Shown here one piece after another: positions 1-49,245 of a stretch of DNA of 49,245 nt. The stretch is from contig JAQTPP010000004.1 in the NCBI GenBank assembly GCA_028712705.1, positions 1 through 49,245 on the forward strand. Reading direction: 5' to 3'. The notes under the pieces were generated by a model. The model was not told the DNA's origin, did not search any database, and saw only the letters and a program-made list of their open reading frames with translations. Origin of the DNA: Candidatus Daviesbacteria bacterium (GTDB taxonomy: Bacteria > Patescibacteriota > Microgenomatia > Daviesbacterales > UBA10151). How positions within the stretch are numbered: the first letter of the stretch is position 1; each line of letters begins with the position of its first letter. Made by a program: the position numbers and the translations under genes.

Positions 1-99
1 TCCCGGCTCACACTAGTTGTAGATGAATTCCTAAACAGATACCATTACCATAGACCACATATTGGCTTAGGTATGAAGCCACCTTTAGAAAGAAGTTAG
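1..99 (+). mobile_element. 3' end of a DDE transposase/integrase gene (rve-type C-terminus), cut by the window edge
   Basis: Frame 1 reads SRLTLVVDEFLNRYHYHRPHIGLGMKPPLERS then TAG at 97-99. The Y-x-x-x-RPH-x-x-LG-x-x-PP tail is typical of IS3/IS481-like integrase cores. Confidence 0.6.
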
Positions 100-109
100 T
101 GTCGGATAT

Positions 110-1090
110 TTACGGAAACATACCGGAACTGATTATCCTTTTTAATTTTTGTTGATATTTGGAGAGGATTTCGTTCCTGCAATCTTGGGGATGGAAATAG
201 ACCGCCCCGTCTTCTATTCGTTCCATACCCTGCGGCTGTTTCATAATCTTAAGCTGCCATCTTTTCGCAAAATCTTCCAAATAATTAACAATAAGGGTAG
301 CGAAGTCACGAGCAGTCAAAAAATGTTGAAGATTTTGGGCTGATTTTCTTAATGACTGAAGATAACGGTCTTCCACAAAATTCTCACAAGTGAGCAAGTC
401 TCTACCGTGCGAGCGTTTTTTTGCGCCGCGACGAGCTACCATAACACCAATCCAGTTTGGTAAAAATTTAAAAGCCCATTCATTATCCTCTAGGTATTTA
501 GAATAAATTCCACCCCTTTGCCATAAAACCTTCATTTGTAATACTTCATGTGCGACAAAGATATCTTTACTCTGTTGCTCCAATCTATCTTCTTCGAGTA
601 AGATGTTAATACAAAGTTTCCCGGCAATTTTTCTCCCCTTTTCCCCAACTTTTCTCCGTTGTCCTGTCAAAGACAATAACCCCAATGCCAGTAACCTGCT
701 GATCCATAAACGATTTTTACTGGTAACAATTAATAAATCTATATCATCGCTTTTCCCGGCGTTTTTCATAGCCAAAGCCCCGGATACTCCTACCAGTTTA
801 ATCCAGGGGATTAACTTTAAAATTTGACAAAGAATTTTTGCTTTCTGAAAGTAACTGGCAGATTGCTTTTCTCTTCTTTTTCTTTTACCTACCAACCCAG
901 GTTTTCTGGGCAAAAAATAATATCCACCTTGCGCTTTGCACCTTGCGCTTTGCACTAACTCCCCAACTGCTTTCTCTATCTGCCTTAATGTCGCCTTCCT
1001 CCCAATTAACCATTTATGAATTTCCCGTAAACTCAGTGGGTAATCAAAAATGTCAGCATAAGCTAAAGTTTTTAGAATAGCCTTTTCCAT
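110..1090 (-). CDS. Pol-beta-superfamily nucleotidyltransferase-like protein (hypothetical)
   Basis: 326-aa ORF. GVSGALAMKNAGKSDDIDLLIV matches the hG[GS]-x(9-13)-D-x-D minimal NTase motif. No other domain recognised. Confidence 0.45.
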   Translation of the reverse strand: MEKAILKTLAYADIFDYPLSLREIHKWLIGRKATLRQIEKAVGELVQSARCKAQGGYYFLPRKPGLVGKRKRREKQSASYFQKAKILCQILKLIPWIKLVGVSGALAMKNAGKSDDIDLLIVTSKNRLWISRLLALGLLSLTGQRRKVGEKGRKIAGKLCINILLEEDRLEQQSKDIFVAHEVLQMKVLWQRGGIYSKYLEDNEWAFKFLPNWIGVMVARRGAKKRSHGRDLLTCENFVEDRYLQSLRKSAQNLQHFLTARDFATLIVNYLEDFAKRWQLKIMKQPQGMERIEDGAVYFHPQDCRNEILSKYQQKLKRIISSGMFP

Positions 1091-1126
1091 GGTGCTAATT
1101 TATCACAAAATGTATAATATTGCCTT

Positions 1127-2101
1127 ATGCTTAAATTTGAGGACAACTATCCGCTAAATAAAATTACCACCTTACAAATTGGTGGTCCTGCCAGAAAATT
1201 TGTCAAAGTTAAAACAGATGAAGAATTAATAAAAGCCATAAAATATGCCAAAGATCAATTAATGCCTTATCTGATAATTGGCGGCGGCAGCAACTTACTA
1301 GTTTCTGATGAAGGGTTCGACGGTTTAGTCATCAAAAATGAAATCACTGGTAGTATCTCCACCTCGAAGGTGGGCTTTGACTCCTTCGAGGTGAGTACTA
1401 AAAGCGGAACTCCTTTACAAGATCTTGTTGATTACACCATAGCTCACGGATTATCTGGCTTACAAAAACTCACTGGGATTCCGGGAACTATTGGTGGAGC
1501 AGTTTATGGTAATGCCGGGGCATACGGCCAAACCATCAGCGGCCATCTCTCAAACATTGTCATTCTGGCTTGTCCAGAATCTGATTCTGGATGCGCTTCG
1601 CTTACCAGAATGACACTGTCTAAAAGAGACTGTAACTTTAATTATCGGGACAGTATCTTTAAGAAAACCCATGACATTATTTTAGAAGTAATTTTCCAGC
1701 TTGAATTAGGTGATCCGAAAATCTTACAACAGGAAACTCAAGATATTTTAGCTAAGCGTTTAGTTAAATATCCGCCCGGCATAAAATGCCCCGGATCTTT
1801 TTTCAAAAATATTATAGCTACCAGCTTACCACAAGAAATCTTACAGAAAATTCCCCCAGAAAAAATTATCTATGGAAAATTACCTGCCGCAGCGCTCCTT
1901 GAACAAGTGGGCGCTAAAGGACAGAAACTTGACGGGATAGAAATCGCCACCTATCATGCCAATTTATTTATTAATAAGGGTCATGGATCAGCCAAAGCTT
2001 TTTATAATTTGGCCAAAAAATACGCCAAGAAGGTAAAAGAAAAATTCGGCATCACCTTAGAACCCGAAGTCCAGCTAATCAATTTACCAACCTTAATATA
2101 A
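1127..2101 (+). CDS. murB: UDP-N-acetylenolpyruvoylglucosamine reductase
   Basis: N-terminal FAD-binding pattern (LQIGGPA, IGGGSNLLVSDEGFDGLVI), GIPGTIGGAVYGNAGAYG, NFNYRDSIFK, and C-terminal MurB-like EPEVQLI. Carries two palindromic insertions (see repeats). Confidence 0.9.
   Translation: MLKFEDNYPLNKITTLQIGGPARKFVKVKTDEELIKAIKYAKDQLMPYLIIGGGSNLLVSDEGFDGLVIKNEITGSISTSKVGFDSFEVSTKSGTPLQDLVDYTIAHGLSGLQKLTGIPGTIGGAVYGNAGAYGQTISGHLSNIVILACPESDSGCASLTRMTLSKRDCNFNYRDSIFKKTHDIILEVIFQLELGDPKILQQETQDILAKRLVKYPPGIKCPGSFFKNIIATSLPQEILQKIPPEKIIYGKLPAAALLEQVGAKGQKLDGIEIATYHANLFINKGHGSAKAFYNLAKKYAKKVKEKFGITLEPEVQLINLPTLI
1360..1393. repeat. Perfect 11-bp inverted repeat CACCTCGAAGG / CCTTCGAGGTG (12-nt loop) inside murB
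   Basis: Read directly at 1360-1370 and 1383-1393. Encodes STSKVGFDSFEVS. Same stem family as 16477-16516 in tsaD. Confidence 0.85.
1559..1614. repeat. Palindromic MITE/RPE-like element inside murB (termini GTCATTCTGG ... CCAGAATGAC)
   Basis: Alternating ATTCTGG/CCAGAAT arms. The first ~33 nt are nearly identical to the copy at 19384-19440 in valS. Translated as VILACPESDSGCASLTRM. Confidence 0.85.
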
Positions 2102-2416
2102 TTTTTCCTCATTAAATAGTGGCCAGATTTCTATGGGAACCTCTTCGTAAGGATGAACTCTTTTAATAGCTGCTACTACATCTTTTACTTTCTCTTTTTG
2201 GCAAATCACTTCAATCATTTCTTCCTCCACTTCCTCCGGTCTGCCAACTTCGCCAATGGCAGGATGAGCATTCTTACTGGCAGTAAACCTACCAACGCCT
2301 TTGACTGAAAAAGAAGTATGGTGATAATTTCCCAACATTCCTGCTCCGGCATCCCCCATAACTTGCCTTATTTTGGAAGCAGATTCAACTGGAACAAATG
2401 TCACAATTTTATACAT
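2093..2416 (-). CDS. Small COG3323-type protein (NIF3-insert / PII-like fold family)
   Basis: 107 aa. MYKIVTFVP..A..IR.....AGAG..GNY.H.SF...G.G.F....A.P..G......E.E..IE pattern typical of this family. Confidence 0.5.
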   Translation of the reverse strand: MYKIVTFVPVESASKIRQVMGDAGAGMLGNYHHTSFSVKGVGRFTASKNAHPAIGEVGRPEEVEEEMIEVICQKEKVKDVVAAIKRVHPYEEVPIEIWPLFNEEKLY

Positions 2417-2418
2417 TT

Positions 2419-2640
2419 TTATAACAACTTCTTTAATTCTTCCGGTTTAATTTTAGTCTGTCTTAAAATCGCTCTCAGCGTACCTGTTGGAATAGGCCTG
2501 GGATGAATGGAAACAGAAGTAAATCTGCCATCTGGATGTTTGAGATAAACATGACTTCCGGTTTGATGATCTTTCATAAATCCGTTTTTGAGAAGCGCTT
2601 TGAATAAATCTTTTGGTCTAATTTGTGGTAAATTACTCAT
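2419..2640 (-). CDS. hicA: HicA-family mRNA interferase toxin
   Basis: 73 aa. KDLFKALLKNGF...QTGSHVYLKHPDGRFTSVSIHPRPIPTGTLRAILRQ is the YcfA/HicA signature. 4-nt overlap with the upstream partner. Confidence 0.85.
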   Translation of the reverse strand: MSNLPQIRPKDLFKALLKNGFMKDHQTGSHVYLKHPDGRFTSVSIHPRPIPTGTLRAILRQTKIKPEELKKLL

Positions 2641-2918
2641 CCCACCATTACTTGATAATTTTGTCCAGAACTTTCAATTGATACTTTTGTAGACATAATG
2701 AGCTCCTCAAAGGTGTTTTCCTGAGGAACATCTATACCATCTTTTAAAAGACATTCTATATGAAATTTAATTAAAGAACGGATGTTTTTAATAGCCTGAT
2801 CAATAGAATCAGCGTAATCTGCTAAACCTAAGGTTGGACAATAGGCATTATAGACTAATTTTTTGCCCATTTTTTCTGGTTCAATAATAATTCTGTAATT
2901 TAAAACTTGTTTTTGCAT
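2637..2918 (-). CDS. hicB: HicB-family antitoxin (UPF0150 fold)
   Basis: 93 aa. YRIIIEPE....VYNAYCPTLG....ADSIDQAIKNIRSLIKFHIECLLKDGIDVP is a typical HicB N-domain. Overlaps hicA. Confidence 0.75.
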   Translation of the reverse strand: MQKQVLNYRIIIEPEKMGKKLVYNAYCPTLGLADYADSIDQAIKNIRSLIKFHIECLLKDGIDVPQENTFEELIMSTKVSIESSGQNYQVMVG

Positions 2919-2936
2919 ATGAGTATTTTAACATAT

Positions 2937-3134
2937 TTATTCATCTAATTTACGAGCTTCATTTAAGCCTTCTTCATTAAATTCAGTTGACAAGAAAGTA
3001 TCTATCCATTTTTCAGAAGGTAAGTCGCCTAAAGTACCCAAAAGCACCAGTTGGTGTCCCTGGGATTTCAAGTAATCCACCACAAAATCAGTCAGTCTGT
3101 TCCTTTCGTCTGAGGCAACTACAAATTTTATCAT
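2937..3134 (-). pseudogene. rpiB: Internally deleted relic of ribose-5-phosphate isomerase B (65-aa intact ORF)
   Basis: N-terminus MIKFVVASDERN..L...VVDYLKSQGH resembles RpiB MKIAIASDHAG. C-terminus KWIDTFLSTEFNEEGLNEARKLDE resembles the RpiB tail W.VDTFLST.FDGGRHERR..KIDE. About 75 central residues, including the catalytic region, are missing. Confidence 0.6.
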
Positions 3135-4444
3135 TATCTTCCGCTCGGAGCAGGTGCAGGTTTTATATATTTATCCAATACTTGCTTTGCACCCTTATCG
3201 ACTGTTTGTAAAGCTGTCTGAGGATCAATCCCTGCCAAAGTAGCATTAATCCCGTCTTCAAAATATTTAATCATCTCGTCATTAATCCCATTATCAAAGG
3301 TATTTGAAGCAAGATACCAGAATTTATAACTTGGGCCTTGAGAAACAAAAGCTCCAACTATCGGATCTTGAGACAATTCTGCCGACAAGCTTACTTGCGA
3401 GTACGGCTCACCAAATAATCTTATCTTTGCAGCTTCCTGGTAAACCAACTTCTCAGCTTCCGTAGAAGTTAAATATTTAACAAATTTCCAAGCCTCGGAT
3501 GTGTTTTTGGATTTGGCAGATACTACAACGCCCCAAAATGTAGCCCAAGACACAACTTTTCCGGACAGCTGCGGCACCGGCACAACTTTAAATTTTAAGT
3601 TTGGATTTGCTACTCTTAACTCATGCGCCCTCCAGGAAGGCGCAAAGTAAAAACCTAACCTGCCTTGAGCAAACATATCCGTGGATTTCGGCAAATTCAC
3701 ATCCCATGTCTTTCTTCTCGGATCAGTTACAAAACCTGTGTAAAATCGCAATACTTCTGTCACCTGAGGCGTTACCAGGTTGTTTAAATCAACAGTTGGT
3801 TGCTGCAAAAGTAAAAGCCCTAAAATATCAGACCAATGATCAACATTGCCGGCTGTCCCTATGGCCGCACCGGCAGTTTGTATACCGCTTGCGTCCTTCA
3901 CCGTCATTTTGGTTGCCGAATCTATGAATTCCTGCCAGTTTTTTGGAGGTTTACCTCCCACCCCATTTAATATATCTTCATTATAAAAAAGAGCCAATCC
4001 GTCTATCCCCATAGGCGCGCCATAAATCTGATTGCCGCTGACAAAGCTATCGCTGACTACCGGGTAAAACATATTTTTGTAATCTACCGGAGTGAACAAT
4101 TCCGACGGAACAGAGGCTAAATCTGTTTGAAACATTGGCAACCAGGAGTTATGAATCATGAAAACATCCGGTCCAATGCCTTCCCTGATTTGTGTCTGGA
4201 CCCTGGTTCTATAATTTATCGATGACTCTCGTTCGTACTTGACAGAAACATTCGGATGTTGTTTTTGATATTCGGCAATCAACGGTTTAATCAGATTCTC
4301 ATCTTCCCAAAGCCCCCAAAAAGTAAGCGTAATTGGACCTTGGGTTTTGGGTTTATTAAAAAGTGTGATGCTCGGCCCGAATTTCCAAAATAAAAATCCT
4401 AAAACTATACTCAAGGAAAGGACAATAATTATAATTTTTTTCAT
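3134..4444 (-). CDS. ABC-transporter extracellular solute-binding protein (family 1, sugar type), orphan
   Basis: N-terminal TM/signal anchor, LTFWGLWEDE...IAEYQKQHPNVSVKYE, and periplasmic binding-protein-like length and pattern. No permease or ATPase genes nearby. Confidence 0.8.
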   Translation of the reverse strand: MKKIIIIVLSLSIVLGFLFWKFGPSITLFNKPKTQGPITLTFWGLWEDENLIKPLIAEYQKQHPNVSVKYERESSINYRTRVQTQIREGIGPDVFMIHNSWLPMFQTDLASVPSELFTPVDYKNMFYPVVSDSFVSGNQIYGAPMGIDGLALFYNEDILNGVGGKPPKNWQEFIDSATKMTVKDASGIQTAGAAIGTAGNVDHWSDILGLLLLQQPTVDLNNLVTPQVTEVLRFYTGFVTDPRRKTWDVNLPKSTDMFAQGRLGFYFAPSWRAHELRVANPNLKFKVVPVPQLSGKVVSWATFWGVVVSAKSKNTSEAWKFVKYLTSTEAEKLVYQEAAKIRLFGEPYSQVSLSAELSQDPIVGAFVSQGPSYKFWYLASNTFDNGINDEMIKYFEDGINATLAGIDPQTALQTVDKGAKQVLDKYIKPAPAPSGR

Positions 4445-4498
4445 AAATTAGTTCACCGTCTCCTTTTCAATTATACCCTAATCCGATACAATAGCGGG

Positions 4499-6262
4499 GT
4501 GGGCAAGCCTAAAAAAAATTCTCACTTCTGTTTTGCAAAATTCCGTCTTATAAATACAGATCTATTGCCTGTTTTTCTTTCTGTTATCCTATCGTCCTTA
4601 ATTCTTGTAACCTACCACGTTAGTTTAGCGGATAAATTTTTACCGCTGACTTTCGTTGGAGATACTAATATTTCCCTGTTGACAAAAGGCCAGGCTATCA
4701 GAAAAGTGCAATCCGTTTTCCAGAAAAGAACCAACCAAAAGTTGCAATTTTCTTTCGCCCAGGGTTCGTTTACTGTCGATCTTGCAACCGCATCTGCCAG
4801 TATAGACTACTCCGTACTGGATGAAAATTTCAAAAACAGCCACAAAAATTCATTGATTCTTTTTACTTCGTCAAAGATGTTCCCCAACATTACCTTATCT
4901 TTAGATAAACAGCTGGATAATATCGCCAACGCCGTTTATCAAAAACCCCAAAACGCAGAACTCATTTTTGATGAAACATTAAATCCGGAAGGAAGCCCTT
5001 CTGCTCGCATTCAAATCAAAGAATCGGGAAATGGCATGGAACTAGACAAAGGTAAAATCCTGCAAGAAATACAGAATTTTCTACTAAACGGAAAGTACGA
5101 GCCTCAATTACCTATTCAGGTTGTCCCCCCAAAAATTACCACAGGTCATGTAATCCGCGCCAAAGAAATTTTGGAAGCTACCGTGAAAGAACCTATCAAA
5201 TTAGTTTTTGATAGCAACACCTGGATATTAGACACCAAACAGCTTTTAACTTTATTGGACCTTCAAACAGGTGAGTTGCTTTTGGATAAGGATAAAACCT
5301 CCCTCTACCTTAATACAATTGCCCGGGATATTGACCAACAAGTCCAGGAAGGCTTGTTTGAATTTAATCCAAATACAAAAAGGGTGGTGGCTTTTCGTCC
5401 GTCCCAGCAAGGTCAAAAGCTTGATCAAGAAAAAACATACCAGATGATAACTGATGCTTTAAGTAATCCGACAGGAAGCGAATCAAAAACCATTCAATTG
5501 CCGGTTAATACTATCAAACCCAAAATCCAAACCCAGGATGTGAATAGTTTAGGTATCAAAGAACTCTTGGGAGAGGGCATTTCCAATTTTGCCGGTTCTA
5601 TCCAAAATAGGATTTATAACATTAACTTAACCGCCTCAAAATTAAATGGGGTACTGGTTCCCCCCGGAGAAACTTTCTCTTTTAACGCCACTGTCGGAGA
5701 CATTACCGCTGCCACCGGTTTTAAACAGGCCTATGTAATTAAAGAAGGCAGGACAGTTTTAGATGATGGAGGCGGAGTTTGTCAGGATTCAACCACCCTT
5801 TTCCGGGCAGCGTTAAATGCCGGACTGCCGGTAGTTAAAAGGACTGCCCATGCATACAGGGTGGGATACTATGAGCAGGGTTTCCCTCCGGGCCTGGATG
5901 CCACTGTTTTTTACCCGTCTGTTGATTTCCAGTTTAAAAATGATGCCCCTGCCCATATTTTAATCCAGGCATATACTTCAGGTTTAACTTTATATATTGA
6001 TCTGTATGGAACATCTGACGGAAGAGTGGTCAGTTTAACAAAACCCGCAGTCACAAACCAGACTCCTCCACCGCCTGACCTTAGACAGGATGATCCGACA
6101 TTACCCCGCGGCACTGTTAAACAAGTAGACTGGTCGGCCTGGGGAGCCAATGTTTCATTTAAAAGAACTGTGACAAGAGGCGGTGAAACCATTATCAATG
6201 AAACCTGGAAATCTTCCTTCAAACCCTGGCAAGCAGTATATCTTGTGGGAACTAAGGATTAA
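4499..6262 (+). CDS. VanW-family protein with C-terminal G5-like domain
   Basis: GETFSFNATVG....GF..AYVI..G......GGGVCQDSTTLFRAALNAGLPVV.R..H is the VanW core. C-terminal PRGTVKQVDW...G..V.FKRTV.RGGE is G5-like. GTG start. Confidence 0.85.
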   Translation: MGKPKKNSHFCFAKFRLINTDLLPVFLSVILSSLILVTYHVSLADKFLPLTFVGDTNISLLTKGQAIRKVQSVFQKRTNQKLQFSFAQGSFTVDLATASASIDYSVLDENFKNSHKNSLILFTSSKMFPNITLSLDKQLDNIANAVYQKPQNAELIFDETLNPEGSPSARIQIKESGNGMELDKGKILQEIQNFLLNGKYEPQLPIQVVPPKITTGHVIRAKEILEATVKEPIKLVFDSNTWILDTKQLLTLLDLQTGELLLDKDKTSLYLNTIARDIDQQVQEGLFEFNPNTKRVVAFRPSQQGQKLDQEKTYQMITDALSNPTGSESKTIQLPVNTIKPKIQTQDVNSLGIKELLGEGISNFAGSIQNRIYNINLTASKLNGVLVPPGETFSFNATVGDITAATGFKQAYVIKEGRTVLDDGGGVCQDSTTLFRAALNAGLPVVKRTAHAYRVGYYEQGFPPGLDATVFYPSVDFQFKNDAPAHILIQAYTSGLTLYIDLYGTSDGRVVSLTKPAVTNQTPPPPDLRQDDPTLPRGTVKQVDWSAWGANVSFKRTVTRGGETIINETWKSSFKPWQAVYLVGTKD

Positions 6263-6362
6263 ACAGCCAAAAATGTTAGACTTTTGTGTACGAAACACAA
6301 CCTCCAAAAATCAGGAAAGATAGAATAATTTATATATTTATAACTGATTAAAAATCAATAAA

Positions 6363-7100
6363 TCATTGAAGCTTTTTAAGATCCACCCTATCTCCGCTAG
6401 CATTTATAGACAGTTTAAACAAATTATGTCTCAAATACCCATTATCTTTAAGGAGGTAAATATAATAACTAAATTCTTCTTCACCCATTGGTCCAGCTAA
6501 AATTATCCATTTAAAATCACATTTTTTTAGAAAATCTCTAATCTCATTTGGATTAAAATTGCCTACTGCGTTACAAAATATAAACAAGTAAGATCCTTCA
6601 GCGTAGCGATTGCCCTTCTTTTTACGTTTCAACGCGTCCTTGATTCCTTCTGTTACTTTCTCATCCCAGGTCTCCTCATATATGTAAACTTGTTCTATTC
6701 GGTAATAAGTTCTAGTTTTAATATTTACTACTACACCGTCATCGTATTCTTGATTAAGAATAGCTGGTGCATAAGAGGATTTGTGCAACTTACTAAAAAA
6801 TAATGATAAAATTACTAAACCTAAATGCTCACGCAAGCTTAAGTTACCATCAATTTTTTTACTATTTTTCAATTGACCAATCCTTAATTTGGGAACAAGA
6901 AAATTAGCAAAGCAATCTTCCAATGAGGCTTTTGTCATCAAATAGAATTCTTCTTTCATAGAGGTTTTAAACTTAAATTTTAGCATCATTACCCCGAAAA
7001 TTTTCGTATTCTGCAACTCCAAGAGTTTCAAATTATCAATCCGGTATTTTTTAACCCTCTTTTTTAATCTCTTCCGGAAGCTTTGCTTAAAACTGTCCAC
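6363..7100 (-). CDS. Hypothetical protein, very AT-rich. The true start may be the internal ATG near 6989.
   Basis: 245-aa ORF with a GTG start. The first ~15 codons lie in a direct repeat that recurs at 7982-8030, so the N-terminus is doubtful. No motif recognised with confidence. Confidence 0.4.
   Translation of the reverse strand: MDSFKQSFRKRLKKRVKKYRIDNLKLLELQNTKIFGVMMLKFKFKTSMKEEFYLMTKASLEDCFANFLVPKLRIGQLKNSKKIDGNLSLREHLGLVILSLFFSKLHKSSYAPAILNQEYDDGVVVNIKTRTYYRIEQVYIYEETWDEKVTEGIKDALKRKKKGNRYAEGSYLFIFCNAVGNFNPNEIRDFLKKCDFKWIILAGPMGEEEFSYYIYLLKDNGYLRHNLFKLSINASGDRVDLKKLQ
7043..7092. repeat. Left copy of a ~45-nt imperfect direct repeat bracketing the Bro-N/DinD-like gene
   Basis: GGTATTTTTTAACCCTCTTTTTTAATCTCTTCCGGAAGCTTTGCTTAAA versus GGTATTTTTATCCCTCTTTTTTAATCTCTTCCGGAATCTTTCTAAAG at 7982-8030. 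25 nt are identical (7055-7079 = 7993-8017). Confidence 0.85.
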
Positions 7101-7140
7101 CCCGTTGACTTTTGGGTATTATTTGGTTTAGAGTAAAACT

Positions 7141-7968
7141 ATGACAGGCGAAATTACTAAAATTGCAATCTTCAGGCAAAAAGAAATCCGGAAAATAATT
7201 CATAAAAATGAATGGTGGTTTTCAATCATTGATATAATTGAGGCACTCACGAGAACCGACCGTCCAAGAAAATATTGGAGCGACCTAAAGAAAAAACTTG
7301 TTAATGAAGGATATTCTGAGGTGTCCGAAAAAATCGGACAACTGAAATTAGAAGCACCAGATGGGAAAAAATATCTAACAGATTGTGCAAACACGGAAAC
7401 TATGTTTCGAATAGTCCAATCAGTCCCCTCTCCTAAAACAGAACCTCTTAAGCGTTGGCTTGCAAGAGTGGGTTTTGAACGGATACAAGAGATCGAAGAC
7501 CCAGAACTTGCCCAAAAAAGAGCCAGGGCATTATATAAAGCAAAAGGGTATCCGGATGAATGGATTGAAAGACGAATGAGGGGTATTGCCATTCGTGAAG
7601 AATTAACTAATCAGTGGCAGAAGCATGGGGTAGAAAAACCAAAGGAATACGAGATTCTTACTGCGGAAATATCCAAAGCCACATTTGGTGTTACTCCAAC
7701 GGAATATAAGAAACTAAAGAGATTAAAGAGAGAAAACCTACGAGATCACATGAATGACTTAGAATTACTATTTTCTCAACTTGGTGAAGCTGCTACAACT
7801 GAAATTACCAAGACAGAACATCCTAAGGGTTTTGATGAGAATAAACCTGTTTCCAGACGCGGTGGGAAAATTGCCGGCGATGCAAGAAGAAAACTTGAAA
7901 TTGAAACAGGACGAAAAGTTATCAGCCAATTAAATTATTTACCCGAAGAGCAAAAGAAATTAAAATAA
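7141..7968 (+). CDS. Bro-N domain / DNA-damage-inducible protein D (DinD)-like protein
   Basis: 275 aa. F....IR.....NEWWFSIIDIIEALT......KYWSDLKKKL is the Bro-N pattern. The remainder resembles DinD-family proteins. Confidence 0.7.
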   Translation: MTGEITKIAIFRQKEIRKIIHKNEWWFSIIDIIEALTRTDRPRKYWSDLKKKLVNEGYSEVSEKIGQLKLEAPDGKKYLTDCANTETMFRIVQSVPSPKTEPLKRWLARVGFERIQEIEDPELAQKRARALYKAKGYPDEWIERRMRGIAIREELTNQWQKHGVEKPKEYEILTAEISKATFGVTPTEYKKLKRLKRENLRDHMNDLELLFSQLGEAATTEITKTEHPKGFDENKPVSRRGGKIAGDARRKLEIETGRKVISQLNYLPEEQKKLK

Positions 7969-7981
7969 TGTTTCTTTGAAG

Positions 7982-8030
7982 GGTATTTTTATCCCTCTTT
8001 TTTAATCTCTTCCGGAATCTTTCTAAAGAC
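7982..8030. repeat. Right copy of the direct repeat bracketing the DinD-like gene
   Basis: See 7043-7092. Confidence 0.85.
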
Positions 8031-8046
8031 AAACTTCCCTGTCTTT

Positions 8047-8074
8047 ACGATATACGATAAACAATATACGATAT
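8047..8074. repeat. Heptamer tandem array (ACGATAT/ACGATAA/ACAATAT/ACGATAT) immediately upstream of the PfkB kinase gene
   Basis: Four consecutive 7-nt units read directly. TATACT at 8072-8077 lies 7 nt before the ATG at 8085. Confidence 0.7.
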
Positions 8075-8084
8075 ACTAACTTAG

Positions 8085-9077
8085 ATGATTACTGTTACCG
8101 GCTCTTTGGCTTTTGATCATATCATGGATTATCCGGGCAGATTTTCCGACCATATCATGCCGGATAAAATTCACCAGATCAATTTGTCTTTTTTAGTCAC
8201 CACTTTAAAAAAACAAAAAGGCGGCACTGCCGGAAATATTGCCTACAATTTAGCCCTTTTAAAAAATCCTGTCTCTATTTTAGGAATAGCCGGTTCTGAT
8301 TTTTCCGCTCCGACGGAGTCGGGTTGTTCTTATAAAGAATTCTTACAACAGGCAGGCGTGGATACCTCACTCATCAAGACTTCTCAATCTATAACTTCCA
8401 CTTGTTACATTATGACTGATATTGCTGACAACCAAATCACCGCCTTTTATCCCGGAGCTATGAACGAGGCCGAGACGCTTTCGCTAGGTAGTACCAAAAC
8501 TGATCTGGTGGTGATTTCACCGAATAATCCGAAAGCGATGGTGAAGTTTGTCAAAGAATGCCAAAGCTCCGGCACCGGCTATATGCTGGATCCGGGAATG
8601 CAACTGCCGGCACTAGATCCAGAAAACCTGAAAATGATGGTCGCCAACGCAACTATCCTAATTGGAAATGACTACGAAATCAGTTTATTAAAAGAAAAAA
8701 CTGGATTAGATGAAACTCAACTCTTAAACCAGGTAAAAGTTTTGATTACCACTTTAGGAGAAAACGGATCAATCATCCAAACAAACGGTCTTCCTGACTC
8801 ACCTTCCAGGAGTCAGAGCCCACCTGGAAGATGGTCAATAAAAGCTGGAAAACCAAATCAGGTGGTCGATCCCACAGGCGCGGGTGATGCCTACCGGGCC
8901 GGGTTTTTGGCAGGCTATTTAAAAGGCTTAGGCTTGCAAATTTGCGGGCAAATGGGAGCAGTTGCCGCTTGTTACACAGTAGAAAAATATGGTACAACTT
9001 CTCATGCATTTTCTCTTGAAGAGTTTAAAAGAAGATACAAGGAGAATTTTGGAGAAGATTTAATTTATGATATCTGA
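8085..9077 (+). CDS. PfkB-family carbohydrate/nucleoside kinase (adenosine-kinase-like by context)
   Basis: [14 protein letters not shown] (N-terminal GG motif) and [19 protein letters not shown] (PfkB signature 2). Overlaps ahcY by 11 nt, suggesting SAH to adenosine to AMP coupling. Confidence 0.8.
8793..8830. repeat. Interleaved inverted repeats (CTGACT/AGTCAG and CTTCCAGG/CCTGGAAG) inside the PfkB kinase gene
   Basis: Read directly. Encodes the extra loop [15 protein letters not shown] just upstream of the conserved DPTGAGD motif. A second mini-palindrome CTCCGACGGAG is at 8308-8318. Confidence 0.7.
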
Positions 9078-10323
9078 TATCAAAGATAAACATTTAGCCC
9101 CTAAAGGCAAACTGCGCATTGAATGGGCCGGATCCCAAATGAAAGTGCTGAGTATTATAAAAGAGCGTTTCGGAAAAGAAAAACCTCTCAAAGGAATAAC
9201 TTTGGGAGCTTGTCTGCATGTCACCTCAGAAACCGCCAATTTAATGATTGCTTTAAAAAATGGTGGTGCTTCCTTGGCTCTTTGTGCTTCAAACCCGCTT
9301 TCTACCCAAGATGAAGTGGCTGCATCTTTGGTAGAAGACTATAACATCCCAACTTTTGCCAAAAAAGGAGAGGATAAAGATACCTATTATAAACATCTAA
9401 ACCAGGTTTTGGACTTTCATCCGCAAATTACCATGGATGACGGAGCGGATTTGGTAACTTTGCTACATACAGAGAGAAAATCACAGCTTAAAGATATCAT
9501 CGGCTCGTCTGAGGAAACAACCACAGGGGTAATCAGACTTAGGGCCATGCTGAAAGACGGCACGCTAAATTTACCGGTGATGGCGGTAAATGACTCTAGT
9601 ACCAAACACATGTTTGATAACCGTTATGGCACGGGCCAGTCAACTATTGATGGAGTGATCCGGGCCACCAATGTGCTTTTGGCCGGCAAAAAGTTTGTGG
9701 TTTGCGGTTATGGCTGGTGCGGCAGAGGTTTGGCGCAACGGGCCCGAGGTATGGGATCGCTGGTAATAATCACAGAAGTTGATCCGCTTAAAGCCTTGGA
9801 GGCTACCATGGATGGATATGAGGTAATGCCAATGGATCAAGCCATCAAAATTGCAGACATTATTTGTACGGCCACCGGTAATAAAACAGTCCTCTCTGTG
9901 GAGCATTTTAAAGAAATGAAAGACGGTGCCATTGTGGCCAATACCGGACACTTTAACATAGAGTTTGATTATGAAGGACTGGTAAAAATTGCCAAAAACA
10001 GAAGATTGTTGCGGGATAATTTGGAAGAAATTACTTTGGAGGATGGGAAAAAGGTCTTTGTGCTCGCAGAAGGCAGACTGATCAATTTAGCCTCGGCAGA
10101 AGGCCATCCGCCTGATGTAATGGATATGTCTTTTGCCAATCAAGCCTTGGCCGCAGAATTTTTGGTACAAAACCGCGGCAAACTTAAGGCAGATGTTTAT
10201 ACTGTGCCAAAAGAGCTGGATGAGATGATTGCCAAATTAAAACTGGAATCATTAGGCATTAAAATTGACTCTTTAACAGAAGAACAAAAAAAGTACCTAG
10301 CCTCCTGGAATGAAGGAACATAA
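9067..10323 (+). CDS. ahcY: Adenosylhomocysteinase
   Basis: 418 aa. [46 protein letters not shown], and the NAD-binding GYGWCGRG. Classic SAH hydrolase. Confidence 0.93.
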
Positions 10324-10325
10324 AT
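10278..10325. repeat. 3' end of ahcY, which is duplicated at 11044-11090
   Basis: AGAAGAACAAAAAAAGTACCTAGCCTCCTGGAATGAAGGAACATAAA versus AGAAGAACAAAAAAATACCTGGCCTCCTGGACTGAAGGAATATAAA (1 indel, 3 mismatches). Confidence 0.9.
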
Positions 10326-10358
10326 TTAATATGGCTTACTGGTAGCGCTTGTTGATGC

Positions 10359-10646
10359 TCATTGGATTGTGATATTAATTTTAGTATTAAGAGCGTGGGC
10401 TACCCTGGTCAAAAGAGAAATTGAGGGCTTGGCATTCATCCCTTCTAGGCGGGAAATAACCGCTTGTCCTGTCCCTACTTTTTTGGCTAAATCTTGCTGA
10501 GAAAGTTTTTGCTTCAACCTGGCTTCAATAATTTGCCTGGCAATTTGAAACTCCGGTTCCAGCTTTTGGTATTCTCGCTGATATTCCAAATCTTTCATCC
10601 ATTCGTGATGCAGTTGTTGATGGGTATAAAATTTTTTTTGTTTCAT
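10359..10646 (-). CDS. XRE-family HTH antitoxin (HigA-like)
   Basis: 95 aa. LSQQDLAKKVGTGQAVISRLE is a Cro/C1 HTH. Lies directly downstream of the toxin gene. Confidence 0.8.
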   Translation of the reverse strand: MKQKKFYTHQQLHHEWMKDLEYQREYQKLEPEFQIARQIIEARLKQKLSQQDLAKKVGTGQAVISRLEGMNAKPSISLLTRVAHALNTKINITIQ

Positions 10647-10647
10647 A

Positions 10648-10950
10648 CTAAATTTCCTTTATGCGTTTTATGGCCAGTTCTAAATCCATCTTAGGAGTCT
10701 TTTGAGACTTTTTATGAATACCATGTACAACATAAGCTTCATGACCTTTAAGAGTCAAAAATAATCTAACATTACCTGGTCTCAACTCCCAAACAACACT
10801 TTTCAACTTCTTCAAATATTTGCTTGGCAGAAATGTGCCATATTCTTCAAATAAATAATAAGCTCTGTCTACCCGTGCTTTTTCTTCCTTAGTCAATGAC
10901 TCAATAAATTCTCTAGCTTTTGAATAGGTTATTATTGTATATCTAACCAT
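10648..10950 (-). CDS. RelE/ParE-superfamily toxin (HigB / phage Gp49-like)
   Basis: 100 aa. A..FI..L...E.A.V......L.E.G..LP..Y.K.L...VWELR....R.F is typical of Gp49/HigB-type toxins. 1-nt spacer to the antitoxin. Confidence 0.8.
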   Translation of the reverse strand: MVRYTIITYSKAREFIESLTKEEKARVDRAYYLFEEYGTFLPSKYLKKLKSVVWELRPGNVRLFLTLKGHEAYVVHGIHKKSQKTPKMDLELAIKRIKEI

Positions 10951-10956
10951 ATTTTA

Positions 10957-10979
10957 TGATAAATTTATCATATTGTCAA
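10957..10979 (-). promoter_or_regulatory. Putative promoter/operator of the HigBA-like pair
   Basis: On the minus strand, TTGACA (10979-10974) is followed by the perfect 14-nt palindrome TGATAAATTTATCA (10957-10970), just before the toxin ATG. Confidence 0.5.
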
Positions 10980-11043
10980 CTGTTAATTTTAAAGAATTAA
11001 TTTAACAATAAGCCAAATAATTCCCGAAGTCAAGATAGCAAGT

Positions 11044-11090
11044 AGAAGAACAAAAAAATACCTGGCCTCCTGGACTGAAGGAATATAAAG
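11044..11090. repeat. Non-coding duplicate of the ahcY 3' end (right boundary of the HigBA cassette)
   Basis: See 10278-10325. Confidence 0.9.
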
Positions 11091-11095
11091 AAAAA

Positions 11096-12049
11096 TTAAG
11101 CAGCTTCCGGATCTTCCGGATATATTAAACCACCACCAACTAAGTTGAAGCAGCCTATTCCAACTTCAGGAAAAGCACATCGCGCACTTGTTAAAATTTC
11201 TCTCATTGCAGGAGGTGGGTCTCCGGATAGAAGAACGCCAATTACAGACCTATCGGGCATCATAACACCAACAGCATTAACACTCTCAGCAAAAGAGGTA
11301 ACGCGTTTCATTAGTGCTCTAGTTTTTTTAGAAGAGCAATTGCATTGATAAGCCTCAGCAACAAGAGTTGCACCCCGACCAAACAACCAGGGTTTACCTG
11401 TAGCAATAGCTCTTCTTAAATCATATATAGCGCTTAAGATGCTATCGTCCGACGGGAGCTGATCTTGATTATTACTTGGCTCTAAATCATATCCAAAATC
11501 AAGAGCTACAACCTTAATTGGTGGAGGTGAACCCAATTCCTGAAAAGATAATACCTCTCTATGCTCTACTAGAGCGAGCCCTGGGAGCATGACATTACTG
11601 GGCTCAATACTACCAGCAAGGCTAGCAATTTCTGATGGTGATATGTTTTCACCCGAGGCTCGAACTGTAGCCCCAATAGCTGCTGCAATGTTAGAAGCGC
11701 TATTTCTCATACCTTTACTTCTTGAATTAGCACTCGTAACACTAATCTTAGCACTTAATCCAACTCTACCCAGATATCCTAGTGTTCTCGTAACTGCTTC
11801 TACTGTTTCAAGGCAATCTTCAGGACCAACAATAGTTGCTCCGTTGCCGTTGTTATTAGAGCTATCGTGATTGTTCTCAAAGAGGCTAACTGATACTCCA
11901 CAAAAGGAATCTACCGGGCAGGGAATTGAAACATAATAACCACCTTTTTTAAGATCCCCCATAATACCATACACCAAGTTGCCGCACCTGCCAGGAACTT
12001 CAACTACTGCTTGTCCTATTAATACTCCTCGTTCTAGCGCACTTACCAT
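11096..12049 (-). CDS. GHMP-kinase family protein, PduX/COG4542-like (L-threonine-kinase-like)
   Basis: N-terminal PGRCGNLVYG resembles the PduX C-G-E-L-x-Q-G motif. SKGMRNSASNIAAAIGA resembles the GHMP motif II KGM-SS-A-IAA. IEPSNVMLPG resembles EPTDS.LF. Visibly GC-richer than its neighbours. Confidence 0.6.
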   Translation of the reverse strand: MVSALERGVLIGQAVVEVPGRCGNLVYGIMGDLKKGGYYVSIPCPVDSFCGVSVSLFENNHDSSNNNGNGATIVGPEDCLETVEAVTRTLGYLGRVGLSAKISVTSANSRSKGMRNSASNIAAAIGATVRASGENISPSEIASLAGSIEPSNVMLPGLALVEHREVLSFQELGSPPPIKVVALDFGYDLEPSNNQDQLPSDDSILSAIYDLRRAIATGKPWLFGRGATLVAEAYQCNCSSKKTRALMKRVTSFAESVNAVGVMMPDRSVIGVLLSGDPPPAMREILTSARCAFPEVGIGCFNLVGGGLIYPEDPEAA

Positions 12050-12203
12050 ATTTTATGGGCTAAATAATATCTTGAGGCTTTTCAAGAGGTTTTGTCAAGT
12101 TATAGGTTTATGAGATTTTATAGCTCTTGAAATTCCGAGTAAGAATTTAGCATCATTTCAAGCTATTCAGAGAAGTTTGCATACATTAATTCCTCAAATA
12201 AAA

Positions 12204-13046
12204 TTAACTGCTGTTGATTTTAGGTAAATAGTAAATATCCTTTTTGTACCTAAAATCTGAGAATTGGAATTCACCTTTACCGTTAATTATAGCTTGATAA
12301 TCCCTGCAATCGCGGCAAAGTTCCTTTTTAATACAAACCCAGTTGCCCTTTTCAATAGCTTTTTTAAGCTCTAGCGCTTTTCCTTTTAACCAATCCAGTT
12401 TGGGTTCTAACGGATCCAAAACAATCTCCCTTGGTGTATCTTCCCTATCCAAATACCAAAAAGAAGCCCTGGTAACAGGTTTCCCGAAATTTGCTTCAAC
12501 CAGTATGGCATAAATGTAAAGCTGTAAGCTGTCATCTTTATCTGTAGCTCCGGTTTTAAAATCGATTATCTGCAAAGACCCGTCTGATCGCTCTCCCACA
12601 AAATCAAAGTTACCAATTAAAATCACATTATCCGTAAGCTGGTATTTCGGAAAAGCAACTTGAGGAGCGGCTTTTCCCAAAACTTTCCAGTTTTTATAAA
12701 AATTTCCTATCATTTCCAAACCACGCCTGCCAAAATTTCCTTCCTCCTCCTTTGAAGAAAATCCGCCTCTTTTACCCTGGTATTTCAGCCATAAATTCCT
12801 GAACTTTTGCTCTAATTGATCTTTGGTAACCTGACCTTGCAAGTCCAGCAGCCACTTGACGCTATCATGCACCACAGATCCTAGACTTAAGTAAGGTGAA
12901 GCGATTTGCAACCTAAAACCGGTCTTCGGATCCTTGTAGATGTTTTTTAAATAAAAGGCATTGGGGCACTTCAAAAAATCCTTTAAAGCCGTATAAGAAA
13001 CCCACAAAGCATCTTTGATAAATTTATACTCTTGTTTAGGAATCAT
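12204..13046 (-). CDS. Cas4/RecB-like PD-(D/E)xK nuclease with a 1+3 cysteine (Fe-S type) arrangement
   Basis: GNFDFVGE....LQIIDFKTG (motifs II/III), LQLYIYAIL (QxxxY), N-terminal FLKCP and C-terminal C-x6-C-x2-C (WVCIKKELCRDCRDY). The ATG at 13046 lies 2 nt after the OLD stop. The ORF track extends to a TTG at 13052. Confidence 0.75.
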   Translation of the reverse strand: MIPKQEYKFIKDALWVSYTALKDFLKCPNAFYLKNIYKDPKTGFRLQIASPYLSLGSVVHDSVKWLLDLQGQVTKDQLEQKFRNLWLKYQGKRGGFSSKEEEGNFGRRGLEMIGNFYKNWKVLGKAAPQVAFPKYQLTDNVILIGNFDFVGERSDGSLQIIDFKTGATDKDDSLQLYIYAILVEANFGKPVTRASFWYLDREDTPREIVLDPLEPKLDWLKGKALELKKAIEKGNWVCIKKELCRDCRDYQAIINGKGEFQFSDFRYKKDIYYLPKINSS

Positions 13047-13048
13047 CC

Positions 13049-14893
13049 TCAAAAAATAATATGTTTTATTATCTCTTTATTTAACTTATCAAATGACTCA
13101 GGTAGCTTCATTCCTGTTTCTGTAATTTCTTCAATATACTCAATCATCTTGATTTCAAATTTATTGATTAAATCAAGACTATTAATCTTTTTCTCTTTTG
13201 CCTTCTTCTCTAAATATTTTTTAATTTTTTTACCTCTACCTGGACCATCCATAGTTTGTCTGTATTGAAAAGTAAGCCCAAATTCATTTTTTAACTTATC
13301 AAAAATATTTTTTATATATTCAGTTGAAATAACATCCTCAATATCAGACCAAGTAGAATCAATATCGTCTAAATAGATTTTTTCACTCGCTTCTAGGTTC
13401 GGGGTATTTACACTTTTCCAATCTCCATCAAAAACACCGAGCACTTTCCTACCATCCTGCTTTATTCCCTTGGCTCGCTCATCAATTAAACTTGCTCGAC
13501 CAACTCCTCTAACTGCAACTCTACTAAAATCTATTTCTGGCACCCCAGACAAAATCACTTTTTGTTTTTCAGTACTCATTACAACTACATTATCTAATTT
13601 ACCTTCCATTAAAACATTAAATTCTCCTACAGGAATAAAATCAGTCCAGTAAAAGCCGAGGGCAGTTGTTAGAAGGTCGCTCTGTCTTATATCTGTTTGT
13701 TTAATTTCATTATTAATCCTCGAACAACTTATTTGATCCCCTTTTTCGTCTGATTCTTTTGTAATAATCCTTACATTTCTACCTAATCTATTCTTAGAAA
13801 TCATAAAGGGAGAATGAGTCGAATATATAATCTGATTATTTTTCCCAAGTGTCTCAAGAATTCTTACTAAATCCTTTTGTCCGCCTGGGAAGAGTTTATC
13901 GCCAGGCTGATCAAGTAGAATTACACTATTTGCTCTTTCGCCGATTCCTAGCCGCACAAAAAATGAAACTAGCCAATTTACACCATCGCTACTGAAAGCG
14001 GGTTCTATATTACCAGCTCTACCATGATTGAAATATACTTTTAATAAACCCTCTCTTGGAGAAATTTTTAATTTTATCTTTGGTTTAAAATTCCAGTTTT
14101 CCTTAAATATTTCGTTTACTGTTTCCGTAACATTATTGCAATATGTTTCTATTTCAGCGCTTGTACCGTTTGATAAGATTTCTCTAAAATCTCCATCTGA
14201 TGGTTTCTTCTCAAAAGATTTTAAGAGTAACTTAGATAGTGGAAGTTCTAGATTGGAGATTATCTGATCTATCGGATTATCCTCTGCTATAAAATCCTCA
14301 TCCTTTGGAGTCCAAACATTCATTACAATTGGTAATAAACCTTTTATAGTCTCATCTATCGCTGATTTAAGCGCATTATTTACCTCATCAGCAGACATTG
14401 GAGTCAATTGTAGTTTAATTTCTTCGCTAAGGTTAGCCTCGGCAATAATTCCACCAGACGGTAAAACCTCTTCCTGAATTAGAATCTCACTTCCGGTATC
14501 ATTCCTGTAATAATCCTTACCAACATACAAGGATTCGGGGCTTGGGTTTTGCAAAATCCATTCTTTATCAGTTTTCTTAATTTCAATAATATCATCGGGA
14601 AATTTAAAATCTAATTTTGGATGTTTATAAGGAATAACGAATTCAAGTTTATACAGTAATTCCGGTCCAGTACCACTCGAATTTCTCCTTTTATCTCTAT
14701 TTATATCTAAGGGGACATTGGGTGATAATAATTCTATCGCTCTTAAAATATTACTTTTGCCCGCATTATTAGGGCCTACAACAACAGTAACATCATCAAT
14801 AAAAATCTCCTCATCCTCAAATGATCTGAAATTTATCAGCTTAATTGATTTTATTTTAATATTCATCGCACATATTTTAATCCTAGAATCCAT
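13049..14893 (-). CDS. OLD-family ATP-dependent nuclease (ABC-type ATPase plus C-terminal Toprim)
   Basis: IKLINFRSF...VVVGPNNAGKSNIL (Walker A), VILLDQP (Walker B-like), YSTHSPF (H-loop), Toprim E in NVLMEGKLD and DxD in GVFDGDW. The likely true start is MNIKIKSIKL at 14866. Confidence 0.8.
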   Translation of the reverse strand: MDSRIKICAMNIKIKSIKLINFRSFEDEEIFIDDVTVVVGPNNAGKSNILRAIELLSPNVPLDINRDKRRNSSGTGPELLYKLEFVIPYKHPKLDFKFPDDIIEIKKTDKEWILQNPSPESLYVGKDYYRNDTGSEILIQEEVLPSGGIIAEANLSEEIKLQLTPMSADEVNNALKSAIDETIKGLLPIVMNVWTPKDEDFIAEDNPIDQIISNLELPLSKLLLKSFEKKPSDGDFREILSNGTSAEIETYCNNVTETVNEIFKENWNFKPKIKLKISPREGLLKVYFNHGRAGNIEPAFSSDGVNWLVSFFVRLGIGERANSVILLDQPGDKLFPGGQKDLVRILETLGKNNQIIYSTHSPFMISKNRLGRNVRIITKESDEKGDQISCSRINNEIKQTDIRQSDLLTTALGFYWTDFIPVGEFNVLMEGKLDNVVVMSTEKQKVILSGVPEIDFSRVAVRGVGRASLIDERAKGIKQDGRKVLGVFDGDWKSVNTPNLEASEKIYLDDIDSTWSDIEDVISTEYIKNIFDKLKNEFGLTFQYRQTMDGPGRGKKIKKYLEKKAKEKKINSLDLINKFEIKMIEYIEEITETGMKLPESFDKLNKEIIKHIIF

Positions 14894-15008
14894 AAAATGC
14901 TATAGTCTTAAATCTTTGTAAGGAGACCTCCACGGTGATGCTTAATATTGAGACTTCCGCAACGAAACCTTCCTTCGCTAAAACTACGAAAGACAAACAG
15001 CAGTTTTT

Positions 15009-15042
15009 TGTCAGTACATTGTCAGTACATTTATGGTATAAT
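15009..15042 (+). promoter_or_regulatory. Tandem 11-mer operator-like repeat plus extended -10 upstream of the AbrB/Doc pair
   Basis: TGTCAGTACAT appears twice, perfect and adjacent (15009-15019, 15020-15030), followed by TGGTATAAT (15034-15042) and the ATG at 15049. Confidence 0.55.
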
Positions 15043-15048
15043 AATTAC

Positions 15049-15285
15049 ATGAGAAAAGTATTTAAAAACGGCAATTCTTTGGCTGTAACTGTGCCCAAAA
15101 CTTACGCCCACCAGCTTTCTATCAGAGATGGGTCACAAATTGAGTGGAAAAAAACAAGCCAGGGTCTTGTTTTGATACATCAAAAAAAGGCTAAAATTGC
15201 AGGTGTGGATCAAAAATTTGCCAAAATGGTAGACAAGTTTGCTAATGAGCATCAAGACGTGCTCCAAGAACTTTCCCAAAGGTGA
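15049..15285 (+). CDS. AbrB/MazE/SpoVT-type antitoxin (Phd-like partner of Doc)
   Basis: MRKVFKNGNSLAVTVPK is the canonical swapped-hairpin antitoxin N-terminus. The track ORF (14935, GTG) adds an implausible repeat-derived extension. 4-nt overlap with doc. Confidence 0.8.
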   Translation: MRKVFKNGNSLAVTVPKTYAHQLSIRDGSQIEWKKTSQGLVLIHQKKAKIAGVDQKFAKMVDKFANEHQDVLQELSQR

Positions 15286-15686
15286 CTACCCGAAAGATTG
15301 ATTTCCTAATAATAAGCCAAGTCCTATTCATCCATGATCAAATGGTAAAAAGATTCGGTGGTTCTCATGGAATTCGGGATATAGGACTGATACAGTCAGC
15401 GGTAGCAAGACCGCAAGCTACTTTTGGCGGTAAATATCTTTATAGTTCCATATTTGATAAGACAGCAGCACTGCTCCAGTCTTTATTAAAAAATCACGCA
15501 TTCTTGGATGGAAACAAACGCACAGCCTTAACCTCTGCGGGTCTATTCTTATGGAAAAATGGGTATAGGTTAGTTAATAATCATAAAGAAGAGGTGGACT
15601 TTACAATAAGAGTTGATAACGGGAATTTAACCATTGAACAAATCTCTAAATGGCTAAAAGAACATTCTGGTAAAATAACCAAATGA
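15282..15686 (+). CDS. doc: Doc (death-on-curing) Fic-family toxin
   Basis: HAFLDGNKRTALTSAGLFL matches the Fic/Doc motif HxFx(D/E)GNKR. Confidence 0.9.
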   Translation: MTTRKIDFLIISQVLFIHDQMVKRFGGSHGIRDIGLIQSAVARPQATFGGKYLYSSIFDKTAALLQSLLKNHAFLDGNKRTALTSAGLFLWKNGYRLVNNHKEEVDFTIRVDNGNLTIEQISKWLKEHSGKITK

Positions 15687-24350: not shown

Positions 24351-24761
24351 TCATTTAGGAGAATCTAGGGCCAGATTGGCCAATCTATCCGCTACAGTGT
24401 TTTTGGATCTTAACACATGGACATACATGACTCCACCTAATTCTAAACTCAAAATTTTTATTTTTTCAATAATTGGTTTAAGATGTAGCGCTTTAACTTT
24501 AAATCGTCCAGATAGCTGCTCTGCCACCAATTTTGAATCAGCATAAAGTTCCACTTCCAGGCGGTGACGACCATATTTCTCTTTAACGTATTTTAAAGCC
24601 TCGAGAACTCCTGTATACTCGGCCACATTGTTTGTAGTAACACCAATATATTTACCTTCTTCATAAAGCGATTTACCGTTTCTTCCCAATACAGTAAATC
24701 CATAACTGGCAGGTCCGGGATTCCCTCGGGAAGCCCCATCCGTATAAATAACGAGTTTCAT
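24351..24761 (-). CDS. rnhA: Ribonuclease HI family protein
   Basis: LVIYTDGASRGNPGPASYGF, NNVAEY.G...AL, and ADRLAN match the RNase H DEDD-fold pattern. Confidence 0.85.
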   Translation of the reverse strand: MKLVIYTDGASRGNPGPASYGFTVLGRNGKSLYEEGKYIGVTTNNVAEYTGVLEALKYVKEKYGRHRLEVELYADSKLVAEQLSGRFKVKALHLKPIIEKIKILSLELGGVMYVHVLRSKNTVADRLANLALDSPK

Positions 24762-25969
24762 TTTAATTTAAAAAATAATACCATAATTTGCATTGCTAAA
24801 ATTGCATATTCTGAAATTACCGTTATCCAGGAAGATGCGATATATGAATATTGAGGTATATAAATAAAATTTAAAATTAAATTCAAAATCAGGCCAGACG
24901 TGCAAATGAAAAACATCTTTTTATAGTTGCCTTTGGCAATCAAAATCCACATACACAGAGAAGAAAGAAAGTACGCCGGAAAGCCAAACGACAAAATCTG
25001 TAAAGATTTAATTGACTCTGAAAAACCGCCACCTGTTAATACCCAGATTACAAATGGTGATAAAACAATCGTCAAGATAGTGCCGGCGAGAGAAAACCCC
25101 AAAAAACTCAATGCAACTAATTTAGCACCGCCTAAAGACTTGAGCATTATTGGATAATATGAATTCATAATGAAAGTCGGCAAAACAAGCGCCGTCTGAA
25201 AAATGGAATATGCAATGTTATAAATTCCTACATCTGCAACAGATTTGAAATAAGCAATCATAAATGAATCGGCCCTGAAATATAACACGTTTAAAGTTAA
25301 CGTCGCGCCGATTGGCCAGCTTTTTTTAAACAGCAATAAAGCATATTTAAAGTTAAAAATGGGCGTTAAATGATGCAAAAATTTCCTCATTATGAGAAGC
25401 GCGGACAGCGAAATAACAATCCAGCCGGCCAGGTGAACAATCAACAAAAAGGGGATCGAAAATTTATTAAAAATAAGCACAATAAAAATTACCAGGCTAA
25501 ATAATGTTCCCGAAATCGACGCCAAAACAGAAAGATCATATCTTAATTTATTTTGAAAAATTAAATTACACGTAGTAAATATTGCAAAAGCAATGATTGC
25601 AAAACTGCCAAAAGACACAGCTTGAGTAAATTGGGGAGTGCTAAACGGCCAAAACGGCAAGAGCCCGACTGCCAGAATTACCAGAATCCCGGACCAGATA
25701 ATTCTTGTTCCCAGCAATTTATTCCATTCTTTCTGTACCCTGTGCTCTATACCATGCGCGCTGGATAAAACATGGGCATTAAATCCAAAATCAGATATAA
25801 GATAAAATATCGCGAGGTACGTTAAAGCAAGTGTAAAAGTTCCTGTTCCTTCTTTTCCGTAGCTTCTCGCAACCAATCCCAGAATTATAAAAGTGGAAAG
25901 GGAAGTGGTAACCTTACCCAGCAGCTGCCAAAAAGTTTGTTTAAGAATTGTCTTAAAGATGATGTTCAC
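24758..25969 (-). CDS. Polysaccharide biosynthesis flippase (MOP/Wzx-like)
   Basis: 403-aa polytopic membrane protein with a Wzx-like N-terminus (L...T....F.IL.L.AR.....G.G.F..A). Confidence 0.65.
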   Translation of the reverse strand: MNIIFKTILKQTFWQLLGKVTTSLSTFIILGLVARSYGKEGTGTFTLALTYLAIFYLISDFGFNAHVLSSAHGIEHRVQKEWNKLLGTRIIWSGILVILAVGLLPFWPFSTPQFTQAVSFGSFAIIAFAIFTTCNLIFQNKLRYDLSVLASISGTLFSLVIFIVLIFNKFSIPFLLIVHLAGWIVISLSALLIMRKFLHHLTPIFNFKYALLLFKKSWPIGATLTLNVLYFRADSFMIAYFKSVADVGIYNIAYSIFQTALVLPTFIMNSYYPIMLKSLGGAKLVALSFLGFSLAGTILTIVLSPFVIWVLTGGGFSESIKSLQILSFGFPAYFLSSLCMWILIAKGNYKKMFFICTSGLILNLILNFIYIPQYSYIASSWITVISEYAILAMQIMVLFFKLK

Positions 25970-25973
25970 CGGA

Positions 25974-27191
25974 TTATTTTACCACGGAGAATGATAATCC
26001 CCAGACCAAAAAGAGTAACCGATAGCCTTGAGGCAAAGTTAAAAAGTAATGGTCAAACATGCCCAGGAAAAGAATTATAGCCCAAGGGTATAGGGTATAG
26101 GGTTTAGGGTTTAGTCGAAAAAGCCTTAAAAAAGGAAATCCTATTAGGCTTATTAGTCCTATCAAACCAATAATCCCTGTCTCAGACAAAGTCAGTAAAA
26201 TTATGTTATGGACCGGTTGCAGAAACCTGTTTGGACCTACAATTAAATCGGAAGCTTGCGCCGGAATAAAATTATTCAAGCCTATACCAAAGATGGGCGA
26301 TTTTGTAAACATCTGCCATGCGTTTCCCATTAATTCCTCACGCCGCAGCAGTGTCAAATTATCAAAGTTTAAAAGACTAGAAAACCTGGTAAAAAGAACG
26401 GGGGATAAAAATAGTCCAACCAAAATTAGTATAATTTTCCACTTTCTATTTAGGAGCATAAGCCCAAGCCCAAAACCTGCCAGAATAGCTGCCCGCGAAA
26501 CCGCCAGGAGGATTGTCATTCCTGCGAATGCGCCACTTCGAAGAAGCAAGTACTCTTGGGGTGCAGGAATCCAATTAACCACCCTTCGGCGGAATGACAA
26601 AATAGCAATAACAATTAACATAAACCCCGCCAAAACATTCGGGTGGGGAAAAGTGGCATAAGGCCGCAAAAACTGTCTGCCATAAAAATCAAATTTGGCA
26701 ATTGCGGGAGTGGAGATAGAAAATGTCCTTTCCCCCAAAATCCAAAGCCCCAAAGTTCCTCCTTTGACAAACTGCAAAGTAGCCAAAATTGCTTCAAATA
26801 AAACTGCCAGGATTAGCGGCCAATACAACTTGTTACTTATAACTTGTAACTTGTAACTTGCCAAATAAACCCCAAAAAAACCGGCTATCGTATATTGTTC
26901 AAGCCTAACTAAACCGGCTCCGATATTTGATGCGCCAAAAAGGGACAGCGCTTGACTAAACAAAAAGAGCAGGAATAAATTTAGGGCAATTTTGTTAATA
27001 TGGGGTTTGCGCAGCGCCCAAACTATCAAAAGTCCTATTGCTAGGATATCCCAGAAATACAGTGTTGGGGACAGATAATCAATTTTTAAGGAATAAACAT
27101 AACTAAATTCCGGCCAAAAATGTAAACCAAGTTGGGTTGGAAGAAAAAGTACAGTTAAAAAAAGTAAGATCTTTTCAAGCTTGAATAACAT
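25974..27191 (-). CDS. O-antigen ligase / Wzy-like membrane protein
   Basis: 405-aa polytopic protein. The central loop SRAAILAG...LL and the overall architecture fit the Wzy_C family. Contains two heptamer arrays. Confidence 0.65.
   Translation of the reverse strand: MLFKLEKILLFLTVLFLPTQLGLHFWPEFSYVYSLKIDYLSPTLYFWDILAIGLLIVWALRKPHINKIALNLFLLFLFSQALSLFGASNIGAGLVRLEQYTIAGFFGVYLASYKLQVISNKLYWPLILAVLFEAILATLQFVKGGTLGLWILGERTFSISTPAIAKFDFYGRQFLRPYATFPHPNVLAGFMLIVIAILSFRRRVVNWIPAPQEYLLLRSGAFAGMTILLAVSRAAILAGFGLGLMLLNRKWKIILILVGLFLSPVLFTRFSSLLNFDNLTLLRREELMGNAWQMFTKSPIFGIGLNNFIPAQASDLIVGPNRFLQPVHNIILLTLSETGIIGLIGLISLIGFPFLRLFRLNPKPYTLYPWAIILFLGMFDHYFLTLPQGYRLLFLVWGLSFSVVK
26086..26113. repeat. Heptamer array GGGTATA x2 plus GGGTTTA x2 inside the Wzy-like gene
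   Basis: Read directly. Encodes PKPYTLYP on the minus strand. Confidence 0.8.
26827..26861. repeat. Heptamer array (AACTTGT)n inside the Wzy-like gene
   Basis: AACTTGT TACTTAT AACTTGT AACTTGT AACTTGC read directly. Encodes ASYKLQVISNKL. A related TGTTACT array lies between genes at about 19869-19897. Confidence 0.8.
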
Positions 27192-27351
27192 TTAAAGATA
27201 GCGAAGGCAGTAGCTAGTAAAAATGTGGCGAAGCTAATCGCACATCTTCGATTTATGTTTACCACTTTATTTGGCGATTAGCAAGCCTCAAGCGAGCCAG
27301 AGAGAAATTGTTGAAATAGTTAGGGCGAGCATTTTTTACAGCGCTGCCGAG

Positions 27352-27819
27352 CTAGCTCTTAACAACAGGCTTTATCACAATATGCCTATCGCGGCCCTCG
27401 CCGACACTCTCCGAGGAAAGACCCTTTATTTCTGAAATTGCCATATGTACAATTCTGCGCTGCCAGGGAACCATCGGTTCAAGATCCAAAGGTTTCTTAC
27501 TTTCCAAAACCTGCTTACCCCAGCTTTCTGCGCTTACCCTCAGCTCGCTCTCTCTTTGTTTCCTCCAACCCATAACATCTGTAACAACTCTCTTAAATTC
27601 GCCGGCCGGCGAACCTTCCCCGACTTTTCTGGCAACCATCTGGTTAACCAGCAGCTGCAAAGCGTCTAAAGATTCGCCTCTTGCCCCGATAAGTCTTCCT
27701 GCGTCTTTTGTTTCAATGCTTACCAAAAAATTTTCATCCACTTCCTCTATCTCGTAACTCCCTTCCAAAAGAAGCATTCCTAATAAATTATCCAGTACTT
27801 CACCTAGTTGTTCTTCCAT
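27352..27819 (-). CDS. jag: Jag/KhpB-like KH plus R3H RNA-binding protein
   Basis: The KH-like motif IGARGESLDALQ, the R3H-type motif LEPMVPWQRRIVHMAIS, and the position downstream of yidC. Confidence 0.85.
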   Translation of the reverse strand: MEEQLGEVLDNLLGMLLLEGSYEIEEVDENFLVSIETKDAGRLIGARGESLDALQLLVNQMVARKVGEGSPAGEFKRVVTDVMGWRKQRESELRVSAESWGKQVLESKKPLDLEPMVPWQRRIVHMAISEIKGLSSESVGEGRDRHIVIKPVVKS

Positions 27820-27823
27820 AAGT

Positions 27824-28648
27824 TCATTTTCTACTCATTCCGCCCCAGCCGGAAATCTTATACTGCTGAATGATCCCTAGTATTGTATATGTATTCCAAT
27901 AAATTGCAAGCCCGACCGGGAACGAAAAAGCAAAATAGCCAATCATGATCGGCATCAGGTAAACCATCTGGGATTGTACTTGACCCATGCTTTCTTCCAG
28001 GCCTTCTTTTTCCTTTGATTCTTTCGGAGAATCCGACGGGTAGCTTTTAATCGGTTTTGGCAAAGTCATTTTAGATTGGATAAAAGTTAGACCGGCTGTC
28101 GCAACCGGTATTAAAAGCAGGAAAATTCCCTGGCTACCAAACTCTGAAGGTTTTACGCCTAAATTAAGCCCCAGAAAATTTGGGTCCAGAGCTGCTGGAA
28201 GTTTCAATTGAGGAAAGTATAAAAGAGAATTTATCTTATCAATTTGTCCGCCTGCTCCAGGTAAAATATTAATTATTGCCTGGTAAAGCGCAATGAATAC
28301 CGGGATTTGTATCAAAGCAGGCAAGCAGCCGCCGGCAGGATTAACTCCATGTTCTTTATAAAGCGCCATCTGAGCCTCTGCAAAAGCTTTTTTATCATCT
28401 TTGTGCTTTTGTTTTAGCTCGTCCAGGTGTGGCTTTAAATCAGCCATTTTTTTGGTGGCCTTGATCTGAGAGGACATAAACGGCCAAACCAATAACCTAA
28501 TTAAAATTGTCAAAATCAGTATGGAAAAACCCAATGCTCCTGGCACATGGATGGCTGAAAGACCCTGAAAAATCAAAACCAAAATATTAATGATTGGTCC
28601 AAAGAAAATTAAATTAAAAATATCACCAATATTCACCTGCACCTCCAA
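27824..28648 (-). CDS. yidC: Membrane protein insertase YidC (short form)
   Basis: KM..L.P....L..K.KDD.......M.LYKEHGVNP..GCLP.LIQ.P.F.ALY is the YidC/Oxa1 core. Confidence 0.9.
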   Translation of the reverse strand: MEVQVNIGDIFNLIFFGPIINILVLIFQGLSAIHVPGALGFSILILTILIRLLVWPFMSSQIKATKKMADLKPHLDELKQKHKDDKKAFAEAQMALYKEHGVNPAGGCLPALIQIPVFIALYQAIINILPGAGGQIDKINSLLYFPQLKLPAALDPNFLGLNLGVKPSEFGSQGIFLLLIPVATAGLTFIQSKMTLPKPIKSYPSDSPKESKEKEGLEESMGQVQSQMVYLMPIMIGYFAFSFPVGLAIYWNTYTILGIIQQYKISGWGGMSRK

Positions 28649-28833
28649 ATTCTTTTCAAACCAAACCAGCTCCCTCTAAATACCCCGGATTCTCTGATTT
28701 TTTGCTTAGTATATTCAGAACAGCCGGGATTACCCTTACAAGCTCCGCCCGGAGCAAATACAGCTAACATTCCTTTATCAAAAGAGAGAAAAACTTGATA
28801 GAAATTTATTACGTTAATTGCCAAATTCTTCAT
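28633..28833 (-). CDS. yidD: Membrane protein insertion efficiency factor YidD
   Basis: INFYQ.......C...PGCSEYT.....E.G...G...GLKRI.RC is the YidD pattern. The ATG at 28833 is preferred over the track TTG at 28881. Confidence 0.8.
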   Translation of the reverse strand: MKNLAINVINFYQVFLSFDKGMLAVFAPGGACKGNPGCSEYTKQKIRESGVFRGSWFGLKRIWRCR

Positions 28834-28877
28834 ATAATTATAGTGCTTCTGTCGCCGCGGCGACCTCGCAACGACGA

Positions 28878-29213
28878 TCAAAGTATCTTTTCTTTCTTTA
28901 ATCCTTCTTCCAAGTCCAAAGACAGATCTCCTGATTTTACCTCAATTGCCCCCGCTTTGGGAAGAGCTATTATATTTATGTTATTTGGAAGACTTGGATA
29001 TAAAGACTCTATGGCAGAAGACACCAGTCTTCTGGCTCTATTCCGCTGAGTAGCTTTTGCGAATGTTTTAGAAGAAACCGCTATTCCAATTTTAGGGGTT
29101 TGGTTGTCTCCTGGTTTCATAAAGAGTTTCGCATATTTTGTTTCCAGTTTTTTCCCGGCAGCCACCCATTTGAAATCTTTTTTTAAATTCAATCTCTGAA
29201 GTTTGGGGAGCAT
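28878..29213 (-). CDS. rnpA: Ribonuclease P protein component
   Basis: 111-aa basic protein with the RNR-box-like motif KATQRNRARR. Position between rpmH and yidD. Confidence 0.85.
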   Translation of the reverse strand: MLPKLQRLNLKKDFKWVAAGKKLETKYAKLFMKPGDNQTPKIGIAVSSKTFAKATQRNRARRLVSSAIESLYPSLPNNINIIALPKAGAIEVKSGDLSLDLEEGLKKEKIL

Positions 29214-29351
29214 TTAGATTGAGAGCTTAACTCTGCCGGCTGCTCTTCTCCGCTTTAACACTTTCCTGCCTCCACTGGTTGCAATTCTGGCCCGAAACCC
29301 GTGTTTTCTCACTCTTTTTAATTTCTTTGGTTGGTATGTGCGCTTTGGCAT
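29214..29351 (-). CDS. rpmH: 50S ribosomal protein L34
   Basis: Hand translation gives [45 protein letters not shown]. Too short for the ORF track. Confidence 0.92.
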
Positions 29352-29416
29352 AAAAGAAAGTATATCATAACTTGATACACTTTTTAATAGTTTCTCTATA
29401 TTGCCAAGACTTACCT

Positions 29417-29437
29417 TGTGGATTAGATTGTGGATAA
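29417..29437. promoter_or_regulatory. DnaA boxes upstream of dnaA
   Basis: TGTGGATTA (29417-29425) and a perfect TGTGGATAA (29429-29437, the complement of TTATCCACA). Confidence 0.7.
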
Positions 29438-30797
29438 GTTTTCCACTGCCCTCAAAATTCCTATGGATAATTTAAGACTGTGGCATCGATTTTTAAGCAT
29501 CATCAAACCAAATACCAGTTCTGCGAACTTCAGGACATTTTTTTCTCAAACCTTTCTTAAATCAATTGACAACAATAAGATCACGCTAGCCACGCCATCC
29601 GCTTTTATTAAAGAAACGCTCAACCAAAGGCATTTACCTTTAATTGAAGACACCTTTGAAAAACTGCTGGACAAAAAAGTGTATATTGAATTCACTGTCA
29701 AAGAGGCTGCCATAGAGGATAAAAGTCAGACAGAGGAGGATTTTTTCAAACCAATTCAGTCTCCAACAAGCATCCTTAATCCCAAATATACCTTATCAAA
29801 CTATGTAGTTGGCCCTTCGAATAATGTAGCTTACGCCGCCGCCCAAGCCATTGTCCAAAACCCGGGCACCTCTTATAATCCTTTATTCATTTATGGAGGG
29901 ACTGGTGTGGGTAAAACCCACTTAATGTTGGGTATTGGCAATGCTATTTTGGATAAAAAAACACACGCCAAAATCATCTACTCTTCTTCCGAAAGGTTCA
30001 TGAACGACTATGTTGGAGCGATCCAAACCCACAAAATGGGGGACTTGCGGATCAAATACCGCTCGCCGGATGTATTACTGGTTGATGATATCCAATTTTT
30101 CTCAGGCAGGGAAGGAACACAGGAAGAATTTTTTCATACATTTAACGAATTAGTCGGCAAAAACTCCCAAATAGTCATCACCTCAGACAGGCCCCCTCAC
30201 GAAATTGCCAAACTTGAAGACAGGCTTAAATCTCGGTTCGCCGGAGGATTAATGATTGATATCCAGGCGCCTGACTTTGATACCAGAGTAGCAATCCTTA
30301 GATCAAAGTGTCTGGAACACGAAGTTATCCTGACAGAGGAAACCCTGAAACTCTTGGCAGCGTCTTTCGAAACCAACATCAGAGAGCTGGAAGGACAATT
30401 GGTTGGCATATTGCAACTGCTTCAAGCTCAAAATCTGCCTCTCACTAACGAAAACATTAGTAAGCACCTGCAAACTAAGATCGCCTCTAAGCAAAATATT
30501 AGAATTGAGCCTAAAAAAGTCCTGGAGGTTGTCTGTCAGTATTTCAATTTAAACCACAAAGACTTGATTGGAGTAAAAAGACAAAAGGAGCTGGTTTTAC
30601 CAAGACATCTCACCATGTTTATCTTAAGCGAGCAGTTGAATTTAACTGTAGAAAAAATAGGATTGCTGTTGGGTAAAAGAGATCACACCACTGTCATGCA
30701 CGGTAGGGATAAAATTAAAAAATTGGTGAGCCATGACAGAGAAATACAACGGATGCTGATTGAGATTAAACAAAAGCTGCAGGCTTTAAGCGCCTAA
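29430..30797 (+). CDS. dnaA: Chromosomal replication initiator DnaA
   Basis: Walker [19 protein letters not shown], a sensor/arginine region, and C-terminal DNA-binding [14 protein letters not shown]. The track GTG start sits inside a DnaA box, so the ATG at 29463 ([11 protein letters not shown]) is more plausible. Confidence 0.93.
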
Positions 30798-30985
30798 TAG
30801 GACTTTCCCACAAAAAAGTTTCGTTATCCACAACTTATCCACTAATTCTAAACAACCTGCCAACACGAAAATTTACCAAAAACCAGCTTCAATTTTTTTA
30901 GTTACCAACATATCCACCAAACATATTAATACTACTAATGTTTATTAAATTATGTAGTATAATCGAACATACCTGTGGATAACTT
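30798..30985. other. oriC-like DnaA-box cluster with AT-rich stretches
   Basis: TTATCCACA (30824-30832), TTATCCACT (30835-30843), ATATCCACC (30910-30918) and TGTGGATAA (30974-30982), with AT-rich runs in between. Confidence 0.7.
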
Positions 30986-31427
30986 TAACTGGGGTTTAAT
31001 TGGCATATTAGTTCTTCTTTTAACAATAGCTTATTTAATCGGTAGGCTTCATGGCAGAAGACCAACAGACATTCCAACAGACCTGATAGATTTGTATAAA
31101 GGAGTTCAAGAATTGCCTGCACGAGTTTTACAGACCATCCAGGGATCAATTAATCCCCAAAAAGGAAAAATGGCAGAGCTTTTGGCTTATGCCGAACTGC
31201 GCTACGATTATGATCGGATTATTCCTCTTGGCTGGCCAATTGATTTTATTGGTATTAAAAATAATATGCGTATTGATTTTATTGAAGTTAAATCCGGCAC
31301 AACTCACCTCTTGACAGACGAAGAAAAACACATTAAAAACCTAATTGCTGCCGGACGGGTTAATTTCCGTTTGATTAAAGTTACAGAAGAAGAAATTCAA
31401 AAGTTCACTACTGCCAGGAAAGGATAA
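30975..31427 (+). CDS. Membrane-anchored PD-(D/E)xK (Holliday-junction-resolvase/Hjc-like) nuclease
   Basis: N-terminal TM helix WGLIGILVLLLTIAYLIG. GKMAELLAYAEL...DFIGIK...IDFIEVKSG matches the E...D...E-x-K nuclease core. The GTG start overlaps a DnaA box. Confidence 0.5.
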   Translation: MDNFNWGLIGILVLLLTIAYLIGRLHGRRPTDIPTDLIDLYKGVQELPARVLQTIQGSINPQKGKMAELLAYAELRYDYDRIIPLGWPIDFIGIKNNMRIDFIEVKSGTTHLLTDEEKHIKNLIAAGRVNFRLIKVTEEEIQKFTTARKG

Positions 31428-31428
31428 G

Positions 31429-32532
31429 ATGAAATTTTTTTGTTTACAACAAGACCTTTTGCCGTTTTTGCAGTCAGCTGCAAGATCAATAGGGATTAGA
31501 TCAACTCTTCCTGTACTGGACAATATTTTATTATCAGCCGAAGGGCAAAAGCTCAAGATCGCTGCTACCAACCTGGAGATAGGAGTGATTAAGTATCTAA
31601 ATGTTGAGGTGGAAATTCCCGGCAGTATTACAGTTCCTGCCAAAACTCTGGTTGAACTTGTTTCCGGTCTTGGTCAAAATAAAATCAGCTTAGAACTAAA
31701 AGGTGAAATTTTAACTGTAGAATCAGGCAAATTCAAAGCAATAATTAACGGTATTGCTGCGACGGAGTTTCCGGCCATTCCATTATCTTCTTCCTCAGGT
31801 ATCAGTCTGCCTAAAGAGGCATTTTTAACTTCTTCCCAGATTCTGTTTGCTTCGGCTGTTGATGAAGGCAGACCGGTTTTAACCGGAATCTTAACAGATA
31901 TCTCTGCCAACAAGCTGGATTTTGTGGCAACAGACGGTTTTAGGCTTGCCCACCGCCGGTTAGAATTGCCCAAAGGGAACGTTCAATTTAAAAGTTTAAT
32001 ACCGAGAAAAACTTTTGAAGAGGTATTGAGGTTGATGGCAGAGGAGCAAGACTTGGAAGAAGTAGGTATCGCCACCAGCGAGAACCAGAATCAGATCGTG
32101 TTTAGTTTAGGTTCCACTCAGGTCTCGTCAAGATTGATTGAAGGTCAATTTCCTGCCTGGAGCAAAATTATTCCTCAAAAAATTATTGCCAGAGCTGCGG
32201 TTACAAAAGAGGAATTCTTGAAAGCAATCAAGCTGGCAGCGATTTTTGCCAAAAATGAGGCCAATATAGTTATTTTGACCACAAAGAAAGGTTTTCTTAA
32301 ACTGGAATCTCATGCTAAAGAAGTCGGCAGTCAGGAAAATGAGATTGAGGGCGATGTGGAGGGGGACGAACTTACGATCGCCTTTAATACTAAATTCTTA
32401 ATGGACGCCATTTCAAATTCCCCTTCAACTCAAGTTTTGATGGAATTTTCAGGGCCCTTATCTGCTGCTTTGATTAAACCGATAGGGGTAGAGGGACTGG
32501 AATATATAGTAATGCCAGTAAGATTAAATTGA
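31429..32532 (+). CDS. dnaN: DNA polymerase III beta sliding clamp
   Basis: 367 aa with three-domain clamp length. LPVLDNILL, ATNLEIG, VATDGFRLA and LIEGQFP motifs. Confidence 0.92.
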   Translation: MKFFCLQQDLLPFLQSAARSIGIRSTLPVLDNILLSAEGQKLKIAATNLEIGVIKYLNVEVEIPGSITVPAKTLVELVSGLGQNKISLELKGEILTVESGKFKAIINGIAATEFPAIPLSSSSGISLPKEAFLTSSQILFASAVDEGRPVLTGILTDISANKLDFVATDGFRLAHRRLELPKGNVQFKSLIPRKTFEEVLRLMAEEQDLEEVGIATSENQNQIVFSLGSTQVSSRLIEGQFPAWSKIIPQKIIARAAVTKEEFLKAIKLAAIFAKNEANIVILTTKKGFLKLESHAKEVGSQENEIEGDVEGDELTIAFNTKFLMDAISNSPSTQVLMEFSGPLSAALIKPIGVEGLEYIVMPVRLN

Positions 32533-32565
32533 CAATTTGCGTACAATATCTAAACGCAAATTGTC
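32531..32565 (+). terminator. Perfect 12-bp stem hairpin overlapping the dnaN stop
   Basis: GACAATTTGCGT - 11-nt loop - ACGCAAATTGTC. There is no strong T-tract, so intrinsic-terminator function is tentative. Confidence 0.5.
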
Positions 32566-32651
32566 ATCCTGATCCGGCTTTGCCGGAGAAGGATCTCGGT
32601 GGGAGTATTCGTTGAGTTAGTAATTAGATTCTTCGCTTCGCTCAGAGTGAC
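32563..32651. repeat. Intergenic palindromic MITE-like element (GTCATCCTGA ... TCAGAGTGAC)
   Basis: Termini resemble those of the murB/valS/tsaD elements (GTCAT...(A/G)TGAC). Internal stems CCGGC-TTT-GCCGG and GATCC...GGATC. TGACAATT occurs at 32530 and 32648. Confidence 0.7.
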
Positions 32652-32666
32652 AATTCTAGAGCTGTT

Positions 32667-33113
32667 TTACACACCAGTGTATTTGATGGTCCTAAAATGA
32701 TAGATTTTTTCTTCTCCCCATCTGCCTATTCCATCAAATTTTGTTTCAGTGCCGATAAAAAGTGTATAAGTTGTGCCCAGAAGAAAGCTTTTAACAGGTT
32801 TGATCTTAGCTGTTTTCCGGTCACTTGAGAGTTCAACCTTATATTCCAGATTCGGTTCTAGCTTACTTTTGAATTCCCCCACGTTTTCCAAAGGCCTGTT
32901 AAAAGTAATCTCTATGGTATCTGTAGCAGCTACAATATTTTCCTCCAGCGGGTCCGGTTTAGTGGAAACAATTCTGGGAAATTCGGAGGATATTGGAGGG
33001 GGTGTTGATGGGGATTGAGTTGAGACAGGAGGAGCAGAAGACCTGCTTTTCCAGAGGAAAACTCCTGTAAAAACAACGATGATTAGAATGATTACTAATT
33101 TAAAACTTTTCAT
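32667..33113 (-). CDS. N-terminally anchored Ig-like (SbsA/Big-type) domain protein
   Basis: 148 aa. Signal anchor, then IEITFNRPL......K.EP...YKVELS.D.KTAKI.P...L..GTTYTL is an Ig-like surface-domain pattern. Paralogue of the next gene. Confidence 0.5.
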   Translation of the reverse strand: MKSFKLVIILIIVVFTGVFLWKSRSSAPPVSTQSPSTPPPISSEFPRIVSTKPDPLEENIVAATDTIEITFNRPLENVGEFKSKLEPNLEYKVELSSDRKTAKIKPVKSFLLGTTYTLFIGTETKFDGIGRWGEEKIYHFRTIKYTGV

Positions 33114-33568
33114 ATACCCATGCGTGGTTCAGTTTGAAAAGAAAATTCATAATCTTTATCCAGAAACTGGTTGTCTTGCGCCCTAATGGATTTAGGTATT
33201 GTAATAGTATAGCTGGTATTATAATCCCAGGCATTGGCGGGCTTAATAGAGAGTTCTGTTAAACTTGAGTTGAACAAAATAACAACTTCTTCTTTGGGAG
33301 AAATTTCCAAGGCTAAGCCTTCATTGTCTACAGGTCGATCAAAGGTTATTTTAACGGCTTCATTTACTTCAACAGGTTGACTGGAAATGTTGGTGGAAAC
33401 TATTTTAAATTTTGGAGGAGGGGTAAACTCTATTATCGGTTGCGGACTAACTTTGTTATTTGGATTTGGATTAGGTTTTTCGGAGAACTTTAATACTTGG
33501 ACAAGCATGACTAAAACTACCAGGCCGATTAGAGCAAAAATTAGATAAATGGTTTTAGATTGATTCAT
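33110..33568 (-). CDS. N-terminally anchored Ig-like domain protein (paralogue)
   Basis: 152 aa. Signal anchor, then VKITFDRPVDNEGLALEISPKEEV...SIKP...W.YNTSYTITI. 4-nt overlap with the downstream paralogue. Confidence 0.5.
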   Translation of the reverse strand: MNQSKTIYLIFALIGLVVLVMLVQVLKFSEKPNPNPNNKVSPQPIIEFTPPPKFKIVSTNISSQPVEVNEAVKITFDRPVDNEGLALEISPKEEVVILFNSSLTELSIKPANAWDYNTSYTITIPKSIRAQDNQFLDKDYEFSFQTEPRMGI

Positions 33569-33583
33569 GAAATCATTGTAACA

Positions 33584-35824
33584 CTACCGCACACACATTC
33601 TGGTTTCCTGGATTGGTTCAACCCATCTGCCGTCTACAGATAGCCCGATGTGCAGATGGCCTATACCCGCAAAAACAGTTCCCACCTGCTCCCCAGACTT
33701 TAAGGTTTTAGCCGAGTTGATTTGCTGGTTAAGATGAGTAAGATCTAAAACTAATCTTCGTCCTTTATATTCAGCCTGATAATCAATTCTGTAGCCCCAA
33801 CTACCCTCTCCGATCGGGATAGGCGCATCTTCAATTCTAGTCCATTCAACAGACTCATTGCCGTTTATATAGGGTAATGTCACTAAGTTGCTAGATCCTT
33901 TTACATCAATGGCATGATACAGGGCTTCGCTATATCTGGTCCCGTCGCAAACATAATAGAAAGGGTTGCATTTTGTTTCATACCCCACACCACCGTGTCC
34001 GCAGTTATTTACAGGACTAGCTGCAGTGCCGCAGCTAATTGTGACATTGTTGCCCAACGGACAACTGAGAGAAAAGCCGATAGAACCGGGAGGTAACGGG
34101 GCGGTACCAGGCATAGCTTGGCAATTCTCAAAATCCTGTTTGGCTTCAAGACCGTAATTATACGGTCCGTATTGGCAAGTGCCATAATATCCGCAAACTG
34201 CTTGATTTACCTCATCACCTGTAGTAGGAGGTACGCCACCGTTTTTACTAATTATTACCCCTGCTCCCAAATAAACACTAGTTTTAACATCGCAAAAGTC
34301 TTGTAGACTAAGGGAGTCAGCAGTTTTTCCAATAAATCTAGCTCCTCTTTCCACTCCGTCTGCGCTGTAAGCTCCCACACTTTCGAATGAAGGTATTTTA
34401 CCGGAGGAAGCGACTATATCATGAATCCTTTTTGGCGGTTGGACTTGCATTAAACCTAGCGCGCCTGTCGAGGATGCGCCAATAGCTGTTAACCCGAAAT
34501 ACTTGCAACCTGTAGCAGTGGTAATATTGTTGCTGAAAGCGCTATGGTTATCATCAGCATTTGCGACAAACTCGGCAGATTCATGCATAGCCAGAGAGGC
34601 TAGAACTGATGCTGGGACACCGGTTTTATCAGCTGCTTCTGTAATATAAGAAATTAGGGTAGAGCTTCGGATTAGATTGGATACTCCGGATCTAGTGAAC
34701 TTACAACTACTGATATCCCCACCGCCTGATGGTAATGATGCAGCTTTAAGGGATGAGGTGTTTTCTGTGGAGCCTCCGAGTGCAACCATGAAAAATATCA
34801 GGAAGAAAACTCCACCAAAGATTAAAAGCGCTCTTTTTGAACCTAGATTCTTTGGGGAAAAAGATTTGGAAGCGGCAGAGAACCTGGATCTGGTGTTTGA
34901 TAAGTTGCTTAAAAAATCTCCGCCATGGTTTATGAATCCAAGACCCGCCCTTCCTCCGAGGTTTGCCGCACCGTTAAGTCCCTGCCCGGTAATTCCCCTG
35001 CCCATTCCTCCAATAATCCCTTTAAGGCCGTCAAACATCCTGCCCAAATTTGTTTTAAGGAAAGGATTTGCCCTGGCAACAAAATTTTGTACATTCTTGA
35101 AGCCGGAAGACATAGAAGATTTAAAAGAGGAAAAATTAAATCTTTGGGAAGCAGGTGAAGGTGTTGTAGATGCAGGCGGGATATTATGCTTTCTTATAAT
35201 GTTGCCGCTGCTGTCTGTTAGAACTATTTGAGATGGCGGTTTTTCTACAACTGCTCCGCTTCGGGTTGCAGTAACTAGTTTTGAAGGTTCCGGAGCTTCT
35301 TTAATTGTTCCACTACTGGTCGCAGTGACTAATTTTGATGGTTCTGGTCCTTGGGCGGGAACAGATGGAGGTGGGGTGTAAACTGCGCGCCGTGGCATTG
35401 AAAAACGAGGGATGGAGGTGCCGGACATAGATGGTAGTCCTGCAGGCATAACAGTTCCTGCTGGCTGCGTTCCCTGACCGGTTAGAGGTACTGCTTGTCC
35501 GCTTGGTTGTCCGCTAACTACTTCTGTTGTAACAGGTTTCTCCGCTAACGATCTTTCCAGTTCGATCCGCTCCCCCGCAGTAAACTGAGCAAAGATACGG
35601 TTTGTGGTGTTTCTGGGATCAGACAGATATTTGATTAAATAAGCATCGTCTTTTCCTGTCAGGTCCGGGATTTTTTTGCGGAGTAAATCAAAACATTCAG
35701 TCCTGTCCACGGTTGTCCATTCCCCATTCATTGGGAATCTGGAACGCATACGCTCCGGGTGGAAATTAGTGTTTTTTAGTTCGAAAAAGAATGCTTTGAG
35801 TTTATCGAAATCTGAATAGGCCAT
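33584..35824 (-). CDS. T4SS-associated cell-wall hydrolase: cytoplasmic N-domain, TM, lytic transglycosylase (SLT), M23/LytM peptidase
   Basis: TM helix ALLIFGGVFFLIFFMVALGG. SLT motifs LAMHESAEF and GALGLMQV. M23 motifs HAIDV and GIGHLHIGLSVDGRWV. Tandem PEPSKLVTAT(S/R)SG x2 in the N-domain. Confidence 0.75.
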   Translation of the reverse strand: MAYSDFDKLKAFFFELKNTNFHPERMRSRFPMNGEWTTVDRTECFDLLRKKIPDLTGKDDAYLIKYLSDPRNTTNRIFAQFTAGERIELERSLAEKPVTTEVVSGQPSGQAVPLTGQGTQPAGTVMPAGLPSMSGTSIPRFSMPRRAVYTPPPSVPAQGPEPSKLVTATSSGTIKEAPEPSKLVTATRSGAVVEKPPSQIVLTDSSGNIIRKHNIPPASTTPSPASQRFNFSSFKSSMSSGFKNVQNFVARANPFLKTNLGRMFDGLKGIIGGMGRGITGQGLNGAANLGGRAGLGFINHGGDFLSNLSNTRSRFSAASKSFSPKNLGSKRALLIFGGVFFLIFFMVALGGSTENTSSLKAASLPSGGGDISSCKFTRSGVSNLIRSSTLISYITEAADKTGVPASVLASLAMHESAEFVANADDNHSAFSNNITTATGCKYFGLTAIGASSTGALGLMQVQPPKRIHDIVASSGKIPSFESVGAYSADGVERGARFIGKTADSLSLQDFCDVKTSVYLGAGVIISKNGGVPPTTGDEVNQAVCGYYGTCQYGPYNYGLEAKQDFENCQAMPGTAPLPPGSIGFSLSCPLGNNVTISCGTAASPVNNCGHGGVGYETKCNPFYYVCDGTRYSEALYHAIDVKGSSNLVTLPYINGNESVEWTRIEDAPIPIGEGSWGYRIDYQAEYKGRRLVLDLTHLNQQINSAKTLKSGEQVGTVFAGIGHLHIGLSVDGRWVEPIQETRMCVR

Positions 35825-35839
35825 AAGATTAAGGTACCA

Positions 35840-37597
35840 CTAAATTTTCTGTCTTGCCAGTATTTCAGCAGGATTTGAAGTAATCAATTGATGTTCCTCC
35901 GGAGAAGCTACCACCCTCATTGCCACATGGGTATTGCCGGCAAAAAATATCCCTTCACCGATTCCTTCTGACATCAAAAGTCTCTGTTCTCCTTCTGACA
36001 GGTTAAAAACATGGGCCAAAAGGTCGATTGAAGCAGGAGCTTGTTTCAGGAGAATTTGGATTGATGAATTGGAAATAATTTCTTTACCCCGCTCGTTGCC
36101 TAAGAAATCCTCTACGTCTTGCGTAATGGTGGTTAAGCCTAAATAATATTTCCTGGCACGTTTGGCCATGTCTACCAAAAAATCCGCCGAATCCTGATTC
36201 CGCATTAAATACCATGCTTCATCAACAATTAAAAGTCTTTTTTTGAGCTTGCCTCTGATTTTGGTCCATATGTAATCTAAGATCATATGAATAGACAGCG
36301 GTCTTAACTGGTCCGGCAAATCGCGGACCGAAAATACTGTAAACGAGTTGGAAATATCAACATTGGATTGGGTGGAGAAAATACCGGCGAGCGATCCTTT
36401 AATAAATCGCTCCAGCCTGGCTGCGAGCTCCATGGCTACAGCTTCTTCCATCCCGATCAAAACTTTGTATAAGTCTTCCATTAAAGGAGGAGTCAGGTTT
36501 TGGGTTTTAGGGTCATCTGTGATTCCTTTGAGCTGGTATGTTTGTTTTAAGGCTCTATCCAGTATGGCGGCTTCTTGGGCATTTAGCGTTCCCAAAACCA
36601 ATTTTAAAAAACCGGTTAAAGACAAAATTTTACGGCCCAGTTCATTTTCGCCCGGAGTTACTTCGGCTGACATATCAAACGGATTGATTTTTACCGGAGA
36701 CGAAGGGGAGAAATTAATATATTCTCCACCAACAGCTTGGGCCAAAATTTTGTATTCCTGCTCCGGGTCAATGACAATTATTTCTGTCCCAAACATTAAA
36801 GATCTGAGGGCTTCAAGTTTAACTAAATACGATTTGCCGGCTCCGCTTTTGGCGAAAATAACCGAGTTTGCATTTTCTAAACTGAATCTGTCAAACAAAA
36901 TCAGAGAACCGTTATGCTCGTTAATGCCGTACATGATTCCCTCGTTGGCAGTCAGTTCAGACGAGGCAAACGGGAAAGTTGTAGCTAGCGACGTGGTATC
37001 CATGTTATGAGCGAGATTTAGAAGATCTTTCCCTTGCGGCAAGGTGGATTTGAAGCCGTCCTCCATTTGCAGTGTTACCTGTTTGGCGGTTATAGAAAGG
37101 GAAGCAAGTGTTGATTCAACCAGCTTTGAAGTGCTTTGCAGCTCTTCCAAGCTCTCTGCCGGTACAGTAATATAGAGGGCAAATTGGAAGAATCGTTCAA
37201 CCCCCCTGACAAGCTGGTCTTGTAAGCTCCTTGCATCTTCCAAGGCTACTTCGACCGCAGGATCCACTGCTCTGCCCCGTTCAAGATCGGTCTGGATCGT
37301 GGCTTCCATTTCAGCTACTTTGCGCTTTAGTTCGTCCAGCACCCCTTGTGATTGTGACGGGTAAATAAACATCGAAACAAGGAGCGAATGGTCAAAAGAA
37401 ATTAGCGGTTCAAGCCAGTTAGGCTCAACAAATCTGGGGTAAGCCGATACAAAATAAGTCCGGAAAAAGCGGCTGTCTATCTTCAGATGACTAAACTCAA
37501 CTTCTATTTCGCCCGGAGCAATCACATCCTCAACGGTTAATCGGGGTTGCAGTTGTTCCTGAGTTTTTATTTTTCTAAATAAATTTGGTAGCTTCAT
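35840..37597 (-). CDS. virB4: VirB4/TrbE/CagE-family type IV secretion ATPase
   Basis: Walker A AKSGAGKSYLVK, Walker B LLIVDEAWYL, and an N-terminal YP..V..NWL pattern typical of Gram-positive-type VirB4. Confidence 0.88.
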   Translation of the reverse strand: MKLPNLFRKIKTQEQLQPRLTVEDVIAPGEIEVEFSHLKIDSRFFRTYFVSAYPRFVEPNWLEPLISFDHSLLVSMFIYPSQSQGVLDELKRKVAEMEATIQTDLERGRAVDPAVEVALEDARSLQDQLVRGVERFFQFALYITVPAESLEELQSTSKLVESTLASLSITAKQVTLQMEDGFKSTLPQGKDLLNLAHNMDTTSLATTFPFASSELTANEGIMYGINEHNGSLILFDRFSLENANSVIFAKSGAGKSYLVKLEALRSLMFGTEIIVIDPEQEYKILAQAVGGEYINFSPSSPVKINPFDMSAEVTPGENELGRKILSLTGFLKLVLGTLNAQEAAILDRALKQTYQLKGITDDPKTQNLTPPLMEDLYKVLIGMEEAVAMELAARLERFIKGSLAGIFSTQSNVDISNSFTVFSVRDLPDQLRPLSIHMILDYIWTKIRGKLKKRLLIVDEAWYLMRNQDSADFLVDMAKRARKYYLGLTTITQDVEDFLGNERGKEIISNSSIQILLKQAPASIDLLAHVFNLSEGEQRLLMSEGIGEGIFFAGNTHVAMRVVASPEEHQLITSNPAEILARQKI

Positions 37598-38364
37598 TCT
37601 CCTAACTCCTCCACTACAAAGGGATGTGTTTTTGTGCCTTGAGTGGTTATTGGTCCTGTCACAGGCGGGATTGATGGCGTTGGTTGTGGCGCTGCGGGAT
37701 TAAAAGTTGGTTGTGCGGCCGAAGGCCCTGAGCGAGCGTCAGCGAGTCGAATGGGTTGTTTTAATTTAACTGCTAATTCTTGCGGATTGACGATTTGTCC
37801 CGGCGGTTTTTCTTCAACTTGACCATTATAGATATAATAAAAAACTTCAATCAATTTTTGTTTGGTCATCTGCATTGCTTTCAGATTGACTCTGCCTAGT
37901 TGTCTGATAATTTGATCCCGTCTTGGTATGAGTATTGTTTTAATTTTTCCCTCCAAACTTTCTTTGGATGGAGTTAGCCCCAGCTCTAGCGCGAAAAGCG
38001 GAATGACAATATAAAACCTTTTATCCAATACCTCATTTTCTTTGATTGTAGTTTGGATAAATTGTCTATACCCCGTAATCATTTGTGAAAGCAGCGGGTT
38101 GTTTTGGGCTTTTTTGGCGTCATCCAATATTTTCAGATAAGAGCTGATGTTGAGCCTTTCCGAATGAACAACAATTTGGATGCTGAATGATAAGGAATTA
38201 AGCATTTGGGCGAATGCGGAAATGATAGCCACTTGTTCCCTGTCTGAAAGCAAGCCAAAATTAACAGCGCTGACTTGCAGAACAAGCGCCCCGCCCCCGT
38301 CTTTCAGTAAAAGAATATCATCCTGAATATCTGAAATAGATAAATGCTCCTGTGTTGTATTCAT
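37594..38364 (-). CDS. T4SS accessory protein resembling a free-standing VirB4 N-terminal domain
   Basis: I.DI.DDILLLKDGG.ALVLQVS.VNF.LLS..EQ..II..F...LNSL.F..QIVV mirrors the VirB4 N-domain pattern. Pro/Thr-rich C-terminus. 4-nt overlaps on both sides. Confidence 0.4.
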   Translation of the reverse strand: MNTTQEHLSISDIQDDILLLKDGGGALVLQVSAVNFGLLSDREQVAIISAFAQMLNSLSFSIQIVVHSERLNISSYLKILDDAKKAQNNPLLSQMITGYRQFIQTTIKENEVLDKRFYIVIPLFALELGLTPSKESLEGKIKTILIPRRDQIIRQLGRVNLKAMQMTKQKLIEVFYYIYNGQVEEKPPGQIVNPQELAVKLKQPIRLADARSGPSAAQPTFNPAAPQPTPSIPPVTGPITTQGTKTHPFVVEELGE

Positions 38365-39380
38365 GATTTTGCTGTAATCACTAAAGGCGGTAAAACTTCT
38401 CCGGTTAATTCAATCTGTAATACATCAAAAGTGTAATTGTCTTTTTCAAGCTCCAAAGTATAAGTTTTATTAGGCAGCGGCGTTGAACCGGTAAATTGAC
38501 CGAGTTTATTTGTTTTTAGAGCTCTGACCGGCAGGCCCTCTTTGTCGTAGATAACTGCCACTACGCCTTCCAAATAATTATTGTTCCTGTCTTTGACAAT
38601 GCCGTTTATGACATTTGGAAATGTGGTTAGCGCAACCTGCGCTTGTTTGGGTTTCACAGGTATTACTACTTTGACTTTTTCCCTGAATACAGGTTCAGAA
38701 ATAGGAACTTGAGGTTGAGCTGTTGGTTCCTGGATAGATTTAATTTGCTGTTTCACTTCGGAAGCTTGATTAACCAGGTTTTTTAAATCCGTTAAGATCT
38801 TGCTGGCTTGTTGGCTATAGTCAACTGGTATAGGCGTGGGTTGCGTTGCTTGTTCCTTAATTTGCGATAAAGTCCGCTCCGACTGGATGATCCTCATTTG
38901 TAGCTGTTGCGCCTCTTGAGCCAGGTCTACTGTTTTTTGCAGCTCCTCCTGTGTTGGTAAAGGCGCAGGGCGCGTAATTTGAGGGGTAGTTACAGCAGAC
39001 GGTTTGGTTTGAGGAACGTTTTGAGCGCCGGCAAGATACATTACCAGACGACTGCTAAACAACGGGTCTTCTTTGTAAGCTTTTCCGTTTTTCGCCCAGG
39101 TTCTTTTGGTAGGTGAATAAACAGCTTTCAAAAATGCTGCTAACCAGTGATCCAGCGCCCGTGATCCAATCGGCACAAAAGCAAAAGCAATACCTAAAAT
39201 GGTCGAAGCAATAACAATCGGCCAGGCTATGATTGGATAATCGTGTGAGAAAAGGACAAAAACCAGATAAGCAAACCCTGCGCCGGCAGCCAGATAGCCG
39301 AATTGCTTTAGAGTCATATCCCCGACCAGCTTGAACTGGAAACTTGTCACATTTTGCGGGATTGGATGCACCTCTTCCAT
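38361..39380 (-). CDS. PrgI/VirB3-like membrane protein with coiled coil and C-terminal carboxypeptidase-regulatory-like beta domain
   Basis: IPQNV.SFQFKLVGDMTLKQFGYLAAGAGFAYLVF plus a second TM helix is the PrgI-family pattern. C-terminal NGIVKD.NNNYLEGVVAVIYDKEG.PVRALKTNKLGQF. Confidence 0.6.
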   Translation of the reverse strand: MEEVHPIPQNVTSFQFKLVGDMTLKQFGYLAAGAGFAYLVFVLFSHDYPIIAWPIVIASTILGIAFAFVPIGSRALDHWLAAFLKAVYSPTKRTWAKNGKAYKEDPLFSSRLVMYLAGAQNVPQTKPSAVTTPQITRPAPLPTQEELQKTVDLAQEAQQLQMRIIQSERTLSQIKEQATQPTPIPVDYSQQASKILTDLKNLVNQASEVKQQIKSIQEPTAQPQVPISEPVFREKVKVVIPVKPKQAQVALTTFPNVINGIVKDRNNNYLEGVVAVIYDKEGLPVRALKTNKLGQFTGSTPLPNKTYTLELEKDNYTFDVLQIELTGEVLPPLVITAKS

Positions 39381-39456
39381 AGATACTATCTATATACATC
39401 GTGAAAAAAATGATGGCAAGGGTCACAAAACAGATCATTATGGGGCAATCCATATT

Positions 39457-39568
39457 AATCTCAAATCTTAGATCTCAAATCGCAAATCTGCATCTTAAAT
39501 CTCAAAGGTTTTAAAATTTTAAGATTTTAAGTTTTAGTTTTGAGTTTTGACATTTGAGTTTTGAGTTG
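39457..39568. repeat. 112-nt heptamer-periodic region: (AATCTCA)n array facing an inverted (TGAGTTT)n array
   Basis: 16 consecutive 7-nt units read directly. The left half is roughly the reverse complement of the right half, giving a long imperfect palindrome centred near 39510. It lies between the divergent T4SS operon and the riboswitch. Confidence 0.8.
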
Positions 39569-39579
39569 TTATTCTAACG

Positions 39580-39737
39580 TTGTGGTATTTCACCCCGCCT
39601 CTGGCGGGAGAAGAAATAAGCGGAGCTTGCGAGCTTCGCTCTTAAAAAGGGAATCAGGTGAGAATCCTGGACTGTGCCGCAACTGTAAGCTACAAGCATG
39701 TAAACTGCTTGTAGTAAAGTCAGGAGACCGACCACAA
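39580..39737 (+). promoter_or_regulatory. Cobalamin (B12) riboswitch aptamer
   Basis: Core AAGGGAATCAGGTGAGAATCCTGGACTGTGCCGCAACTGTAA and B12 box AGTCAGGAGACCGACC. P1 pairs TTGTGGT (39580-86) with ACCACAA (39731-37). Peripheral hairpins: CCCGCC/GGCGGG, AGCGGAGC/GCTTCGCT, CTACAAGCA/TGCTTGTAG. Confidence 0.85.
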
Positions 39738-39793
39738 GCTAGTGACTAGTCGCTAGAGACTAGAGTCTAGTTAAAATCCCGAGCAGGAGCAAT

Positions 39794-40666
39794 ATGTCAG
39801 TAGAAACACTTTCACGTCGAGAACAAGCCGCAGAAGAACTGGCTTCTTCTATTCAGGAAACACATAGAATTCCTGACCCTTATCATTTTGAGATTACACC
39901 GTATGGTGAATTATTTTCTCCTAGTGCACGTTGTCTGGTTAAAGATAAAAGAGTTATTGATAAAACAAGCCCTCTGGGACGATTGGAATATCAAGCTTTG
40001 CTTTCTATAGAGCAATGGGCAGTCAGTCGTAATGAGGGAGTAATTGTCTGGGTTAGCCCTCCCTATCCTGGAGCATATTCTGTCTTAAAAATAATTGTCA
40101 GCGAGATAGAGTATGAGAATGGTCTCAAAAGATTATTTAACCGGGCTATTTTATTTGATTTTGATGAGAATCAGTCTCTGGAATTTACCCGTGGTTTGGC
40201 GCAGTTTAGCCAGAACCAGCCAAATTTTTTCAATCTTGATCAGGTCAGGGCAACCCCGCTGATTTTAAAGACCCATGGCAATTTTTGGATCCATGCCTTA
40301 GAAGAGTTAATTGATGCGCCTGCTGTATGGGAAATGGTCAGAATTGGAGAAGATAGAAGACTGAAAGAAGAGGCTCTTAGACAGGCTACAATGGTCCAAA
40401 AAGAGTTTTTCTCAATTCCAGGGCTATATTCTACAGATGAAGCGCAAATGGCTATTAAGCAAGTACTGGGGCCATACTCGGGTAGCTGCCCCCCTAAGAC
40501 TGCTTTTCAGGTATTTTCAGAGAATTCTTTAGTAGTGGGTGATGGGGTAAATACTAAAGATCCTGATTTTTGTAGGAATTGTCCTGTTTGTGGTGAAGCA
40601 ATAAATTGTATTGTCAGAGCCGGCCAGAGCTGTCCTAGCTGTAGGACAGTTAAAAGATGCGGATAG
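39794..40666 (+). CDS. Uncharacterised soluble protein with a C-terminal Cys-rich (zinc-ribbon-like) cluster, downstream of the B12 riboswitch
   Basis: 290-aa ORF. AGGAG lies 5 nt upstream of the ATG. No TM segment. C-terminal C-x2-C-x2-C-x5-C-x8-C-x2-C-x6-C. No domain recognised. Confidence 0.6.
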   Translation: MSVETLSRREQAAEELASSIQETHRIPDPYHFEITPYGELFSPSARCLVKDKRVIDKTSPLGRLEYQALLSIEQWAVSRNEGVIVWVSPPYPGAYSVLKIIVSEIEYENGLKRLFNRAILFDFDENQSLEFTRGLAQFSQNQPNFFNLDQVRATPLILKTHGNFWIHALEELIDAPAVWEMVRIGEDRRLKEEALRQATMVQKEFFSIPGLYSTDEAQMAIKQVLGPYSGSCPPKTAFQVFSENSLVVGDGVNTKDPDFCRNCPVCGEAINCIVRAGQSCPSCRTVKRCG

Positions 40667-40688
40667 TATTGTAGGTTTTAATTACCTA

Positions 40689-40717
40689 TTGACAAATTTA
40701 GTAATGTTTGGTATAAA
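40689..40717 (+). promoter_or_regulatory. Sigma-70-like promoter of the HTH/PIN pair
   Basis: TTGACA (40689-94), 17 nt ending in TGG, then TATAAA (40712-17). ATG at 40724. Confidence 0.55.
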
Positions 40718-40723
40718 ATAATC

Positions 40724-40987
40724 ATGATTAGTACTAAAGTATATACTCCCGAGCAAGTAGCTAATATTCTACAACTGAGCAAAAATACAATTTATGATTT
40801 AATTCAAAGGGGCGAGATAATAGCTAAAAAGATCGGTAAGGTTTATCGTGTCCCGGCAAGTTCCATCTCCTTTGTTTTCACCGGACTGGATTATGACCTT
40901 TATTTGGCTGAAAAGGAAGATCTGAAACAACTCCCCACCATACAAACAGAGATTAAAAAAATCAGGTCTAAGATTAACAGTAGTTAA
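40724..40987 (+). CDS. Excisionase/MerR-type HTH DNA-binding protein (antitoxin of the following PIN toxin)
   Basis: YTPEQVANILQLSKNTIYDLIQRGEI.AKKIGK.YRV is the excisionase-family HTH pattern. Its stop abuts the PIN gene ATG. Confidence 0.7.
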   Translation: MISTKVYTPEQVANILQLSKNTIYDLIQRGEIIAKKIGKVYRVPASSISFVFTGLDYDLYLAEKEDLKQLPTIQTEIKKIRSKINSS

Positions 40988-41434
40988 ATGTTTAAAAAGG
41001 TATTTATTGACTCAGATGTGGTCATCTCTTCGTTAATTTCTTCATCAGGGGCAGCTAATCTTTTGCTCAGTAGCATAACCAATCTTAAATTATATATTTC
41101 AAATGTATCTCAGAAAGAATTAATAGAAGTAGCTGATAGATTGGGGCTTGATCAGACTGAGCTTAAAAATCTTCTTAAAAGAAGCTTCAAAAAGGTATAC
41201 CTAAAGCAACAGTTAAAAGAAATTAAAGTAAAATATTCAGAATATATTGTTGATCAAGATGATGCCCACATTATAGCGGGAGCAAAAAAAGCTAAAGTGA
41301 ATTATCTAATTTCTTATAACACCAAACATTTTAAGATAGATAAAATAAAAGAGGATTTTAATATAATGGTGATGGCTCCTGCAAACTTTTTGCAATATCT
41401 AAGAAGTATAGATTTAAATAAGAGATTGTCCTGA
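40988..41434 (+). CDS. PIN-domain toxin
   Basis: VFIDSDVVIS (first acidic residues), DDAHIIAGA, and ISYNTKHF match the PIN fold signature. Confidence 0.75.
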   Translation: MFKKVFIDSDVVISSLISSSGAANLLLSSITNLKLYISNVSQKELIEVADRLGLDQTELKNLLKRSFKKVYLKQQLKEIKVKYSEYIVDQDDAHIIAGAKKAKVNYLISYNTKHFKIDKIKEDFNIMVMAPANFLQYLRSIDLNKRLS

Positions 41435-41453
41435 ACCTTTGAACTGAACCCCG

Positions 41454-41487
41454 TCAGGATTTTGTAAGGATTAAATCAAGCACTAAA
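41454..41487. repeat. Conserved ~35-nt sequence downstream of the first PIN gene (copy 1)
   Basis: TCAGGATTTTGTAAGGATTAAATCAAGCACTAAA versus TCAGGATTTTATCAGTTTTTAATCAAGCACAGAA at 42366-42399 (about 27/35 identical by hand alignment). Confidence 0.7.
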
Positions 41488-41521
41488 CTTTTGCAGCCGT
41501 TATTATATTCCACAGATTAGT

Positions 41522-41549
41522 CTGATAGCTGAAGACTGAAAGCTGACGA
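41522..41549. repeat. Intergenic heptamer array (CTGATAG/CTGAAGA/CTGAAAG/CTGACGA)
   Basis: CTGA recurs with an exact 7-nt period four times. Confidence 0.7.
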
Positions 41550-41564
41550 CTATTTTTAGAAACA

Positions 41565-41651
41565 TTGACAAAGGAGTTTGGGAAATTCTTTTTGAATGTC
41601 AATATAAATGTCAAGAAACTATTTGACAAATATGCAGACATAGGTTATTAT
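41565..41651 (+). promoter_or_regulatory. Promoter with flanking operator-like repeats for the Phd/VapC pair
   Basis: TTGACA (41623-28), 17 nt, TATTAT (41646-51), ATG at 41661. TGTCAA x2 (41597-602, 41609-14) sit between two TTGACA copies (41565-70, 41623-28). Confidence 0.6.
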
Positions 41652-41660
41652 GGATCTATT

Positions 41661-41933
41661 ATGTTAAACATTATTACAGTAACTGCAAGAGATATACTAA
41701 GAAACTACAAAGGAATTTTTGATACAGTCAAGAAGACCAAACAACCCGCTGTAGTCGTTTCTCAAAAAGAGCCTCAAGTAGCGATAATATCCTTAGATGA
41801 TTTGGAAAGACTCAAGATTTTGAAAAATATTCAATCTACCAAAGCTCTCTTGGATCTGGCTGGAATTATTCCTAAGGGGAGCGGATTACCTGCTGATTTA
41901 TCCGAGAAACACGATGAATATACTTGGGACTAG
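41661..41933 (+). CDS. Phd/YefM-type antitoxin
   Basis: MLNIITVTARDILRNYKGIFDTVKKTKQPAVVVSQKEPQVAIISLDDLERL is a typical Phd/YefM N-domain. The track ORF begins at a TTG (41565) inside the promoter. Confidence 0.75.
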   Translation: MLNIITVTARDILRNYKGIFDTVKKTKQPAVVVSQKEPQVAIISLDDLERLKILKNIQSTKALLDLAGIIPKGSGLPADLSEKHDEYTWD

Positions 41934-42354
41934 CAAACCGCTAATTGTAGTAGGAGATACGGATGGTTTAATTGCTATCCTGCATGAAGAAGATATCCAC
42001 CATAGAAAAGCTGTTGAAACTGTTACCAAGTTGCTTGCTCTCAGCGCCCAGACAGTCTTTCCATTAACAACTATTACAGAAACTATTACCACATTGATAC
42101 GTAAACTTAATAAACCTGATTTGGCTGCCCTGGTTGTAAGACAAATAACGAGCGGAGCATTAACAATTGAAAATACCGACACTGGTATACTGAACGAAGC
42201 CTTAAAAGTATTTGACCCAAAAAGCAGTAAGAAAAAGACAATCTTTGATGCAATGGTTGTAGCATGCGCTAAGAAGTTAGATACCAATGTTATTTTTTCG
42301 GCGGATGACTGGTATACTAAGCTCGGTTTTACTCTGGCAATAAATTTAAAATAA
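41914..42354 (+). CDS. vapC: PIN-domain toxin VapC
   Basis: LIVVGDTDGLIA (first Asp), further acidic positions, and FSADD near the C-terminus. 20-nt overlap with the antitoxin. Confidence 0.8.
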   Translation: MNILGTSKPLIVVGDTDGLIAILHEEDIHHRKAVETVTKLLALSAQTVFPLTTITETITTLIRKLNKPDLAALVVRQITSGALTIENTDTGILNEALKVFDPKSSKKKTIFDAMVVACAKKLDTNVIFSADDWYTKLGFTLAINLK

Positions 42355-42365
42355 CCTCATTTTCA

Positions 42366-42399
42366 TCAGGATTTTATCAGTTTTTAATCAAGCACAGAA
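42366..42399. repeat. Conserved ~35-nt sequence downstream of the second PIN gene (copy 2)
   Basis: See 41454-41487. Confidence 0.7.
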
Positions 42400-42456
42400 T
42401 TGGTTGATGGTTTATCGTAATGCTAATCACTCTTCGTATATCGAATATTAAATTTC

Positions 42457-42484
42457 CGATTAACGATAAACGATAAGCGATAAA
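42457..42484. repeat. Heptamer array (CGATTAA/CGATAAA/CGATAAG/CGATAAA) upstream of the giant ORF promoter
   Basis: Four consecutive units read directly. Same unit family as tsaD 15875-15909 and 8047-8074. Confidence 0.75.
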
Positions 42485-42500
42485 CAAATTTAGAAAGGAT

Positions 42501-42530
42501 TTGACAGCTAAGTTACCAAAGCCCTAAACT
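42501..42530 (+). promoter_or_regulatory. Candidate promoter of the 1284-aa ORF
   Basis: TTGACA (42501-06), 18 nt, then TAAACT (42525-30). The -10 is weak. Confidence 0.35.
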
Positions 42531-42573
42531 GGAGTGAGTCCATAGGTTTTGGAAAGCTTATCTAAACCAAACT

Positions 42574-45500
42574 ATGGCAATAGAAAGAAATATGACAGAG
42601 ACAACAGAAGTAACATCAGAAGCAGGGGGACCAAGGACGTTATATGTAACAGATTATAGCGGGAACGTTAGAGAACGACGCTTGGTAGGTCAACCAGGTT
42701 ATGAGGCCCTCGGACCAATAAGCCGACCTGAGGGAACTGAACGTCCTCGCCCAGTGGAACGTCGTGAAATGCCCCCTTCCCATTTTAAAACAGTTATAGA
42801 TGAAATCAGGAGGTTGGAGTACCAGCCTCCATCCCCAGACAGAGATACCAGATTAGAGAATGCTAGAAATGAAAGAAATAGACTTCTTCAAGAAGCAAAT
42901 GAACGTGGGATATTTGATGCTCCAAAAGGAGAATTATTTGACCTTTATTACGATTCCAGAGTCAAGGTAGACCGGGATGAGAAATTTGGAACCAAAGAAT
43001 ACAGAAGAAGAGTTGGGCCGAATGCGCCGGGAAGGTTAGAACTCTTAAGAGGCTTAGAACAGAGAGCAGGGATAGAATCCTGGGAAGGTAATTGGATTGA
43101 TGAAGATCGGCGTATTCAAGGTTTTTGGCAAGATTCTGATAGAGCAGGTTTATATGCAACATATGGAGGCGCAGCGGATTACTTTTATGAAGAAAGTTTA
43201 AAGATGATTAGGGCGGCAGCGATTAACAGGAATATGTTTCAAAGAGAGGGTTTGGAAGCAGTTGGTAGAAAATATCATTTGATAAGTGACGAGCATTATC
43301 AAAATAATGGGTTAACTACTATGGATTCAGATGGTTATAGTATTTGGAATTATACGTGGGAATCAGATCATGAAAGAACGTATTACCTAAGAAATTTTGA
43401 AGATATTAGAGATGCTGTTGAGCACGAAAGGAGAAAAAAATATTTTATTCCCAATACTGGAGATTATGAATCATGGATTAAACTGGTGGCAGATGATGTG
43501 GAAGAAGTTGAAGAATGTATCCCCTATATTTTATCATTTATTAAATCGAAATTTGGTGTAGGAACGCCTCAAGAGATTAATCAGGAGCTTCAACAAGAAA
43601 CAACCAAAATAAAAAAAGCTCTGGAAAAGTTTGGTTATGATTTAGGCTATGAGCGTGAATTGCCTGAATATCGTGCATTTAGACGCCTTCAGTCAAGACT
43701 TGCCCATGAATTAAAGCTTTTGCAAACATATGAATTTTCCAACCTAGCATATTTAGATTGGCAACCTTATTTGGAATCTGGGGGGGATTTAGCCCGGGGT
43801 TTCCATGATACTGAATATCAGGATAGTATTCCTGATTCCATTCTTTTGGATAGAGAAGGTCTGATGATGCTGGCGCTGCAAGAATTTGAAAGAAATGACG
43901 GAGAATATTGGCGCTATGGTTCGAATAATGCGGATACTCCTAAGTATTTCAAAGAAGGAGATGCCCGTGAGTGGCAGGAAAGAAGGAAAAGTCAAATTAA
44001 AGAAACTTTAGTTAATAAAGAATTACGATCCATGTATGACTTGTTGAATATGGATAGAGATGGTCATTCGCTAGGGGATCCTAACCATCCTGCTTTTCAA
44101 AGACTGAAAGCAAAGTTTGATGAATTAGATAGAAAAGATAGAGAGTTCGATGAAAATGAAAGAAGAGCTGGAAGGTCAGGCAAGCCACTGGTAGATTTTT
44201 ACGGTAAGCCTATGACGCGTTGGGAGGAGTATTGTGAAAAGGCGCTGGCTTGGCAGAAAAATCAAACATTTACTGAAGAAATAACTGTTAAAGACAAAGA
44301 GGGACATGATGTAAAAGTAATCAGAAGAGTTCATCCGATTGGAGATGTTAGAGATTACCGTCAAAGGGTTTTATTCCAGCATCCTCTAGCAAGAGCCTTA
44401 ACAGAAGAAGAATTCAATCTGATGTATAAGGATGTTGATCGAAATGATCCTGCTTTTAAAAGAGGTTTGGCTGAAAAAGAACGCAGAGTTAATTCTATTG
44501 TTGGTTCTTCTGTGGATTCTGTGGGGTCTGCGGAGAGAATGGCAAGGGCATTTCAGGAAGATGCTGCTGCCGGGTTGGCAAGACATATTCTGAGTTTTGC
44601 CCAAATGCGTACCATAGGTCTGATCCCGCCGGGCACACCTACAACATTTACTTTTGATGCAGAAGGATTTCCAATGGATCAGAATGGCCAGCGTATTTCT
44701 CGGGAAATATTGCATTATGCTATAGACCTTGATGGAAAACCAATACGGGAAAATAACCAGCTGGTACCGGAAGCTGTGCCACACAATGTCTTACTTAAAC
44801 ACCTTTGCCAACTGGCTATGAATCATGATTGGCAAGGAGTAGAAAATAATCCTGATAAGCAGAGAAGAATGAGATTTAAATTAACTTATGTATTAAAGAA
44901 AATAGGGATACCTCGCTCTTTACCTCTTTTCTCAAACTGGTACTTAGGGGCGCATGATACCAAAAGACCGAATTGGCTGGCTGATATAGAACGGGAATTA
45001 CCGGGGTTTAAGCAACTCATGATTGATAAAGGTAAGGTTAGGGCGCTTGATTCTGATGATGAATTTGGCGGAGATGAAAAAACTGTATTGACAAGAGTAG
45101 TAGAAGACGAAAGAGAGTTTGTCGAGATGATGGAGGTATATATTAGAGATCAATTCTCTTCTTATTTTAACTATCCTGGTCATGATACTAGAGGTGGAGG
45201 AAATAAAGAGGCTAGGAATTTGTTCTTATTGCCGTATGGCCAGTCCAGAGGTACTGTGGAAATGAATGCTATGATACCCCACATCTGGTTGGGAGAAACA
45301 GATTTTTTGAGCGCTTATGGTTGTTCCAACTGGCGTGAATTTATGGGTCTTTATAAACTTTCTGATGAAGTAAATTATAAAGAAAAAGGTAGCCTTTTCG
45401 AAACCCCCAGGGATGCAGAGTATTGGTTTAGAAGAGTGGGAGCTATTATTGAACAGCAAAGATTGTGGATTAGCGATACTGACAAAAATAAAGCAGTTTT

Positions 45501-46428
45501 AAATAGTGGTTGGGGTTCAGGGTTTTTCCTGTGGCGAGCTCTCAATCGAGTAGCGAGTTTCGTTCATCTTGAAAAAGAACATGAAATTAAAGACTCAGAA
45601 GGGCATAGTATTCGAGTAGATCAATTTACCACGATAACTGATCCTGATGCAGCTTACAAACAATTAGATCAGCAAACTTATGAAAATTATGTGAAGCTTG
45701 CTTTCCAGTTTTTAACGCCATTGATAGCTATTTTTGAGGCCAGACAAAAACTGGAAAATGTTTATGGTAGAAGCCCCGGCACAGCCAAGATTTTAAATAC
45801 TATGACCATGCAAGCACTTTTCAGGTGGATGGACACTAATTATGAGGAATTCAGAGGTAAATACGGTAATGCATTGGATGTAAATTTGCATATGGCGAGA
45901 AAGTTTATCCATACAGCTTTATACGAAACAAGAATGATTTTCTCTGATGATGAAATGGATCAGAGAATGTTAGGTTATACAATACCACAGGCAGAATGGG
46001 AACGAATTCAAACTACAAACTGGAGCAATATGGCGGAAGAAGAAAAAGTAGAATTTAAACCTATTACAAAGAAGATTAGATATAAAGTAAATGATCAGGG
46101 AGAAACACTGGATTACAGTAAAGATGGAAATGGTAGGGTGGTTTTTAATGACAGAGTAGTAGCAGGAGAAAGGGTTCATGGTCTTTTAGATGCATTCCCT
46201 CCTGCCCTCCAAAAGATTATCTTGGAAAGACATAATAATTCTGATAGAAGTTGGATTTTACCGATGGGTATAAATTCAGAATATCCTGAAACGTTAGGAG
46301 TTATCAAACAATTGAGAAAACGCGGCGAACATCCTGGCATGAGTAAAATCTATATGGGTTTACTTGAACAACTACAGTTTAGAAGACAGACTCGTCAAAG
46401 AACACCTGTAACACGAGTTGCAGCATAG
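42574..46428 (+). CDS. Giant hydrophilic orphan protein (1284 aa)
   Basis: Uninterrupted 3.85-kb ORF. Rich in R/E/D/K/W/Y with no TM segment or signal peptide. I could not find any Walker, nuclease, protease, relaxase or repeat motif. Confidence 0.7.
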   Translation: MAIERNMTETTEVTSEAGGPRTLYVTDYSGNVRERRLVGQPGYEALGPISRPEGTERPRPVERREMPPSHFKTVIDEIRRLEYQPPSPDRDTRLENARNERNRLLQEANERGIFDAPKGELFDLYYDSRVKVDRDEKFGTKEYRRRVGPNAPGRLELLRGLEQRAGIESWEGNWIDEDRRIQGFWQDSDRAGLYATYGGAADYFYEESLKMIRAAAINRNMFQREGLEAVGRKYHLISDEHYQNNGLTTMDSDGYSIWNYTWESDHERTYYLRNFEDIRDAVEHERRKKYFIPNTGDYESWIKLVADDVEEVEECIPYILSFIKSKFGVGTPQEINQELQQETTKIKKALEKFGYDLGYERELPEYRAFRRLQSRLAHELKLLQTYEFSNLAYLDWQPYLESGGDLARGFHDTEYQDSIPDSILLDREGLMMLALQEFERNDGEYWRYGSNNADTPKYFKEGDAREWQERRKSQIKETLVNKELRSMYDLLNMDRDGHSLGDPNHPAFQRLKAKFDELDRKDREFDENERRAGRSGKPLVDFYGKPMTRWEEYCEKALAWQKNQTFTEEITVKDKEGHDVKVIRRVHPIGDVRDYRQRVLFQHPLARALTEEEFNLMYKDVDRNDPAFKRGLAEKERRVNSIVGSSVDSVGSAERMARAFQEDAAAGLARHILSFAQMRTIGLIPPGTPTTFTFDAEGFPMDQNGQRISREILHYAIDLDGKPIRENNQLVPEAVPHNVLLKHLCQLAMNHDWQGVENNPDKQRRMRFKLTYVLKKIGIPRSLPLFSNWYLGAHDTKRPNWLADIERELPGFKQLMIDKGKVRALDSDDEFGGDEKTVLTRVVEDEREFVEMMEVYIRDQFSSYFNYPGHDTRGGGNKEARNLFLLPYGQSRGTVEMNAMIPHIWLGETDFLSAYGCSNWREFMGLYKLSDEVNYKEKGSLFETPRDAEYWFRRVGAIIEQQRLWISDTDKNKAVLNSGWGSGFFLWRALNRVASFVHLEKEHEIKDSEGHSIRVDQFTTITDPDAAYKQLDQQTYENYVKLAFQFLTPLIAIFEARQKLENVYGRSPGTAKILNTMTMQALFRWMDTNYEEFRGKYGNALDVNLHMARKFIHTALYETRMIFSDDEMDQRMLGYTIPQAEWERIQTTNWSNMAEEEKVEFKPITKKIRYKVNDQGETLDYSKDGNGRVVFNDRVVAGERVHGLLDAFPPALQKIILERHNNSDRSWILPMGINSEYPETLGVIKQLRKRGEHPGMSKIYMGLLEQLQFRRQTRQRTPVTRVAA

Positions 46429-46435
46429 CGAATAA

Positions 46436-48265
46436 TTATTGCAGTCCTTCTTCGGCAGAAGGTGTTTGAGCTCCTCCTTTTTCCACTGGAAGCTCTTTTT
46501 TATAGTTAAAGAATCCGGCTTTGGTTAATCCAGGATAGTACTTACCCGTTGTTGGATTATAGAGCATCCCACGTTCACCTAAAAGACTTTGTTGGGCAGC
46601 TTGTCCATATCCAACTCCTGCCATATAAGTTCGTCGGGCATAACCTTGACCTTGTCCAAAACCACCCATTATTTCTTGTCCAATCATTTGTCCAGCTTGG
46701 CCTCCTTTACCAATATTTCTTATAATTATATCAGGAATACTGGGTAATGCCATCAATGCTCCAAAAGCCAGCAATATTTTGATAAACCCCAGATCTAATC
46801 CTCCAAATAAAGGGAAAGTAGCGTTACTTGTAATATTAATCCCACTTTGGGCATATACCGGTGAAATAAAATCTCCGTTAGTCTTTTCATTTAAGCTGAT
46901 AACTTTAAATGGACATTTGTTTGGATCTTTGTCAGGGCAATGTGCTGGGGCGTACTCGGATCCTAGGAGAAAGACGACAAAATACATAACTGCTACAACA
47001 GCCGGAAATATTAAAATATTCCCCAGCATATTTAACATCCACCCCGTTGCTATTCCCTGCCTTCCAGGTAAGGAGGCAAAAAGAAACTGGAATGGTGCGC
47101 TGATTGTTAAGAAAATAATAGTCAGCCAAGCCATAATTAAACGCAACAACAGTTTAATCATTTGATAAGTTAGGGCCAGAGCAGCAGCAAAACTAAGAAA
47201 GTAGCCTAAAAGAAACGGAAGACCAATATTTGCTAGTGCTCCGATTCCCAAACTGGCCAATGGCCCGATCAAGAGACCGAAAGGTGGCGGAATGATTCCT
47301 GCAAAAGGCATAACAAATTGAGCAGTCAGCCAAAAGACTACGATTCTAATAGGCGTTAAAGCATCCCCTAATTTACTGAGAATACTATTTGCAACATTTT
47401 CTGCTCTTTCGCGTGTGACAATTCCTGTCAAAGGCGCCATTATGCTTAATATATTATCTCCGGAGAGTTTTTGGGTAAGATCAAGTTGTTCTTTAAATGC
47501 AGTATCATCCAATTTTCCTTGTGCTGCTACAAAATAAAATCCCACCACATTTGTTCCCACAAAAGCCATATCAGAAATCAGTCCTGCCAAGAAATAACTA
47601 AAAGTAATCATGATTAAACCAATTACCAAACCCGGTAAAGCTGTCTGGGCAGTGATGACTGTTTGGGGGTTTATTTTATTCCTAAACATGATCATCAGCC
47701 CAATCACCACAAAAATAATGATCATGATGACATATGAAATATTTCTTGACACTTGCCATAAACTGATAATGGGTTTTAGCACATTGGCTCCGGATCCGGT
47801 TACTCCCTGGGCATGAACCTCTTTAACTATTCCCAGACCTTCTCCCACGCTGGCCAGATAATCAGCAGTTCGGACAGGCGGATTCATATATAAAGCTCCT
47901 ATTACCGAAGTAACAGCGCCTAAAGTTCCTCCGGATAAATTAACTGAAGACAGTACAGGTACGCTTTGAATTACCCCCTGGGTATTTTTGGTAACTTGGT
48001 AAGTTAAACACGGCTGGCCAATTACAGATTGACCCACAGCCAGACAACTGAAAGTATGGAACATATTATTTACCAAAAGATCAGTATAAAGAGGAGAGGT
48101 GGGGGGAATAGTAGGAGGTAAAGAGGTTGTAGGTTGTAGGTTGTAGGTTGTAGTTGCAGAGGCGCTTGAGCTAGGGAGAGAAGATACAGCCAGTGCAGAG
48201 AGAGGTGCTAAAAATAAACTAATAACTAATAACGAACAACTAACAACTAACTTCCAGGCAGTCAT
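46436..48265 (-). CDS. VirB6/TrbL-like polytopic T4SS membrane protein
   Basis: 609 aa. Signal peptide, an extracytoplasmic region, at least 6 TM helices and a Gly/Gln-rich tail. Located next to the pilin genes. The N-terminus is built from heptamer repeats. Confidence 0.6.
   Translation of the reverse strand: MTAWKLVVSCSLLVISLFLAPLSALAVSSLPSSSASATTTYNLQPTTSLPPTIPPTSPLYTDLLVNNMFHTFSCLAVGQSVIGQPCLTYQVTKNTQGVIQSVPVLSSVNLSGGTLGAVTSVIGALYMNPPVRTADYLASVGEGLGIVKEVHAQGVTGSGANVLKPIISLWQVSRNISYVIMIIIFVVIGLMIMFRNKINPQTVITAQTALPGLVIGLIMITFSYFLAGLISDMAFVGTNVVGFYFVAAQGKLDDTAFKEQLDLTQKLSGDNILSIMAPLTGIVTRERAENVANSILSKLGDALTPIRIVVFWLTAQFVMPFAGIIPPPFGLLIGPLASLGIGALANIGLPFLLGYFLSFAAALALTYQMIKLLLRLIMAWLTIIFLTISAPFQFLFASLPGRQGIATGWMLNMLGNILIFPAVVAVMYFVVFLLGSEYAPAHCPDKDPNKCPFKVISLNEKTNGDFISPVYAQSGINITSNATFPLFGGLDLGFIKILLAFGALMALPSIPDIIIRNIGKGGQAGQMIGQEIMGGFGQGQGYARRTYMAGVGYGQAAQQSLLGERGMLYNPTTGKYYPGLTKAGFFNYKKELPVEKGGAQTPSAEEGLQ
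48124..48158. repeat. Heptamer array (AGGTTGT) x4 plus a degenerate unit inside the VirB6-like gene
   Basis: Read directly. Encodes TTTYNLQPTTS on the minus strand. Confidence 0.85.
48214..48252. repeat. Heptamer array (AATAACT/AATAACG/AACAACT) x5 forming the signal-peptide coding region of the VirB6-like gene
   Basis: Read directly. Encodes VVSCSLLVISLFL on the minus strand. Confidence 0.8.
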
Positions 48266-48304
48266 ACTTTAACAGTAAAACAAATCATCCCTGTTTTGCA
48301 AGTT

Positions 48305-48661
48305 TTAAGGGGTAGGCGATGGGCTGCAAAACGGAAAATTTGCTTGCGGGTCACCACACAAACTTTTAATATTAAATACTGTTACTGGTAATCCGGTAAA
48401 GCTGGCAATAAGCTGCAAAATTAGCCAGGCAATAGCCATAAAAACAATTCCTAAAATTGCCCAGGCAAATGTTAGACGGGCAACTTCCACAGCTTTGGGG
48501 TCTCCGCCGGAAAAAAGGAACTTAAACCCCGACCAAATTAACATCACCAGCATGGCAATAAGTCCAAGACCTACAATAACGGAAATAACATTACGGATAA
48601 CTCCTTCAATTTCTGCTAAACCTGCAGGGTCTGGTGAATTCATACACTTTAAACTTATCAC
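48305..48661 (-). CDS. TrbC/VirB2-like T4SS pilin (second copy, no obvious cleavable signal)
   Basis: Two TM helices flank LIWSGFKFLFSGGDPKAVEVARLTFAWAILGIV, the same core as the neighbouring pilin. GTG start. An alternative ATG is at 48643. Confidence 0.6.
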   Translation of the reverse strand: MISLKCMNSPDPAGLAEIEGVIRNVISVIVGLGLIAMLVMLIWSGFKFLFSGGDPKAVEVARLTFAWAILGIVFMAIAWLILQLIASFTGLPVTVFNIKSLCGDPQANFPFCSPSPTP

Positions 48662-48691
48662 GAATATCTTTGCAGATCAAACCTTAGAAGT

Positions 48692-49075
48692 TTATTTTGG
48701 AGGCGGTGTTGGGATAGGCAGACCGCTTGTGATATCGGGGAAACCTAAAATTTGAGCACCAACAGTTGCTAAAGCAAAGGCTATTGCCAAAACAGCTAAA
48801 CCTATGAGAGCATTGAGAATTCTGTTTCTGGCCTTACCTACAGCTTCTTTATCGCCTCCGGATACAATCCATTCAAAAGCCCCCCAGATAAGCATAACCA
48901 AAACTGTCAGGATAGCAACGCTAAAAGCAATAGTGATTAGATTAGTAACAAAGCCGCCAAGGCTTTTATAACCGTACGGGGGAGGACTGATATTTATCTT
49001 TTCGTCTGCAGCAAATGTCAGTACGGGCATTGATAAAGCAGTGATAGTAGAGGCCAAAGCTATTATTTTTTTCAT
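48692..49075 (-). CDS. TrbC/VirB2-like T4SS pilin with signal peptide
   Basis: Signal peptide MKKIIALASTITALSMPVLTFA, then two TM helices flanking LIWGAFEWIVSGGDKEAVGKARNRILNALIGLAV. Confidence 0.7.
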   Translation of the reverse strand: MKKIIALASTITALSMPVLTFAADEKINISPPPYGYKSLGGFVTNLITIAFSVAILTVLVMLIWGAFEWIVSGGDKEAVGKARNRILNALIGLAVLAIAFALATVGAQILGFPDITSGLPIPTPPPK

Positions 49076-49131
49076 CTACAATTTATTTTAGTCACACAAA
49101 AATTTATTTGTCAAGCGGTTGTGTAGGACCC

Positions 49132-49245
49132 CTAGATAACGTACACTTCTCCTTTCTGTAATTGCAGGTAATTTGTAACATATTCAGATGGAGTTTTGTA
49201 ATGTAGGGCATGGTGGAATCTTCTGTTGTTGTATTTGTCATTAAA
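49132..49245 (-). mobile_element. 3' end of a second, unrelated DDE transposase/integrase gene, cut by the window edge
   Basis: The minus strand reads FNDKYNNRRFHHALHYKTPSEYVTNYLQLQKGEVYVI then a stop (49132-49134). Y-N-x-x-R-x-H-x-A-L-x-x-x-TP-x-E is the rve-core tail. Confidence 0.6.

What the first reader, a model, noticed from the sequence alone, without database searches (positions are those of the whole stretch)
1559..1614. The same palindromic mini-element sits inside murB and valS coding sequences (RPE-like in-frame insertion)
GTCATTCTGGCTTGTCCAGAATCTGATTCTGGA... in murB matches GTCATTCTGGCTTGTCCAGAATCAGATTCTGGA... in valS (19384). Both end in CCAGAATGAC, giving 10-nt terminal inverted repeats and alternating ATTCTGG/CCAGAAT arms. 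Both are read through without a stop, adding the shared peptide VILACPESDSG to two unrelated essential enzymes. This is the behaviour described for Rickettsia palindromic elements, which insert in frame into protein genes. I am not aware of it being characterised for this element family.
Basis: partly seen in the sequence, partly recalled or inferred. Interest (0 to 1): 0.7.

Follow-up and report, generated by a model that had tools for sequence, protein, structure and literature searches.

The report
In-frame palindromic mini-elements in CPR genes
Two essential genes of an uncultured Daviesbacteria (CPR) genome each carry a copy of the same 56-57-base palindromic repeat, read through as extra protein loop; the repeat is scattered across many CPR genomes, about 40% of copies in frame inside genes, much like the Rickettsia palindromic elements.

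Summary
Window 1559-1614 (murB) and 19384-19440 (valS) are two copies of one repeat. Its layout is Y-GTCATTCTGG-loop-CCAGAATC-W-GATTCTGG-loop-CCAGAATGAC-R. Both copies are read through in frame and share VILACPESDSG.

The genome is a Candidatus Daviesbacteria (CPR/Microgenomates). The family is dispersed. The truncated reference-genome scan and the metagenome scan together gave 147 distinct element-plus-flank instances, mostly from Microgenomates. 62 of them (42%) sit in frame inside long ORFs, including ValRS, ArgRS, PheT, DnaX, NusA, UvrA and a Mur ligase. The murB 56-mer is 100% identical to copies at unrelated sites in two other genomes.

Orthologues with an empty site exist. Others carry different GTCAT...ATGAC families in the same MurB hairpin and the same ValRS linker. 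The window holds two more in-frame elements of sister families, in tsaD and in a Wzy-like gene.

Predicted structures place the inserts in a beta-hairpin extension (MurB) and a disordered linker (ValRS).

No target-site duplication, autonomous copy, RAYT homologue, viral copy or Rfam match was found. The mobilising mechanism is inferred, not shown.

Verdict: a real, apparently undescribed, RPE-like family. It is a new member of a known kind.

The parts
1559..1614 (+). murB copy of the ATTCTGG-family element (56 nt). TIRs are 1559-1568 and 1605-1614. Hairpin 1 arms are 1562-1568 and 1574-1580 (loop CTTGT). The central palindrome is 1574-1581 / T1582 / 1583-1590. Hairpin 2 arms are 1584-1590 and 1605-1611. 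It encodes MurB residues 145-163.
   Evidence: 100% identical to copies in L064 and L114 and to 6 metagenome hits
19384..19440 (+). valS copy of the same family (57 nt). TIRs are 19384-19393 and 19431-19440. Arms are 19387-19393, 19399-19405, 19409-19415 and 19431-19437. It encodes ValRS residues 593-611.
   Evidence: the same element is present in the syntenic relative with one substitution; a same-family element sits at the same ValRS site in Daviesbacteria L026
1127..2101 (+). Host gene murB (UDP-N-acetylenolpyruvoylglucosamine reductase, 324 aa)
   Evidence: Pfam; PDB 1HSK alignment; AF2 model, pLDDT 90
17608..19761 (+). Host gene valS (valine--tRNA ligase, 717 aa)
   Evidence: Pfam; PDB 1GAX alignment; AF2 model, pLDDT 83.5
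16063..16147 (+). Sister-family element (85 nt, GTCATTGCGAG...CTCGCAATGAC) in frame in tsaD (ORF 15683..16822). It reads SLRASAKQSSTPNEEIATSVASLLPRND.
   Evidence: fold z = -5.4; the Pfam TsaD match is split into two stretches; the relative has an unrelated insert at the same spot
26515..26598 (-). Sister-family element (84 nt, GTCATTCCGCC...GCAGGAATGAC) in frame in a Wzy_C/O-antigen-ligase-like gene (ORF 25974..27191, minus strand). It reads SFRRRVVNWIPAPQEYLLLRSGAFAGMT.
   Evidence: the relative carries the same element lacking 33 nt of the loop

Best explanation
The two sequences are copies of a small, non-autonomous palindromic repeat family, which I call the ATTCTGG family. An element has two hairpin modules in inverted order between 10-11-nt terminal inverted repeats: Y|GTCATTCTGG-loop-CCAGAATC-spacer-GATTCTGG-loop-CCAGAATGAC|R. 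Length is 55-139 nt and the variation lies in the loops and the spacer. The family is dispersed through Microgenomates and other CPR genomes.

Shown: copies lie at many unrelated sites, both intergenic and genic, and identical copies occur in different genomes. Copies inside genes keep the reading frame and lack stops. They are therefore most probably transcribed and translated as part of the host protein. They add roughly 19-45 residues at structurally permissive places: a beta-hairpin turn in MurB and a disordered inter-domain linker in ValRS.

The family belongs to a wider set of families that share the GTCAT...ATGAC ends but have different, self-complementary arms. These families accumulate in, and turn over at, the same permissive loops of orthologous proteins.

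Inferred: it is selfish DNA that survives in genes only where, and in the frames in which, the encoded peptide is harmless. This is the same logic as for the Rickettsia palindromic elements.

Inferred with low confidence (about 0.3): spread uses a hairpin- or single-strand-dependent route that leaves no target-site duplication. That could be a REP/RAYT-like or IS200/IS605-like HUH enzyme acting in trans, or ectopic recombination/gene conversion between elements that share termini. It is probably not DDE cut-and-paste.
For: Repeat and anatomy.

They come from Roizman-, Gottesman-, Levy-, Curtiss-, Davies- and Shapirobacteria, WWE3, Kazan and others. The metagenome scan found 41 loci carrying the minimal form, with at least 30 distinct flanks.

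Recent or constrained copies: the murB 56-mer is 100% identical to L064 and L114, with unrelated flanks.

Genic copies: 43/109 and 62/147 distinct instances lie in ORFs open for at least 50 codons on both sides. Pfam confirms real hosts: ValRS, DnaX, NusA, PheT, ArgRS, M17 peptidase, Mur ligase, UvrA, P-type ATPase, PMT, Wzy and DUF2298.

Translation rather than removal: 51 copies are in frame, against at most 6 possible frame-breaking cases with long ORFs on both sides. If the frame did not matter, about 100 would be expected. All length differences between orthologous copies are multiples of 3: 24, 33 and 36 nt.

Presence/absence and turnover: the MurB site is empty in P0007, and carries a GTCATTGCGAG-type element in P0021, an expanded ATTCTGG element in P0003 and a GTCATTCTGAG half-element in the syntenic relative. 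The ValRS linker carries several families.

Structure: the MurB insert forms the end of strand 141-148, loop 149-159 and the start of strand 160-165, at the 1HSK hairpin turn. The ValRS insert lies in coil 581-614, with pLDDT below 50 for residues 597-610, between 1GAX residues 590 and 608.

No TSD: 0/109 for k = 2, and only isolated chance-level matches for longer k. Position -1 is Y in 102/109 and +1 is R in 99/109.
Against: No mobilising enzyme was identified. E. coli RayT found nothing in 875 kb of element-flanking DNA. No transposase lies between solo termini. Whole genomes could not be searched.

No transposition event is directly documented, because no near-identical genome pair differs only by a clean insertion. 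The closest relative already has another GTCATTCTG-type sequence at the murB site.

Element lengths in genes fall in all three classes modulo 3. So genic copies are not simple insertions of a fixed unit, and the route by which the frame is kept is unexplained.

Translation is inferred from frame conservation only. No transcript or peptide data were available.

The peptide-motif classification of orthologue inserts is heuristic. It was checked at the DNA level for only a few loci.
Confidence: 0.85

Rival explanations
1. Not translated: the element is removed from the mRNA, or bypassed by the ribosome, as with the 'byp' elements in Magnusiomyces mitochondria or T4 gene 60. On this view the extra peptide never exists.
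For: The strong hairpin potential could support RNA processing or ribosome hopping. No expression data were available to exclude it.
Against: Removal or bypass would not require the frame to be kept. Yet 51 genic copies are in frame and stop-free, against at most 6 ambiguous cases. Those six look like elements between adjacent genes or at gene ends. All orthologous length differences are multiples of 3. No Rfam family matches.
Confidence: 0.05
2. A domesticated, functional DNA/RNA or protein module. The hairpins would serve the host, for example as a recombination or uptake signal, an mRNA stability element or a protein-interaction loop, and would be kept for that reason rather than as selfish DNA.
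For: The valS copy is kept in at least three Daviesbacteria. The arms stay complementary over long divergence. Exact 56-mers are shared across candidate phyla. Intergenic copies are frequent.
Against: Orthologues lacking any insert are common. Different families with unrelated peptides occupy the same loop. The insert is predicted to be disordered in ValRS. The heptamer ATTCTGG is rare outside the elements (8 hits in the window, 4 of them in the two elements), unlike a DNA uptake sequence.
Confidence: 0.08
3. Spread and turnover without any transposase. Elements would move only by homologous recombination of flanks after DNA uptake, and by ectopic gene conversion or template switching between hairpins that share the GTCATTCT termini.
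For: There is no TSD. No transposase or autonomous copy was found. At the murB site two families share the identical 5' junction and the first 9 nt, GTCATTCTG. A 214-nt tract around the valS element has 1 mismatch against a 17% background.
Against: Recombination of flanks cannot place copies at unrelated sites with unrelated flanks. Long identical tracts are common all along the synteny block, so the valS tract is not specific.
Confidence: 0.2
4. Ancestral or convergent protein sequence, or an assembly artefact.
For: None beyond the shared peptide itself.
Against: Identity is at the nucleotide level in unrelated genes. Empty orthologous sites exist. The same family appears in-frame in many independent assemblies from different studies and assemblers.
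Confidence: 0.01

Closest known systems
Rickettsia palindromic elements (RPE; Ogata et al. 2000, as summarised in PMC10969869)
   Same: Dispersed palindromic repeats. A large share sit in frame inside unrelated housekeeping genes. They are read through without stops and add a peptide at positions compatible with the fold. Several families coexist.
   Different: The host is CPR/Microgenomates, not Rickettsia. Size is 55-139 nt (minimal form 56 nt) against about 100-150 bp. The architecture is modular, with two hairpins and sharp 10-11-nt TIRs ending GTCAT/ATGAC. Exact copies are shared across candidate phyla. Different families repeatedly occupy the same loops. Sequence similarity to RPE consensus sequences was not tested.
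REP / REPIN (BIME) elements mobilised by RAYT (TnpA-REP, HUH Y1 transposases)
   Same: A short conserved 5' motif followed by a palindrome whose sequence varies between families while its complementarity is kept. Two inverted hairpin units form the mobile doublet. There is no target-site duplication.
   Different: REPs are by definition extragenic, whereas about 40% of copies here are genic. The conserved motif is GTCAT, not GTAG. No RAYT homologue was found in the 875 kb sampled. The two hairpin loops are consistently different, one short and one long, rather than mirror copies.
Bacterial MITEs that occur intragenically (Correia, ERIC, Coxiella QMITE1, cyanobacterial MITEs; PMC10969869, PMC3184786)
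   Same: Small size, terminal inverted repeats, no coding capacity of their own, and occasional in-frame fusions with host ORFs.
   Different: There is no TSD and no related autonomous IS with the same TIRs was found. The genic fraction is far higher than is usual for MITEs.
Mitochondrial GC-cluster / 'byp' mobile palindromes in yeasts
   Same: Short mobile palindromes that land inside protein-coding genes.
   Different: Those are bypassed or tolerated irrespective of frame. Here the frame is strictly kept, which argues for translation.

Membership tests
Rickettsia palindromic elements (RPE-1..10) | Sequence similarity to an RPE family consensus; host genus Rickettsia and relatives | not tested
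   No RPE reference sequence was compared. The host is Candidatus Daviesbacteria. At 56 nt the element is shorter than the roughly 100-150 bp RPEs described in PMC10969869. It is therefore not filed as an RPE member.
Rickettsia palindromic elements (RPE-1..10) | Palindromic repeat found in frame inside unrelated protein genes and read through | tested here: met
   (62/147 distinct copies lie in long ORFs, with the frame kept)
Rickettsia palindromic elements (RPE-1..10) | Insert lies at a surface or permissive position of the host protein | tested here: met
   MurB: extension of a hairpin turn. ValRS: disordered linker, pLDDT below 50. These are predicted models, not solved structures.
REP/REPIN-RAYT | Conserved short 5' motif plus an imperfect palindrome, with complementarity kept across families | tested here: met
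   GTCAT + ATTCTGG/CCAGAAT, GTCAT + TGCGAG/CTCGCA and GTCAT + TCC..GC/GC..GGA all occur in the window. The motif differs from the canonical GTAG.
REP/REPIN-RAYT | Inverted doublet of two REP units as the repeated unit | tested here: met
   Two inverted hairpin modules are separated by a 1-15-nt spacer in nearly all copies.
REP/REPIN-RAYT | Extragenic location | tested here: not met
   About 40% of copies lie inside ORFs.
REP/REPIN-RAYT | A cognate RAYT gene in the genome, typically flanked by the REPs | tested here: inconclusive
   tblastn with E. coli RayT against 875 kb of loci gave nothing below E = 0.1. Whole genomes could not be searched, and the query is distant.
MITE (DDE-transposase dependent) | Terminal inverted repeats and small size | tested here: met
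   10-11-nt TIRs, 55-139 nt
MITE (DDE-transposase dependent) | Target-site duplication flanking the element | tested here: not met
   0/109 for k = 2 and only isolated chance-level matches at longer k. k = 1 is depleted (6/109) because position -1 is Y and +1 is R.
MITE (DDE-transposase dependent) | A parent IS with the same TIRs | tested here: inconclusive
   Only 3 solo-terminus pairs lie 0.4-4 kb apart. One (403 nt) holds no ORF and the other two enclose housekeeping genes (CofD, GlpX, GAPDH, aldolase), not transposases. The sample is limited to fetched loci.

The most novel reading that the evidence does not exclude
CPR bacteria may carry a large superfamily of GTCAT-terminated hairpin elements. 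On this reading the elements spread across candidate phyla and home to, or replace one another at, the same permissive loops of essential proteins. They would do so by a route that leaves no target-site duplication and is guided by hairpins or shared termini. That would make them a main source of the lineage-specific insertions seen in CPR housekeeping proteins, and a system in which new surface loops are repeatedly tried out.
Probability: 0.3. Interest if true: 0.75.

Novelty: new member of a known kind. Interest (0 to 1): 0.6.

Why it matters
In-frame selfish palindromes in essential genes have mostly been treated as a Rickettsia curiosity. This window shows the same behaviour in the Candidate Phyla Radiation, and densely.

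- One 49-kb window holds four in-frame copies from three sister families, in murB, tsaD, valS and a Wzy-like gene.
- By peptide motifs, roughly a fifth to a third of Daviesbacteria MurB and ValRS orthologues carry some element at the same loop.

This has three consequences.

1. **Annotation and phylogenomics.** The elements inflate and scramble alignments of marker proteins. They also generate spurious small ORFs.
2. **Protein evolution.** They provide a natural library of tolerated loop insertions.
3. **Mobile-element biology.** This is a family with terminal inverted repeats, no target-site duplication and no known mobilising enzyme, in organisms reported to have few mobile elements.

I found no paper describing it in the searchable library.

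Tried and rejected
1. **RAYT search.** tblastn with E. coli RayT against all fetched loci (875 kb) gave no credible hit.

2. **Autonomous element search.** I looked for left and right termini 0.4-4 kb apart. Only three pairs turned up; one holds no ORF and the other two enclose housekeeping genes.

3. **Phage vector.** The family pattern has 0 matches in IMG/VR viral contigs.

4. **Known RNA family.** Rfam gives only a cobalamin riboswitch elsewhere in the window.

5. **DNA-uptake-sequence idea.** ATTCTGG/CCAGAAT is only mildly enriched outside the elements. Rejected.

6. **Recombination tract as evidence of lateral spread of the valS allele.** The 214-nt near-identical tract is real. However, similar tracts are common across the whole synteny block, so it is not specific evidence.

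7. **Frame-2 (xSFW) avoidance as evidence of peptide selection.** 0 of 62 genic copies use this frame. But stops close it in 44 of them. It is open and unused on the coding strand in only 12. This is suggestive only.

8. **Strict 12-nt-TIR scan for all GTCAT families.** The scan was too strict to be useful.

9. **Extended inverted homology of the murB flanks.** (I2) shows 9/13 matches beyond the TIR. The valS flanks show nothing comparable by my eye, so I treated it as chance.

10. **Reconstructing the exact ancestral empty site for murB.** This failed. The closest genome already carries another GTCATTCTG-type sequence there, and MurB orthologues are only about 72% identical or less.

Full report
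**1. The observation**

The window carries GTCATTCTGGCTTGTCCAGAATC exactly twice, at 1559 and 19384, with none expected by chance. Identity continues to 37 of 40 nt. Each copy ends in CCAGAATGAC. The ATTCTGG...CCAGAAT hairpin pattern occurs four times in the window, and only inside these two elements.

The anatomy is T|GTC-ATTCTGG-CTTGT-CCAGAAT-C-W-G-ATTCTGG-(14-15 nt)-CCAGAAT-GAC|A. The centre, CCAGAATC-W-GATTCTGG, is itself a palindrome. As single-stranded DNA both copies fold into a terminal stem that encloses a central hairpin. The energies are -17.7 and -15.1 kcal/mol, with z = -7.8 and -5.7.

The host ORFs are MurB (1127..2101) and ValRS (17608..19761) by Pfam. Both read straight through the element.

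**2. The organism**

The best MurB and ValRS relatives are all Candidatus Daviesbacteria or Microgenomates, that is CPR/Patescibacteria. The window also contains dnaA and dnaN, so it spans the replication origin region.

One public genome is syntenic with most of the window. It is GCA_028715175.1, contig JAQUSJ010000001.1, 743,708 bp. It allows a site-by-site comparison.

**3. A dispersed repeat family**

A structural pattern (ATTCTGG N3-20 CCAGAATC N1-12 GATTCTGG) was scanned against one genome per GTDB species. Nearly all hits are from these groups:

- Roizman-, Gottesman-, Levy-, Curtiss-, Davies- and Shapirobacteria, WWE3, Kazan and Howlettbacteria;
- MAGs labelled Saccharibacteria;
- several automatically labelled 'uncultured Gammaproteobacteria' MAGs, whose label I did not verify.

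The copies share the ends GTCATTCTGG/CCAGAATGAC and the inner arms. They differ in the two loops and the spacer, which gives lengths of 55-139 nt. One loop is typically short (CTTGT) and the other longer (for example GGAGCGAAGCGACT), so the element has a defined orientation. Both orientations occur.

A metagenome scan for the minimal form found 41 loci with at least 30 different flanks.

The murB 56-mer is 100% identical to a non-coding copy in a Gottesmanbacteria MAG (L064) and to a copy in another MAG (L114). The flanks are unrelated. It is also identical to six metagenome hits.

**4. Genic copies are common, in frame, and sit in real genes**

- Of 109 full elements in the reference-genome loci, 43 lie in ORFs open for at least 50 codons on both sides.
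- Pooling both scans and removing duplicates gives 62 of 147.
- Pfam on 20 host ORFs found ValRS, DnaX, NusA, PheRS-beta, ArgRS, an M17 aminopeptidase, a Mur ligase, UvrA, a P-type ATPase, PMT-type glycosyltransferases, Wzy-like proteins and DUF2298.
- With a stricter criterion of 80 open codons on each side, 51 copies are continuous in frame. At most 6 have long ORFs on both sides in different frames, and those look like elements between neighbouring genes or at gene ends.

If the element were spliced out or bypassed, frame-breaking copies should outnumber in-frame ones two to one. I therefore infer that genic copies are translated. No expression data were available to confirm this.

**5. Orthologue comparison**

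*MurB (120 orthologues).* The segment between the conserved AYGQ and YRDS motifs ranges from 16 to 63 aa. Many orthologues have no insert. Others carry peptides typical of different palindromic families, all starting V-I/V-... and ending ...M/V-T. At the DNA level:

- P0007 has an empty site.
- P0003 has the same family at the same 5' junction, with a 36-nt expansion of loop 1.
- P0021 has a GTCATTGCGAG-type element a few codons downstream.
- The syntenic relative has GTCATTCTGAGTGAAGCGAAGAAT, a single hairpin of yet another arm type. It starts at the identical nucleotide and is 24 nt shorter.

*ValRS (121 sequences).* The linker after the KLWNIGRFI helix varies from 21 to 62 aa among complete sequences. 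It carries at least five peptide types in different orthologues, and their start points differ by a few codons.

- The relative has the same 57-nt element with one substitution.
- Daviesbacteria L026 has the same family at the same place with a different left half.
- P0127 has a GTTATTGCGAG...CTCGCAATGAC element with the same 3' junction.

So both sites are hot spots. Elements of several families sharing GTCAT/ATGAC ends have arrived, persisted and changed there. Every length difference seen is a multiple of three.

**6. More copies in the window**

A scan for GTCAT...ATGAC inverted ends and for short-range inverted repeats found two further in-frame elements of sister families.

- An 85-nt GTCATTGCGAG...CTCGCAATGAC element lies at 16063-16147 in tsaD.
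- An 84-nt GTCATTCC...GGAATGAC element lies at 26515-26598 on the minus strand, in a Wzy_C-type gene.

The relative has an unrelated insert at the tsaD spot. It has the same Wzy element lacking 33 nt of loop.

**7. Position in the proteins**

*MurB.* The AlphaFold2 model has mean pLDDT 90. The element supplies the last residues of strand 141-148 (VILA), an 11-residue loop at 149-159, and the first residues of the return strand 160-165. In the S. aureus structure 1HSK this aligns to the turn of a beta-hairpin. The two element ends therefore encode the two strands of a hairpin, and the centre (PESDSG) encodes the turn.

*ValRS.* The model has mean pLDDT 83.5. The element lies in a coil at 581-614 between two helices, with pLDDT below 50 for residues 597-610. 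In T. thermophilus ValRS (1GAX) the corresponding linker is 17 residues, 591-607.

**8. How it may move**

There is no target-site duplication: 0 of 109 for 2 nt, and only isolated chance-level matches for longer lengths. The base before the element is a pyrimidine in 102 of 109 copies. The base after it is a purine in 99 of 109.

The following searches for a mobilising agent all came back empty:

- Only three pairs of solo termini lie 0.4-4 kb apart. One holds no ORF and the other two enclose housekeeping genes.
- E. coli RayT finds nothing in 875 kb of flanking DNA.
- There are no copies in viral contigs.
- No Rfam family matches.

Two features resemble REP/REPIN elements and IS200/IS605-type hairpin recognition more than DDE-type MITEs. 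First, a fixed terminal pentamer is combined with arms that differ between families but remain self-complementary. Second, the two hairpins are arranged as an inverted doublet. This part is inference, and I give it about 0.3.

Genic element lengths fall in all three classes modulo 3. So copies in genes are not simple insertions of a fixed unit. How the frame is preserved is unexplained. The candidates are selection among heterogeneous source copies, accompanying loss of host bases, or replacement of a resident element through the shared GTCATTCTG end.

**9. Checks that weakened tempting claims**

- The 214-nt tract around the valS element with one mismatch is not specific, because similar tracts are frequent along the synteny block.
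- No genic copy is read in the xSFW frame. However, stops close that frame in 44 of 62 copies.
- The heptamer is not a genome-wide uptake-type signal.

**10. Comparison with known elements, and novelty**

In behaviour this matches the Rickettsia palindromic elements as summarised in PMC10969869. In anatomy it is closer to REPIN-like doublets.

It fails one defining feature of each other candidate family. It is not extragenic, as REPs are. It has no target-site duplication, as MITEs do. I do not file it as an RPE member, because host, size and architecture differ and sequence similarity was not tested.

Seven literature searches found no description of such elements in CPR bacteria. Two papers were read as well. 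A complete Microgenomates genome paper states that its genome lacks mobile-element genes (PMC7143001). That statement concerns a different lineage.

I rate it a new member of a known kind, of moderate to good interest.

Noticed in passing
window 16063-16147 (+), in tsaD ORF 15683..16822: A third in-frame palindromic element, from a sister family (85 nt, GTCATTGCGAG...CTCGCAATGAC). It splits the Pfam TsaD match in two. The syntenic relative has an unrelated, partly heptamer-repeat (GTCGTCA) insert at the same spot.
   Followed up: yes
window 26515-26598 (-), in Wzy_C-like ORF 25974..27191: A fourth in-frame element (84 nt, GTCATTCC...GGAATGAC; peptide SFRRRVVNWIPA...GAFAGMT) in a membrane protein. 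The relative has the same element minus an exact 33-nt block of nested mini-palindromes in the loop.
   Followed up: yes
window 16477-16516 (+), in tsaD: A 40-nt near-perfect palindrome (CACCTCCGAGGTGGAA...TTACACCTCGGAGGTG) encoding HTSEVEKSSYTSEV. The relative carries a longer, different insert at this second tsaD hot spot.
   Followed up: partly
window 39585-39750 (+) and 39460-39565: A cobalamin riboswitch (Rfam RF00174, 53 bits) lies upstream of ORF 39794..40666, which has no Pfam match. It is preceded by a 106-nt AT-rich imperfect palindrome in the divergent intergenic region.
   Followed up: no
window 13049-15686: An AAA_15/AbiEii-like ATPase (614 aa), a MazE-like antitoxin and a Fic/Doc protein form a small island. 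The island has no counterpart between the PD-(D/E)XK gene and tsaD in the syntenic relative.
   Followed up: partly
window 6263-8081 and 10287-11089: Two further segments have no blastn match at the corresponding positions of the relative. One holds a BRO-N domain gene (7141..7968) bracketed by 37-nt direct repeats (7048-7084 / 7986-8022). The other holds a Gp49/HigB-like gene (10648..10950) bracketed by a 38-nt duplication of the 3' end of the AdoHcyase gene (10287-10324 / 11052-11089). These look like small integrated modules.
   Followed up: partly
window 33584-39380 (-): A type-IV-secretion-like cluster: a TraG/VirB4-type ATPase at 35840..37597, a PrgI-like protein at 38361..39380, and a 746-aa protein with no Pfam match. 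It lies next to the origin region (dnaA 29430..30797, dnaN 31429..32532).
   Followed up: no
L119 12166-12444 (relative genome), corresponding to window ~19765: The relative has a 92-aa '23S rRNA intervening sequence protein' gene directly after valS. The window lacks it.
   Followed up: no
L039 3104-3188 (Gottesmanbacteria): An element at the 3' end of a DUF2298 gene supplies the last ~50 codons (the element itself plus 24 more) and the stop. Elements can therefore also remodel protein C-termini.
   Followed up: no
loci L003, L011, L018-L019, L021, L033, L043 etc.: Many element-bearing MAGs are labelled 'uncultured Gammaproteobacteria' (TPA assemblies), although their elements match those of the Microgenomates MAGs. 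The labels may be wrong, or the family may reach beyond CPR. I did not check.
   Followed up: no

What the first reader, a model, noticed from the sequence alone, without database searches (positions are those of the whole stretch)
12204..14893. OLD-family ATPase/Toprim nuclease tightly coupled to a Cas4-like Fe-S nuclease: a Gabija-like pair without a helicase
The 614-aa protein has the OLD/GajA architecture: Walker A GPNNAGKS, ILLDQP, STHSP, then Toprim E (LMEGKLD) and DxD (VFDGDW). Its TGA is followed 2 nt later (TGAGGATG) by the ATG of a 280-aa RecB/Cas4-type nuclease. That nuclease has IIDFKTG, QLYIYA and the 1+3 cysteine layout (FLKCP ... C-x6-C-x2-C) of Cas4/AddB iron-sulfur nucleases. 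The OLD partnerships I know of are a UvrD-like helicase (Gabija GajB, class 2 OLD), retron RT, and the split ATPase/Toprim of PARIS. A stand-alone Cas4-like partner is not among them. The pair sits in an island bracketed by TA modules (HigBA-like at 10.4-10.9 kb, AbrB-Doc at 15.0-15.7 kb). Hand counts on sampled 60-nt lines give roughly 25-30% GC in the OLD gene. The same kind of count gives about 43% in the nuclease and about 48% in the next gene, so the island looks mosaic and acquired.
Basis: partly seen in the sequence, partly recalled or inferred. Interest (0 to 1): 0.78.

Follow-up and report, generated by a model that had tools for sequence, protein, structure and literature searches.

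The report
Stand-alone OLD nuclease in defence hotspot
An acquired single-gene OLD-type defence nuclease has landed in a variable defence-gene slot directly in front of a conserved housekeeping Cas4-family nuclease of a Daviesbacteria (Patescibacteria) genome, so the tight pair is most likely a product of position, not a new two-gene immune system.

Summary
Both ORFs and their motifs are real. The 614-aa protein (13049-14893, minus strand) is an intact OLD-family ABC-ATPase/Toprim nuclease, closest to the class 1 Thermus OLD. The 280-aa protein (12204-13046) is a Cas4/AddB/AdnA-type PD-(D/E)XK nuclease with four invariant cysteines. TGA-GG-ATG joins them.

The two genes have different histories:
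- **Nuclease:** a resident core gene, found in at least 165 Patescibacteria species. None of the 80 loci examined has an OLD-like gene within 5 kb.
- **Sister genome:** its nuclease is 95% identical, but it has TsaD, 38 bp, then the nuclease, with no OLD.
- **OLD gene:** rare (about 14 close relatives), low in GC (32.6% against 39.8%), and part of a roughly 1.96-kb insert that replaced the nuclease's own promoter.

In other Daviesbacteria the same slot holds PDC-S13, SoFic-like, Schlafen-like, reverse-transcriptase or AbrB-Doc genes. These also face the same way and abut the nuclease start.

One caveat remains. Two close OLD relatives also directly abut resident-type Cas4-family genes of two other families. 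The slot upstream of the one I could sample is also a defence hotspot.

Verdict: a class-1-type OLD in a defence hotspot. A functional OLD-Cas4 partnership is not excluded (about 10-15%).

The parts
13049..14893 (-). OLD-family nuclease gene. It is 614 aa from the first ATG. The likely true start is the ATG at 14866, giving 605 aa.
   Evidence: ORF. Pfam AAA_15 2.8e-21. PADLOC Old 5.9e-25. The best PDB sequence and fold hit is 6p74, the Thermus class 1 OLD. GC is 32.6% against 39.8% for the window. The gene is absent from the sister genome.
13799..14857 (-). ABC-type ATPase domain (residues 13-365). It carries Walker A GPNNAGKS (14753-14776), Walker B ILLDQP (D328) and the H-loop STHSP.
   Evidence: Pfam AAA_15/AAA_21 span residues 13-365. 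G40, K46, D328 and H360 are invariant.
13319..13636 (-). Toprim nuclease core (about residues 420-525). E430, D434, D489, D491, E504 and D520 are invariant.
   Evidence: The profile of A1 aligns LMEGKLD and FDGDW to LLVEGYGD and VHDEDV of Thermus OLD. The beta-alpha pattern appears in the AF2 model, pLDDT 83.5. There is no direct Pfam Toprim hit.
13044..13051 (-). Junction TGAGGATG: the OLD stop, two nucleotides, then the nuclease start.
   Evidence: Sequence. Homology to the sister genome starts at the nuclease start codon.
12204..13046 (-). Resident Cas4/AddB/AdnA-type PD-(D/E)XK nuclease ('family A', 280 aa). It has four invariant Cys (C27, and C238/C244/C247 at 12306-12335).
   Evidence: Pfam PDDEXK_1 3e-21. 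Invariant D148, D162, K164, Q175, Y179 and 4 Cys. Foldseek top hits are ACE1, AdnA, AddAB, Exo5 and Cas4. It is 95% identical to the Daviesbacteria orthologue and has at least 165 species hits.
13047..15008 (-). Window-specific insert of about 1.96 kb: a 115-nt leader plus the OLD ORF. It sits between the AbrB operator repeats and the nuclease start codon and replaces the native -10/leader of the nuclease.
   Evidence: blastn against the sister genome. Comparison of upstream regions in 29 loci. No flanking direct repeats were found.
15009..15029 (-). Conserved direct repeat TGTACTGACA x2 in the divergent AbrB/nuclease control region. It is probably the antitoxin operator.
   Evidence: The same motif lies upstream of the nuclease in L013, L019, L026, L033, L036 and L037. 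A promoter-like site lies at 15066-15038 on the minus strand.
15046..15686 (+). AbrB/MazE-type antitoxin (15046-15285) and Doc/Fic toxin (15282-15686). This is a recurrent occupant of the same slot, not specific to this window.
   Evidence: Pfam. AbrB-Doc lies between TsaD and the nuclease in about 10 Daviesbacteria loci.

Best explanation
The 614-aa gene is an intact, horizontally acquired, stand-alone (class-1-type) OLD nuclease. It has an ABC ATPase that senses or regulates and a Toprim domain that nicks or degrades invading DNA by two-metal catalysis.

It was inserted as a single-gene cargo into a hypervariable defence slot. In Daviesbacteria this slot lies between tsaD (or an AbrB-Doc module) and a conserved housekeeping Cas4/AddB-type Fe-S nuclease.

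The resident nuclease normally starts a few nucleotides after its own -10 box, so it is probably leaderless. Anything inserted there therefore ends up abutting its ATG. In this window the insert replaced that promoter, so the nuclease is now probably co-transcribed and translationally coupled with OLD. The coupling is a consequence of position. The two proteins probably act independently: OLD in defence, the nuclease in general DNA end processing or repair.

Shown: domain identities, synteny, the insertion, the hotspot and its cargo.
Inferred: defence activity of OLD, leaderless transcription, co-transcription, independence of function.
For: 1. Family: AAA_15 2.8e-21, PADLOC Old 5.9e-25, and a profile match to the class 1 Thermus OLD 6p74 at 2.3e-22 that includes the Toprim E and DxD motifs. 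Foldseek's top hit is 6p74 at 1.3e-19. Catalytic residues are invariant.
2. Asymmetry: the nuclease has more than 500 homologues at 60-95% identity, all from the Daviesbacteria/Microgenomates group, while OLD has only about 13 at 42-57%.
3. Synteny: the sister genome reads ValS-117aa-94aa-TsaD-38 bp-nuclease-GHMP-AdoHcyase. Window 13046-15682 is absent there.
4. Co-occurrence: 0 of 80 species loci carrying the nuclease orthologue have an OLD-like gene within 5 kb, by tblastn and by HMM.
5. Hotspot: in other Daviesbacteria the same slot holds PDC-S13 (Bro-N) in two loci, SoFic/PDC-S04, a Schlafen-like protein, an RT, LuxR and AbrB-Doc. All face the same way and lie within 0-60 bp of, or overlap, the nuclease start.
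6. Second family: the slot upstream of a second conserved Cas4-type family (B) holds type I RM plus SMODS-SLATT, a C5-MTase plus NOV_C plus DUF3644, RT plus HsdR, or OLD.
7. Housekeeping context: families A and B sit in tandem between RarA/LOG and FtsZ in Paceibacterota.
8. Foreign composition: OLD has GC3 of 24% against about 40% in its neighbours. OLD has lower GC than its flanks in 9 of 10 loci.
9. Clade contexts vary: type I RM, prophage-like regions with a terminase, a serine recombinase, and unknown genes.
Against: Of the 10 loci of this rare OLD clade whose downstream side is known, three have the OLD stop within 8 nt of, or overlapping, the start of a Cas4-family gene. These are the window plus L091 and L171. 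The three nucleases belong to three different families. L091 and L171 carry OLD genes that are 88% identical yet have different nucleases.

L004 has a family A orthologue 4 kb away.

If insertion were random across a genome of roughly 800 genes (my assumed size for these bacteria), this would be very unlikely. The hotspot explanation needs a large share of defence cargo in these small genomes to sit at such slots. I showed that for family A (34 loci). For family B I have only a handful of loci, and for family C none.

No activity or expression data exist.
Confidence: 0.7

Rival explanations
1. The pair is a real two-gene defence system. OLD (sensor/ATPase plus Toprim) works with a Cas4-family exonuclease that takes the place of the GajB helicase. 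The partner is recruited from whichever resident Cas4-type gene is available.
For: The pair has a translationally coupled junction. Three of 10 informative OLD-clade loci directly abut Cas4-family genes of three families. The nuclease's best fold match is ACE1, a Cas4-family enzyme known to cooperate with an immune effector (pAgo) (PMC12094033, abstract seen).
Against: The partner genes are resident core genes present in hundreds to thousands of genomes without OLD. The sister genome lacks OLD. Seven of 10 clade loci lack an adjacent nuclease. The same junction geometry is seen with unrelated cargo. OLD has its own complete nuclease domain. PDDEXK_1 is found in only 2 of 35 downstream neighbours in a broad OLD sample.
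Confidence: 0.12
2. Guard model. The OLD protein monitors the resident end-processing nuclease, as P2 Old fires when RecBCD is inhibited. Linkage to the guarded gene is selected for.
For: In the published model, P2 Old is activated by loss or inhibition of RecBCD (PMC12392090; PMC10568477). The resident nuclease has the AddB/AdnA nuclease-domain fold. OLD recurs next to such genes.
Against: Guards do not need to be linked to what they guard. Vc OLD acts independently of RecBCD. The same slots hold many defence genes with no such logic. There is no direct evidence of any kind.
Confidence: 0.06
3. Operon hitch-hiking (compatible with the best explanation). By replacing the native promoter of a needed housekeeping gene and coupling to its start codon, the OLD insert becomes hard to delete. 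This stabilises a selfish defence gene.
For: The native -10/leader seen in relatives is missing from the window and is replaced by the insert. No terminator lies between the two genes. A promoter-like site lies upstream of OLD in ancestral sequence.
Against: A -10-like TATTAT lies 8 nt upstream of the nuclease ATG, inside the OLD 3' end, so the nuclease may keep its own start. The nuclease's essentiality is unknown. Promoter-like hits are at chance level (12 found against 11.4 expected).
Confidence: 0.1

Closest known systems
Class 1 OLD nucleases (P2 Old, Thermus scotoductus OLD 6p74, Vibrio cholerae Vc OLD)
   Same: A single polypeptide with an N-terminal ABC ATPase carrying an inserted domain and a C-terminal Toprim with E and DxD. 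There is no helicase, RT or split partner. The gene is acquired, sometimes prophage-borne and rare. 6p74 is the best sequence-profile and fold match.
   Different: It is only about 17% identical to 6p74, and the Pfam Toprim models do not detect it. It forms a small separate clade of about 14 sequences, with a low-GC branch (several loci carry Patescibacteria-type nuclease genes) and a high-GC branch. Three members abut Cas4-family genes.
Gabija (GajA class 2 OLD + GajB UvrD-like helicase)
   Same: An OLD-type ATPase-Toprim protein followed by a tightly linked DNA-processing gene. GajA is a PADLOC and fold hit.
   Different: No UvrD/SF1 helicase lies nearby. The partner is a resident core nuclease, not a co-inherited gene. 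GajA scores below Old and AriA in PADLOC.
PARIS (AriA ABC ATPase + AriB Toprim; class 4)
   Same: The ATPase is similar to AriA (PADLOC 9.6e-23).
   Different: Here the ATPase and Toprim are fused in one protein. There is no separate AriB.
ACE1, the Argonaute-associated Cas4-family enzyme (9iab/9iac)
   Same: It is the best fold and PDB sequence match for the 280-aa nuclease. It is a precedent for a Cas4-family nuclease sitting next to, and helping, an immune effector.
   Different: Identity is 16-18%. No pAgo lies nearby. The window's nuclease is a lineage-wide core gene, found next to RarA and FtsZ in other classes.
AddB/AdnA nuclease domains and CRISPR Cas4
   Same: A PD-(D/E)XK core (D...D/ExK, QxxxY) with a 1+3 cysteine Fe-S layout.
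   Different: It is a stand-alone 280-aa protein with no helicase domain. TIGR00372 cas4 scores 25.5 against a cut-off of 65. The window has no CRISPR-like tandem array and the adjacent genes carry no Cas domains.
Defence islands and integration hotspots flanked by core genes
   Same: Alternative defence cargo (TA, RM, RT, SMODS-SLATT, PDC candidates, OLD) occupies one site bounded by conserved genes.
   Different: The anchor here is a conserved Cas4-family nuclease gene, with cargo abutting its start codon. I found no description of this for Patescibacteria in the held literature.

Membership tests
OLD family nucleases | N-terminal ABC-type ATPase with Walker A, Walker B and H-loop | tested here: met
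   AAA_15 2.8e-21 and AAA_21 1.9e-14 over residues 13-365. GPNNAGKS, D328 and H360 are invariant.
OLD family nucleases | C-terminal Toprim domain with a catalytic Glu and a DxD | tested here: met
   The profile alignment to 6p74 covers E430 and D489xD491. These residues are invariant in 20 sequences, six of which carry PF20469. The fold match to the full-length OLD has E 1.3e-19. Caveat: no direct Pfam Toprim hit.
Class 1 OLD (stand-alone) | No conserved partner gene in the neighbourhood | tested here: inconclusive
   Neighbours differ in 10 informative clade loci, and 7 have no nuclease next door. However, 3 abut Cas4-family genes of three different families.
Class 2 OLD / Gabija | Adjacent UvrD/PcrA-like helicase (GajB) | tested here: not met
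   The neighbouring genes are a PDDEXK_1 nuclease, a GHMP kinase, AbrB, Doc and TsaD. No helicase domain was found.
Class 3 OLD / retron | Adjacent reverse transcriptase and ncRNA | tested here: not met
   No RVT_1 domain in the flanking ORFs. The ncRNA was not searched for.
Class 4 / PARIS | ATPase (AriA) and Toprim (AriB) as separate proteins | tested here: not met
   A single 614-aa ORF carries both domains.
Cas4 / AddB-type Fe-S PD-(D/E)XK nucleases (superfamily) | D...D/ExK catalytic core, QxxxY, and four Cys in a 1+3 layout | tested here: met
   PDDEXK_1 3e-21. D148, D162, K164, Q175, Y179, C27, C238, C244 and C247 are invariant. Fold hits are ACE1, AdnA, AddAB and Cas4. Fe-S binding itself cannot be tested here.
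CRISPR-associated Cas4 proper | Passes the cas4 equivalog model and is linked to cas1/cas2 or an array | tested here: not met
   TIGR00372 scores 25.5 bits against a cut-off of 65. No CRISPR-like array is in the window. The context is housekeeping.

The most novel reading that the evidence does not exclude
In Patescibacteria, conserved Cas4/AddB-type housekeeping nucleases are more than passive landmarks. They are functional hubs for the defence genes that pile up directly in front of them.

This OLD clade in particular may depend on, or guard, whichever resident Cas4-type nuclease it is coupled to. That would be the counterpart, in bacteria that lack RecBCD/AddAB, of the P2 Old-RecBCD relationship or of ACE1-pAgo cooperation.
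Probability: 0.12. Interest if true: 0.7.

Novelty: new member of a known kind. Interest (0 to 1): 0.36.

Why it matters
As first framed, a helicase-less Gabija relative, this would have been a new defence architecture. The evidence points instead to an ordinary class-1-type OLD gene sitting in a defence hotspot.

Three things are still useful:
- It adds a divergent OLD clade that Pfam's Toprim models miss.
- It shows that in streamlined Patescibacteria genomes, defence cargo (TA, RM, RT, SMODS-SLATT, PDC-S13, SoFic-like, OLD) collects directly upstream of conserved Cas4-family nuclease genes. That gives a practical landmark for mining defence genes in these uncultured bacteria.
- It leaves a testable question: is the repeated OLD/Cas4-type adjacency only positional?

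Tried and rejected
- **Pfam Toprim on the C-terminal 247 aa, at E<=10:** no hit. The assignment was made by profile and fold instead.
- **Repeats flanking the OLD insert:** no direct repeats. One weak 21-nt inverted pair (12206-12226 / 14985-15005, 76% complementary) looks like chance.
- **tRNA genes or CRISPR arrays as integration landmarks:** none in the window.
- **Mosaic recombination tract inside the nuclease gene:** identity to the sister genome is uniform, 90-98% per 100 nt.
- **Phage origin:**
  - INPHARED (the 'phages' collection) has only one weak partial hit to OLD.
  - IMG/VR (viral contigs) has no close OLD relative and almost no family A or B nucleases.
- **A co-inherited ancestral OLD+Cas4 cassette:** rejected. 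The partners of L091 and of the window are orthologues of resident genes that occur without OLD.
- **L003's 354-aa downstream gene as a hidden PD-(D/E)XK nuclease:** no support from Pfam, PADLOC or hhalign.
- **Literature search for an OLD plus Cas4 or PDDEXK system:** nothing found.
- **Promoter and terminator scans:** at chance level.
Full report
**Observation.** The two minus-strand ORFs exist as described: 13049..14893 (614 aa) and 12204..13046 (280 aa from the ATG). On the coding strand the junction reads TGA-GG-ATG (13051-13044). All quoted motifs are present. Small corrections follow.
- The cysteine cluster is C-x5-C-x2-C.
- The OLD protein probably starts at Met10 (ATG at 14866, 605 aa), as in the database entry and the homologues.
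- GC is 32.6% (GC3 24%) for OLD, 38.2% for the nuclease and 43.0% for the next gene, against 39.8% for the window.
- The HigB(Gp49)/HTH and AbrB/Doc modules are confirmed.

**What the two proteins are.**

*The 614-aa protein.*
- It matches AAA_15 (2.8e-21) and AAA_21 over residues 13-365.
- In PADLOC it scores best on Old (5.9e-25), then AriA and GajA.
- Pfam finds no Toprim model even at E<=10.
- A 20-sequence alignment includes six relatives that carry PF20469. In it, E430, G431, D434, D489, D491, E504 and D520 are invariant.
- The profile of that alignment matches the class 1 Thermus scotoductus OLD (6p74) at 2.3e-22. It aligns LMEGKLD to LLVEGYGD and FDGDW to VHDEDV.
- An AF2 model (pLDDT 83.5) has 6p74 as its top Foldseek hit (1.3e-19), ahead of retron/Septu PtuA and GajA.
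- It is therefore an intact OLD-family ATPase-Toprim nuclease, nearest to class 1.

*The 280-aa protein.*
- It matches PDDEXK_1 (3e-21), with D148, D162, K164, Q175, Y179 and four Cys invariant.
- Its model (pLDDT 82) matches ACE1 (the pAgo-associated Cas4-family enzyme), the AdnA and AddAB nuclease domains, Exo5 and Cas4.
- It fails the cas4 equivalog cut-off (25.5 against 65 bits), and the window has no CRISPR-like tandem array.

**The two genes have different histories.**
- The nuclease has more than 500 homologues at 60-95% identity, named Daviesbacteria or Microgenomates where a name exists.
- OLD has about 13 close relatives at 42-57% identity.
- In the closest genome (Daviesbacteria JAQUSJ01, nuclease 95% identical) the order is ValS-117aa-94aa-TsaD-38 bp-nuclease-GHMP-...-AdoHcyase-PfkB.
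- blastn shows the window is collinear with that genome, except that 13046-15682 is missing there. Homology resumes exactly at the nuclease start codon.
- A scan of one genome per species found 165 relatives of the nuclease across Patescibacteria. In the 80 loci kept, no OLD-like gene lies within 5 kb, by tblastn or by an HMM of the OLD alignment.
- About ten Daviesbacteria loci carry AbrB-Doc between TsaD and the nuclease, so that TA module recurs at this site. Only the OLD gene is specific to the window.
- Upstream sequences were compared across 29 loci. The ancestral AbrB control region, with the repeat TGTACTGACA x2, is kept at 15009-15029. New sequence runs from about 15008 to 13047. The -10-like TAGAAT/TATAAT that normally lies 6-9 nt before the nuclease ATG, which suggests a leaderless mRNA, has been replaced.

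**The site is a defence hotspot.** In other Daviesbacteria the gene immediately upstream of the nuclease faces the same way and lies 0-60 bp from, or overlaps, its start. That gene is unrelated from genome to genome:
- Bro-N proteins that match PADLOC PDC-S13 at 1e-118 to 1e-123 (L016, L029);
- a Fic protein matching PDC-S04/SoFic (L027);
- a Schlafen/AlbA_2 protein (L023);
- a reverse transcriptase (L024);
- LuxR (L041);
- several genes of unknown function.

The tight junction is therefore a property of the slot, not of OLD.

**The complication.**
- Two of the closest OLD relatives are also followed by Cas4-like PDDEXK_1 genes with overlapping stop and start. These are L091 (59-61% identical to the window's OLD) and L171/P0005 (56%).
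- These nucleases are not orthologues of the window's. hhalign of the family A alignment against L091_251 gives 48% probability, and against L171_223 gives nothing. The two are only 21% identical to each other.
- L091's nuclease ('family B') belongs to a very large, highly conserved Patescibacteria family: at least 8000 hits, with the top 120 at 78-86% identity, on contigs up to 669 kb.
- Its orthologues without OLD align to L091 starting exactly at the ATG.
- L091 and L171 carry OLD genes that are 88% identical (83% at the DNA level, ending about 10 nt before the stop), yet they have different downstream nucleases.
- So the OLD ORF has landed in front of resident-type Cas4-family genes at least twice, and probably three times.
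- L004 has a family A orthologue 4 kb from its OLD.
- Counting all loci whose downstream side is known, 3 of 10 abut a Cas4-type gene. The rest sit in type I RM, prophage-like or unknown contexts.
- In a broad sample of 35 same-strand downstream neighbours of more distant OLD genes, PDDEXK_1 appears twice (one of the two is L091) and UvrD once.

**Does the hotspot idea cover this?**
- For family B, the few loci available show the same picture as family A. Directly upstream and abutting are type I RM plus a SMODS/AGS_C cyclase plus a SLATT_4 effector (L190), a C5-methylase plus NOV_C plus DUF3644 (L189), RT plus HsdR (L185-187), or OLD (L091).
- In Paceibacterota and Nealsonbacteria, families A and B are tandem genes. 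In the Paceibacterota locus (L045), the only one annotated, they lie between RarA/MgsA-LOG and FtsZ, a core housekeeping setting.
- The OLD gene has lower GC than its flanks in 9 of 10 loci.
- The simplest reading is that conserved Cas4-family nuclease genes anchor defence slots in these small genomes, and OLD is one of many cargos.
The recurrent adjacency therefore remains partly unexplained.

**Mechanism proposed.**
- OLD acts as a stand-alone, class-1-type defence nuclease: ATP-dependent control by the ABC ATPase dimer and two-metal cleavage by the Toprim domain. This is inferred from family knowledge (PMC10568477; PMC12392090).
- The resident nuclease is a general DNA end-processing enzyme. 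This is inferred from its fold and its core-genome context.
- Because the insert replaced the nuclease's own promoter, the two genes are probably co-transcribed from the ancestral divergent promoter region near 15038-15066 and translationally coupled. This is an inference, and promoter-like hits are at chance level.

**Rivals.**
- A true OLD-Cas4 two-gene system.
- A guard relationship, like that of P2 Old and RecBCD.
- Operon hitch-hiking.

**Known or new.** OLD classes 1-4 are defined by gene context.
- This gene lacks the helicase (class 2), the RT (class 3) and the split layout (class 4).
- I found no literature on OLD plus Cas4 pairs.
- I file it as a new, divergent member of the stand-alone OLD kind, in a defence hotspot.
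- The most novel reading not excluded is that Cas4-type nucleases are functional hubs or partners for OLD in Patescibacteria. I give that about 0.12.

Noticed in passing
window 10278-11089: The Gp49/HigB-like plus HTH cassette (10359-10950) is flanked by an imperfect 47-nt direct repeat (10278-10324, the 3' end of the AdoHcyase gene, and 11044-11089). The cassette is absent from the sister genome. This looks like a site-specific insertion with an att-like duplication.
   Followed up: partly
window 11096-12049: The GHMP-kinase-like gene is only 38% (aa) and 64% (nt) identical to the sister genome's, while its flanks are 84-95% identical. Its GC3 is 27% although its overall GC is 43%. This suggests replacement by a divergent allele.
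   Followed up: no
window 15009-15029; L013, L019, L026, L033, L036, L037 upstream of the nuclease: A conserved direct repeat TGTACTGACA x2 lies between AbrB and the nuclease and is probably the antitoxin operator. In relatives the nuclease ATG lies 6-9 nt after a TAGAAT/TATAAT box, which suggests a leaderless mRNA.
   Followed up: partly
L045 4959-6734; L047 2612-4376: Cas4-type families A and B are adjacent, co-directional genes in Paceibacterota and Nealsonbacteria. In L045, the locus I annotated, they sit between RarA/MgsA-LOG and FtsZ. This may be a conserved two-nuclease module of Patescibacteria.
   Followed up: partly
L190 243-5996; L189 2515-5997; L185 1-5977: Defence islands directly abut the family B nuclease gene. 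They are type I RM plus SMODS/AGS_C plus SLATT_4 (L190), C5-MTase plus NOV_C plus DUF3644 (L189), and RT plus HsdR (L185).
   Followed up: partly
L003 9814-10125; L004 7936-8211; L171 6238-6519; L109 1443-1691: Small FtsK_gamma winged-helix ORFs (37-56% identical to each other) recur within about 2 kb downstream of OLD-clade genes. A further copy lies about 3.3 kb upstream of a more distant OLD gene in L109. One family B nuclease (P0359) is fused to an FtsK_gamma domain. A 354-aa protein family also recurs (L003, L004, L185).
   Followed up: partly
L024 3211-4233; L023 3489-4952: A 340-aa reverse transcriptase (PADLOC RT/DRT-like, 5.9e-54) and a Schlafen-AlbA_2 plus HATPase_c_4 protein occupy the same slot upstream of the nuclease in two other Daviesbacteria.
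   Followed up: no
window 6263-8081: A 1.8-kb stretch between the VanW-like gene and PfkB, with ORFs 6363-7100 (-) and 7141-7968 (+), has no counterpart in the sister genome. It is another indel between the two genomes.
   Followed up: no
L011-L090 record titles: Many of the genome records that carry this Patescibacteria-type locus are titled 'uncultured Gammaproteobacteria bacterium' (TPA assemblies). Gene content and synteny match Daviesbacteria, so the taxonomic labels are probably wrong.
   Followed up: no

What the first reader, a model, noticed from the sequence alone, without database searches (positions are those of the whole stretch)
39580..40666. Cobalamin riboswitch controlling an uncharacterised Cys-rich soluble protein
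Positions 39580-39737 carry a near-consensus B12 aptamer core (GGGAATCAGGTGAGAATCCTGG...GCCGCAACTGTAA) and B12 box (AGTCAGGAGACCGACC). There is a closable P1 (TTGTGGT/ACCACAA) and three perfect peripheral hairpins. The only gene it can control is a 290-aa ORF 56 nt downstream. That ORF has no TM segments and no domain I recognise, apart from a C-terminal C-x2-C-x2-C-x5-C-x8-C-x2-C-x6-C cluster. B12 riboswitches normally gate cobalamin transport or synthesis, or B12-independent isozymes (metE, nrd). None of these is recognisable here, so this protein is a candidate new member of the B12 regulon, such as a chaperone/trafficking factor or a B12-independent substitute enzyme. No obvious terminator T-tract follows the aptamer. 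The AGGAG just before the ATG suggests translational control.
Basis: partly seen in the sequence, partly recalled or inferred. Interest (0 to 1): 0.78.

Follow-up and report, generated by a model that had tools for sequence, protein, structure and literature searches.

The report
B12 riboswitch gating unknown Patescibacteria protein
A genuine vitamin-B12-sensing RNA switch controls a protein family found only in ultra-small Patescibacteria, whose fold matches no solved structure and whose gene neighbours elsewhere point to an undescribed step in B12 handling.

Summary
Rfam's Cobalamin model hits window 39585-39750 (+) at 53.4 bits (gathering score 31.5), just downstream of a good promoter and 43 nt before a 290-aa ORF.

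The riboswitch-gene link is strongly conserved. Of 44 non-redundant loci encoding homologues (24-88 % identity; Daviesbacteria, Woesebacteria, Blackburnbacteria and others), 28 have a cobalamin-clan hit above gathering score directly upstream. Eight have a hit just below it, seven show the motifs by eye, and one has lost it.

All leaders share a 3-bp mini-hairpin with an invariant CG(N)GCA loop. That loop is complementary to the invariant aptamer loop L5 (UGCCG). The stem covaries, and in the window its 3' arm is the Shine-Dalgarno sequence. This fits a kissing-loop translational OFF switch; some relatives couple the same module to a terminator.

The protein family (about 430 clusters at 50 % identity) has no Pfam, NCBIfam or PDB match. 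It has an N-terminal domain without a structural match, an invariant S-C-P cysteine, a flexible linker and a zinc ribbon ending in a cysteine. In several lineages it, or a remote homologue, sits beside or in an operon with a PduO-type adenosyltransferase and AdoCbl-dependent NrdJ.

Most likely it processes or traffics cobalamin. Its constant position next to type IV secretion genes is unexplained.

The parts
39547..39575 (+). Sigma-70-type promoter-like site (TTGACA, 17 nt, TG-TATTCT) that would start the leader RNA at about 39582, at the 5' arm of P1
   Evidence: 10 of 12 hexamer matches with an extended -10 TG. This is a consensus match only; the start site is inferred.
39580..39750 (+). Cobalamin riboswitch aptamer. 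P1 is 39580-39586 with 39731-39737. Two hairpins lie at about 39594-39640, the core (GGGAA...GCCGCAACUGUAA) at 39649-39688, a single-hairpin P6 extension at 39689-39715 and the B12 box at 39718-39733.
   Evidence: RF00174 at 53.4 bits against a gathering score of 31.5, full model, E 1.4e-10. Motif positions, fold. The same core is invariant across relatives' leaders.
39675..39679 (+). Loop L5 (UGCCG), the proposed kissing-loop partner of L13
   Evidence: Position derived from the cmscan alignment. The loop is invariant in the leaders carrying the window-type core; three AdoCbl-II-like leaders (L007, L009, L021) and L047 differ around it. The pairing with L13 is inferred, not shown.
39738..39772 (+). 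Lineage-specific spacer hairpin between P1 and the regulatory hairpin; it is absent or different in relatives
   Evidence: Fold and leader alignment. No T-tract follows it and no terminator was found.
39777..39789 (+). P13-like mini-hairpin: UCC (39777-39779), loop CGAGCA (39780-39785), GGA (39786-39788). Its 3' arm is part of the Shine-Dalgarno AGGAG (39785-39789).
   Evidence: The module is present in 40 of 45 leaders, with stem versions UCC/GGA, UUC/GAA, UCU/AGA, CUU/AAG, CUC/GAG and CCU/AGG. Formal count: 98.6 % of cells paired, 3 of 3 pairs changed on both sides, 0 of 500 shuffles as high, and slid controls at 36-67 %.
39794..40666 (+). 290-aa ORF, a member of a Patescibacteria-specific family of unknown function. 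The N-terminal domain is aa 1-231 (39794-40486), the invariant S231-C232-P233 is at 40484-40492, the conserved low-confidence linker (TAFQVFSENSL) is about aa 236-254, and the Cys-rich zinc-ribbon tail is aa 258-290 (40565-40663).
   Evidence: for the family and its invariant residues. AlphaFold models: full length pLDDT 88.9, pTM 0.78; domain only pLDDT 92.9, pTM 0.89.
33584..39380 (-). Divergent type IV secretion block: PrgI/VirB3-like (38361-39380), TraC-like (37594-38364), VirB4/TraG P-loop ATPase (35840-37597) and a 746-aa protein (33584-35824). This is conserved context; it is not shown to be functionally linked.
   Evidence: Pfam hits. The PrgI-like gene is the divergent neighbour in 28 of 36 unique loci.
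42574..48265 (.). A 1284-aa soluble protein without any family hit (42574-46428, +) and a 609-aa polytopic membrane protein (46436-48265, -). Together with the block above they bracket the riboswitch gene inside the secretion locus.
   Evidence: In distant relatives (L030-L032, L037) the large soluble gene follows the riboswitch gene directly or overlaps it.

Best explanation
The leader is a functional cobalamin riboswitch working as a translational OFF switch. Transcription starts at about 39582. When cobalamin is bound, aptamer loop L5 (UGCCG) docks onto the complementary loop (CG-A-GCA) of a 3-bp mini-hairpin. That hairpin's 3' arm is the Shine-Dalgarno sequence, so the docking hides the ribosome-binding site of the 290-aa ORF. 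The ORF belongs to a cytoplasmic, Patescibacteria-restricted family that handles scavenged cobalamin upstream of, or together with, the PduO-type ATP:cob(I)alamin adenosyltransferase, which supplies AdoCbl to the B12-dependent ribonucleotide reductase NrdJ. My proposed mechanism is that the N-terminal domain, which has no structural match, holds the corrinoid. The invariant Cys232 (S-C-P) and the C-terminal Cys289, carried on a zinc-ribbon arm behind a flexible linker, would act as a thiol ligand or redox pair for decyanation, dealkylation, reduction or hand-over. Expression is shut off when cobalamin is plentiful. Shown: the aptamer, its near-universal linkage to the family, the covarying hairpin that includes the SD, and the neighbourhood with adenosyltransferase and NrdJ. 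Inferred: the kissing loop, the OFF direction, corrinoid binding and the thiol chemistry.
For: Riboswitch: RF00174 at 53.4 bits in the window. Across 44 non-redundant loci, a cobalamin-clan hit lies directly upstream on the same strand above gathering score in 28 and just below it in 8. Five more have the core motif and a variant box by direct reading, two are truncated with partial motifs, and one has none. The linkage survives down to 24-28 % protein identity and in unrelated genomic contexts (L044, L047, L050).

Expression platform: the stem-CG(N)GCA-stem module is present in 40 of 45 leaders. All three pairs of the stem covary, with 0 of 500 shuffles reaching the observed values. The invariant loop letters C, G, G, C, A are the exact complement of the L5 sequence UGCCG (invariant in the window-type leaders), and the only variable loop letters are the 1-2 nt inserted between CG and GCA. 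Where the module abuts the AUG, its 3' arm is GGA(G). Where it lies 36-73 nt upstream (L009, L021, L029, L051), a hairpin plus U-tract follows. No terminator is found in the window's leader.

Protein: 128 close and about 431 clustered relatives, all 260-330 aa and all unannotated. Invariant residues are E22, E65, W86, S88, C232, C263, G277 and C280; nearly invariant ones include K99, N116, R152, S231, C266 and C289. The models are confident, with a low-confidence but sequence-conserved linker at 236-254.

Neighbourhood: in L051 the order is NrdR, NrdJ (TIGR02504, 584 bits against a cutoff of 400), PduO adenosyltransferase (TIGR00636), riboswitch, family gene. In L046 it is riboswitch, DUF4430, DUF6580, riboswitch, family gene, tail-to-tail with a PduO adenosyltransferase and with NrdJ beyond. 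In L052 the gene is tail-to-tail with a PduO adenosyltransferase. Starting instead from adenosyltransferases, L054-L056 show the same slot filled by a remote homologue (hhalign probability 91 %, E 9e-7, with a near-identical C-terminal ribbon). That homologue is also riboswitch-controlled. In L055 a single riboswitch precedes an adenosyltransferase gene whose stop overlaps the homologue's start. Glutaredoxin genes lie nearby in L013, L014, L039 and L050.

Precedent for a zinc-held Cys array ending in a terminal redox Cys on a flexible tail: the class II RNR C-terminal domain (PMC5704485).
Against: No corrinoid-binding motif or fold was recognised. Foldseek finds nothing below E = 1e-3 in the PDB or BFVD. 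In particular there is no match to CblC/CblD-like, B12-binding Rossmann or transcobalamin folds. Adenosyltransferase adjacency is seen in only 3 of 44 clear family loci, plus 3 loci of the remote homologue. The majority, including the window, sit in the type IV secretion locus instead, and no adenosyltransferase, NrdJ, DUF4430, DUF6580 or VIT1 homologue lies within the 49-kb window. I could not show that the window's own lineage encodes an adenosyltransferase or NrdJ: the named hits were Levybacteria and unclassified Patescibacteria. L5 and the hairpin loop are invariant across almost all leaders, so the kissing loop has no covariation support of its own. The similarity to the RNR Cys-rich domain is one of pattern only (BLAST E about 0.7). 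Which cobalamin form the aptamer senses is unknown.
Confidence: 0.5

Rival explanations
1. The protein is an accessory factor, substrate or regulator of the Patescibacteria type IV secretion system. The riboswitch would use cobalamin, which these auxotrophs can only obtain from a host, as a read-out of host supply to tune the secretion or uptake machinery.
For: The gene lies at the junction of the secretion locus in most loci. A PrgI-like gene is the divergent neighbour in 28 of 36 unique loci, including homologues at 33-36 % identity. In L048, L049 and L053 the gene is co-directional with PrgI-like, TraC-like and VirB4 genes. In L046, L051 and L054-L056 a TraD/VirD4-like gene (DUF8128, TrwB_AAD_bind, TraG-D_C) lies one small gene away. 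So three different arrangements keep secretion genes next door. The system lacks a relaxase and is thought to be repurposed (PMC12102498). The family has a conserved, disordered linker motif and a basic C-terminus.
Against: Six loci (L013, L014, L039, L044, L047, L050) keep the riboswitch-gene unit with no secretion gene in view. In Microgenomatia the secretion locus is a stable origin-proximal region (PMC12102498), so adjacency may be positional inertia. The L049-type arrangement differs from the window type by inversion of this one gene. The riboswitch acts only in cis on the + strand gene. No known secretion-system component resembles the protein.
Confidence: 0.17
2. The protein is a B12-independent bypass, expressed only when AdoCbl-dependent NrdJ is starved. 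An example would be an enzyme or binding protein for salvaging deoxynucleotides or DNA, possibly imported through the secretion system. This is the same logic by which B12 riboswitches repress nrdAB, nrdDG or metE in other bacteria.
For: The OFF-switch logic fits. The gene is adjacent to nrdR-nrdJ, to glutaredoxin and to the secretion locus. The invariant acidic and basic residues (E22, D28, E65, K99, N116, R152) would suit an enzyme active site, and zinc ribbons often bind nucleic acids.
Against: No nuclease, kinase or nucleotide-binding fold or motif was detected. In L055 the remote homologue is co-transcribed with the adenosyltransferase under one riboswitch. That argues for working with the B12 pathway rather than replacing it. 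L046 pairs the gene with a riboswitch-controlled DUF4430/DUF6580 candidate uptake pair.
Confidence: 0.15
3. The protein is a metal chaperone or storage protein for cobalt, zinc or iron, in the manner of HypA, or an Fe-S electron-transfer protein, rather than a corrinoid handler.
For: There are weak HypA hits over the C-terminal 50-80 residues, found in 13 of 120 members with a best E of 1.8e-4. Six members have weak Fer4 hits. Neighbours include a VIT1-like metal transporter (L013, L047, L050) and Rrf2-IscS-IscU (L044).
Against: All these hits are below the curated cut-offs and cover only the CxxC...CxxC ribbon. Patescibacteria are not known to make B12, so cobalt delivery for its synthesis makes little sense. 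Only six cysteines are invariant, in a ribbon-plus-two layout.
Confidence: 0.08
4. The protein is a nucleic-acid-binding regulator (ligand-binding domain plus zinc ribbon) that passes the B12 signal on to other genes.
For: The N-terminal sub-domain has a beta2-alpha-beta3 layout with weak PAS-like Foldseek matches (TM about 0.4-0.48 normalised to the target). It also has a C-terminal zinc ribbon.
Against: All PAS-like matches have E above 0.1. There is no helix-turn-helix or other recognised DNA-binding domain. The invariant S-C-P and terminal cysteines are not explained by this reading.
Confidence: 0.05

Closest known systems
Cobalamin riboswitches (Rfam RF00174, and RF01689 AdoCbl-II, clan CL00101), in particular those that regulate translation through an L5-L13 kissing loop (env8 and Thermoanaerobacter structures of 2012; recalled from my own knowledge)
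   Same: The window's RNA is a full-length match to the RF00174 model with the B12 box, the core and P1. It lies in the 5' leader of the regulated gene. A hairpin that carries the SD has a loop complementary to L5.
   Different: The peripheral P6 extension is reduced to one hairpin in the window. Across the family it varies from absent to long. Many relatives carry a variant B12 box, AGCCAGAAAACUAGCAAC, that Rfam scores poorly or misses. P13 is only 3 bp long with an invariant CG(N)GCA loop. The regulated gene belongs to no known B12 regulon family. I found no paper that mentions cobalamin riboswitches together with Patescibacteria.
Cobalamin-processing and trafficking proteins that use a cysteine or thiol at cobalt (human CblC/MMACHC and CblD/MMADHC; bacterial BtuM) and act before a PduO-type adenosyltransferase (recalled from my own knowledge)
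   Same: The proposed place in the pathway is the same, between uptake and adenosylation. The gene is adjacent to, or in an operon with, a PduO-type adenosyltransferase. It has an invariant cysteine.
   Different: There is no sequence or fold similarity. The resemblance is functional analogy only, and corrinoid binding is untested.
C-terminal cysteine-rich zinc domain of class II ribonucleotide reductases (Loderer et al. 2017, PMC5704485)
   Same: Four Cys in two CxxC knuckles could hold zinc, and further conserved Cys include one at the very C-terminus, all on a flexible tail. Compare C280-x2-C283-x5-C289 in the window with C936-x2-C939-x5-C945 in NrdJd. The NrdJ encoded next to the family gene in L051 has such a tail.
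   Different: There is no significant sequence similarity (BLAST E about 0.7). The domain is attached to a different catalytic body. Zinc binding and a redox role are untested here.
HypA nickel metallochaperone (PF01155, TIGR00100)
   Same: It is a small soluble protein with a CxxC...CxxC zinc site, and it gives the best though weak HMM hit.
   Different: The scores are far below the cut-offs (13-15 bits against 29 and 88). Only the ribbon aligns, and the N-terminal metal-binding MHE motif of HypA is absent.
Bacterial transcobalamin-like SLBB proteins (DUF4430) predicted to scavenge B12 (PMC1796856)
   Same: They are B12-riboswitch-controlled genes in organisms that do not make B12, and one is found beside the family gene in L046.
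   Different: This is a different protein. The family itself has no SLBB domain and is predicted to be cytoplasmic.

Membership tests
Cobalamin riboswitch (RF00174) | Covariance-model score at or above the curated gathering score over the full model | tested here: met
   53.4 bits against 31.5, model positions 1-189, E 1.4e-10.
Cobalamin riboswitch (RF00174) | Conserved core (GGGAA...GCC(N)GCAACUG) and B12 box, closed by P1 | tested here: met
   Motifs at 39649, 39676 and 39718; P1 at 39580-39586 with 39731-39737. The core is invariant in relatives.
Cobalamin riboswitch (RF00174) | Sits in the 5' leader of the regulated gene on the same strand, and this position is conserved in relatives | tested here: met
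   Promoter-like site at 39547-39575 and ATG at 39794. The aptamer is upstream in 43 of 44 non-redundant loci: 36 by Rfam and 7 by direct reading.
Cobalamin riboswitch (RF00174) | Binds a cobalamin and changes expression in response | not testable with these tools
   This needs in-line probing or ITC, and reporter assays.
Kissing-loop (L5-L13) translational cobalamin riboswitches | A hairpin holds the ribosome-binding site, and its loop is complementary to L5 | tested here: inconclusive
   The hairpin is supported by covariation and includes the SD. The loop letters CG..GCA complement L5 UGCCG. Because both are nearly invariant, the loop-loop pairing itself has no covariation support.
Known B12-regulon protein families (BtuB/F/C/D, CbrT, BtuM, Cob/Cbi enzymes, MetE, NrdAB/NrdDG, PduO/CobA) | Significant match to the family's profile | tested here: not met
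   No Pfam or NCBIfam family reaches its cut-off for the window protein or for any of 120 members. PADLOC and PHROGs were not searched.
Zinc-ribbon domain | Two CxxC (CPxC) knuckles about 13-20 residues apart, forming a small beta-hairpin domain | tested here: inconclusive
   C263-x2-C266 and C280-x2-C283 are invariant or nearly so. The model shows two short strands there. One source names a member 'zinc ribbon domain-containing protein'. Pfam Zn_ribbon hits are weak and below cut-off, and metal content is untested.
CblC/CblD-type cobalamin chaperones | Nitroreductase-like fold with a corrinoid pocket | tested here: not met
   No such structure appears among the listed Foldseek PDB matches for the full-length or domain-only model. 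This lowers 'it is a CblC' but not 'it works like one'.
PAS-like ligand-binding domain | Five-stranded antiparallel sheet with flanking helices and a significant structural match | tested here: inconclusive
   The secondary-structure order fits for residues 28-121. The Foldseek matches to PAS, LOV and heme-PAS domains have E of 0.1-0.6 and target-normalised TM of about 0.4-0.48.
Class II RNR cysteine-rich C-terminal domain | Six-Cys array at the extreme C-terminus, homologous in sequence to the NrdJ tails | tested here: not met
   The pattern is similar, but BLAST against the neighbouring NrdJ tail gives E about 0.7. The resemblance is analogy only.

The most novel reading that the evidence does not exclude
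The family is a previously unknown kind of cobalamin-processing protein: an N-terminal domain with no structural match plus a zinc-ribbon 'swinging arm' that carries a reactive cysteine pair. Together with a PduO adenosyltransferase it would form the minimal B12 salvage route that lets Patescibacteria run their AdoCbl-dependent ribonucleotide reductase on corrinoids taken from a host. Its near-constant placement inside the repurposed type IV secretion locus would then mean that corrinoid acquisition, or sensing of host supply, is coupled to that machine.
Probability: 0.3. Interest if true: 0.85.

Novelty: new variant of a known kind. Interest (0 to 1): 0.72.

Why it matters
Patescibacteria (CPR) make up a large share of bacterial diversity. 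They cannot make most cofactors, and how they obtain and use vitamin B12 is essentially unknown. I found no paper that links cobalamin riboswitches to this group. The 2025 survey of their type IV secretion loci does not mention the riboswitch that sits inside those loci.

A riboswitch is an annotation written by the cell itself. It says that this unannotated family (about 430 clusters at 50 % identity) matters for B12 economy. The links to a PduO adenosyltransferase and AdoCbl-dependent NrdJ tie the family to DNA-precursor synthesis, an essential function.

The family is small, soluble and modelled with high confidence, so the hypothesis can be tested directly in vitro. If it proves to be a new corrinoid-processing or trafficking protein, it would fill a gap in bacterial B12 salvage, where the steps between uptake and adenosylation are poorly defined. 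It would also give a marker for B12 dependence in uncultured episymbionts.

The leader RNAs offer a compact natural series for studying riboswitch platform evolution. They have three aptamer flavours, and one shared 3-bp kissing-loop module is wired either to the SD or to a terminator.

Tried and rejected
- Pfam and NCBIfam scans of the ORF, and of 120 members one by one, gave only sub-threshold zinc-ribbon, HypA and Fer4 hits.
- PDB sequence searches with the single protein and with the profile gave nothing significant.
- Foldseek of the full-length model against the PDB, and of the domain-only model against the PDB and BFVD, gave no match below E = 1e-3. The recurring hydantoinase-B-type hits (caprolactamase, acetone and acetophenone carboxylase; TMq about 0.3, rmsd about 12 A) and the PAS-like hits are too weak to use.
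I reran it with the truncated window sequence plus full-length members.
I reran it with the 31-sequence alignment.
- MAFFT misaligned the short hairpin modules with 7-nt loops. The formal pair count therefore used only the 23 six-nt-loop modules. The others were counted by regular expression.
- Literature searches for cobalamin riboswitches in CPR/Patescibacteria, and for the family or its neighbours DUF4430 and DUF6580, found nothing specific.
- DUF4430 and DUF6580 from L046 gave no significant PDB match. Reading them as a B12-uptake pair therefore rests on the riboswitch upstream, on PMC1796856 and on my own recollection that PF14478 is the transcobalamin-like domain.
- A search from the adenosyltransferase, to see whether Daviesbacteria encode one, was inconclusive. 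The few named hits were Levybacteria and unclassified Patescibacteria.
- I considered a PD-(D/E)xK nuclease reading of E22/D28/K99. I rejected it because there is no (D/E)xK motif and no structural match.
- I rejected the idea that the riboswitch controls the divergent PrgI gene. The aptamer is on the + strand, and PrgI has its own promoter-like site at 39464-39437.
- The 62-aa ORF at 39561-39749 is an artefact lying over the aptamer.
Full report
**1. The observation**

Rfam's Cobalamin model RF00174 matches 39585-39750 on the + strand over the whole model at 53.4 bits. The gathering score is 31.5 and the E-value is 1.4e-10. It is the only Rfam family reaching its gathering score anywhere in the window.

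A promoter-like site (TTGACA at 39547-39552, 17 nt, an extended -10 TG-TATTCT ending at 39575) would start the RNA at the 5' arm of P1. No terminator-like site exists between 39300 and 40800. The predicted fold shows the three peripheral hairpins.

The ORF 39794-40666 encodes 290 aa, with AGGAG 4 nt upstream of the ATG. It has no TM-like segment. The Cys spacing needs a small correction: it is C260-x2-C263-x2-C266-x5-C272-x7-C280-x2-C283-x5-C289, and there is an additional invariant Cys232.

**2. Where the window comes from**

The window is chromosomal and close to the replication origin. DnaA is at 29430-30797, with a class I tRNA synthetase, TsaD and AdoHcy hydrolase nearby. The closest relative of the ORF (88 % identity) lies on a 744-kb contig of a Candidatus Daviesbacteria MAG.

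Divergent from the riboswitch gene are four genes: a PrgI/VirB3-like gene, a TraC-like gene, a VirB4/TraG-P-loop ATPase and a 746-aa protein. Downstream there are two toxin-antitoxin-like pairs (HTH_17+PIN and Phd+PIN), a 1284-aa soluble protein with no family hit, and a convergent 609-aa polytopic membrane protein.

This is the origin-proximal, relaxase-less type IV secretion locus described for Patescibacteria in PMC12102498. That paper mentions neither riboswitches nor cobalamin.

**3. The riboswitch-gene linkage is almost universal**

The ORF has 128 relatives in the 90 %-clustered collection and 431 clusters at 50 % identity with E <= 1e-3. All are 260-330 aa, and all are unnamed or called hypothetical. 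Every organism named is Patescibacteria of the Microgenomates type: Daviesbacteria, Woesebacteria and Blackburnbacteria.

I fetched 53 loci encoding clear family members. After removing duplicates, 44 remain, counting the window itself. Directly upstream of the gene on the same strand, I found:

- 28 loci with a cobalamin-clan Rfam hit (RF00174 or RF01689) at or above gathering score.
- 8 loci with a hit just below gathering score (25.9-36.3 bits).
- 5 loci with the exact core GCCG(C/U)(A/U)AC and a variant B12 box by direct reading (L013, L029, L031, L047, L050).
- 2 loci cut by the contig end that still show the 3' motifs (L033, L052).
- 1 locus (L025) that has lost the aptamer.

The linkage holds down to 24-28 % protein identity. 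It also holds in genomic contexts that share nothing else with the window (L044, L047, L050). Some database gene calls carry N-terminal extensions that are simply the translated aptamer: SGDRP is the B12 box and LCRNCK is the core. The conserved unit is therefore riboswitch plus gene.

**4. How the switch most likely works**

The leaders come in three aptamer flavours:

- The canonical B12 box, AGUCAGGAGACCGACC, as in the window.
- A variant box, AGCCAGAAAACUAGCAAC.
- An AdoCbl-II-like form.

The P6 extension ranges from absent to long. In the window it is one hairpin.

All flavours share a small module between the aptamer and the start codon. It is a 3-bp stem around the loop CG(N1-2)GCA, present in 40 of 45 leaders; L002 and L016 were counted separately here. 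The stem occurs as UCC/GGA (30 times), UUC/GAA, UCU/AGA, CUU/AAG, CUC/GAG and CCU/AGG. There is one U.G intermediate and one mismatch.

On the 23 modules with a six-nt loop, 98.6 % of cells are paired and all three pairs show changes on both sides. None of 500 shuffles reaches the observed values, and slid registers fall to 36-67 % paired.

The invariant loop letters C-G...G-C-A are the Watson-Crick complement of the aptamer's L5, UGCCG, which is invariant in the leaders carrying the window-type core. The only variable loop letters are those inserted between CG and GCA. In the window the module is 39777-39788, and its 3' arm GGA is part of the SD (39785-39789).

Where the module lies 36-73 nt upstream of the AUG (L009, L021, L029, L051), the arm is not SD-like and a hairpin plus U-tract follows. 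The same is seen in L054 and L056.

This is the architecture of the kissing-loop cobalamin riboswitches solved in 2012 (my own knowledge). Ligand binding docks L13 on L5, which stabilises a weak hairpin and hides the SD. I therefore read the window's element as a translational OFF switch.

- Shown: the aptamer, the hairpin and the inclusion of the SD.
- Inferred: the loop-loop contact (no covariation is possible because both loops are nearly invariant), the OFF direction and the ligand form.

**5. The protein**

AlphaFold gives confident models: pLDDT 88.9 and pTM 0.78 for the full length, and pLDDT 92.9 and pTM 0.89 for residues 1-231. The order of elements is:

- A long N-terminal helix.
- A beta2-alpha-beta3 sheet sub-domain.
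- A helical sub-domain.
- The invariant S231-C232-P233.
- A linker that is conserved in sequence but low in confidence (TAFQVFSENSL, about residues 236-254).
- A CPxC...CPxC ribbon that ends in Cys289.

Across members at 24-45 % identity, the invariant residues are E22, E65, W86, S88, C232, C263, G277 and C280. The nearly invariant ones are S18, D28, A68, P89, K99, N116, R152, P155, S231, C266 and C289.

Nothing in Pfam, NCBIfam or the PDB sequences matches beyond sub-threshold ribbon hits. Foldseek finds no structure below E = 1e-3 in the PDB or BFVD. The best matches are hydantoinase-B-type enzymes at TMq of about 0.3 and PAS-like domains at target-normalised TM of about 0.4-0.48. As far as these libraries show, the N-terminal domain has no solved or predicted structural relative.

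**6. What the neighbours say**

Two patterns emerge.

(a) *B12 use.*

- In L051 the order is NrdR, AdoCbl-dependent NrdJ (TIGR02504 at 584 bits against a cutoff of 400), PduO-type adenosyltransferase (TIGR00636), riboswitch, family gene.
- In L046 a first riboswitch precedes DUF4430 and the membrane protein DUF6580. A second riboswitch precedes the family gene. That gene is tail-to-tail with a PduO adenosyltransferase, with NrdJ beyond. I recall DUF4430 as the transcobalamin-like SLBB domain, predicted to scavenge B12 (PMC1796856).
- In L052 the family gene is again tail-to-tail with the adenosyltransferase.
- In the reverse direction, I started from three adenosyltransferases on long contigs (one from Levybacteria). 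All showed NrdR, NrdJ, adenosyltransferase, an unannotated 371-403-aa gene, a small gene and DUF8128.
- That unannotated gene is a remote homologue of the family. hhalign gives probability 91 % and E 9e-7 over the E65...SPP...R152 core, and its C-terminal ribbon is almost identical to that of the L051 member.
- It too is preceded by a cobalamin riboswitch. In L055 one riboswitch precedes an adenosyltransferase whose stop overlaps the homologue's start.
- Glutaredoxin genes lie nearby in four loci.

(b) *Type IV secretion.*

- The PrgI-like gene is the divergent neighbour in 28 of 36 unique loci, including homologues at only 33-36 % identity.
- In L048, L049 and L053 the family gene is co-directional with PrgI-like, TraC-like and VirB4 genes.
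- DUF8128, one small gene away in L046, L051 and L054-L056, has TraD/VirD4/TrwB-type hits.
- Six loci have no secretion gene in view.

**7. Best explanation and its rivals**

The reading that fits most of the evidence is as follows. The family is a cytoplasmic cobalamin-handling protein that acts with or before the PduO adenosyltransferase to supply AdoCbl to NrdJ, and the riboswitch represses it when cobalamin is plentiful.

The ribbon-plus-terminal-Cys tail on a flexible linker parallels the class II RNR C-terminal domain. There, four Cys hold zinc and two, including the last residue, shuttle electrons (PMC5704485). The NrdJ next to the family gene has such a tail, but the similarity is one of pattern only.

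By analogy with that domain, and with Cys-ligating B12 carriers (BtuM, CblD; my own knowledge), I propose that Cys232 and Cys289 act as a ligand or redox pair on a bound corrinoid. I put 0.5 on the overall statement. The riboswitch part alone is about 0.95, translational OFF control about 0.7, a B12-handling role about 0.55, and the thiol mechanism about 0.3.

The rivals are:

- A secretion-system accessory or substrate whose level reads host-derived B12 (0.17).
- A B12-independent bypass for a starved NrdJ, such as deoxynucleotide or DNA salvage (0.15).
- A metal chaperone or Fe-S protein (0.08).
- A regulator (0.05).

The constant placement inside the secretion locus is not explained by the leading hypothesis and remains the main open observation.

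**8. Novelty**

The RNA is a new member of a well-known class. It has an unusually minimal and well-defined kissing-loop module, and many relatives carry a variant B12 box that Rfam scores poorly. The regulated protein belongs to no described family and matches no solved structure. I found no paper that describes a B12 regulon in Patescibacteria. I therefore class the finding as a new variant of a known kind of system, and I consider it of high interest to riboswitch, B12 and CPR specialists.

Noticed in passing
window 39457-39561: The divergent promoter region between the PrgI-like gene and the riboswitch holds an AT-rich imperfect inverted repeat (30-nt arms, 73 % complementary). It also has direct AATCTCAAATCT-type repeats and a TTAAAATTTT/AAGATTTTAA palindrome. 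The region upstream of the riboswitch in the unrelated locus L044 is similarly rich in TCAAAA/TTTTGA. This could be an operator or a curved-DNA element.
   Followed up: partly
window 40724-42354: Two toxin-antitoxin-like pairs (HTH_17 + PIN at 40724-41434; Phd/YefM + PIN at 41565-42354) are inserted between the riboswitch gene and the 1284-aa gene. A TTGACA-17-TATAAA promoter-like sequence lies at 40690-40718. In distant relatives (L030-L032, L037) the large gene follows the riboswitch gene directly or overlaps it, so the ancestral unit may have been a two-gene operon.
   Followed up: partly
window 46436-48265 (-): A 609-aa protein with a signal-peptide-like N-terminus and about 9 TM-like segments has no Pfam or NCBIfam hit. 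It is conserved at this position in 8 loci. It may be the highly diverged VirB6 that PMC12102498 reports as scarce in Microgenomatia.
   Followed up: no
window 42574-46428 (+) and counterparts in L002, L016, L030-L032, L037: A large soluble protein of 500-1300 aa, with no family hit, always lies between the riboswitch gene and the polytopic membrane protein. It evolves so fast that the copies fall into several BLAST clusters. It is a candidate secretion substrate or surface factor.
   Followed up: no
L046 867-2006: A second, separate cobalamin riboswitch (27.6 bits) precedes DUF4430 (transcobalamin-like domain) and DUF6580 (a 189-aa membrane protein). This is a candidate B12 uptake pair in Patescibacteria. 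Neither protein has a significant PDB sequence match.
   Followed up: partly
L013 4009-4530, L047 2528-3049, L050 2496-3017: A 173-aa VIT1-family membrane protein is the divergent upstream neighbour of the riboswitch gene in three loci that lack secretion genes. It could be a metal or corrinoid transporter sharing the control region.
   Followed up: no
L025 836-926: This is the one family member without an aptamer. A promoter-like TTGACT...TGTTATAC lies about 70 nt before the AUG, and only a degenerate UCCCGCAC...GUGCAGGA remnant is left. It is a natural loss-of-riboswitch variant.
   Followed up: partly
L004, L006, L007, L009, L012 (record titles): Five genome records are titled 'uncultured Gammaproteobacteria bacterium ... 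binchicken'. They carry the same PrgI/TraC/VirB4 synteny and family proteins 45-57 % identical to the window's, like the Daviesbacteria MAGs. The titles are probably wrong.
   Followed up: no
window 39561-39749 (+); proteins P0100 and P0115; L006 4728-5864: ORF callers run through the riboswitch. This produces a spurious 62-aa ORF in the window and N-terminal extensions on database proteins, such as ...KSGDRP... from the B12 box and ...LCRNCK... from the core.
   Followed up: yes
L051 6359-8731; L054-L056; L046 1-501: DUF8128 proteins (about 790 aa) have weak TraD/VirD4/TrwB/TraG-D hits, so they look like type IV coupling proteins. They are encoded next to the nrdR-nrdJ-pduO-riboswitch cluster and are followed by a tRNA gene and a tyrosine recombinase.
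   Followed up: partly
L051 about 4940-5000; L054 about 6735-6772; L056 about 6685-6722; L007, L009 and L021 leaders: In these leaders the same kissing-loop module is coupled to an intrinsic terminator (for example AACUCCUCGGAAAAGAGGAGUUUUUUU) instead of the SD. One gene family has therefore switched its expression platform between translational and transcriptional control.
   Followed up: partly
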